DNA from: Craspedostauros australis
Lineage: Eukaryota
Direction: 5' to 3'
NCBI GenBank assembly: GCA_030167865.1
Contig: JALAGF010002898.1
Span: 1 to 41,858, forward strand
Length of the DNA: 41,858 nucleotides
The notes under the pieces were generated by a model. It was not told the DNA's origin, searched no databases, and saw only the letters and a list, made by a program, of their open reading frames with translations. Shown piece by piece: positions 1 through 41,858 of this stretch. Within the stretch, counting starts at the first letter, position 1, and each line of letters starts with the position of its first letter. The position numbers and the translations under genes were made by a program.

Positions 1-732
1 CAAATGCAAGTTCTGCAGGTGCGACGAAACCACCCAGAACGTGTTGCAATGCCCAGAACATCACGAGGCATGGACGATCGCCACCTCGAACCTAGTGGAT
101 CGCATGGCGGAGATTGGAACATCCCCACGATTGGTTAGGAACATGAGAGTGGGTTTGGTTTGGTGAAATGGAGGAGGAACGTAGGCTCGAATGACACACA
201 AAGTGCCATTGGATGGTCCCCACTACTGGTAGGGCTTCTGCACGAGGACTGAAAAAGCCAGTAGGAGCACTGGATGATGACGCACAAGTGCTGATATCCA
301 GACGCAAAAGCATGGGCTTGGGAAATGGTGTGATGGATACGGAAAGTGCCCTGGGAGGTGTGGATGACCAGGAACGCCAAAGTGCATGACGAAGAACAAC
401 ACCCGGCCGCGAGGGACTTGCGCAGGCAGGTACGGAGACTGATACAAGGTGCGAGCCAGGACATCAACGAATCAGAGCTACATCTACTCCAAGAAGGCTG
501 CAGTATCAAGTACGGTACGGAGAAACAAATGAAACAGTGGGTGAACTCTATGATAGCCATCCAAGCGGTGGTGAAAGTGCGGCAACGATCGCAAACGATA
601 CAAGCCAAGAGGCGAGCATGGCGTCGTGGCTGGGGATGGCTTGAGAAGGGACACTTGACAGCTCGCTCAACACATGGCCCCACGGGGCCTATGGAGGCGA
701 GAGTAAAGCCTTTTGGCACGTCTATGATGTAA
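1..732 (+). mobile_element. Degenerate 3' end of a non-LTR retrotransposon ORF2 (L1/Ambal-like), truncated by the window edge
   Basis: From base 2 the frame reads KCKFCRCDETTQNVLQC, a CxxC..ET..(H>N)....C zinc knuckle. After a frameshift at GGTTTGGTTTGG (~152-163) it continues Q..IGWSPLLVG.....*...Q ... W...V.......WEVWMTRNAKVH, resembling the Trp-rich C-terminus of non-LTR RT proteins. In-frame stops at 250, 262, 292 and 331. Confidence 0.65.
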
Positions 733-1755
733 TCACTGAGTTATTTATTTATTTTGCATACCAAAGAAATAGCCATTGTGCTCCATGACATTATATAATA
801 TAATTATGTGTTGTGTGGTATTCGCAAGTGTTGCTGTTGCAGCTGACGCGCAGGGGTGCCACTACCAACACTGTGCTGCTTTGCACAACACGCCCGAAGG
901 AGGAAACACGCAACCGAGCCAAATCGTCGACAACGTGAGGAATCAACGCGACACCGAATTTGCCACAACATCACCATCCACACCATTGAATACAATCGTG
1001 GTCTGACATCGACCGTCGTTGACGTCAGCATTTTCGTCCACGCTGAAGACAAGTCAGCCAGGTANTTGTGTCGTAGAAGCTAGCTAATTAAATATGGCCC
1101 TAATGGACAACACGCCACATCGTTTGCCAAAAAAGTCATGTTGTCCGATAAAAAATCGGCAGGATACTACCTTTTTGTCCTGAATGGGGTCGTAGGGCGA
1201 TGCTCCTTGTGATGTTACGTTACGAGCGCACGCAAACAATAAGCCACCTCAAGAACGACTCCGCTCCAGGATACGGGTCGAACACTCGGCGACTGGCGGA
1301 TGCATGCCATCAGACCGCAGAGTCGTCATTGGAGCATGGACAAGCCGGCACCACCGAAATTGAATCGTGATGTGTGTCGTTCGATGGAGTTGACGCTCCG
1401 TGGGATTCGAAACAGACAAAAAGTTTCCGCCACCTGCGTTTCGGCATCAGAGGGAGGTACTCTACTCGATAGGAGAGTGCGGTGTCGTCCTCGTATTGGT
1501 ATTACTCTCAATCTCTATTTACAAATGGGTGGATGATTGATGATGAGCCTGCGAAGCACGACAAGTATCAGGAAACATGGCGAGTGGAGGCGCTGACCTT
1601 CGGACATTGCGCAGACTGTTGTCCTGGCTTGGTTAAACGGATGAGTGATTGATTGATCGGTCGGTGGCGCCAGCACTGCAACGAGGACGAGACCGCGTAG
1701 ATGCTGGGGGGCAACGACGTTTTCGAACTCCTCTCTGTTCTACGTTGTGCTCCCC

Positions 1756-1773
1756 CTCTCTCTCTCTCTCTCT
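1756..1773. repeat. (CT)9 microsatellite abutting the trypsin stop codon
   Basis: Read directly from the sequence. Confidence 0.9.
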
Positions 1774-4557
1774 TTAGCAATCTTTGCCAAGGCAGAACCG
1801 GGTGCCCTCCCGTATTGATTTCTTGAGTTTTGGTCCGCCGCTGGCCAATAATCTGTCAGGACCGGTGTCGGAGAGTTCGTACATGTTGTAGAAGCCTGCG
1901 AGGATGGTTCGGTGTCGATCATATTATATTAGAGCAGATGGAAAGAGGGGTGGCGAGAGGCAGAGATGTTGATCCATTGACAAGAAAAGCAAAACGAATG
2001 GCATGTGAAGGAGTACGCAAGTGTGAGATGGATCGTTGCATGCATCGCACAGGAACAGCAGCAGCATCATGAGAGCAGATCTGATGTGTTGGTTGCCTGC
2101 TTCTTCGTTCGTACCTTGTAGCCCCACAGTCAGACCATCACCGTACTCGTCGAGGAAGACGAATTTGTAGTTGCCAGGCAGCAGTTCGACGTATTCTGAG
2201 AGGAAAGTTTTCGCTTCGGACGGTGGGACCGTGCCCACTTTCTTCTCGACTACGACGTTGTTGGACCCATCTCGGATGACCCAGCCAGTATCCTCCGGGT
2301 ACTCATCGTGCAACACGTCAATGCGCAAGCGATGCAGCACCACAACTTCTTCCGGTGGATCCTCCGTTGTTTCCGTAGTGGTGGAATTCTCCTCTTCTGC
2401 TGTTGCGTTCGTTGTGTTTGATGTATCTGTAGTGTTTGATGTATCTGTAGTGTTGAAAGTGTCTGTGGTGTTGAAAGTGTCTGTGACGTTGGTCGTATCT
2501 GTCACATTGACGACTTCGGTGACATTGGATAGCACATCTGTGGTGTTCGTGGTGTTCGTTTGAGTTGTGTTATCAAGTCGTTCCTTCAGCACCTCTTCCG
2601 GTTCATTGCATGATAGTGGTGGGTTGTCGGATAGAGCGCAGATTTGGTCCTGGATCCATGAATAGTAGGTGCTCACACGTGCGTACACACCAGGATATGC
2701 AGCACGGGCACAACCGACTCCCTGTGGTCGAAGAGTTGAATGATGTTGGGAAGGGGGACGTGACAGGACGAATGGATTGTTGTGATGAAATCATGGTGTG
2801 AGATGTGAGGTGATTTGACTTGATTTGATGCGATCTAATCCTATCAGATGCCGGCCAATGGCATCTTCCTTCTCAAGCGTATCCATCGAAGCGATGGATA
2901 CCCCATTGCATTGCCTTTTCATCGCCTTCGCAATGCCTGTATGGTACTTACCCATGACACGACACCAACTTGAAAGGTGCCGATTCTCGTGTCTCGCAGC
3001 ATCGGGCCACCGGAATCACCCTTGCAGCTATCGACACCGTCATCGGAAGCGCAGATCATCGTGGTGCCGTTGTAGTAGCCGCCGTAGATATCGCTGCATT
3101 CCTTCCTCGTGTAGTATTTCACTTCAGCCTCTTGCAGGATTTTGGATTTCTTCCCCCTTTCGCTGGTTCGGCCAAAGCCTGCAATTGTGAGGGCGTCATC
3201 TTTCTGCAAGGTGATGCTCCCATCATCTAAATCCGCAAGTTCCTTTTCGTACTGTGAGTGTTTGGGTGGGAATGGAGTGAGTGTGAGAGATGCAGACAGA
3301 CAAAAGCGAGACAGTGTTTGTGAGAAAGTTTGCAAGAGAGTGTGGAGGAGGAGGAGGAACTCTGTCACATGCGATTGACTTGCTTTGGTGCTGCGTATTG
3401 CGCTCCGCAAGTGAAGTTCTCATTACATGCATGGCAGCGGTTGAACCGCCACCATGATCACACAGCACGTACCCATCCTCCCAACTTCAAGACCATGACG
3501 TCGTTGTTCCGCTGAGCGCGGTCGTATTCCTCATGCGGGATCATCTTCGTGACTTTGGAATACATGGAGCCGGAGACGCTTGAGGTCTTATCAAAGGCTC
3601 CCACCAACGCGTTGCCACGCCCGTTCGTTTTGTAGCTGCAAGATGACGACAGAATGAATGGATGAATTGGTTAGTTGGTTGGTTGGCTGTGCGAGTAATG
3701 GCAGAAGAAGCGGAAGGCTCCTTATTGCGCACGTGATGACAACGCCAACATCTCACCAGCAACCGTCTGCGTTTGTTGAGACTTACCACTGTGCATGAAG
3801 TGTGCATTGAGTGCCCCAGATGTGGAGTTTGGCGAGTGAAGACAATCACAAGTCGAGAACAAAAGGAACGAGTTTGGTAGAGGGAGTGAGAAACAGAAAT
3901 CCCACCAAATCCACCCACGTGAGCGATAGCAGCATGTTGTCGCATGGCGTCCAGATAATCATCTAACACATCAGCACCTCCGCGATGATTCCTACACAAC
4001 GCTCGATGTACTTACGTGTGCCGATGTGAGGGCGATGTCATTATAAATCAGAGTCGCACCGCATCCGCCCCAGTCCACTGCGATGCCGGGTGCAGGGACG
4101 AGAAAAACGGTGCCGTGCATGGCCGGTCAGTGTCAACAGTGTGCATTGTGTACATATAATAAGAGAAAGATGGTGTGAGGTAGGAATGATTCTGGAAAGC
4201 GCCACATCGGACTCCGTTGTGTGATATTGTGTTGTATTGTATTGTGCTGTGCTGCATCCACCATCACATCACCAGTCAATCAGAGGACGTACCAAAGTAG
4301 GGATAATCTCCCTCCGTCGCATCTTCACCACCCACGATGAAGGCGATAACGCCATCGCCTTCTTCGCTATCAAGCTCTTCCTTTCCATCGGGCCCCGGCG
4401 TATCCGAGTCTGGATCGTTGAACCAGTCTTTGCTTTGCTTCACGAGTTTGCGATTCCTTTGACGCACACGAAGCTTCCGTGGGGTGCGTTGCGGTGCAGC
4501 AGCAGCAACGGAGCTGAGGAGGAGCTGCAACGAGAGGACGGTGATCGGTAGTCTCAT
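1774..4557 (-). CDS. Secreted trypsin-like S1 serine protease with Thr/Asn-rich linker and C-terminal beta-rich domain (7 exons, 506 aa)
   Basis: Exons 4557-4293, 4077-4016, 3788-3787, 3635-3473, 3251-2952, 2721-2115, 1895-1774. All introns are GT-AG and the exons total 1521 nt in frame. Signal peptide MRLPITVLSLQLLLSSVAAA; activation site IVGG; CGATLI...TSAHC (His); NNDVMVLKL (Asp); DSCKGDSGGP (Ser, with S1 Asp); VSWGVGCARAAYPGVYARVS. Confidence 0.93.
2414..2521 (-). repeat. About 6 x 18-bp coding tandem repeat (NTTDTS/NTTDTF/NVTDTT) in the trypsin linker
   Basis: Units such as gtgtttgatgtatctgta and gtgttgaaagtgtctgtg; each encodes an N-x-T sequon. Confidence 0.85.
3787..3788 (-). other. 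Predicted 2-nt micro-exon (TG) of the trypsin gene
   Basis: The minus strand reads ...cttcatgcacAG|TG|GTAAGT...; it restores the frame and the conserved Cys of TSAHC. Confidence 0.85.
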
Positions 4558-5323
4558 GATGCTTTGTCTTCGTTTGTGGATTGCTTTTTATGAGGATTGT
4601 CACGGACAAATCGGAAGAAGCGACACATGGCATCAATCGCTCGCTCTGTCGCTGTGTCTCTCTGTGGTTGATGGTGTTGACGACGACGACCAAATGTTGC
4701 CGATGGGCGTTCCTGTTTGGAAAGAAGGTTTCATGTGCCGATCATTGTTGTTTGGATGTTGTTCAGCCGGCTCGTGCATGACGACACGATCATCACATAA
4801 CACAAAACATGTGCTTTCGAGTCATACACCGAGCCATCGTGTTCCGAATTATGGCATTCACGATCGGCTGCCCAACTAAAAATCCAGAAACGCGAAAGTG
4901 AGAAACCACCAACATCGCTGCGAGCAACGCAGATCGAACCAGTCCACATGTTTGTGGTGAATCAAGCCACAGAGGTGTAGATCGTACTATTCCAGACATC
5001 TTACGAGTACAACATGTACAATAGATACGATGCAACTGTCCATCACTATTCTACTATATTCTACTCTTACACTCGTACAACACTCCAATGCAGTTGATGT
5101 GCACAACGTATTACCATACAGGACAAGTGTGTCGAGTTGAGTGGAGTAGATCAGGACAACAATCCCACCATGATCATGTTGAATGTGGTCCCTATACCCA
5201 CTTTGGGAATCTATACGGATGGTACATGATGCGATTGAGTCAAGGTTGGTGATCACATGGCCATAGCAGATCCACATCTATCTAATCACTACATATTATA
5301 GAATACATGGTATACAGTTTCAT

Positions 5324-6934
5324 TCACGCCCCCACGAGCGTTCGGACACGACCGACGATTTTCCCCATGGCGTGTTGCGGAATGCGGCGATTCGAAGTTG
5401 CGCGCATGTTAATGTACTCATGATGAATCCCCTTGAGCTGACTCATGAAAGCGAAGAAGTTGAGGTGGTTGGAGCTCAATTCCAAGATGTTGACGGAACG
5501 ATGCGCGTAGAGCAGATGCGTCAATCCAGCACCGTGGTTGGCAATGACGATCTGGCTTGATCGAAATTCTCGGACTTGTTCGGCGAAGGGTAATTGCTCG
5601 AGTCGTACGAGATGCACCGACGTGATGCCTGGGATCTGCTGGATGAGCTGCTGCAGCTCATCGAAGTTGCGCAGGATACGTTCGAACGATGCCGCTTTGG
5701 CGCGCGGGTGCGAAATGAATGGGACGCGGTCGATGATGATGACCTTGCCCGGAATTTGCTGTACATCTTCCAGGTGGTACGATTGCAGCACGTGTTGTGC
5801 GAAGATCTCCACCATCTCAGCACTGTCGCACGGTAATTTGCCCCGCCGACGGAACAGAACGTTGTCGTATCCGGGCGGCACGACGATGGCACGTTCGAAG
5901 CATGTTTTGGTATGTGGCAGATGCTTCACGAAGGTGTAGTTGGCAAAGAGTTGCGTCCAAACTGGATCGAGAATGCCCTCCGCGTGCGCATCGAGAAAGA
6001 CGATGTTGATGGGTTGCTTGGCATCGTGCGGCAAGACGAAGAAGGTGTTCCACCAATCGGTGGTGGTGTGGAAAAGGTTGACGTATTCGTAACGCGTGAC
6101 CAAGAGCGTCGTGCCCGGCCATGTCGTTTCGCAAGTGGTGGTGTCACCGACTTGCATGGCATCCAGGATGGACTGCACATGATGCAGGTTGCGCATCGGC
6201 CTGCCGGTCGGTGGCATGCGAGGCGTTTGCTTGATCGTGAATGCACCCTTGGTGTAAACTGGAAATTCCGGTGGCTCCCCACGCCCCATGACCGATTGCA
6301 GTGGCTCCCCGCCGCGGTCGCTGCGTATCTTGGACGCGTCGATCTGCAGCGTTTGGAAAGCGCAGATCATGTCAACGAATCCTGCGGACGACGACCTGCA
6401 GCCATCGTAGGATGGCAATGAGAAGGCGTCGACAGCTGCCGAGCATTGCAGCTTGGGTGATTGCTGTGACAGCTGCGAATGTTGCTGCGCTTGCTGCGAG
6501 CGGCGTGACGATACGATGGATGATGATATAATGGATGATGATACCATGGATGACGATATGATGGATGACGATACATTGGATGATCCTGATGACAATGGCG
6601 CAATGGTTAACGCCGGTGGTTGCTGCGGCGCATTTGTGGACTTGCGCCACAACGAAGCATCGCGTATGTTGTTCTCGCGTTCCTCGTTCGCCTTGTCGAC
6701 AGACGTGAGCTCCATAAAGCGATCCCGCAACGCTGCACCGCCATTGTCCAGCACGTGAGGAAAGGGAACCTTGCGCGTCACGATGTAGACATTGAGACCG
6801 AACGACAAGCAGCTGCCCACGAGGAAGTACGCGAAGCGATTCGCCGATCTCTTCGTTCGCCGCGTGCCTTCATCTTTCCGTGTGCTTGTCGCATCCCGAT
6901 TTTCCGCCTTCGCTGGCGATGGATCGTTGTCCAT
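5324..6934 (-). CDS. Glycosyltransferase family 61 (EOGT/DUF563-like), type II membrane protein, 536 aa
   Basis: Basic N-tail, TM helix FAYFLVGSCLSFGLNVYIV, Ser-rich stem, TRYEYVNLFHTTTDWWN, and the GT61 signature LPFAEQVREFRSSQIVIANHGAGLTHLLY...ILEL. Single ORF. Confidence 0.88.
   Translation of the reverse strand: MDNDPSPAKAENRDATSTRKDEGTRRTKRSANRFAYFLVGSCLSFGLNVYIVTRKVPFPHVLDNGGAALRDRFMELTSVDKANEERENNIRDASLWRKSTNAPQQPPALTIAPLSSGSSNVSSSIISSSMVSSSIISSSIVSSRRSQQAQQHSQLSQQSPKLQCSAAVDAFSLPSYDGCRSSSAGFVDMICAFQTLQIDASKIRSDRGGEPLQSVMGRGEPPEFPVYTKGAFTIKQTPRMPPTGRPMRNLHHVQSILDAMQVGDTTTCETTWPGTTLLVTRYEYVNLFHTTTDWWNTFFVLPHDAKQPINIVFLDAHAEGILDPVWTQLFANYTFVKHLPHTKTCFERAIVVPPGYDNVLFRRRGKLPCDSAEMVEIFAQHVLQSYHLEDVQQIPGKVIIIDRVPFISHPRAKAASFERILRNFDELQQLIQQIPGITSVHLVRLEQLPFAEQVREFRSSQIVIANHGAGLTHLLYAHRSVNILELSSNHLNFFAFMSQLKGIHHEYINMRATSNRRIPQHAMGKIVGRVRTLVGA
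6510..6584 (-). repeat. 5 x 15-bp coding repeat (SSIIS/SSMVS) in the GT61 stem
   Basis: gatacgatggatgat-type units read directly. Confidence 0.85.
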
Positions 6935-7637
6935 GTCAGCTCCGTGTTGGTATGTATGGTGCTACTGGAGGAGGCACTTGTCCGTACGAGTATGGTGCCA
7001 GCTTCAGCAGAGTACAATCGTGGAGTATCGTACAGTATCGTGGAGGACTCTGATACGCCCGTTGGTGCAAACAGAATGCAATCCAACATAGTCATGCATG
7101 AGCCGCCATCGTCAGGTTATTTTCTTCTTCTTCTGACACCGATCGCAATGGCGAATTCGTCACGGTTCTTTCCTTCCTTCTCCTTCTTTGGCATGTGTTG
7201 TCTTCTTTTTTTGAATTGTGTGCGCACAGAGACCTCGTGCGTTGTGACAATAGAGTTCGTGCCGCATATTTCAAACTTGATTCCGTCCACAATGACGACG
7301 GGACATGCTTGTGACTTGCCAGCGAATCCGAAACACGGACAAACCTGCGCATACAACGCGAGGGAAGCGAAAAACGACAAAGTAACGGGTTTCCGTTCCG
7401 CACTTTGCATTTGGCCTCGTTGTGGACACGGGGCGTGACACAATTCGTGGTAGAGAAGCACAGAGTGGTGCAGAGAGAGTGTGGAGAAGAGGAGCGTGGG
7501 CTGTTTTTTGTGCTATTATCAAAGACATCAACAGAACGCACTATTTTTGGCGGACGCCAACGGTGCCACAGAGACTCCCATGACAACAGCGGTCTTGGAG
7601 AGGCTGTTGGAGGAGGTCGATCCAAGAAGGTCACACG

Positions 7638-9488
7638 ATGCCGAATGCCGTTGAGTTGACGTCTGAGAACACCAACGAATTTGAGGCCACCATCAGCCCC
7701 ACCACAAGCTCGGACTCGAAGGATGCCACTGACAGCAGTATCGACAGCAGTAGTATCAGCAGCAGCATCAACAGCAGTAGTAGCATGGAGACAGCACCCA
7801 ATCCATCAGCAGACACTCAAGTGAAGACACCTACGACTACTGATACTCGTACAACCACTCGCACCACTACTCGCACCATGACAGCGGCAAAGGAAGGAGG
7901 AGACCCCATGCGAGGCAGACTGACTCCAGACAAGCCCCAGCGCATCGTGATGAGCAGAGCCTTGACGGATGACGAGAGCTTGCCCAGCATCAAGGGCGTC
8001 ATGACTGAAGACAGCATAGAAAGCGTTCCTTTCGATCAGACAGAGGATCAGCACGGAGAGCAGGATCAGGACGAAGCCTCCCATGCGCAGGACGAGGAGG
8101 ACAAGTTCGTGGCTGCGTCCTGCTCCTTGGTGGGCGAGGTCCTGGTCGATTCCCCCACCAACCACAGCCGCACCGTCCCCAGGTCCTCCGGCATCTCCAG
8201 CTTCTCCAACTTCTCCCCAAAGCACTCGGAAGAGAAGCACCTGCCGTCCTTTCCATCCATCTCTGCATCTGAGGCGGCCAAACGGGCGGATTCGCCACCA
8301 ACGACTTCACCATCAACTCACGCATCCAATTCAGCAACGCCAGCATCACCGACATCACCAACAAACACCCAGCAGAACCCATCATCGCCAACTCAGGCAA
8401 CGCTGCTCACCAGTCCGTCGAGGTCATCAGCGTCCACATCAATGCCAGCATCGACTCGGACGTCCACATCCAATTCAGCAACGGCGTCCAAGTCGACATC
8501 CAGCTCCGTCACATCGATGGGCATCATGGCAGCGAGCTTCGCGTGGATACAGCGACAGCGAAACGGAAGGAGACGGCAGTATCTGCAGGCGGAGGCAGAG
8601 CGTCAGCTCAAGAAGATAGCGGAGGCGGAAAAGAAGGAGAGGCAGGCGTCGTCTTCCTCGTCGTCCTTTCTCGACGAAAACTCGACCTTTCGACAGATGG
8701 CCAGTGCCAGCAACGGCGTTGGTGCTGGCGGTGGTGTTGCTGGTGTCACCAGCACCACGAGATCCTCGTTGTCGGCCATGTCGCAGGATGCGGAGGACAA
8801 TGATGACGGCGTGCGAGTCGCCGATGCTCCCAGCGTCTCCAAATCTGGCGAAGGCGCGTCGGGACACATCGACATCACCAGCCTGCAGGTCGAGGACGAA
8901 TTGTCCTTGACGCCCAGAGTCAGGGTGGAGGAAGAGGAAGCTGATGCTCCCTCGCTCATCCTCAACGACGACCAGATGCATCAGGTGGCCATCCACGTGC
9001 TGCCGTCCACGGTCTCCTACTGCAAATGGAAGCGCCTGTACAGCCTCACGAGGGACGGCGATTCATTCGACGCCTTCCTCCGCATCATGAACGAAGTCCA
9101 GCGCTCGCTGCTGGTCGTGCGCACATCGCGCAACGAGGTCTTCGGCGGATACGCCGGATCGCCGTGGAAGGCGCACAACCAAAAGAACACGCAGTACTAC
9201 GGATCCGCCGAATCCTGCCTCTTCAAGGCTTTCCGGGACAGCGACAAAATACGCGTCCACAAATGGTCCGGCGCCAACCGCTACATCCAGATCTGTGACA
9301 CGTCGCACAAGATGATCGCCTTTGGCGGCGGTGGAGAGGACGGTTCCTTCGGACTCTGCATCGAGGATGATTTTCAGGTCGGCAGCACGGGTCCGTGCGA
9401 TACCTTCAACAACCAACCCCTCTGCGATCAGGAGAACTTCACCATTGTCGAATTCGAGGTCTTTGGATTTCTCACCGGCGTTTTCTAA
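7638..9488 (+). CDS. TLDc-domain protein (OXR1/NCOA7-like) with a long Ser/Thr-rich disordered N-terminus, 616 aa
   Basis: C-terminal KWKRLYSLTRDGDSF...EVFGGY...YYGSAESCLF...KWSGANRY...FGGG...FGLCIEDDF..GST.PCDTFNNQPL...EFEVFG matches the TLDc fold. Confidence 0.92.
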   Translation: MPNAVELTSENTNEFEATISPTTSSDSKDATDSSIDSSSISSSINSSSSMETAPNPSADTQVKTPTTTDTRTTTRTTTRTMTAAKEGGDPMRGRLTPDKPQRIVMSRALTDDESLPSIKGVMTEDSIESVPFDQTEDQHGEQDQDEASHAQDEEDKFVAASCSLVGEVLVDSPTNHSRTVPRSSGISSFSNFSPKHSEEKHLPSFPSISASEAAKRADSPPTTSPSTHASNSATPASPTSPTNTQQNPSSPTQATLLTSPSRSSASTSMPASTRTSTSNSATASKSTSSSVTSMGIMAASFAWIQRQRNGRRRQYLQAEAERQLKKIAEAEKKERQASSSSSSFLDENSTFRQMASASNGVGAGGGVAGVTSTTRSSLSAMSQDAEDNDDGVRVADAPSVSKSGEGASGHIDITSLQVEDELSLTPRVRVEEEEADAPSLILNDDQMHQVAIHVLPSTVSYCKWKRLYSLTRDGDSFDAFLRIMNEVQRSLLVVRTSRNEVFGGYAGSPWKAHNQKNTQYYGSAESCLFKAFRDSDKIRVHKWSGANRYIQICDTSHKMIAFGGGGEDGSFGLCIEDDFQVGSTGPCDTFNNQPLCDQENFTIVEFEVFGFLTGVF

Positions 9489-9611
9489 CATAAAGCGAGT
9501 CACGAGTACCTAGTTTAGTCATGAGTTGGTGAACACCTCATTCGTTTCGTTTTGTGACGTTGTTTTCGTTGGCACAACATCCTCGTCATCATAATTTTGG
9601 AATCGACCACA

Positions 9612-11905
9612 ATGTGGATCCCAACGCCAACGATGTTGCTGTCGATCAGCTGCGTCCTCGCTCTGCTTCCAGCGGCGCACGCCTTCACGACGCCGCTTCC
9701 CCACGTGCGCTCGACGGCCTTGTCGGCAACCGCCGATGTCGTCCTCTTCGGTGTCGGCGATTTGCGCGTCGACGACCACGAAGGACTGCGCCGAGCCTCG
9801 CAGAATGCCAACGTCCTGCCCCTCGTCGTGCTCGACGACCGGACGCTGCGCAACATTCCGGGCATGCGCGCCCATCCCATCGAAACGACGCGCATGCTGT
9901 ATCATGCCGTCGAAAGTCTGCGTGACGCGTTGAAGCAGCAGCATGATTTGGAATTGCAGGTCATCACGCAGGCCGAGGCGTTGGCGGATATCGAGGGATC
10001 TCTGCATGTCTGCGATTTGGGTCCGGCCGACAACGCGATGGGGTATGGCGCCTACAGCGATCTCGTATCATCGCGATTGGATGTCGTGCCGTGGTCGTGT
10101 CGTCTGCGCGACGCGCCGTGGAACGCCGTCGGGGCGTTGCCCGCAATGTATCCGGAGTATGCAAAGACGTTCGCGCAGGAGCTCAACGCGCCGGTCGAGG
10201 TGTCGTCCGTGACGTCCAACCTGGAGCTCGAGGCTGGTGCGCCGCTCGATTTGGAGCAGTTCACAAAGCGCGTGCAATCGTTGCTGCAGCTCGATGACGA
10301 GCAATGCGAGGCCCAAACCAACACGGGATTGTACGGCACACATTGGGGTGGCATGGACGCCTCCAGTATCCGCGAAAGCACCGTCCATCGGTTCCTCGAG
10401 ACCTACGTCGATGTTTGCGATCAGCAGGATGCCGCATTTGCCAAGTACCTTCCCACCATTCAAACCAATCCCAACAGTTTGGAGCATGCCACGATGAAGT
10501 GGAACATGGATTTCCAGCCCGACAACGTCAACAACCTCCTGGAGGGCGAGCTTCTGATTCGATACCTGGCCGCTCCGCTGCTCTTTGGCACCATCTCACC
10601 ACGGCGCATCGCCAAGTCGATTGAGGCCAACAAGGATCGGTTCTTCACCAATCCCATCCACACCTTCTTGGAAGGGCAGGAATGGCATCGATTGTTCGCG
10701 GCCCAATGCATGAAGGAGACAGCTGAGAGCACGGCATCGCAGGACCTCCAGTACAAGTACACGCGATGGCATGGATTTCTTTGTCGGTACGCCATGACGA
10801 CACCCACGGAAGACGACGACGATGCCATCCTCTTTGTGCATGGATTCGGCGCATCTGGCACGCAATGGGCCAAGACCATTGAAGAATTGCGAAGCGACAA
10901 CGACGACATCACGTGCTACGCCCCCGACTTGTTGGGTTTCGGACACAGCGAAAAGCCAGCCATCACGTACTCGGGATACACGTGGGAATGTCAGATTGGA
11001 GATTTCCTGCAGGAGTTGGTTGTCAACAGCAATGTCGTCATCGGCGGCAACTCCATCGGCGGATTCACGGCCATGTGCGCCGGTGCCAACGATGCCACAG
11101 TCACGTCGAACACGCTCAGTGCATCGGGTGGACCCGGCACGGGCCAATGCTCAGGTGTGATCCTCATGAATCCGGCCGGCATCATTCAAGACCAGGCCGA
11201 AGCGGCTGCGACGCAAGTCACGACGGCGGAGAAGACGATTGCCGGTCAGTTGGATCCGTTGCGGTACGTACACGTGGTCTTGTGCGTCATATATCTTGCG
11301 TTGCTCAATGTTCTTTGATACTATTGGTATGATGATCTCCCAACATTTTCTCACTCGCTGCCTCCCAACACTTACTCATTCACCTATTCACTCACTCACC
11401 AATTCATCATGCTCTCCACAGCCCACCGCCATTGGCAAGACTGTTGGGCAACGCCATCTTGGCCTACTTGCGCCCACGCATCCAATCCATCTGCGTCAAT
11501 CTGTATCCCACCAATCCTGCGGCCGTCGATACGGTCTTGTGCCAAAACATCCTGAGAGATTCGCTGGATCCCGGTGCCATCAATGTCATGATTTCGGGCA
11601 CCAAGTTGCCACCGTCGCGTCCGTACAATGAGCTGCTGATGCAACGCAGCGAGGGGCCTTTGCAGTCGACGTTTGAGGGGCCGGTGCTGATGCCGCAAGG
11701 CGTGTTGGATCCTTTGAATGACGCCAAGGCACGGTGCGAAGATCTGGGCAAGCTTCGAGCTGGCATCACGATTGACCCGTTGCAGGCGGGACACTGTCCG
11801 CATGATGAAGTGCCGTCGCTGGTTGCCGAATCGATTGCAAAGTGGATGGCGACGACCAAGCAGGAACGCACGGAGTTCTTGCGAGCAAAGGAATTGGTGG
11901 CGTAA
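9612..11905 (+). CDS. Plastid-targeted photolyase-like N-domain + alpha/beta hydrolase (pheophytinase-like) fusion, 2 exons, 711 aa
   Basis: Exons 9612-11263 and 11422-11905 (intron CG|GTACGT...CCACAG|C). Signal peptide + AHA-FTTP. Photolyase-like motifs GDLRVDDHEGL and LAAPLLFGTISPR. Hydrolase motifs HGFG, APDLLGFGHSEKP, GNSIGG (Ser), GVLDP (Asp), AGHCPHDE (His). Confidence 0.88.
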
Positions 11906-12051
11906 CAGAAGCAAACTTGCTCTCTCTAATTCATTTGATTGATTCATTCATTCATTCGTTCATTCAGACACTACCAAAAGACTTAACTGCTGTATGGTGT
12001 AGAATTGTGCTCAATTGCGTACTCGCAGTGCAGGCATTAACGCTGCCTGCT

Positions 12052-13532
12052 TCAACGATCTTGCTGCTGATCTCGCATGCAGTTGCATTCGTAATTGTCG
12101 AAATTCTCCTTGTAGTAGCCGCAGACGTCTTCCAATTCGTCGGCAACGTCGATGTCGCCGTTGTACATTGCGAATAGGGAAATGCCGAAGAAGAGGCCGG
12201 TCAAGGCCGTGCCGACGATGAACCACGCCAATCTCCAAGTGAGGGTTTTGATTTTGAGCGAAAAGACCATCACACCGACGACGAGACCCGCGAGTAGTCC
12301 ACCCAGGTGAGCCGCCCAGTCCACTGTTGGTTGACAAGAGAGGATGACGACAAGATCGATGAGTGCGAGTGTGAGTGCGAGTTTGAGCAACAAATGGCTT
12401 GCAACAGTGCATGAAGCAACACACACATCCATCTAAAGTCATATGACGTACCATAGGGTATGAAGGAAAAGAGCATGACGACAACAACGCTGCAGGTGAC
12501 ACCGGCGCACTGCTCCTTGCGAACCTGATGACCGATGCGTCCCTGCTCCGTTTTATCGGACTCGCAGCAGCGGCAGATAACTTCTGCCAGCTTGCCACCG
12601 AACAATCCCATGACGGCACCGGAAGAACCGACGCTGATGGCATCGGGCATGGCGATGACGGAGAGGACGGAGGAACCGAGGGCCGAAGTGAGGTAGATGA
12701 TGAGCCAGTTGGTGCTGCCCCATTCTCGCTCGAAGAAGGCGCCGGTTTCGAGCTGCACGGCGATGTTGCACAGAAGATGGATGACTCCGGCATGCAGCAT
12801 GATGGGCGTGATGAGTCGCCACCACTCGTGCTCCTCCAGGATATTGAAGGCATTCTTTCCGCCCCATTCGCTAAGAGCATCGGGGTAGGGACCGAACATG
12901 GGATTGATGTTGATGGGCGCGACGCCGCATTGGGCCATCATGATGATCAGCACTGCGACCTGACCGACGGAGAAGAGGATACTGAAGTATCCGTACTTCT
13001 GCTTGACGATGTATATGTCCTCTTCCTCACCCTCATCGGATCCATTGGGTTTGAGCGGCTCGTTCTTGCTGTCAAAGATTGAACGGAAGTCCTCGGACTG
13101 GCTGAAGCTGCCCGAGTCAGTACGCTCATGCAGATTCTGGTGCTTCCGCCTGTTCTGCTTCGAACGATGGCTCCCATGGCCACCAACGCTGCCGCTTCCA
13201 TTTCCGGACGATTCACGCCTGTAGGTTTTAGTGGGCGATTCCTTTGAGTGATCGAAGAAGGCATTCCCGCCGCCGCCACCACCTGCTCTCGCTTGGTTAG
13301 ATGAATTGACGGCGCCAGATTCCTGCTGCAGCCATGCCGGAACCTCGTCCTGGAATTGCTGGTAGCTGCTGGTTGGAGAATCACTGTTATTGTTGTTGTT
13401 GCTTGTTGCGGCGGTTTGGCTGGCAGAAGCGGCAGAGTTGCCGCTTTTCGCGCTTCGTCCTCTGTTGGTCCCCCGCGTGCTGCCGCTGGCGGTGCTGGAA
13501 TCCGATTTCTTCTTCTTTCCCCAAGACTTCAT
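12052..13532 (-). CDS. Rhomboid intramembrane serine protease, 2 exons, 450 aa
   Basis: Exons 13532-12452 and 12323-12052 (TATG|GTACGT...CAACAG|TG). Motifs EWWRLIT, HAGVIHLLCN, SVGSSGAVMGLFG (catalytic Ser), VDWAAHLGG (catalytic His); disordered N-terminus. Confidence 0.93.
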
Positions 13533-15155
13533 GATGTATGATGTATTATGTGATGTATGATGTCACTCGTGCTTATCTGCCACTACGAAAGAGTGATTCA
13601 ATGACGTTGCTATCCTCTCGTATCGTACTCTGCTGGGATATCACCGAAGATAGTTTGTGATTGAACCGATACGTATTCTATAATACGATACAGTCTCTCA
13701 ATGCGTTCGAGAGCTCAGCGGTTGAGTTCAATTTGTTGCCGTTGATCTTGACAACAATGGCTTGAACGGCTTCGTTGTTGAAGGCCTTGCTTTGAGGAAC
13801 GTCGTTTGGGAGCCTGAATTCAAACAAGCGATGGTTTGTCTCTTTGATCAATGTCTGCTCAATTGGGTCGGAATTCAATGGAATCGCAACCGTTTGCGGC
13901 CGTTGGTTTGGCAAAAGATGATGGCAGAAAGAATGAAAGATGACGGATGCGTGAGCTGCCGGATGGTTTGTCCGTGAGGTTTCTCGTGGCCCTCCAATTG
14001 CGGTGCTGATTGTTCACAAGATGGGATCATTTGCCATGGTTTTCGTCATCGCATTCATCGATGCGCCCGCTCTCTTGCACTTTCTGGTTGTCCAACCTAC
14101 AACAATGATACTGTGTGGAAGCACTCACCGTCGGTTCGTCTTGGGTGCTGATGTCCAACTGCGCTTGCTATTCTGCCTCTGCGCTTTGTGGTTGCTCTGG
14201 GTTTCAAACTTTGAATGGTGCTGCAAAAGATTTGTGTGGTGCCTTCGTTCCTCTCCTCTCAGCTTGGCTTGGCTGATACTCGCAGTAACTTCAATGGACT
14301 TCGATTGACTTCGTTGCGATTGACTCTTGGCTTTGTTGTTACTTGCGTGCCGGATTGGCTGCGTTGTGGATTGTGAATTGTGGATTGTGTAAGCTGCATT
14401 GTGACCGATTGACGAAGAGCTGTGCCCGATTCACCACGAAGTCTTCTTCGCACGAGTAGTCGTACTCTTGCGTGCTCGTTGGACCCTTTGTTCTCTTTGT
14501 TCCCTCCTCCTTGACTTCTCACCATCGCGGTTGCGCCTTCCCACAACGTCGATGCCCTCCGTCTTTCTTGCCGTTGTCGTTGCTGTCGTTGCTGTTGTTT
14601 CCTGTTGTTGGCACTCTTGGCTCTCTCGTCTCGGCAGTCGTTCGTGTTGAGGATTCCTTCGCTCCGTTCCCACCACCATTGCGTGTGTGACACAATTCAA
14701 AATCATCCGATCCAGTGTCACGCTCGCGCAGGATTATCCGTTGCAGTGTCACAAACACATGAATGCGCGCCACAACCGGAATTCTTTCGCACGAATGCTA
14801 TGAGTCGTGGCATCACGTCAATCACGATCGTATCTTTTTTAACGTTGGTTTCGTGTGTCACAGAAAGCAGATGAGTGAGATGGAAGAAGATGCAAGGGGC
14901 CAAAGATAGCAACAACAAAGGCAACAAGAGCATCAACTCCTACTCCATCGCATCATAGTAGTACGTACGTACAAGGTGGTTGTTCAACATCAAGGCACAC
15001 TACTTACTCCGCACCAGGTAGCAGTCGCCAGGGCAACGACGATGTTGGGCAGAACAGCAACCAACGACATCAGACACATCAGGTTCCTCATCACCTTCGC
15101 AACTTTCTTTTTCTTCAACATCAACAGCTACAACAGCATCAACGTACGCGGCGCC

Positions 15156-15887
15156 ATGTTCGTTGCATCCTTCCCTCGGGCATTCTCCCGAGGCATCTTC
15201 AAATCATCCAACAGCGATACTATGCGAATACAATTGAGTAGACAGCTGTTGATACGACGACCCTTCGCGACGACTACTGCCAAAACTACTGGGACGACTA
15301 CTGCGACAAGTACGGATGCTGCGACGAGTACAACGACTGCCATCCACAGCAGTAGCAACGCGCACGATGATGATGATGATGATGCGACCGAGCACATCAA
15401 ATCCTACACCTTCCAAGCGACGGGTCGTTCCACCGTCACCACCACCCAAACCGTCAACACCAACTTCACCATCACGACGGACATTCCCAAATCCATGGGC
15501 GGCACCAACACGGCACCGCAACCCGTCGAGCTCTTGCTGGCATCCTGGATGGGTTGCACGCAGGCCACCGCCATCTTCGTGGGACGCCACATGGCACCGC
15601 AGCGGCTCCTCATTGATCGTCTGGAATTCATCGACATCACCGCCACGCGCGATCAGCGCGGTGCGATTGGATTGCCGTTGCAGACGCCGCCCGTCACCGT
15701 GTCTCGTCTTCAGCGTATCGAAGGCACGATCCGGGTCCATGCCAAGCGCGGCAAGCCGGTGCCGGTCGAGCAGATGGAGGTCCTCAAGGAGCAGACGGAG
15801 GTACGATGTCCCGTGGCCAACATGATCCTGGCGAGTGGTTGCGACATGGATGTGGAATGGGTGGATGGGAACAGTGCGTCGCAATGA
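15156..15887 (+). CDS. OsmC/Ohr-family protein, probably mitochondrial, 243 aa
   Basis: DIPKSMGGTNTAPQPVELLLASWMGC and RCPVANMI give the two-Cys OsmC-like signature. The Arg/Ser-rich start MFVASFPRAFSRGIFKSS looks like a presequence. The ATG choice is inferred. Confidence 0.85.
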   Translation: MFVASFPRAFSRGIFKSSNSDTMRIQLSRQLLIRRPFATTTAKTTGTTTATSTDAATSTTTAIHSSSNAHDDDDDDATEHIKSYTFQATGRSTVTTTQTVNTNFTITTDIPKSMGGTNTAPQPVELLLASWMGCTQATAIFVGRHMAPQRLLIDRLEFIDITATRDQRGAIGLPLQTPPVTVSRLQRIEGTIRVHAKRGKPVPVEQMEVLKEQTEVRCPVANMILASGCDMDVEWVDGNSASQ

Positions 15888-16146
15888 CAACAGCGGAGAG
15901 ATCTAGTAGTACACAATCGGACTACGGCAGTGCACAAGTACGAACAAGAAGAGGAAGCGGATTCGAGAGTTGAAGCGAAGGCAACTGATGGGCTGCTGCA
16001 GCAACAACACAAGCGCAGCCCTTTGAGATGGACAATAACGATGACCTAAACGCCTAGCTCGTATGGTATGGGCACCTTTGCAAGCACGCTGCTCTGCTCT
16101 GCTCATGTTCACCAGCTCGCCGTTGACTTGCCATGCAGTTCCTCCC

Positions 16147-19100
16147 TCACTTCTTGGCGAAGTGCAACTTCGCAGCCTCCAGTTTGGCTCGCATCCTTGC
16201 CTTCCCCAAGGCTGTCGTGGCCTTCCCCACTGGATCGGCGATCGACAAACCATTGACACACCTAGCCATCAGCTCCATTGCCAGCTCGAAGTCCCGCTTT
16301 CTTCGGCAGCTCTTCTCACTATCGTGCGCTTGTGCAGCGAGAATTGCAGCAATTTCAGGATTCAATTCCCTCCTTGCCTTCTGCTTGGGCCGTGTCACCG
16401 GCGTCTTTGCCTTTCTCTTTCTCTTTGTCCGACTTGGTTCGACTTCCACAGCGTCGCTGCTCGGGCTGTGAGTGGGAGATGATAGACTCATGATCAACGG
16501 ACCAACGTCGCAACTGCGCCGCATGCGTTTCGATGTTGATGGTGGAGGAGGAGTTTCCATTCCATGTTCTCCAGTGGCTTCGAGGAGCTCCTTGGGATGC
16601 TTGCTCGACTCGCCGGCATCTGCGACTGCAGTAGCAGTCCCCGACGTCCTCTTCCTGTCCTTGTTCTTTCCTTTGCTGTGCTTCCTCCTCTCATGCTCGG
16701 AGGACTGTGCCCAGTTCGGTGTGTGCGGAGTGGATGGTGAGGCGCCTGACACGGAACCGTTTTTCGAGCGCGCCTTGACGCCGGTCTTGGGATTGTCGAT
16801 GTACGACGGATCATCAATGTCGGAATCCTGGTCCTCGTAGCTCACGTTGCGCAATCGGGGTCTTCTTCCACCGAATTCGATCGAGGCATATTGTGTCAAC
16901 TTCTTGTTGCTCGCAGCTGGCTCAGCCTCCTCCAACGCATGCTGTGCATCCCGTACCGCGGAACTTGTTTTTGGTTTCTTCGATTTCTTTGATCTCTTCT
17001 TGCTCTTGCCCTTTGATGCTTTCTTCGCGCGTTGCGTGGGCTGTTGCACGTCATTCTCATCGTCAGAGAGCAGAGAGCTTCCATCACCATGCCGAGATCC
17101 CTCATCCATTTCCTCTGGTTGGACAGAGGTGGATTCCACGAACAGAGTTCTCAGCCTCCTTCGTGAGCGGTACTTCTTGCCCTCCCCATCGGCAAGCATT
17201 CCAGCCTCCTCGTATTTGCGTTTCCTTTGCAATGAGCGCACCAAGAAAGGGGATTTCACGATTTGTATGTCAGGCGTCTTCGGTGATTCATCTCCAGCGG
17301 ACTTCGGCGTTGAAGTTGCAGGGGTTTCAATGGGGTCCCCAAGCTGATCTGTTCCAAGCCTTGCCTTCGTCGCCACCTTCAGGTCTTTACTGTTTGCAAG
17401 ATCCACAGCCATTGCCCTCGGCGAGAAGGTTCGATCCTTTCGATGAGAACCTCGACCAGCGCCAATCGCCTCCGTGTGGACCTTCATGGAAGCATCATGC
17501 GGAGGATAAGCCGAAGCGCTTCCGTTCTCATCAGCGACAAGGCTCTGTTCAACCTGCTGCACGCTTCTTCTCGTCCTTGTCCTTCTGCTTCTCCGTGTGG
17601 GTGTTATTACTGCATCAGGCACGCCCGGATCAGTCGCTGCGCCCATACCTGCGTTGGCACCATCTTCTTCATCCTCCAGAACTACACCATCTGGGTACGC
17701 TTCTTCGAAAAACGATTCGTAGCGTTCTGGTGTATCATTGATCATGACGACGATTCTGAATTCAGTTGTGACAAACTTGACGTGCCTCGAACGTGGCCCC
17801 TTCTTCTTCTGTCGTGGTGCATGGACTATGGCTTGCAGGAATGGTCTATTCTGGAGTGTTGGACCGGCGTACTCATCCGCCGGCAAATCGCGCAGTGCAA
17901 TCGCTGGCGACTTCCCCGCGGTCGTCCTTCGGCTCTGTTTCTGCTGTTTCTTCTTTGACTTGGACCTGCTCTTCTCTGCTGCTTTCTTTGATTTTGGTGT
18001 CTCTTCATCGTCTGGCATAGTATATTCATGTTGATGCCCATGCTGTTGCCCGCGTTGTTCTGCTTCAGCCGATGGCGCAGCGTGATTGGAAACGTCATCT
18101 TCTGCATGATCAAGGGCGACTTGGTGGCCCAGGGCACGCTTCTCCTCTGAAACTGTACAGTCGCCACTGTCATCATCATAATCGCCATGTTCGGACGGTT
18201 CAGGTGTGTCTGTTGCCATCTTCTGATCGATCGTGGATTTGCTCCTTCGTCTCCGTCTCGCCCTACCGGATTTTAGCTTGCGCTCCGGAAGCTCGGGAAG
18301 AACTATTGGTATACCATTGCTGTCAAGCTCCGGTTTGAGAAAGTCGTCGGGTTCAATCACTCCCACTTCGAAAATCCTCGACTCGTCGGTTTGCTTGTGC
18401 AAGCCTGGGAGCGGCCTCGATCCCAATTCGAACTTCCGTGTCTTGTCGTCGACATGTAGACAGAATCCACCATCCCACACAGGAATTTTGTCGTCTCCAA
18501 AACCAAGCAAGCGAGACTTAGAACGGTACGCCAAGCAGAGCCATTGCATGAAGAACTTGATCTCAAAGTCCTTGAGAGGTCCCACGAGGCTTTGGGTATG
18601 AAGGAGGGCACGTAGTGCTCTCTTCAGCTCCCGTTCCTTGAATTCATCCTCGTCGTCGTAATCGCGATTGCGCAGGGCCGCTCCGAACGCTGCAAGCCTG
18701 CAGCGTCTGGCATCTTCGCATCGACTCTCGGGGGTGCTGTCGATGATGCCAAGTTCCTCCTTGGTCATGTTGGACTCCGTCTGTCCAGGTTCCAGCAGCG
18801 GCTCCCAGGATGATCCATTGGCCACCCAGGACTCTGCCCATCGCCAGGCCCAACCAAGCGTCTTCATTACATTTATGGCCTGATTCAGCAGCCGCGAGGC
18901 ATGGGCGAACGGCATGGGCCCATCCGCCGCCGAGAAGTTCTTCTTCGCTCGTCTGCGTTCGATTTCGATCAGATCTTCCAATCTGGCTCGGAGGTTGTAG
19001 TTGTTGCCTCCATGGTCGTGGCACCTCACTACGAGCGCGATTCCGGGCGCGAGTACGAGTATCATACAAACAGCAGACAGATGAGACATGAGGGGTGGGG

Positions 19101-22100
19101 CAAAGTGGGTGAGCAAAAGTGATCCGCAAGACAGTTGAGTTCGTCGTTGGATATCCAGTTGGAGAGCATTCGTAAGATGGCGAATCATGTTGTCAAAACT
19201 AGCAAGGCCGGCGCAACAGCTGCAAACATCGCGGTGATTTCCTTCCACACACTTACGATAGAAAGGATGCTCCAGCTCGTCATTATGATTGGTTTCATAT
19301 CCCGCCTGCCGAGCGCAAGTAATGTGAAACACCCATGGCATTCGCTTGTTGCCCCATGCTCGGCAGTCGTCGGCAGTGCACTTGAGTTTCAGCCCATTGG
19401 TCATGCCGCACAGACCACACCTCCGTTGCGAGAGGACGTGTCCTCTGCCATTCGACATGATGACGTTAGCACAGTCCACCTTCCCCGTCCTTTGGTCGAC
19501 GATTAGATCTCGATGCCAACTGCACGCAGAGACGTGACACGACGCAATGCAGGCGGACGCAAAAGCAAAACAAATAAACATGAGTGCGAGGTAATCGCAA
19601 CAACGGCAACGAAAGCGATGGAAAACGACGGAAAAAATTGACAAGAGTGAGATGAATGGCGAGCAAGAGCAACGATGGGGATCTCCGACATGTTCAATTG
19701 CACACGATAAATCAATAGCATCTCGCTGAGCCACACTACGTAGGATATCCATACGCACAGGCATCGCACACACGCTGACCGATCCAACTTACTACGCGCA
19801 TGCGGCGTGACACCACAGATCTTGTGCGAAGAGAGTCCTTTTGAATTCATTGTGAGCCTTCTTCCAGTAGTTTTGTCGGTTGACGGGCTTGGCGAATGCT
19901 TCCAGCAACCAGCCACCGGCTTGAAGGCAGATATTACATTTGGGTGTGACAAACTTTTTGCCCTTCCCGTCGCTTTTCTGTTTGCCTGCTTTGCCCTCCT
20001 TTTTGTCGTAAGCGGTGATTCTGTCCTTACTTGCTTTCCGTTCGCCCAATTTCTTGTCGACGTATTGGCATTTGACGCACACGATGCTGCGCTCAAATTC
20101 TTCGGTCTGCGGCAGCATGCAGGCAACGCAGCTCACGGCGTGACAACGCACGCACCGGCTAAGGCCTCGTCCGTCCTCTTCCACCTCATCGCAAACCTCG
20201 CAACGCATGCCTGCCAGTCGACGAGTAAGGATATCTTTGTAGAATGTTTTCTCGTAGTCCCGATTGGCGAGATATTGTCGGCGTTCCTTTCCATTGAGTT
20301 TGTTGAACTGCTTTGGGGGCAGTGGCAGTGGGGCCGGCTTGGGTTCTGGAGGGAATTGCTGCGAGGCCTTGATCAGATCTTCGATGGGAACGGGATCTCG
20401 TTTGCGTGTCTCCGGGTCGACGTTGGAATGCTCAGGGCAAAGGAGAGTCCAGGGATTGTCGGCGACCGGGCCTTCGTAGTTCTCGCCGTGGATCACCTCG
20501 CAAACCCCGGACAGTCGAGCACACGTGACGTGGCAGTAATTCTTGCATCCTTCGAAGCGGCACTTCTGATACGCCCCTCTCTGCCCCTTGCAGATGAAAC
20601 AGCGAACGTTCAGGCGCATGAAGTACACCTTGAGGTCCGCAACGTCCTCCACGATGTCTGGATTCCCAGATTCGATGAAGTTGAGGCCTTGCCACTTGGC
20701 GCAAACGTTGTGAACCCACTTCGTGATCACCGTCCCGTCGTTGGCCTTGATCTTTTTCTTCGTGTCGGTGCGAATGAAGGCGCCCTGCTTGATTGGACAC
20801 AGCTCACAGCAGATCGGGAGCGGCGGGGGCGTTATCTTCGTCGGTGGCAGGATGTTGAGCTTCGTCTTCCGCGCGATGAGCTGCGACATCTTCTCCCGTT
20901 TGAAGTGCTTGCATGCCACGCAGTAGTAATCACCTTCGGGGATCTTTTCCACGCCGTAGCAGAACTGGTGCACCGGGACGTTGCATGCCTCGCAGAAGAG
21001 AATCTGATTGTCGGGAGTCACCTCGCCGTCATCACAGATCATGCAAACCGCGTCCATGTCTTGCTCTAGCTGCTTCTGCCATGCGATGTCCATCTCCTTG
21101 CGACGTTCGATAATTCGCTGGTTTTCCATCAGCAACCGCTTTTCGCGCGCCCGTCGCTGGGTCGCCTCGGGACCTTCGAAATCTTGTCGAAGCTGAATTG
21201 CCTGAGCGAAGAGCTTGCGCGTCGTTGGCTCCAACCCGTCTTCGAGCTCCTTCAGCATTTTTTGCTTTTCGAGCAATGTCTCGAGGAGATCGTCAACGTC
21301 GCTACCATCCGTCGTTGCTGGTGCTGCCGGAGGGTCGGAGGCTTCTATTTGCGGAAAGACCTTGAAAATATCGAGGTCTAAATGCCCCTTCTTGGATGGA
21401 GGCAAGATAAATGACTCACCCTCCTGACCATCAGGGGCAAGCAGGGAGAACTTTGGTATATCATCCTCCTCGTTGCCAACAGTAGCACGTATCGCAGCAG
21501 TGGCGGTGCGTTGATTTCCAACTGGGGCACTTGCGAAGTTGTTGTCTTTCTTGCGCGTGAGCAGGTGCTTGTTCCGCGAAGATGATTTCAATTTCAAACC
21601 GAAGTACTTGCCAACAGTGTCCACGTTTGGGAATCGCGCAATGACGCGGTCGTGCCTCTGGATCTCGGCGTCGTCCTCCTGCCTCTCATGCTCGACACCA
21701 GTATCTTTGCCATTCTTGGCGTCCTCGCTGCCCTCGATATCATCGTTTCCGTTGGTCCGGTCGCCACCATCGACGGTTTTGGTGATTGGAGTGCTCACAT
21801 GCTTGCACATTTGGAATGTGTAGCGGGAGCTGCATTTCTTTAGATCGCAAATGAGAGGAACGTCTGCCTGTTCATGGAGGCACGGTAGCTTTGACATGCG
21901 AAAGTGCTTTTGCAACATCTCCTGCTTGTCTCGAGGGGCTTCAATCATGGCGTACCATACATCGTTGGCACGCGTATGCTCCAAGGCCAGGGTTATCATC
22001 ACAAGCAATACTGAGTCGTTGACCGTGATCTCCAAGTGCTGCGATTCCAGCCGGGGCCGTTCGATTGCGATGGAAGTCGTTGTATCAGTTGGTTGCGCAT

Positions 22101-25100
22101 CAGCCGGTTGCTTGTCAGTCTTGTCACCTGTCGCGGTCGTAGTTGTTTCACCATTCGCAGCGATTGCATATGTTGATTTTGCGCCTGTGTTTGTGTCTTT
22201 GTTGGGGAGGACGTCTTCTGTAGATGGTGGCAATGTGGCGGGGTTTGTGGCTGTCGCACCATCGTCCTTCTTATGCTCATGCTCCGCGCTCGATTTCACC
22301 GCATCCATTTTCGGTTCTTCGTTGGTTACACGCAGCGCGGTGGCAGGCTCCACTTCCATCGCGGATTGTGGTCTCACCACCTCCTCGTCCTCGTCCTCCT
22401 CTTCGACCTGCTCGACGAAGATCACATCTTGCACCATCGAACCAACGATCTGCGACGTTTCCTCCATTGTGCATTCCAAGTATTTTATAGTTTTCAGTGT
22501 CCCTGGAGATTTGGGACTGTTGGCAGACTTATCGTGGCGTGCTTCCGATTTGACAGGAGTCGCTATTCGGAGCTTGTCGTCAACGGCTGTCGTCGTTGCT
22601 GGTATCGTTGCTGCGGCTGTTGCTGTTGTTGCCGACGGTGTTGCTGGCGTTGCCGTTGCGGATGGTTTAGCATCCAATTCCGAGGAACTCGGCAGACTCT
22701 GGGTTTTTGACGGAAGGAGGGAAGTTGCGGAAAGGTCCACGGCCACATCGTCAAGGGTGGAGTCCTTGTCGTCGTTGTCGTCTGTGAACGGTGTGTCCAT
22801 ATCGTCCAACTCCATGACGTCCTCGTGCGACATGGCGTCGTCGCAGGGCGATGCTGGTGTGGGAACCTCGCCTCTACCAATGGCATCGACGTAGGGCTTC
22901 CAGATGCGTTTGCGGTTGTTGACGAACCAATTCCGTAATCTGCTGCTGCCGATGCCTGTGTCCTTCATGATGCGAGCCTTCTCCTCAGGGCTGGGGTATG
23001 GTTCATCGATGTGTTCTGGCGACAGCATCCATGCCTTGAGATAGTCCACCGTCGATTGTGGCAGCCAACTCTTTTTGCGCGAGGGAGAAACCCGTGCTCC
23101 TTTGGTGGTCGATGATGACGACCGTCTTTTGCCAATGGAGTTGGAAGTTGTTGAGGTAGCGGCGCCGCGTGTGAGCCCAGTTCGCCTCGGTGGTTCTTCC
23201 TCGATCTCATACTTGGTGGACGAGCTCGATCGAAGACCTCTACCCGCTTCCGTCGCTTCTGCCGCCGCTGGTGATGATGTAGGTGTTTGTGTCGCGGCCG
23301 GCGATTTGGACGTCTGCATCTGCGACCGCTGCGCAATGGGAGGCGATCCATCAAAGATTTGAGTTCTGTGCGTCACGGGCCGATCTGTGGGATATGCCAC
23401 ACCGTTGATCAGCATCACGAGTTCGGATTCCACTTGTCCCAGCAAGTCCGGTTGCATCTGAGCCCAAAGAAACGAGTAGGTGAGCATGGCAGCCGGTTGC
23501 TTCGTCTTGGCATCCAATGCCACCACGCCGAATGTGAAGGATGGGAGGTTCGAGAAGACGCGGTTGTTTCCGATGGTCCAGTGCGTTCGTTGTTTGCCTG
23601 CTTTGGAAGCGAATGAGTTCCAATCCACGAAGTCGACATGCTCCAGATCGCTCTTGTTTCGCACGCACTCCTTGGCTTTGCTGACTATGGTGCGCCACAT
23701 CCCGCTTCGAGTCTGCTGGGCCAGCAGCTTGTTGAATTGAGTCATTTGCGCCGAGATGGGCGATTTCATGGTGGAACGGTCGAATCCGTTGGCGAGGAAA
23801 TGGCGGTACACGGGGTCCAGCCTATCGAGCATCGTCTGGTCGTCTTCATCGCCGAGCGGACTGACCTTGATCCGGTTCAACCTGCGCTTGCCTGGTGCCG
23901 GAAGATGCTGGGCTGGGTCCGGCAAGGAATTGCGGATCATGGGCACCGTGTTGGCGTCGATGGTGGTGGGGAAGACGGGGGGTCTGGACTTTGGGCTAGG
24001 AATAGGTATGTCGAAGCCAAGGAGACGACCGAGGAACGATATAGGATACGTGTCGGGTTCGTAGAAAATAATCTGCGTCGGGGCAAGCAGTTCGGGACCC
24101 ATGACGGGTTGATCGTTGCGTGTCGGTGGTTCCACGCCAGGCACAAGCGCCTCGAGGAGTGGATTGACAAGCCGTTGCGGGAATTCATCAGCAATGTGCA
24201 GTGGAGGGCCGGATGATCGAGGAGGCGCCTTGCGACTTGATGCGCCGTGCGCACCCTTGCGCCGACCTCTCCCTCTGGATGGCACTTCCACCCGCTGTCG
24301 TTTTTTGTAGTTGGTCTTTGATTTGCGCGATGCGGCCACTCCGGTTGCTTTTGTGGATTTATTGGTGATTCGCCTGGACTTGGTTTGCGTTGGTGGCGCC
24401 TTTGCGGAAACTGGTGTCGTCATGGTCAAGGCGTCGACATGCAGCGGTGTGGAGAAAGTGGTCGAGGAGAAGGTAGACGAGGCCGGCGTGCCAATTCCTT
24501 TTCCTGCCGATCTCGTTGATGCTGGCGTTGGAGTCGATGTATACGTTGGCACGCCGGGAAATGGCGATGACGACTCTGCTGCGGTAGCCTTTCTCGATTT
24601 GGTTCTGTTGATTCTCGTCTTGGCTGATGTCTTGCGTGTCTTTCCAGCGCCTCTTCCCTTACCTGCCCCTCGACCTCTGCCAGGAACCCTGCGCTGACTG
24701 CTCGGAGCCTTCCTGCTGATGCCCGTCTTGGTTGGGGTGGACTCGTATATGGTGGCAAACGCCAGCGGGTTGTCTTGTGCAGCAGCGTTCGTGGAAGGTT
24801 CTGGCGCATGCTGTGGCACAACCTTTGCCAATTTCTTGAGATCTTTCATTCCCATGGACGGCCGACCTTTGGTCTTCGCGCTGGAGGATCTGGTGCCATT
24901 GCTGATCGGAGTTGCGAAACCCAACGGATCCGATCGCGGTTGTTGCATCGCCGTCATGAGCTGCGACGTCGACGATGCGTTTTGGTTATAGGAAGAATCA
25001 TTCTGGAATCTCGAGATAGAACTCGACGACGGAGATGCGAACATGTTCACTTGCGAATAGCTGGAGGCCGACTGAGCACTTTGAATCATCGCCGATGACC

Positions 25101-25776
25101 CCTCGTTGCTGTGACCGGTCCAATTCTCGGCGTCAGCACCGGCTGCAGTTGCAGCAGTGGTACCACTACCACTGCCACTTCCACTACCACTTCCATTTGA
25201 TGCCCGACCAAAGGTGTTTTGAAACTTTCGTCCACGACGAAGCACCTTCGGGAAAAGATCGACGGCGGTCGCCTTGAGAGTATCGGAGTCTGCAAATGAC
25301 ACATCCATGCCACGAGCATTGACGCTCGTGCTGTTCGCGCTCGCCGCCAACGCAACAGGCACATCCGGTGGCAAGGCAACGCTGGTGGAAATGATCGCGA
25401 GGCCTCGATCTGCAATCAACGGGGTTGCTCCTTGCGCTGCTCGCGTGGATGTCCCCGTTCTGGGGGTCTGTCCCAACGCAGTGCCAAGATGAGCGATGAT
25501 ATTGTCGGACGCAGATGCGGCCACTGCAGAAGGCGCCAACGGCCTTGGGCTGAGAGCATCGTCCGGCAATCCGATGGGCGTTGGTTCCAGCACATCCATA
25601 TCCGCGACGAAAGGTGCTGCAACGTTGGTATCGGCATGGAAGCTCATGTCGCCGCCTTGGTTGGCGCGTCTGGTGCTGTTCGTGGCCTCAGCCGATCCCT
25701 GAAGAGACCTCGCGCGATCCTCCCCAGGCCTGTGCGTCTTTGCAGTGACCTGATTGCCCATTTCTCCTTCTGCCAT
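16147..25776 (-). CDS. Very large chromatin protein: TALE/KN homeodomain + two PHD-Zn knuckle-PHD (PZP-like) modules, 3 exons, about 3042 aa
   Basis: Exons 25776-19793, 19519-19257 and 19028-16147 (both donors GTAAGT; 9129 nt in frame). Homeodomain LKAW...PYPSPEEK...LRNWFVNNRKRIWKP at 22894-23079. BRPF/JADE-type PHD CMICDDGE...NQILFCEACNVPVHQFCYGV..IPEGDYYCVAC plus ePHD at 20428-21054. A second PHD/ePHD spans both introns. The start codon is uncertain. Confidence 0.85.
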
Positions 25777-25882
25777 CTCAGTTGCTTGTGGAGTGAGTTC
25801 ACGTGTGTTTGGCGCAGTGATGATATGATGCCTGCGCTGCTCTCCCACCAAGCAACGACAGGCACAGTTGGAGTGGCGCAAT

Positions 25883-25959
25883 GATGCAACGGGTGATGCA
25901 ATGGGTAATGCAACGAGTGATGCAATGGGTGATGCGATGAGTGATGCGATGAGTGATGC
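25883..25959. repeat. About 6.4 x 12-bp minisatellite (GATGCAATGGGT/GATGCGATGAGT) upstream of the PZP gene ATG
   Basis: Tandem units read directly; a looser GATGTCAATGAT repeat follows at ~26125-26190. Confidence 0.85.
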
Positions 25960-27948
25960 CCTGTGACTTGATCTCGGACGCGGCTTCTGCTGTTGCTCTG
26001 TTCTGATGATGCTGCACTGCTGTTCTCGCGTGGATGGTGTGGTTTGCACGCGCTTCACTGTAGCGCAAAGTCAGCTTCGGAGTGGAATGGGTGATGCTTG
26101 CAACACAGCTCAGCACGCAGATCTTGATGTCAATGATTGTGATGATGTCAATGATTATGATGGAGTCAATGATGAAGTCAATGATGTTGATGGGACTATC
26201 CCCCTTCTTGGTCGGTTGGTGTGGATCCACTGTTTTGGGGGGTTTGGAGGATGCTGCACTGCGTTGGGCACATCTCACCGTTCTCCGTTGTCGCTTCACC
26301 GCAAATCGCGAAGATTGGGCTCACCCAATTTTTTTCGTGGCTCTTTCTCCATCTCTCTTTTGGGCCTGTATGTCATAGTTATGTCTCAAATCATATCGCA
26401 TGCGACAAATAGGATTCCTCACAGGTGGACAGATGTGTGGACAATCTGGGACGTTGGAGTCGATTGAATCATCGATTCACCATCCACATTTTCGATGTTC
26501 CCTTTCTTGCCTTGGCAGTCGTGTTTTTCGTACTGTGGCTGGTCCATGTCGGTTTCGCGCCCAGCAAACTGCCAGAAACGGCCAGAGGCCGCCATCACCA
26601 AACCGATTTCTGGCTCGTCCAAAGCCCACGATCGATCGGCCCTCCTCCCTCACCGCCCTGGGCCATTCCAAAGACCATGTCCATGCAACCATCCCGATTC
26701 CTTCACCACTCGCCGTACCACATGCAACGGATGTTACACCACCTCGCCATTTTTGCGTTTGGCTTCATTTTATGTCAGTTTTGCATCGCGAACGTACTTA
26801 TCTCGACAACGCGCCCACCTTTTTCCAAACTAACTGCGCCCTTCGTTTCTCCACTTGTCGCCGCAGGTATGTGCATCATGCGGGCCTCTGAGATGCATGG
26901 CAAGCCAACTTTCCACATTCGGCCATGGTTGCACGCATCGTGCTGGGGATTTTGTGTTTGTGTGAGATGGAGGCAACAAAACGCAGACGAAAGGAGAAGG
27001 TGTCGCAAACTCGCAGAAGCAAACAATGCGCACTTGTCGCGGGCTTCGATTCCTCGGATTGAGGCATTGGTCCGACCGTCGTCAGGTTGCGGAGGTTTTC
27101 TTGTAGCCTAACTTCGTGTCTAGACAAACTTCTGTCGTTGTGTGTTGCTCCATCATTTAACTGATTTAATGTGTATCCTTGGTCATGTCGGCAAGGGTGC
27201 AGTTCCGCCACCCTGTCTGATGGTATGTTGGTCACATTGGGTGTAGGAGGCCTTCCAGACGATCTTCTTTCGATAGATGCAACACCTTGTGCTCGGGGAG
27301 GTGTCTGGAAGAGGGCACCGTGCATGTGCGGATGCGGTTCTGCGATTTTGATCCAAAAACTCTCCTGGAGGGGGAGGCGCAGAACGATGCTCGAGGGATG
27401 TAGTGAAGATGGCGATGAGGGAGGCATGCTCTAGAGTTGGCAGTCCTACTTTCGTCTGCTCCGATTGATTCGGTGGGAAGGTGTTGTGGTTTGATCCTTC
27501 TAGCGTTGCTCGCGGTGCTACGGATGATGTTGATGATAGCAATGGCAGAAAGTGATGCAGCGAGCAGACAGCGTTTCTCGCTGGGTGCCTTCTGATGGCC
27601 CTCTTCGTTCTGATTCCGAATTGCCAGCTGCGGCCTTGGGGGAGTGCCCCTAGAGTGGAGGTCGCGTGACAGTCTAGAGCCCATCGGATCTCTCCTGCCT
27701 ATCGTTCGTGGAGAAGGCTTCTGTACTGTTGTCGTTGTTCAGGCGCGCATTGTTCAATACTATTCTAGTACATCATGATGGAGTACACACTGCCCACCAT
27801 CGCATCCATCGAGCACAAGAGGAGGACATATCTGCTCCATGTTGACAGCGACAGCGCTGGATGCAGTCATACGTGGAGCATTCGTCGAGTAGGATGAAAG
27901 AGTTCATTCTTTAGTCGTAGTCTGTCCATGCAAAGGACTGTTGCTCCC

Positions 27949-27950
<2 letters not shown>

Positions 27951-27979
<29 letters not shown>
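27951..27979. repeat. (GA)14 microsatellite just past the PPR stop codon
   Basis: Read directly from the sequence. Confidence 0.9.
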
Positions 27980-28006
27980 GCCATCATATGTTACGCAATT
28001 CCCACT

Positions 28007-30205
28007 TCATCGTCTGGCGTTGCAGATGAACTCGCGTGGGAGATGGGATAGTTCCAGACTGTCGTTGATACCTTTCGTTGCAAATGGTCGCCTCGGCGGA
28101 GTCCGTTCATTGCCACCGCCACCATCGCCAGCACCACCATCACGGCCGCCGCTGTTGCTGCCGCGCAAGATGTCCATCCAGTCTTCATCCGATAGCATGG
28201 ACCTCTTCATTTGCTGCAGTACGATTTCGTTGACGAGGCCTCTCGAAGAGCACAGGGAGAACACCTCTTTCAGGTTCTGTGTCTGCTTGGGCTGCCGCAC
28301 CAACCGCCGCGTCGCTTTGCAAAAATGGGCGAACGTCGTCGACGTGGGTTCCAGCGTGCGCGCTCGGGGCTGCCTTGGCCTTGACTTTCCATCATTCCTC
28401 TTCGTGCGGTTCATCCTCGGCGTCTGCTTCGAGCCACCGCTGCGATGATCGTTGCCTCCGTCGCGCATCGTCGTGCGGAAGGCTTCCACCGCGATCTCGT
28501 ACGACTTTCGTTTCAGCTCCTCGTCGCCGAAGGCGTTGGCGCACGCCATGAGCAGCGAGTTGTAGGAGATGATGTCGGGATGGCATTCGGCACGCGGGTG
28601 CTGCTTCATCTCGCATAGCACGTGGTACGCGCGCAGGGCCTTGTCCGCGCGAGGGCTGCGGGCGTAGGCATTGAGGAGGGCGTTCCAGTGGAAGTTGGTC
28701 GGCTTCAGCTCGATGCGTCCGTCCGCGTGCTGTTCTTCCAGCTCGATCAGCAGAGAGTGGGCGGTCCCGCAGGCATCCCATTTGCCAGATTTGGCCAGCG
28801 CCGTGATGACGGAGGTGTAGGTTTGAGAGTTGGGCCCCATGCCGTCATCCTCCAAGGCTTTCATCTGCTCCAGCAGCTTCATCGCTTCGTCGGCCGCGCC
28901 GGGGTTGTCGGCGCCAGATATCTTGGCCCATCCATCGATGACGCACGAGAATGCGATCGTGTCTGGCTTCATCTGCACGTTGCCGTCCTCGTATGCCTGC
29001 ATGAGATCGTTCAAGATTTTTTGCGCGCGCTGCGGCTGACCTGCCTTGGCCAACGAGGACATGATGGCCGTGTAGGTGAAACGATTCGGCTCGATTTGCG
29101 GATCATCGCGACGCAGCCGTTCGAAGATCGCGCGCGCCTTGTAGGGCTTGCCGCACTTGGCCCATCCCTGGATGACCGAGTTGTAGGTGTAGATGTCCGG
29201 CTGCACGCCGTGATTGCCAGCCTCATTGATCACCACCATGTGCTCTAACAGATCCTGCGCACGCTGCGCTGCCTGTCCTGCATTCGGTCCTTGCACCTGC
29301 TGCACCCATGCGTAAATCACTGTGTTGAACGACGTGGTGTCCACCATGACGTTCGACTTGAGAGGATCCATCATGTGTCGCAGCAGCTTCTCCGCCTTCA
29401 ATGCCATGCCCTTGTCACGAGACTGGGCATACGAATACAGCACGGCGTTGTACGTGACGACATCCGGCTGCAGCAGACCTCCCTTCTCCTCCATCTGATG
29501 CAGCAGCTGGACGCAATGGCGATGGTCGCCTTGTCGGGCGTACGAGATCATGACGGTGTTGAAGGAGATGACGTCGGCCTGGGCGGCGCTGTGGCTGTCG
29601 AGCATGCCCTGCAGCAGCTCGTAGGCCTTGTCGGGATTGTCATCCTCCTTCCATGCCTTGAGCACGGTGTTGTAGGAGACGGTGTCCGGCGACACATCGT
29701 AGTACCCCTCCTGATGCAGTGCTCGGATGCGCTGCAGCATCTCCTGCGCACGAGGAGCTGCGCCTTGCTGCGCCAGCGAATCCAGATTCAGATTCAGCGA
29801 TATCAGCGGGTTGTTTCCCTGTTCCAGGCTCTGCTGTCGGCGTTCGTTCGCGTCGACGCGTGGGTTGCCGTTGCCAACTGCGCAGAGTCGCGTCCTCAGC
29901 GGCTGGCGATTGCGCCAAACTGCCGAGTTGGAGGATGCCACATTGTGATTGCTACTGTTACTGCTGTTTCTGTTGCTGTTGGTATTGCCGTTGTGATTGG
30001 CTGACGACATTCGTTGCTCTCTGCATCCACCCTCTACCATGATCATCTTCACGCTCGTGCCTGTGGGTCCTTTGAAATGTGCGAGGCTTCGTTGGCAGCT
30101 GCCATGATGGGCAAACGATTCCACCGAGACTGAGAACAGGCACAACGACGCGATTGCGAAGCATGGGGCGAATGTCACGAAGAACGCCTTTGTGGGACGG
30201 CCCAT
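28007..30205 (-). CDS. Plastid-targeted pentatricopeptide repeat (PPR) protein, 732 aa
   Basis: Signal peptide MGRPTKAFFVTFAPCFAIASLCLFSVSVES-FAH. About 10 repeats of type PD.vsYNtv..a.ak: PDTVSYNTVLKAW, ADVISFNTVMISY, PDVVTYNAVLYSY, PDIYTYNSVIQGW, PNRFTYTAIMSSL, PDIISYNSLLMAC. Confidence 0.92.
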   Translation of the reverse strand: MGRPTKAFFVTFAPCFAIASLCLFSVSVESFAHHGSCQRSLAHFKGPTGTSVKMIMVEGGCREQRMSSANHNGNTNSNRNSSNSSNHNVASSNSAVWRNRQPLRTRLCAVGNGNPRVDANERRQQSLEQGNNPLISLNLNLDSLAQQGAAPRAQEMLQRIRALHQEGYYDVSPDTVSYNTVLKAWKEDDNPDKAYELLQGMLDSHSAAQADVISFNTVMISYARQGDHRHCVQLLHQMEEKGGLLQPDVVTYNAVLYSYAQSRDKGMALKAEKLLRHMMDPLKSNVMVDTTSFNTVIYAWVQQVQGPNAGQAAQRAQDLLEHMVVINEAGNHGVQPDIYTYNSVIQGWAKCGKPYKARAIFERLRRDDPQIEPNRFTYTAIMSSLAKAGQPQRAQKILNDLMQAYEDGNVQMKPDTIAFSCVIDGWAKISGADNPGAADEAMKLLEQMKALEDDGMGPNSQTYTSVITALAKSGKWDACGTAHSLLIELEEQHADGRIELKPTNFHWNALLNAYARSPRADKALRAYHVLCEMKQHPRAECHPDIISYNSLLMACANAFGDEELKRKSYEIAVEAFRTTMRDGGNDHRSGGSKQTPRMNRTKRNDGKSRPRQPRARTLEPTSTTFAHFCKATRRLVRQPKQTQNLKEVFSLCSSRGLVNEIVLQQMKRSMLSDEDWMDILRGSNSGGRDGGAGDGGGGNERTPPRRPFATKGINDSLELSHLPREFICNARR

Positions 30206-30776
30206 CCTTGCGATCACACTGCACTGTGTCGGTGAGTGCGTACGTATAATATTATAGAATAGAATAATATAATAGAATATGGGTGAGTGCTTGCGTAATC
30301 GCAATCGAATGGCAGTCACAAGATTGTTGGCAGTGCCCCCGTTGCTGTCACAAGGATACCAGTGTTCGTGGGAAGGAACAGACACGCGATCTCCCGAAGT
30401 CGCCTATTTCCCGACATGGTTGTGAAACCACGACAAACAACAGATGGCAGACATGATCGAGACTTTGAACTTGGCACCTTTTTGGCGCCTTTTCATTGGA
30501 AACCCGGAGTCACGAGCGATGTCAGCATGTGAGACACGAATTGATTCGTGTGATTGGGGAGGTCGAATTCAATGGAATACTATGGTCGGTGTGGTGTAGG
30601 GAAACGGAGGAAGAGATTCGGGGCAGTTGCAACTCTGCGAGTTGTACTCGTAGAATATAATATAATACTTTGCAGGACGTGCACCTCCGCGTCTTCTAAT
30701 TCCGTGATACCAGAGACCTTCGCAGGGCACACCATCCTGGCCTGATCTACTCTGTTCTTCCCCTGATGCGCGTAGT

Positions 30777-31886
30777 CTATAATCTGTCCTGAATGACGTG
30801 CTGCCTGATTTGCTGCCAATCTCTGTCGAACACGGCCTTACGCAAACGAGTTGCTTCACCTTTGCATTCTTCATGGATGTTGAATCTCTTCCTTCCAACA
30901 ACGTCGAATCCTGGATACGAACACTCCACGTACCCGCGCGTGACACCTTCGTGGGCGTCGCCTGGGAAGACGAGCATCCTGAACAACGAATCGTCAGACA
31001 CCGTCACCTGCACCTCTCCTTTGCGAATCCTTCCATCGCATCCACCGCAGATGGCCCTGGCTGTGTTGGAAACCTTGCGCTTCACTTCAAACAGCCCTCT
31101 CCATCTACCTCGCACTGGGCACAATTGTTCGATTTTGTTTTCACGTTCAAAGTAGGCAACGTCGTAATCGAAGCCATCGTTGTCGGCGTCGTCATCGTCG
31201 TCATTTGTGGGCGATTCGTATGAGGCGCCGACCTTGCGCAGTCTGCCATCATCAACGCATGTCTTCAACGCCTTCTTGAGACTGTTTCGGGTCCTGTGAT
31301 CTTCGAAGGACATGTCAAAGTGATCGGCCAATTCCTTTTTGATCTTTGGCAAGGATAGCTTGGGTTCGTTGGAAGCATTCATGACGAACACAACCTTGGA
31401 GACGGCTGATGCTCGCTTGCTTGGTTTCTTTGGTATTATTTGTTGCGGGAGCGTGACCGTGTCTCCTGCATTGGTATGGGCTGAAGTTCGGTTGTCCCCG
31501 GTTCCCCGCAAGAGCCTGAGCAGTTCTGCCACTGTCACGATCGGAATGCCTTTTGACACTGCCGTGCTGTACTTCGAAGATCCAACTCCCGTTAAGCGGC
31601 CGTAGTCGTTGCGTCCTGTCCGACCCAACACGAGGTGCGTCGTCTTGCCGGAGATGGCTTGAGTGACCTTGACGCCCTTGGCCTTCAAGGATGCCTCGAG
31701 TGTAGGCTTCCTGTCGAAGATTCCCGTCAACACAACTCTCCATTGATTCATCGGAAGCGATGAAGTCACGGTGGCGGTGGGCGAATCGTTTTGATCAGCA
31801 TGGTGCTGCCCAGCCCTAGCCCTTTTGGTGGGAGGATCTGGGCTGTCATCGAACAACGATGATCCTTGTGCAGCTCGTTTGGGCAT
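30777..31886 (-). CDS. BRCT + linker-histone-like (H15) winged helix + PARP-type zinc finger protein, about 369 aa
   Basis: BRCT: VVLTG...GVKVTQAISGKTTHLVLG...SKYSTAVSKGIPIVT. H15-like: LSLPKIKKEL...LKKALKTCVDDGRLRKVGASY. zf-PARP-like: ARAICGGCDGRIRKGEVQV...IHEEC. The start at MPKR is inferred. Confidence 0.75.
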   Translation of the reverse strand: MPKRAAQGSSLFDDSPDPPTKRARAGQHHADQNDSPTATVTSSLPMNQWRVVLTGIFDRKPTLEASLKAKGVKVTQAISGKTTHLVLGRTGRNDYGRLTGVGSSKYSTAVSKGIPIVTVAELLRLLRGTGDNRTSAHTNAGDTVTLPQQIIPKKPSKRASAVSKVVFVMNASNEPKLSLPKIKKELADHFDMSFEDHRTRNSLKKALKTCVDDGRLRKVGASYESPTNDDDDDADNDGFDYDVAYFERENKIEQLCPVRGRWRGLFEVKRKVSNTARAICGGCDGRIRKGEVQVTVSDDSLFRMLVFPGDAHEGVTRGYVECSYPGFDVVGRKRFNIHEECKGEATRLRKAVFDRDWQQIRQHVIQDRL

Positions 31887-32458
31887 TTCGGTGGATTGGC
31901 GAAGCAACTGGGTTGGATGAGTGATGAATGATGAATGGGTTGGACTGTGATTTGTGTGGAAGAAATGCGCAACCAAACCAAACCAAAACACAAGACACCA
32001 TGCACTCGCCACACACATTATCGTCGGAATGAAGTTTGAGGCCATCGTTCAGATTCGGGATTGGATGCGACACCACACACGACTCGATCCTCCCAATCCA
32101 CGCCTGCGATCTCCAAACGTGTTTCGCCGAAGCCGTGGACTGAGAGGCGTGAGAGTGCGAGCAAGGGAGAGGATCATCACGGCGAGATACGATGGCGCCA
32201 ATGACCAAACAAACAACACGAACACTGACGAATCCAACAAGGAGAGCAACGGATTGGAGGTCCTACAATAAATTGTACGGAGCTTGACTGCTGCACTGCT
32301 GCGTGAAGCTTACCTGAATCATTGCGCCTTGAAGAGGGTCAAAACCGTTCACTCTTGATTCCACAAGATTCATTTCCACACATTCGAGCAGGTGCCTGCG
32401 AATCAATCCATAAAATAATAATAATATTTGTTACACCAACCTACCCCGCACGTACAGA

Positions 32459-33507
32459 ATGACCAAGTCCGGCTGTGGACGCTGCGTGGTGGTCGTTAGA
32501 CATGGGGAGCGACAGGACTATGTCACCAGAGATGCCGGTGGCAACTGGATCGCTTCGGCGAAGCGGCCGTGGGATCCTCCGTTGACAGAACACGGCAAGG
32601 TGCAAGCAACGACGGTGGGAAAGAATTTGAGAACCATGTTGGAAAAGATCAACATGCCTCCCACGGTCAGTGCTGTCTACTCGTCTCCGTTGCTGCGCTG
32701 TCGTCAGACGGCTGCAGCCATTTCGATTCACGCAAGCACAAACCTGGAATCTCCAGCCAAGATCCGAGCGGAAGAAGGATTGGTGGAAAGCCTGAATCAA
32801 GGATTCTACCGTTCCTGGGCTTTGCCGACCAGCGATGGAACGTGGGATCATCTGCGACGTGAAAATCCATTGGACAAGCTCATCCAAGAACCGGAGAAGC
32901 TCCATCCTGCATCAAAGCAACCAATCCAGCACTTGATCAACTGGAAAGATGCCGAGAATGACGAAGCGCTGCTCTCCATGATGGATGACGCTCACGTCTC
33001 GAAGACGAAGCTCAAGATGGAGTACCAGTTTTGCCCACCCGAGTTGGAGTCGTTCAAAACCCAACGAGCTCGCATGCATGAGGCGGCCGAAGAATTGAGC
33101 AAGGCTCATGTGGACGAAACCATCGTCATGGTATCGCATGGTGAGCAGCGTTTGATGAAGTGTTGTGTAGTATGGTGTGCGGTCCGCTAACTATTATGCA
33201 TGCTATTTGAGTGCCCCGCCTTTCCATGTCATACTGACACCATTGCGTCATCGTCTCTGTCACCCTATCCCGCATCACACCCCGATCAACAGGAGGACCG
33301 GTCACCCATCTGTATGAAAGCTTGACTGACAACGATTGGCTGGGTCATGGCCATCCCACATACTGCTGCGTTTCCATCTACAACAAATCAGATGGAAGCG
33401 ACAAGTGGGAGCCGCTCATCGTGAACCAACCAGTCTCTCAGGAAATGACACAGGCCAACGATGCCGCTGCCAACAAGGATCCAAACAAGGCATTCGCATG
33501 GACATAA
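32459..33507 (+). CDS. Histidine phosphatase / phosphoglycerate mutase family protein, 2 exons, 298 aa
   Basis: Exons 32459-33140 and 33293-33507 (CATG|GTGAGC...CAACAG|GA). Motifs VVRHGER, DPPLTEHG, YSSPLLRCRQTA, VMVSHGGPV. Confidence 0.92.
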
Positions 33508-33688
33508 GCGGTTAAAGCAAAGCAGGCAGCGACGACTTGTCAATCAATCACGCAAACGATCCCGTGAAGCAAGATGATCATCTGAAGTAAACAAAAATAA
33601 GGAGTAGCAATGCTGTAACTCCAACTTGAGGTTTCTGTAATTGTTAGTGGAAGAGCTGGGCGAAAAGAGGCTGGCCTGATACGGCGTT

Positions 33689-34581
33689 TTACATTGGCAT
33701 GATGGTGTATGTCTGGGTCTCGACGGTAGTGATTCCATCAATTGCCTTGATCTTGGCGAGGAACGCCTCCTCTGGTGCAAACTTGGCTTCCTCCCATGCG
33801 CCGAACTTATCCGCGCCAAGAGAGGTGATGACCTGTTCGTGGGGAGGGCAGTGATTTCCATTCAATTGTTCGATCGTGGTGGCGATCAGCGTGTGTGAAT
33901 GTAAGAGTGTGTAGATGACGACAGTTGAAAGTATGTCAAAGAGGATTGGGCGTGAGATACGCCCTTGCAACAACTGACAACCAGCCACAACACTGCGGAA
34001 CGCAATACATCCGCTCAGTTGGTACGATCACAGCAACTGCAACCAAACTCACCTTGAAATCAAGACATCCTCCGCAAACAACACGGTCGACCTTCTTGTA
34101 ACCATCAACGGCCTTAATGTCAGCCAGCACTTCCTTGAGCGCCTTCTGCGCTTCGACCAGCGACTTCTTGTCGTTGTCGCCCGACCACTTGCATCGCCAT
34201 TCACGTGCGACGGTGTCGAATTCAACTCCTTCTGCGATGGTGCCCATGGTTCTGCGGTCATCGCCAATCGCAAGCATGCCAAATCGAGACAGAGAACGAA
34301 GCGAAGCAAAGCAAGGCAGAGAAGAGACGATTGCACGTGAGTTGAGTTCCAAGATCCTGTATCAACGCGAATGTGTCACATCACATCACATCACTTCATG
34401 GCTCCACCCACAAGCACAGCATCGCAGCACATCTAGCTTCACATCAACAGCTTTACCAATGCACACATACACACACATACCTGTTGCTCGAGCTGGTGAA
34501 TGCGGGAAGATATCTTGCGGTTGCGGGAAGGATCCTGGTGGATGTATGGCGAAATGGAGAGATCAGGAGGGACATGGTCAT
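33689..34581 (-). CDS. Small uncharacterised protein with a CGGC motif and a separate presequence exon, 3 exons, 147 aa
   Basis: Exons 34581-34481, 34251-34053 and 33832-33689 (AG|GTATGT...CCGCAG|A; AAG|GTGAGT...GAACAG|GTC), 444 nt in frame. Core: MGTIAEGVEFDTVAREWRCKW...RVVCGGCLDFKVITSL...VETQTYTIMPM. Confidence 0.8.
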
Positions 34582-34944
34582 CTTTGTGTTCCCCTCTTCG
34601 ATCTCTGTCGTCGTCTTTATCTTTCTCCTTTTCTTGTTCGTTGATGTTGTGGTTGTGTTGTGGCGTGTTGTTGTTGCGAAGTTTTCTGCACACATCACGA
34701 AGATTTCGCAAAAGATTCGTGAGAACAAGATCCATCTTTGACTAGTTGGACCGAAATCAAGTATTGAAGGCTAATGAAGGAGACAAGAAATCACCAATCA
34801 CACGTGGGCCTCATCATTAATAGAATAGGATACATGCTGAATAGAATAGATCAGAAGAGGAGTCCGGATTGCTGTTTCCGTCTCATATTACTATCTTGCA
34901 CAGAGAAGCACGCAAAAGCACACTCATCCGCAGTTTTTCTCATT

Positions 34945-37900
34945 CTACTCAAAGTCTGGCTGCTTCATCTCGGTCGAAAAACACTCGACGACATCGCCTG
35001 CCTTGAATTCCTCAAACCCGGACAACCCCAAACCGCATTCATTGCCGCGCTCGACGCTGTCCACAAGGTCCTTGAAATGGCGCAAGCTGGAGGCGGTGAC
35101 GGTGTCGCCTTCGGGAGAAATGATAGCGCCATCGCGCAGCACGCGGAAGTAGCACCGTGCATCGCTGCCTGGGGAGGCGTCTCGGAAGATCGTGCCGTCC
35201 TGAACTTGCATACCGGCGATGCTTTCCTTGCCATTCGCACCGTCGATCTCGAACACGGCCTTGATGATGGCCGTGCCGTGGACGGTCTCCTTTGGCATGA
35301 GCGGCAGGTATTGCGCGTACAGATCTTTGGCTTGATCGAGGAGAGTGTAGATCACGTCGTTGGCGTACAGCTGTACGCCTTCGTCGTCGGCCGCGTTGCG
35401 CGTGGCTTGGTCGATGCGCTTCAGACCGAAGGCGAAGATGGGTGCTTCGCTCTCTTTGGCCAGCTGGATGTCGGATTCGTTGATGGCGCCGACACCTTCG
35501 TAGACGGGATCGATCACCAGCGGATGGCCGGAGTCGTTGCCCAGGTCCACCAGCGATTCCCGAATGGCCACCAAGGACCCTTCGGCCTCCGCCTTGACGA
35601 TGATCGGAACTCGGACGCGCCCGTCGCTGTCGGGGATGTTGGCCCGCTCGATGACGCGGCCGACACGCAAGGAATCCTTCTTGCGCATGCCGTGAATTTG
35701 AACTTCGAGATTCTGTGGCATATCCGGCCGGTCCTCATCATCATCGCCATCGTCATCCAACGCCATGCGTCGTTTGATGATCTCTTCTGCCTCTTCTTCG
35801 CTGTCAACGCAGATGATGGGATCGCCAGCCTTGGGTATTGATTTGAAGCCGACGATTCGGACGGGCATGGAGGGATCGCCCTTCTTGAGCATCTTGTCGT
35901 TCACATCCTTGAGCAGTCGAACACGTCCCGTCTGATCTCCGCTGACGATGACATCATTCTTCTTCATGCTTCCCCAACGGATGATGCAGTCGGCAACGAC
36001 GCCATGGCCCTTCTCTATCCTGGCATCCATGACGATGCCTTCCGCCAACGCCTTGTCATCCGCACGAAGGTCCATCATCTCGCTTTGAAGCACCAAACCT
36101 TCCATGAGATCTTCCAAACCAAGGCCCGTGAGTCCGGAGGTTGGAATGATTTGCACAGGCGGTCCGAACTCGGAGTCTGTTATTGTCATGCCTTCTGAGA
36201 AAATGCCATGCTCCATCAGCTGATTCTCCACCCGCGTCTTGGCTTCGTCGACATCCACTCCGTGCTTGTCAATCTTGTTCAGCGCCACCACCATCGTGAT
36301 GCCACCGTCAGCCGAACCAGCCACGATGGACTTGTAGAAGTTGAGGATCTCGACCGTCTGCTCCGAGACGCCATCATCCGCGGCCACGACCAGCACGATG
36401 ACATCGGCAGCGTGTGATCCCGACTGGCGCATGGCCTTGAAGGCAGCATGCCCGGGCGTATCAAGGAACGTGACGACCTTGTCTTCGCCGAAGTCCTGTG
36501 TCATGGACACCTGGAAGGCGCTGATGACCTGAGTGATGCCGCCCGCTTCCGTTCCTGCCACATTGGATGATCCATCATTCTTGCCTTGATTCTTGGCTCC
36601 CTTCTTGTTTTTCTTCTTCTTCTTCTCCTTGCTCTTTTTGGATGGCCCTTCCTGTTCTCTGGATCGCTGACGCAATGCATCCATAAGAGTCGTCTTGCCA
36701 TGATCGACGTGGCCCATGATACAGACCACGGGCGGGCGTGCGACCAACGTCACCATGGTCTCTGCCGTAGGTGATGATTCTGCAGCGGTTGCCGATACTC
36801 CGCCTGTCTCGCCTGTCTGTTCTTGCTCGATGTCCTCCTCCGCCACGGCTCTGCGTTGCAGCAGCAGATCTTCAGCCTCCACGCTCTGCTTCTGCTCAGC
36901 ACGCTGCGTCTCGACTCCCAATTCCAACGCGAGTAATTCCACCAAATCCACATCCAGACCTTCCTCCTGAGTTTCACCCAGCGACGATAAGATCCGTTTG
37001 ATCTCCTGCTGCTTGATGCGAAGCAGGGTTGACACTTCGACCAGCGAAATGGGATAGTTGGGCAATGTAACGACAGCATCGTCCATTCCGGATGGTACGT
37101 CCTCTCCTCTCTCCGTGCGTCCCTTGCGGCCCACAAGGAATTGATTTCCGTTTCTCATCAGCGCCTGTTTTCTCCCTTCGAAGCGTCGGTTCAGTCCTTG
37201 CCCTCTATTGAAATGGTTGAACCCTGTCGGCCTTGAGGATGCATTCTGGTATCGACCAGCGGCGTTGGCATCTTTCGATTCACGTCCACTCTGCGACGGC
37301 GGCGGTGACGGCTGTGAATCATTTTTCCGCTCCTTCTTGAGAAAACCTTGGAAGGAGACGGCAGGCCGACTTGGGCGACTCTGACTGGATTGGTGGCCCA
37401 GCCCTTTCTGTGGTCGCAACGAAGCAAACAAGTTCCGATCTCGATTCAGGTTGCTACCCGATGCGGAGTTCTTCGGCGGCGGCTTTGGCTGTATTTGGGC
37501 CATGAGGTTGGCCAGGCTGACTTGGCTTGATTTTCCGCCGCGGTTCTCCGATGGTGGTGCCTGCTTTTGCCGTTGGTCGTGATACTGCGGCTGGTTTCGC
37601 TGTTGCATGCGCGGATTGTGATTGTTTCGATCACTGTTGTGTCCGCGATTATTGTCGTGTCCACGGTTTTCATTCCTCTTGTTCCAGGTGTTGACGTTGC
37701 CATTACCACTCCCATTGTAGTTGCTGTTGTTGTTATTGTTGTTGTCTTGCCGTCCTTGGTTATCATTTCTGTACCCTCCTCGTTGGCCATCATCTCGCTG
37801 ATGCTGCCGTCTCATGTGGTTGTCGTGACCACGGTTGTTCCGCCGATTCCACCCGTTGTTATTCCTATTATTGTGGTTGTGTGGTTTATGTTGGTTCCTG

Positions 37901-38454
37901 CCATCTCCACCCCTCCCCATGCTGTTGCCGCGACTGCCGCCACCAGTACCATCGTTGTTAAATCGCTGATTTTGAGTGCGTTGGCTTGTCGCATCGGCCA
38001 AGGCCGACGCCGCCTTGGGGAGGTCTCTAAAAGCTTTAGGTAATGCCGATGCGACGGCCGCTGCTGCCGCTGTCACCGTTTGCTGTTGTGGTGGTCTCGC
38101 ACCCTTCTGCTGCTGATGCGCTGCCATCCGTTTCTCCAGAATCCGCTTCATGGCGTCATGGCCGCCACCACTTGTCGAGAAGGCGCGGCGGTGAACGTGG
38201 ATGCTGCTTCGAGAAGGAACATGCAGTCCATTCGAAGCATGGATGTTTGATCCAATCGCCACCCTTGGTTGTTCGCGCCCTCCAATGATTGGTGACTGCG
38301 CTGGCGAGGATGGCGACCATGGTGACTGCAATGACTGCAATGACAGCGATCGTGTTGATGAACAATGACGGCTCAGAGAAATCGCGTTCGGAGAGGCACC
38401 AAGCTGGGACCTTCCGGCCCTCACGGTATGTGCAGCGATGCAACGTCGAAGCAT
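34945..38454 (-). CDS. infB: Organellar (probably mitochondrial) translation initiation factor IF-2, 1169 aa
   Basis: [23 protein letters not shown] (G1), [17 protein letters not shown] (G3), NKID (G4), [31 protein letters not shown]. Arg-rich presequence [18 protein letters not shown] with no signal peptide. Confidence 0.95.
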
Positions 38455-39070
38455 CTTGGATCCTCCTTTCCTCCTTAGTCTATGCGTTGAACCACAAAGG
38501 TGGATGTAAGGTCAAAGCCAGTTCGGACGCCGAAGCATCGAAGCATTGCGGTTTGTGAGGAGCGTGATTTCGGCAGACAGCAAATGCGAAGTTGCATCGT
38601 GTTTGGGATTTGCGCTTTTTGTTGGTGTTGGTTGATGTGTGGTGAGATTCGCGAAAGTATTTACGTCACATTGTTACATCCGACTGATGCACGGTCAGAC
38701 AAATGAAATATCATTCTAAAGAATCTATGCGAGTGCGACTACAACGACCTAACCACGTCAGATGTGCAGACCAACGTTGTTGTCGCAGTTTTCCCGCGAT
38801 CTGTCGCACATCATCAAAACAACGTCACATCATGTCAACGGATCCGAAGAATCGGCATCAACACTGCTGACACCTCGGTGGATTTGCTCAGCAACACCAT
38901 CCACATCCACCGACTTTGCACTTCCGAATACGAGAGCATTGGAAGCATCGTTGTGTCTGTCAGAATCTATTGCACTCTGCACTCGCACTCACACTCACAC
39001 TCACACTCACACGGATCCGCAAAAAGAAGTATAATATTATAATATATTATACCAATAGATAGACAACATC

Positions 39071-39835
39071 ATGAAGCTTGTTGCCGGAATTGTTGCGCTG
39101 TTGGCAGTGGACCGGGCCGCGGCCTTCGGTGTTCCAATCCATGATGCCAAGCCATCGGTATCTTCATCTGCCCAGCCTGCCGCAGCTGAAGAATCCAATG
39201 GTACAGCGCAGCCTCAGCAACAGGATCGACGCAATTTCGTTCGCAGCGCGGCATCGGCCGCATGCGCGGGCGTCATGATGGGCATCACAGGATTCGCATC
39301 AACCGCCGAAGCTTTGGTGGAAGGCAATCCACCGCCTGGCAAAACCAAGGCGCTGCCGGAGGAATACCGGCAAGGCACCTTCGCCCTGTCCGACATGGAC
39401 GACCAGGCACCCGTCCCACGCGAGGCGTACAAGAAGCTCTCATCCGGCGTCGTCTACGCCGATCTGCGCCCCGGCAGCGGCATGGAGGTGCAGCAGGGCA
39501 GCCGCGTCAACATGCAATGGGTATTGCGCAAATCCAACGGATACTTCGTCGACAGTTCCGAGGTCAGCGGCAGCGTGCCATTCATCTTCACGGTCGGAGA
39601 CGGCTCGGCCATCGCCGGCGTCGACGAAGGCGTGCGCGGCATGCAGCAGGGCGCCGTGCGACGCATCCTCATCCCGCCGAGCTTGGCCTACGTGCAAGGA
39701 TTGGAGGATGGCAAGCCGGGGCCGTTGCCCGTTGGGTTTGGACCGCGGCAGCAAATGCGGCGGGTGCAGAACGTGCGCAAGGATGTGCCGGGAGAATACG
39801 TATTCCTCGAGGTGCAGGTGACGAGGGTTCGTTAG
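39071..39835 (+). CDS. Thylakoid-lumen FKBP-type peptidyl-prolyl isomerase (FKBP16-1-like), 254 aa
   Basis: Signal peptide + AAA-FGVP, Tat motif DRRNF, hydrophobic helix and AEA cleavage site. FKBP domain: SGVVYADLRPGSG...LRKSNGYFVDSS...FTVGDGSAIAGVDEGVRGMQQGAVRRILIPPSLAY...FGPR. Confidence 0.92.
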   Translation: MKLVAGIVALLAVDRAAAFGVPIHDAKPSVSSSAQPAAAEESNGTAQPQQQDRRNFVRSAASAACAGVMMGITGFASTAEALVEGNPPPGKTKALPEEYRQGTFALSDMDDQAPVPREAYKKLSSGVVYADLRPGSGMEVQQGSRVNMQWVLRKSNGYFVDSSEVSGSVPFIFTVGDGSAIAGVDEGVRGMQQGAVRRILIPPSLAYVQGLEDGKPGPLPVGFGPRQQMRRVQNVRKDVPGEYVFLEVQVTRVR

Positions 39836-39844
39836 TTGCGAGTG

Positions 39845-39866
39845 CTCTCTCTCTCTCTCTCTCTCT
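39845..39866. repeat. (CT)11 microsatellite just past the FKBP stop codon
   Basis: Read directly from the sequence. Confidence 0.9.
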
Positions 39867-41858
39867 GTGTGAAGGCATCAAGTTGGAGTGTGGTCGCAGA
39901 GAGTGCCATGCGATAAAGGAGATGCATAGCTCGAAAATAACAGCAATAACATCAGTATGGAATGACGCCACGGAACCAGGTTGATCGAGTGCCGCTCGAT
40001 CCAAACATTCGTGAAGAGTCCGGAAACCATGTAGATTAGCCGTCGGTGAAATGGCCGGCCACAATGTATGGCAGTATGATGCAAGTATTACGACTACAAC
40101 TATGCTTTCTTGAACTCAGTTCTGCCTTTGCGGAATTGCTGGTTCCGCCTCATGAATCGAAGACTTGCTCTGCTCTGGTCTAATTGCATGCGAAACTCAA
40201 AATGAGGCGCAAAAGATGAGGCACAAGTGGAACCTTCACATTTGACAAGCCACGCGTGCGATACGCTCTTGGCGGCAACCAGGAAACCAATGAACACAGC
40301 GCTCGTATCGTGGATTGGAGGCAATGGGAGAATTGGATCGAGGGTGATCAGCACGGTATGGACAACGAAGACGGTGTTCTCCGACCAGGGCATTCCCCAC
40401 TGTTCGACCTCGCGGTAAATGAGAACGACAACAGCTTTTCGATGGCGACGATGGCGACTCTGGAAGCGCAATGGGAACGAACTACTCAGTGTAGAACCCT
40501 CGCGCTTGTGCACATGCTTGCGCGTGAGAATATCTCTGAGCAATGGACGTGAAATCCGGTCGCGTGGATAGAATTGAAAAGCCAAAGAGAAAGCCGGGCA
40601 GGGAGGTTGGTCTTGCAAACAAGACAACTGTGGTTCCCCGACATCGTGAACCCGATGTTTCCCTCCATGAGACCGCGGCCTATCATGCATGAATCCTCTT
40701 GCGATGCCTCCCACAACGAAGGAGCTTTTCGGTAGAGATGAATAAGTGAGATGGGAAGAGAACGCGGCAGGATGGGCGTGTTGGTTTCTGGTCAACTGCC
40801 ACCGTTGCTGAATGGATCAAAGTTCCGCACAGACTCCAGATGTTTGCCAATACATAGCTCGAATCATGTTCATCCGGCCGACCTGCGGAGGTGAGGGCAT
40901 GAGCCGTGTTTTGCCGATTCTCGGTATCGCTTGACGATCCATCTCCGCAACAACGCATCAAAACGGATGATCACAGATGGGTTCAGAGACATTTTACGAC
41001 CGCCTGTTGCGGAAAATGGGTTGGTGATGTGAGACCCTTGCGAATAGTTACTCAGACGATCTCGGAACTTTGTGGTTCTCGTAACATGCCCAAGAGGTTA
41101 TCGATGTGAAGGTCGCGGGTCTCCACCTTCTGCGTGCGAAATGGACAAAGCGAAAAATGGCTTTTTTTGGTCCATGAGAGCGAATACTGTCGTGCGGTGA
41201 TCGGTACCGTATGTGACAACAATGTCGCATTTTCGCTTGGGAAGCGCGGTAAAGACACCACATGTGTCGATTTGTACTTTATTCACGCTTGAAGCGTGTT
41301 CTGCCGTGCTTTGTTCGTTGGGATCACCGACTCATGCGACTACTAGAGCACGCCTTTCCCGTGTCGGCGTGACGTTGCGCTTATTCACGTGAGTGCCTGG
41401 CGATGTCCAACACTGTGTGAACGTGCCAATGACGTCCGCTTTGCTCTCCTTCCACCCTTTCGTGTCTGCTCCAAGACAGCGCCATTCCCAAACCCGCTAC
41501 GTCACATTGCCTCCTTTCAACCATGACAGCCCTTCAGCTCAATCGCCCCTTGCTTTTCAAGAGGGTCCTTGCTTCGCATTCGTTGTTCGTGCTGGTGCAT
41601 GTCTTCGTGCCGGAACAACTCTCGAATGCGTGGGGGTGTTTTTTTCGCGCCACAATTCATTGCTGCGCAGCACTCCAACAAACATGCATTGTCTCATCAT
41701 ACTCTTGCCCAGTGTACTTCGGTTCTTCACTCGTCACTCTCCACACCCGTGACGAAAGTGAGCATGTTCGTTCACAGGGGGGTAGGCAGCATCATGTCCT
41801 CCCTTTCCTGTCCTGATAGGCACGCGTCGTTGCGTGATGAACCCTGCTCGTGTCGCTC

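Follow-up and report, generated by a model that had tools for sequence, protein, structure and literature searches.

How a trypsin-like gene of the diatom Craspedostauros australis keeps its reading frame across the codon for its catalytic histidine is the question raised by the DNA analysed here, a window of 41,858 nucleotides (contig JALAGF010002898.1 of assembly GCA_030167865.1). Read on the minus strand, exon 2 closes in phase 0 at the His codon (ACA TCG GCA CAC, ending at 4016 and followed by GTAAGT), and the next large exon begins C TAC AAA at 3635, after TTGCAG. A direct join of these two exons shifts the frame. A first-pass annotation of the window had placed a 2-nt exon in the gap between them, and each of the landmarks on which it built (the end of exon 2 at 4016, the start of the next large exon at 3635, and AG/TG/GTAAGT in the gap; slashes mark splice borders) was recovered when the minus strand was read again. 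We propose that the gene has seven exons, of which the third is the dinucleotide TG at 3788-3787, spliced between two introns, and we put the probability of this reading at roughly 90%.

The gene occupies positions 4557-1774 of the minus strand in a seven-exon model computed by script from coordinates. With TG included, its coding sequence is 1521 nt long, in frame, with a single terminal stop, and encodes an S1A protease of 506 amino acids; the model thereby reproduces the open reading frame of 1521 nt and the introns of 227 and 151 nt given in the first-pass annotation. Its features are as follows.

4293..4557, minus strand: exon 1, 265 nt, with ATG at 4557-4555 and donor TTG/GTACGT; encodes an N-terminus resembling a signal peptide, and the first part of the protease domain (IVGG...YPYF); joint 4077 to 4293 in an RNA contig
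4078..4292, minus strand: intron 1, 215 nt, GT..AG; skipped exactly by an RNA contig
4016..4077, minus strand: exon 2, 62 nt, encoding ...CGATLIYNDIALTSAH; donor CAC/GTAAGT; covered by RNA contig record 4 without other letters
3789..4015, minus strand: intron 2, 227 nt, GTAAGT...CACAG, upstream of the micro-exon; RNA contig depth zero
3787..3788, minus strand: proposed exon 3, the micro-exon TG, 2 nt; RNA contig reads CAC-T-G-CTAC between 4016 and 3635
3636..3786, minus strand: intron 3, 151 nt, GTAAGT...TTGCAG; RNA depth zero
3473..3635, minus strand: exon 4, 163 nt, starting in phase 2 and encoding (C)YKTNGRG...NNDVMVLKLGGW, with the Asp102-equivalent residue; covered by RNA contig
2952..3251, minus strand: exon 5, 300 nt, C-terminal half of the protease domain, in which DSCKGDSGGP supplies the equivalents of Asp189 and Ser195; RNA joints 3251 to 3473 and 2720 to 2951
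2115..2721, minus strand: exon 6, 607 nt, encoding the last part of the protease domain, a repeat linker rich in Asn and Thr, and a C-terminal domain; covered by RNA contig
1774..1895, minus strand: exon 7, 122 nt, with stop codon TAA at 1776-1774; RNA joint 1894 to 2114

The six introns measure, in order, 215, 227, 151, 221, 230 and 219 nt, and all of them end in CAG and start with GTAAGT or GTACG. A branch-point-like CTAAC lies in intron 3, 36 nt before the acceptor, as a pattern match only.

Within the intervening DNA the dinucleotide is flanked by a canonical AG acceptor and a GT donor: the minus strand reads AG/TG/GTAAGT from 3790 to 3781, in the fuller acceptor context CACAG/TG/GTAAGT. 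The pattern AG/TG/GY occurs once in the 380-nt gap between exons 2 and 4, which bears out the earlier description of an acceptor and a donor 2 nt apart, and AG/T/GY is absent from the gap. When both strands of the window were scanned for AG-N(1-3)-GTAAGT, this site was the sole match, GTAAGT itself having a count of 7 in the window; a looser motif, AG-N(1-3)-GT[AG][AC]G[TA], has 30 matches there and is uninformative without RNA. Chance expectation was estimated from 20000 dinucleotide-preserving shuffles of the gap, which yielded AGTGGT in 1676 cases, AGTGGTRAG in 18 and the full 10-mer AGTGGTAAGT in 3, so that AG/TG/GTAAGT is unlikely to stand in the gap by chance. TG divides the gap into 227 and 151 nt, where the gene's other four introns span 215-230 nt; left unsplit, an intron of 380 nt would be 1.65 times as long as the longest of those four. 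The pyrimidine tract of the acceptor before TG (54%) is weaker than that of four of the five other introns (68-75%), intron 6 having the same value of 54%.

The product is predicted from its sequence to be a secreted trypsin-like S1A serine protease. Exon 5 matches the Pfam Trypsin family (PF00089) at E 3.2e-18 (66.8 bits, the cut-off being 20.6), and trypsins in the PDB match at E 6e-14. TSAHC and NNDVMVLKL align with homologs, G78 D79 S80 G81 G82 P83 is invariant across 13 sequences, and the product thus holds the three motifs AHC, the D in ND-x-x-L, and GDSGGP, which from established knowledge of S1A proteases we take to carry the catalytic triad His, Asp and Ser. The His of exon 2 aligns with the AHC motif of the homologs, and His and Cys are adjacent without insertion in all 17 that were aligned, the closest of which (P0255, 46% identity) reads AAHCY. 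Inclusion of TG restores both the reading frame and this conserved Cys, whose codon TGC takes its first two bases from the micro-exon and its third from the first base of exon 4. The first-pass annotation had described the micro-exon as building the active-site His-Cys, and this holds for two of the three bases of the Cys codon only; the His codon is contained entirely in exon 2, and the Cys, by what is established for S1A proteases, pairs with Cys42 in a disulfide and is not a catalytic residue.

Transcript evidence comes from the contigs of one public run (X1) of a single study. Its label as RNA is a guess, and we treat it as such solely because its contigs are spliced: of the sampled words in the 2847-nt stretch searched, a fraction of 0.54 is present in X1, close to the share of exons in that stretch (1521 nt, 0.53), and the contigs are therefore spliced RNA. 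Six X1 contigs lie on the gene, each with at least 99% likeness and without other letters, and introns 1, 4, 5 and 6 are missing from them, with joints that coincide exactly with the GT..AG borders of the model. The gap is spanned by record 4, a contig of 372 nt at depth 6.64, in which a single letter, 'A' on the plus strand, stands between 3636 and 4016; it is left unplaced because it fits neither flank on that strand. This 'A' is T on the mRNA strand and, with the G at 3636, therefore gives an mRNA of CAC-T-G-CTAC, or CAC TGC TAC (His-Cys-Tyr), which is 2 nt longer than a direct join of exons 2 and 4 and contains a T supplied by neither flanking exon. The junction predicted for a 2-nt exon between the His exon and the next has thus been found, carried by one contig of modest depth. 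Two further junctions had been named beforehand as speaking against such an exon, CAC-CTAC and CAC-TGCAG-CTAC; neither is present in record 4, and its reading therefore excludes the direct, frameshifting join as well as CAC-TGCAG-CTAC. That the two bases come from TG at 3788-3787 we infer from the canonical splice signals, this origin not being read from the RNA itself. Two other datasets of the same study, X2 and X3, which derive from another organism, have no contigs on the gene, and neither splicing intermediates nor lariats are seen among the X1 contigs.

The micro-exon could be real and yet alternative, with regulated skipping or intron detention leading to mRNA decay and switching the protease off. 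By computation, skipping brings a stop at codon 124, and retention of intron 2 or intron 3 brings stops at codons 117 and 111, respectively; plant microexons, moreover, tend toward detained flanking introns (PMC8831610). Against this, the included form alone is assembled, the skipped form is absent from the X1 contigs and depth is zero in both flanking introns, an argument that is weak since contigs drop rare variants and so cannot show rare forms; no feature of the sequence points to a regulator. We regard regulated use of the exon as unlikely and its inclusion as probably constitutive.

A very unlikely explanation is that a single 380-nt intron separates exons 2 and 4, that an assembly error or a strain difference has left the two bases TG out of the window at an exon border, and that the motif inside the gap is a coincidence. 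The window is a draft and contains N near 1065, which leaves some room for error, but outside the unplaced letter the X1 contigs match it without differences over about 2 kb, and both borders as assembled are already canonical (CAC/GTAAGT and TTGCAG/C). Coincidence would require that the correct two bases happen to stand between an AG and a consensus donor, for which the 18 of 20000 shuffles containing AGTGGTRAG give the measure, and the intron would keep its outlying length of 380 nt. Still more improbable is an untemplated T, whether an artefact of RNA contig assembly, a product of RNA editing or insertion, or a stray base beside a CA/G acceptor. That one contig only carries the junction speaks for it, but an artefact would have had to add precisely the one base by which the frame is regained and the Cys codon present in all 17 homologs is created, and it would further have to agree with a dinucleotide flanked in the gap by perfect splice signals, while a contig depth of 6.64 implies several reads. 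Scarcely credible is a single intron whose acceptor lies 5 nt upstream of 3635 and is not an AG; such an intron would keep the frame and the Cys (mRNA CAC-TGC-AGC-TAC, His-Cys-Ser-Tyr; an open coding sequence of 1524 nt) but would need a non-canonical CT acceptor and would join 3640 to 4016 without letters between them, a form refuted for the assembled transcript by record 4, which joins 4016 to 3636 with one unplaced letter.

Under the favoured reading, in which TG is an exon with the canonical acceptor CACAG/ before it and the consensus donor /GTAAGT after it, the spliceosome would remove two introns of ordinary size, 227 and 151 nt, from either side of it. Most likely intron definition operates and the two are taken out in succession, because an acceptor and a donor 2 nt apart could hardly be occupied together. 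After the first removal TG would remain joined to one of its neighbouring exons; the second would complete the splice, giving an mRNA in which CAC TGC TAC restores the frame and supplies the Cys next to the catalytic His. A related arrangement is known from recursive splicing, in which ratchet points act as zero-length exons at AG/GTAAGT and serve very long introns. The likeness lies in an acceptor adjoining a consensus GTAAGT donor inside an apparently long intron and in stepwise removal; a ratchet point, however, leaves nothing in the mRNA, whereas two bases are kept here, and the introns here are of 227 and 151 nt. A zero-length recursive splice site was accordingly rejected, as two bases lie between AG and GT and are retained in the mRNA. 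Sequential removal is also the model proposed for 1-nt exons (PMC4674806, which names recursive splicing as well), and read counts for plant microexons speak in its favour (PMC8831610).

Exons of 1-2 nt have already been documented in Arabidopsis, Fusarium and Coprinopsis. The Arabidopsis gene APC11 contains a constitutive exon of 1 nt (Guo & Liu 2015, PMC4674806) that is conserved across land plants (PMC8831610). Like the diatom exon, it is ultra-short, lies between a canonical AG and GT, keeps the frame and was missed by annotation, and removal of its two introns in succession by intron definition has been proposed; it differs in being 1 nt rather than 2, in belonging to a land plant, and in having been validated by reporter constructs and RT-PCR, in place of the one transcript contig available here (PMC4674806). 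Coprinopsis cinerea, with 57 exons of 2 nt in 50 genes and 13 exons of 1 nt, shares the exon size, the short introns and the premature stops that follow omission, but is a fungus in which discovery was genome-wide and by long reads, against one diatom gene here (PMC12230235). The CYP621A P450 genes of Fusarium carry a 1-nt exon in their PKG motif, and there too the micro-exon falls within a strongly conserved motif of the enzyme, was confirmed by public RNA reads and was betrayed by an intron of about twice the usual length; it is, however, common to 20 orthologous genes, and supplies the middle base of a Gly codon (PMC12940212), where the diatom TG contributes the first and second bases of a Cys codon. 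The alternative neuronal microexons of animals (3-27 nt) are likewise very short and challenge the splicing machinery, but most are multiples of three and are governed by dedicated factors through exon-proximal enhancers (PMC8378409), whereas the diatom exon is 2 nt long and its skipping breaks the frame.

Full-text literature searches returned no relevant paper on micro-exons in diatoms, and the diatom case is apparently unreported. It reveals no new mechanism; it offers a diatom exon of 2 nt that has transcript support, and extends to stramenopiles the evidence that organisms with short introns are able to splice exons far too small for exonic signals. A gene finder or spliced aligner blind to 2-nt exons would frameshift the protease or truncate it at the catalytic His, and the case thus argues for micro-exon-aware annotation of diatom genomes. 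As a speculation that we think quite unlikely to hold, diatom spliceosomes might routinely handle exons of 1-3 nt, with the weak acceptor before TG making inclusion conditional and coupling the protease to decay as a switch; if so, current diatom annotations miss a hidden class of frame-restoring micro-exons, and skipping or intron detention serves as an on/off switch for a secreted protease.

Relatives of the gene are distant. A local tblastn of the modelled protein found no paralogs in the window. With exon 5 as query, a word-index search gave 3 weak matches (40-43%) and an exhaustive search gave 8392, none above about 51% over exon 5; neither these nor the metagenome searches found a close ortholog, the best relative being 46% identical. 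A first metagenome scan returned 380 pattern matches, of which 0 were confirmed. From a second, 80 loci were kept (35-50% identity), most of which encode the domain in one frame and are therefore bacterial or transcripts. Of the 80, only L036 and L063 have a domain match that is split by an intron and yet covers the His-Cys region; both are distant (about 32% identity), with contiguous His-Cys codons and no intron there, and none of several inspected loci with a partial match only, including the animal-like L071 and L049, has an intron at His-Cys. An origin of the introns as introners or by duplication was rejected, as blastn comparisons of the six introns with one another and with the window returned nothing beyond chance-level matches of at most 29 nt, and Rfam has no match to 1700-4700 at E 0.1 or better. 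The C-terminal domain encoded in exon 6 has no Pfam match; the homolog P0194 carries the same kind of tail.

Read on the minus strand (5400-1), with the exons joined by script from their coordinates, the gene region gives a CDS of 1521 nt whose single stop is terminal and whose product has 506 aa. Its exons, the third of which is the dinucleotide TG, are the following.

Exons of the coordinate model
4557-4293, minus strand, exon 1
4077-4016, minus strand, exon 2
3788-3787, minus strand, exon 3 (TG)
3635-3473, minus strand, exon 4
3251-2952, minus strand, exon 5
2721-2115, minus strand, exon 6
1895-1774, minus strand, exon 7

Introns 1 to 6 of this model measure 215, 227, 151, 221, 230 and 219 nt, and all six start with GTAAGT or GTACG and end with CAG. 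On the minus strand, exon 2 closes with the codons ACA TCG GCA CAC at 4016, with GTAAGT right behind them; the next large exon, preceded by TTGCAG, opens with C TAC AAA ACG from 3635; and in the 380-nt gap between them AG-TG-GTAAGT stands at 3790-3781, with CTTCATGCAC directly before it. The first-pass annotation had proposed the micro-exon from these site letters, these borders and the open 1521-nt CDS, and all of its sequence statements on this gene proved correct when re-read from the window. The donors on either side of TG (introns 2 and 3) are both GTAAGT, and the pyrimidine tract of the acceptor before TG is 54% (68-75% in four of the other five introns; intron 6 also 54%). A (GA)n run (1745-1773, minus strand) directly follows the gene's stop codon, and a single assembly N lies at 1065, some 700 nt further downstream.

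Exon 5 matches the Pfam family Trypsin (PF00089; E 3.2e-18) and solved trypsins (E 6e-14). When the modelled protein is aligned with 17 homologs, TSAHC falls on their (T/S)AAHC, with the Cys right after the His and no insertion in 17/17; NNDVMVLKL aligns with their ND-x-x-L motif, and GDSGGP is invariant. Closest among them is the homolog P0255, with 46% identity across the domain and AAHCY at the His-Cys position. In S1A proteases Cys42 forms a pair with the Cys that follows His57; we take the Cys42 equivalent here to be the C of GGCGATL. Trypsin-like specificity is presumably indicated by the Asp of DSCKGDSGGP, which lies six residues ahead of the Ser. The N-terminus resembles a signal peptide. 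Past the protease domain, in exon 6, lies an Asn/Thr-rich linker (2400-2560, minus strand) with near-repeats …NVTDTFNTTDTFNTTDTSNTTDTSNTTN…, many N-x-T sequons and DNA repeats of ~21 nt; the C-terminal domain that follows (2115-2340 plus 1774-1895, minus strand; …DEYPEDTGWVIRD…LDEYGDGL…) matched no Pfam family. Its motif pattern is present twice in the tail of another trypsin relative (P0194), and the domain may be a recurrent module without a family name.

The bare hexamer AGTGGT is unremarkable, whereas the dinucleotide set against a consensus donor is remarkable, as follows from the shuffle and window counts: when the gap was shuffled 20000 times with dinucleotides preserved, 1676 of the shuffles contained AGTGGT, 18 contained AGTGGTRAG and 3 the complete 10-mer. 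The gap holds one AG-TG-GY, which is the TG site, and no AG-T-GY; across both strands of the window the TG site is the sole AG-N(1-3)-GTAAGT (GTAAGT itself occurs seven times), and for the 10-mer with at most one mismatch, 0.88 occurrences per window are expected and one is found, the exact TG site. The alternative reading, in which the gap is a single 380-nt intron and the assembly is wrong by 2 bp at one exon border, is very improbable: both borders are already canonical as assembled, and the internal motif would have arisen by chance, with odds of about 1 in 1000. The only reading with canonical signals is a 2-nt exon flanked by introns of 227 and 151 nt.

Transcript evidence comes from X1, the single public run of this organism that a search with the gene region found; its RNA label is a guess, and its spliced contigs are the basis for treating it as RNA. 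X1 contains 0.54 of the words sampled from 1774-4620, where exons make up 0.53 (1521/2847 nt), and six of its contigs match 1700-4700, each with at least 99% likeness and no other letters. The contigs skip 4078-4292 (215 nt), 3252-3472 (221 nt), 2721-2950 (230 nt) and 1895-2113 (219 nt), which are predicted introns 1, 4, 5 and 6, all with GT..AG ends; since the predicted introns are skipped and contig depth is zero in introns 1 to 5, the contigs represent spliced RNA and no contaminating DNA. One of them, record 4 (372 nt long, with a depth of 6.64), extends from exon 1 across exon 2 (4077-4016) and one unplaced letter to 3636-3473 and 3251-3150. The letter is an A, which in plus-strand reading is T in the mRNA, and was left unplaced because it mismatches both 3637 and 4015; an A in the mRNA sense would match 3637 and be absorbed into the alignment. 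With the G placed by the aligner on the acceptor's own G, the letter and the joints give an mRNA of CAC-T-G-CTAC, two bases longer than a direct join and three shorter than CAC-TGCAG-CTAC. The predicted junction CAC-TG-CTAC (His-Cys-Tyr) is thus matched, and the 2-nt TG exon is real, well supported by the transcript test. Were the extra base in the contig an artefact, luck would have had to bring back the reading frame as well as the conserved Cys. Use of a non-AG acceptor (CAC-TGCAG-CTAC) is contradicted by the same contig.

With only two bases between them, the acceptor and the donor could hardly be bound simultaneously, so introns 2 and 3 are likely removed stepwise by intron definition. 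Removing intron 3 first would leave CACAG-TGCTAC, an acceptor context for intron 2, and removing intron 2 first would leave CACTG-GTAAGT, a regenerated donor. A stepwise course of this kind was also proposed, in the discussion of PMC4674806, for the APC11 exon of 1 nt. For plant microexons, PMC8831610 describes read counts by which the introns on either side are removed one after the other, more often with the downstream one first, and 1-nt exons with strong GTRAGT donors, like the two GTAAGT donors here. From the sequence, skipping TG is predicted to give a stop at codon 124, and retention of intron 2 or intron 3 a stop at codon 117 or 111, so that non-inclusion would destroy the protein; no such form occurs among the assembled X1 contigs, to which rare forms are invisible.

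Ultra-short exons are already known, because published plant and fungal cases exist; what appears to be new is the host lineage and this trypsin-like gene. The published cases include 1-nt exons in Arabidopsis APC11 (PMC4674806), plant VPS55 (PMC8831610) and Fusarium CYP621A (PMC12940212), the last, like the TG exon, in a conserved motif with an over-long intron as the clue; 57 2-nt exons in 50 genes of Coprinopsis cinerea (PMC12230235); and 2-5-bp exons in Arabidopsis, Drosophila and humans (Volfovsky 2003, as cited in PMC12940212). Full-text searches found no relevant work on micro-exons of diatoms or stramenopiles, and the algal microexon literature among the matches listed was green-lineage and dinoflagellate work, with no diatom. 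The TG exon is useful chiefly for annotation, and as an entry point to how the diatom spliceosome handles exons of near-zero length.

An ortholog of the trypsin gene was not found: a word-index search gave three weak matches, and an exhaustive search none above ~51% over exon 5. A first metagenome scan confirmed zero relatives, and a second kept 80 loci (35-50% identity), most with the domain in one frame. Only two of the 80, L036 and L063 (~32% identity), have an intron-split domain match that still covers the His-Cys region; their His-Cys codons are contiguous, and each has an intron (3282-3347 and 1871-1997, respectively) at, or a few codons past, the position of intron 5 (after VSW). At that distance the comparison says only that the micro-exon appears not to be ancient in the family. 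The L036 intron is ~65 nt, against 230 nt in the Craspedostauros australis gene. No similarity was found among the six introns or between them and the rest of the window, nor any introner or duplication trace. The cluster of one trypsin relative includes a Leptocylindrus danicus sequence, and the eIF5B-like ORF of the window has its best named relatives in pennate diatoms (Nitzschia inconspicua, Nitzschia sp. Nitz4, Cylindrotheca, Seminavis; ~65% identity). A diatom host is thereby supported, although the collections searched contain no near relative.

Neighbouring frames in the window
7584-9485, TLDc protein
9558-11315, photolyase-like/alpha-beta hydrolase frame
19795-26070, minus strand, 2092-aa frame with KN homeobox and PHD fingers (long ORF, domain matches)
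28010-30403, PPR protein
34948-38511, minus strand, eIF5B-like GTPase (long ORF, domain matches)

Intron 6 (1896-2114, minus strand) is read through unspliced by X1 record 2 (1868-2143, depth 37.5) and removed in another X1 contig (joint depth 21.1), and this read-through is not DNA contamination, because introns 1-5 stand at zero depth. Its retention gives a predicted 529-aa isoform with the hydrophobic stretches LMMLLLFLC and MPFVLLFLSM within the last 63 residues, which might be membrane-anchored beside the secreted form.

What the first reader, a model, noticed from the sequence alone, without database searches (positions are those of the whole stretch)
16147..25776. TALE homeodomain fused to two PZP chromatin-reader modules in one ~3000-aa protein
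Seen: a PYP-containing TALE/KN homeodomain (22894-23079), a BRPF/JADE/AF10-like PZP (20428-21054), a second more divergent PHD + ePHD (~20200-19014), a coiled coil, and GRG (AT-hook-like) tracts. Known: PZP modules bind the H3 tail and nucleosomal DNA in NuA3/MOZ/HBO1 scaffolds, normally as one copy and without a homeodomain; TALE factors control life-cycle transitions in several algal lineages. Inference: a lineage-specific protein that couples sequence-specific DNA binding to nucleosome reading. The WFVNNRKR recognition helix looks intact.
Basis: partly seen in the sequence, partly recalled or inferred. Interest (0 to 1): 0.7.

Follow-up and report, generated by a model that had tools for sequence, protein, structure and literature searches.

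The report
Diatom chromatin reader repeatedly captures homeodomain
A large diatom histone-reading protein carries a DNA-binding homeodomain inserted into a loop of a hidden, probably inactive acetyltransferase fold, and related diatoms seem to have gained the same kind of domain separately several times, which hints at a recurring way of aiming chromatin machinery at particular genes.

Summary
Confirmed and extended. The minus-strand gene (16147-25776, two introns, 3042 aa) encodes a TALE homeodomain and two PZP modules; the homeodomain and PZP1 share one stop-free exon. The GRG tracts are not AT-hooks. The backbone (GNAT-like domain, coiled coil, PZP1, PZP2, unnamed C-terminal domain) is common to diatom homologs: all 99 retrieved carry PZP1, and only 8 of 99 carry a homeodomain. 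The window's homeodomain lies in a ~450-aa insert in exactly that loop, and the model shows the two halves reassembling. Homeodomain-bearing proteins fall in five places on the host tree and use four insertion slots; a single clade is rejected (AU p 2e-157). One fusion comes from a complete transcript, and the same homeodomain type also sits inside an ADA2 protein. Against this: the homeodomain tree is unresolved (p 0.15), the inserted domains evolve fast, and no RNA is available for this genome. Best reading: a nucleosome-reading scaffold that has repeatedly gained sequence-specific targeting. Function is inferred, not shown.

The parts
19793..25776 (-). Exon 1 (aa 1-1995): low-complexity N-terminus, split GNAT-like domain with the homeodomain insert, coiled coil, PZP1, first half of PZP2
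23962..24189 (-). Conserved motif N1 (aa 530-605), unnamed, upstream of the GNAT core
   Evidence: found in 89 of 99 homologs; no Pfam hit
23386..23859 (-). GNAT-like domain, N-terminal half (helices, beta1 to beta4; aa ~640-797)
   Evidence: AlphaFold pLDDT 81-97; fold match Z 10.5
22030..23385 (-). ~450-aa mostly disordered insert replacing the beta4-alpha3 (motif A) loop
   Evidence: 453 aa against 42-242 aa in 43 homologs; pLDDT <50 outside the homeodomain
22885..23073 (-). TALE homeodomain of the stramenopile WFVNNRKR type (aa ~902-964), inside the insert
   Evidence: MEIS2 E 3e-12; dN/dS 0.34-0.37 against own paralogs
21802..22029 (-). GNAT-like domain, C-terminal half (alpha3, beta5, alpha4, beta6, beta7; aa 1250-1325)
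   Evidence: 95 of 99 homologs; pLDDT 91-97
21052..21288 (-). Long helix / coiled coil (aa 1497-1575) leading into PZP1
   Evidence: 99 of 99 homologs; helix in model
20416..21051 (-). PZP1 (PHD1, zinc knuckle, PHD2), BRPF/JADE-like
   Evidence: (BRPF1 6u04 E 2e-19)
19012..20202 (-). PZP2, divergent, spread over three exons
   Evidence: ligand map; profile hits; weak Pfam hits
19520..19792 (-). Intron 1 (273 nt, phase 2)
   Evidence: same position in 10 of 13 ortholog loci
19257..19519 (-). Exon 2
19029..19256 (-). Intron 2 (228 nt, 3n and stop-free, so retention would stay in frame)
   Evidence: spliced spacing matches homologs
18403..18990 (-). Conserved ~200-aa domain after PZP2 (CT), unnamed, fold not determined
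   Evidence: 31 of 99 homologs, most others ending at intron 1; no useful Pfam, PDB-sequence or Atlas hit
16147..18402 (-). Basic, low-complexity C-terminal tail (aa 2292-3042) and stop codon

Best explanation
This is the single-copy diatom Jade/BRPF-like nucleosome-reading scaffold, which in this lineage has gained a TALE homeodomain. SHOWN: the one-frame architecture; a predicted GNAT fold without motif A; the homeodomain insert in that loop; homeodomains in four different slots on five branches of the family. INFERRED from BRPF1: PHD1 of PZP1 binds the unmodified H3 tail, and the knuckle-PHD2 part binds nucleosomal DNA. INFERRED: the GNAT is a non-catalytic interaction platform whose disused CoA loop tolerates inserts. 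INFERRED: the homeodomain, on tethers of about 100 and 285 aa, binds a TGAC/TCA-type site in nearby DNA and biases the scaffold, and any acetyltransferase complex it carries, toward targets of the stand-alone diatom TALE factor. The homeobox was copied from that stand-alone gene independently about five times and kept because it is useful.
For: One exon holds the homeodomain and PZP1. The ortholog model matches GNATs: Foldseek top hit E 2e-4, VIA Z 10.9, with the 50 listed rows GNAT-fold by title or recalled family. The window's own model aligns to a GNAT over residues 145-788, across the insert (Z 10.5, rmsd 3.7, 159 aligned). Motif A is found in 0 of 52 sequences. There are four slots and five branches. 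AU tests on 34 of the 99 rows reject all homeodomain carriers as one clade (p 2e-157), the two N-terminal-slot groups together (4e-54), and the window with each of three other groups (6e-59, 5e-4, 1e-38). A single origin would need 18 losses. The Cylindrotheca-group homeodomains are up to 80-84% identical to stand-alone ones but 35-60% to the other inserted ones. The window's homeodomain keeps 37 of 45 conserved columns, including W48, F49, N51 and R53. Its dN/dS is 0.34-0.37 and its GC3 0.72, like the folded domains rather than the linkers (0.53-0.57). A complete transcript carries a fusion (P0049). The same homeodomain type sits in an ADA2 protein (P0271).
Against: The homeodomain tree is unresolved and does not reject the inserted domains as one clade (p 0.15). 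Most inserted domains have long branches (window 0.6, median 0.094). The pairwise dN/dS includes the slow stand-alone branch, so selection on the window's own copy may be weaker than 0.35 suggests. Eight conserved positions have changed, including the loop His to Glu. About 92% of homologs lack a homeodomain, so it is dispensable for the family. No EPL1/EPC domain was detected, so the link to a MYST complex is not shown.
Confidence: 0.55

Rival explanations
1. Tolerated passenger: the ~180-nt homeobox is prone to duplication and lands in disordered loops of large genes. It persists while decaying slowly and does not target the scaffold.
For: Only the homeobox matches the paralog DNA (76% over 173 nt) and the flanks show no significant match. 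Inserted domains have long branches, and the P0023/P0033 pair has lost the WFVN helix. Positions vary, and 91 of 99 homologs lack it. TALE domains also occur in other multi-domain proteins.
Against: dN/dS is below 1 (pN/pS 95% intervals within 0.30-0.85). The recognition helix is intact after dS of about 0.8. The named fusion partners among 32 longer homeodomain hits scanned were chromatin or DNA-binding modules (ADA2, zf-CW, HMG, TCR), apart from weak spurious hits.
Confidence: 0.25
2. The GNAT-like domain is an active, atypical acyltransferase or a CoA/peptide sensor, so the protein is a self-contained writer-reader-DNA binder.
For: The fold is intact and confidently modelled; nearest folds include NatD/Naa40 and GCN5. 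H1267, R1269, Y1275, F1292, M1294, C1310 and D1311 are nearly invariant.
Against: No motif A in 52 of 52 sequences. The loop varies from 10 to 461 aa. The domain is also interrupted by a homeodomain in P0031 and by Myb repeats in P0040.
Confidence: 0.12
3. One ancestral fusion, later lost many times and moved within the gene.
For: The homeodomain tree does not reject a single clade (p 0.15). Many homologs are partial, so some absences at the N-terminal slot may be false.
Against: It needs 18 losses plus at least three relocations. Absence at the window's slot is direct, because 43 homologs have short linkers there. The Cylindrotheca-group domain is much closer to stand-alone genes.
Confidence: 0.05
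4. Assembly chimera, or a homeobox removed by splicing.
For: The assembly is fragmented (6734 contigs). One weak donor-like GTATGA lies upstream of the homeobox.
Against: The frame is continuous across both junctions with the GNAT halves in order. The gene is single-copy. The homeobox is only 63-64% identical to its closest paralogs, so it is not a misplaced copy. A homologous fusion is transcribed.
Confidence: 0.03

Closest known systems
BRPF1/JADE/AF10/Nto1 PZP scaffolds of MYST acetyltransferase complexes
   Same: PZP1 matches by sequence (6u04 E 2e-19, JADE1, Nto1, AF10) and fold. It keeps the acidic PHD1 N-terminus (DMDAVC against DEDAVC). Public names for orthologs are 'Protein Jade-1'.
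   Different: Two PZPs, a GNAT-like domain, an unnamed CT domain and a homeodomain. No EPL1, bromodomain or PWWP hit.
Stand-alone stramenopile TALE homeodomain factors (e.g. Phaeodactylum EG02213 and Pseudo-nitzschia 26070.1 in supplement 6 of PMC6368402; brown algal ORO/SAM)
   Same: PYP loop with two more residues than MEIS and the WFVNNRKR helix; 63-64% identity to own-genome paralogs.
   Different: Only the ~60-aa domain is present, inside a 3042-aa chromatin protein. The stand-alone C-terminal motif is absent. In that supplement 'PHD' occurs once, for an Aureococcus protein, not a diatom.
Plant HAT3.1/PRHP (PHD plus homeodomain)
   Same: A PHD finger and a homeodomain in one chain (cited title seen in PMC10693458).
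   Different: From recall: a single PHD and a non-TALE homeodomain, with no PZP or GNAT. Unrelated origin.
GNAT acetyltransferases (NatD/Naa40, Ard1, GCN5; plant IDM1/ROS4 PHD-GNAT, recalled)
   Same: Fold and topology (Z 10.5-10.9).
   Different: Identity to solved GNATs is at most 14%, motif A is absent, and the CoA loop is replaced by a variable insert.

Membership tests
TALE homeodomain superclass | PYP loop extension between helices 1 and 2, and WFxN recognition helix | tested here: met
   (46 bits against cutoff 24)
KNOX/BELL/MEIS/PBC classes | MEINOX/KNOX1-2, ELK, POX or PBC companion domains | tested here: not met
   no such Pfam hit at E<=0.05 in exon 1 or exon 3
ORO/SAM life-cycle regulators | ORO/SAM-specific flanking domains and heterodimerisation | not tested
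   PMC6368402 passages report only one tentative non-brown-algal orthologue
PZP domain | PHD1, Zn knuckle and PHD2 with complete ligands | tested here: met
   PZP1 complete; PZP2 complete with one His-to-Cys change
PZP domain | Binds unmodified H3 tail and DNA | not testable with these tools
   shown for BRPF1 in PMC4705663 (passages); inferred here
BRPF/JADE/Nto1 MYST scaffolds | EPL1/EPC domains flanking the PZP | tested here: inconclusive
   no Pfam hit; the coiled coil and CT domain occupy those positions and could be divergent versions
BRPF subfamily | Bromodomain and PWWP | tested here: not met
   none in the Pfam scan
BRPF/JADE/Nto1 MYST scaffolds | Binds a MYST enzyme, ING and EAF6 | not testable with these tools
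   no data
GNAT superfamily | GNAT fold | tested here: met
   predicted models
GNAT superfamily (active enzymes) | Motif A at beta4-alpha3 (position from PMC7809356; Q/RxxGxG/A consensus recalled) | tested here: not met
   0 of 52 in the 14 residues before alpha3
AT-hook proteins | RGRP core (recalled) | tested here: not met
   0 matches; no Pfam hit

The most novel reading that the evidence does not exclude
Diatoms repeatedly hard-wire one TALE transcription factor's DNA-binding domain into acetyltransferase-complex scaffolds: about five times into this pseudo-GNAT/double-PZP protein, and at least once into ADA2. The fusions would be selected replacements for a normal non-covalent recruitment. 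They would predict that the stand-alone diatom TALE factor works through these complexes, possibly in life-cycle control, and they would give natural replicates of a general chromatin cofactor turning into a gene-specific one.
Probability: 0.3. Interest if true: 0.82.

Novelty: new variant of a known kind. Interest (0 to 1): 0.65.

Why it matters
Convergent insertion of the same DNA-binding domain into different loops of one conserved chromatin scaffold is rarely documented, and each gain has near relatives without it as controls. The finding reveals an unannotated pseudo-GNAT domain in a gene present across the diatom groups sampled. It also points to a candidate cofactor for diatom TALE factors, whose brown algal relatives control the life cycle. 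Cylindrotheca closterium, a cultured species, carries a fusion (P0048), so the idea can be tested.

Tried and rejected
No RNA holder and no other run was listed for this locus, which is no evidence on expression. ESM Atlas gave no usable hit for the GNAT region or the CT domain. The CT domain had no PDB sequence match and was not folded. Pfam does not see the GNAT halves, nor does a profile search of PDB sequences. Alignment A1 misaligned the insert and was not used; A4 replaced it. My first intron 2 boundary was one base off and was corrected. The AU test on all 99 rows did not finish, so the tests used 34 rows that I chose: all homeodomain carriers, their neighbours and backbone rows. P0090 was left out of the host tree as truncated. 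No donor flanks or mobility signature were found around the homeobox. Four TCATTGAC repeats upstream of the gene suggested autoregulation, but the count is within chance (4 against 2.7 expected). Earlier scan findings returned nothing. Nine literature searches (only the top 10-20 listings seen, open-licence library only) showed no paper on this architecture. That is not proof of absence from print.

Full report
Gene model. The window is a whole contig of a 66-Mb eukaryotic assembly. Two long minus-strand frames join through two GTAAGT...AG introns into a 3042-aa protein. Exon 1 alone is 1994 codons without a stop and holds the homeodomain, a coiled coil and PZP1. Intron 1 has the same position and phase in 10 of 13 ortholog loci, and both spliced junctions match full-length homologs. 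The gene is single-copy in this assembly (1 match among 4 candidates). The genome has four other TALE-like homeoboxes, at 37-64% identity. The GRG tracts lack the RGRP AT-hook core.

The family. A search with the coiled coil and PZP1 returned 99 proteins among 1753 candidates. The named ones are all diatoms: Nitzschia, Cylindrotheca, Seminavis, Fistulifera, Mayamaea, Chaetoceros and Corethron. Profiles built here found the coiled coil and PZP1 in 99 of 99, the GNAT C-half in 95, motif N1 in 89, and the post-PZP2 domain in 31; most of the rest end at intron 1. The double-PZP backbone is therefore the diatom norm. On the host tree the window's protein falls in a 44-row clade (SH-aLRT 99) with Nitzschia and Cylindrotheca.

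A hidden GNAT fold. Two conserved blocks flank the homeodomain. An AlphaFold model of the region from a short-linker ortholog (L008; pLDDT 69.8) matched GNAT acetyltransferases by Foldseek (top E 2e-4) and by VIA-align (NatD Z 10.9, rmsd 3.5, 160 aligned). The window's own region (aa 530-1700) gave the same fold from both halves (pLDDT 81-97), with the homeodomain folded separately inside disordered linkers. It aligned to SpNatD over model residues 145-788 (Z 10.5, rmsd 3.7, 159 aligned). The insert lies between beta4 and alpha3, the position of motif A (PMC7809356, passages). No Q/RxxGxG/A motif (consensus recalled) was found there in any of 52 aligned sequences, and the loop ranges from 10 to 461 aa. 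I read the domain as a pseudo-acetyltransferase; catalysis was not tested. These are predictions, and sequence identity to solved GNATs is at most 14%.

Repeated homeodomain gain. Eight of 99 homologs carry a TALE homeodomain, and none has it in the window's slot. Five have it before N1 (P0048 Cylindrotheca closterium, P0049 a complete MMETSP transcript, P0055, P0032, P0051). Two have it between N2 and the GNAT strands (P0023, P0033), and one appears by eye to have it inside the beta2-beta3 hairpin (P0031). P0040 instead has two Myb repeats inside the C-half. None of 80 metagenome loci had a homeobox in the fetched DNA; these loci are partly redundant with the proteins and often truncated. The carriers occupy five places on the host tree (6 changes, counting P0057, which may be truncated). 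On 34 selected rows, AU tests reject them as one clade (p 2e-157), reject the two N-terminal groups together (4e-54), and reject the window with the Cylindrotheca group, the P0023/P0033 pair or P0031 (6e-59, 5e-4, 1e-38). One origin would need 18 losses plus relocations.

The inserted domains. Each group's nearest out-of-group neighbours by identity are stand-alone WFVNNRKR-type TALE proteins: up to 80-84% for the Cylindrotheca group and 64% for the window. Only the homeobox matches the paralog DNA (76% over 173 nt). Against my reading, the 70-column homeodomain tree is mostly unresolved and does not reject a single clade of inserts (p 0.15), and most inserts have long branches. Among 32 longer homeodomain hits scanned, the same domain type sits inside an ADA2 protein (P0271, an unnamed assembly record), and TALE domains occur with zf-CW, HMG or TCR modules.

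Is the window's homeodomain functional? It keeps 37 of 45 conserved columns, including the whole WFVNNRKR helix. The changes cluster in the turn before helix 3 and the loop His. dN/dS against own paralogs is 0.34-0.37, but this is pairwise and may overstate constraint on this copy. Its closest solved relatives are MEIS1/2 (E 3e-12). TGAC binding by KNOX/MEIS is recalled. In Phytophthora, four of five homeodomain motifs contain TCA and all five genes are highly expressed during mating (PMC11267843, passages).

Mechanism. In BRPF1, PHD1 binds the unmodified H3 tail and the knuckle-PHD2 part binds DNA (PMC4705663, passages). PZP1 keeps the acidic N-terminus and ligands of that PHD1. The PHD of PZP2 lacks the acidic stretch, so it probably does something else (inference). 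I propose a scaffold that grips nucleosomes through PZP1, recruits partners through the pseudo-GNAT, coiled coil and CT domain, and gains locus preference from a tethered homeodomain (0.55). The rivals are a tolerated passenger (0.25), an active atypical enzyme (0.12), a single origin (0.05) and an artefact (0.03). MYST-complex membership is not established, because no EPL1 domain was detected.

Prior knowledge. Arun et al. (PMC6368402; passages and a term search of the supplements) list stramenopile TALE factors, and 'PHD' appears once in that table, for Aureococcus. HAT3.1 is a known PHD-homeodomain protein (cited title). PMC6219170 does not treat diatoms (term search). Nine searches found no description of this architecture (top listings only). 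The fusion does exist unnamed in public annotation (P0048, P0055), so it is overlooked rather than absent.

Verdict. The feature is real and is a new variant of a known kind. The architecture is solid, repeated gain is well supported by slots and the host tree, and function is inferred. Interest 0.65.

Noticed in passing
P0271 (888 aa), residues ~647-718: ADA2 (ZZ, SANT, TADA2A-like domain) with a WFVNNRKR-type TALE homeodomain inserted before its C-terminal region; unnamed assembly record.
   Followed up: partly
P0040, residues ~850-1030: Ortholog of this scaffold with two Myb/SANT repeats inserted within the GNAT C-half.
   Followed up: partly
P0131, P0144, P0143: TALE homeodomains combined with zf-CW (plus HMG) or TCR/CXC domains.
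   Followed up: no
P0013, P0025, P0026, P0028, P0070: Some orthologs have two or three extra C-terminal PHD fingers that the window's protein lacks.
   Followed up: no
L017:94-2404 and 6697-11536: Two copies of the scaffold gene in tandem, the upstream one more divergent.
   Followed up: no
window 30780-32048 (-): Open frame with a BRCT domain and a linker-histone-like hit.
   Followed up: no
window 9558-11315 (+): Open frame with a photolyase N-terminal domain and an alpha/beta hydrolase domain.
   Followed up: no
window 26125-26186 and 25882-25959: Short tandem repeats upstream of the gene; the first holds four TCATTGAC copies, within chance for the window.
   Followed up: yes
window 5327-6961, 7584-9485, 12273-13562, 14910-15884, 28010-30403, 34948-38511: Ordinary neighbours: GT61, TLDc, rhomboid, OsmC, PPR protein, IF-2/eIF5B.
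   Followed up: no
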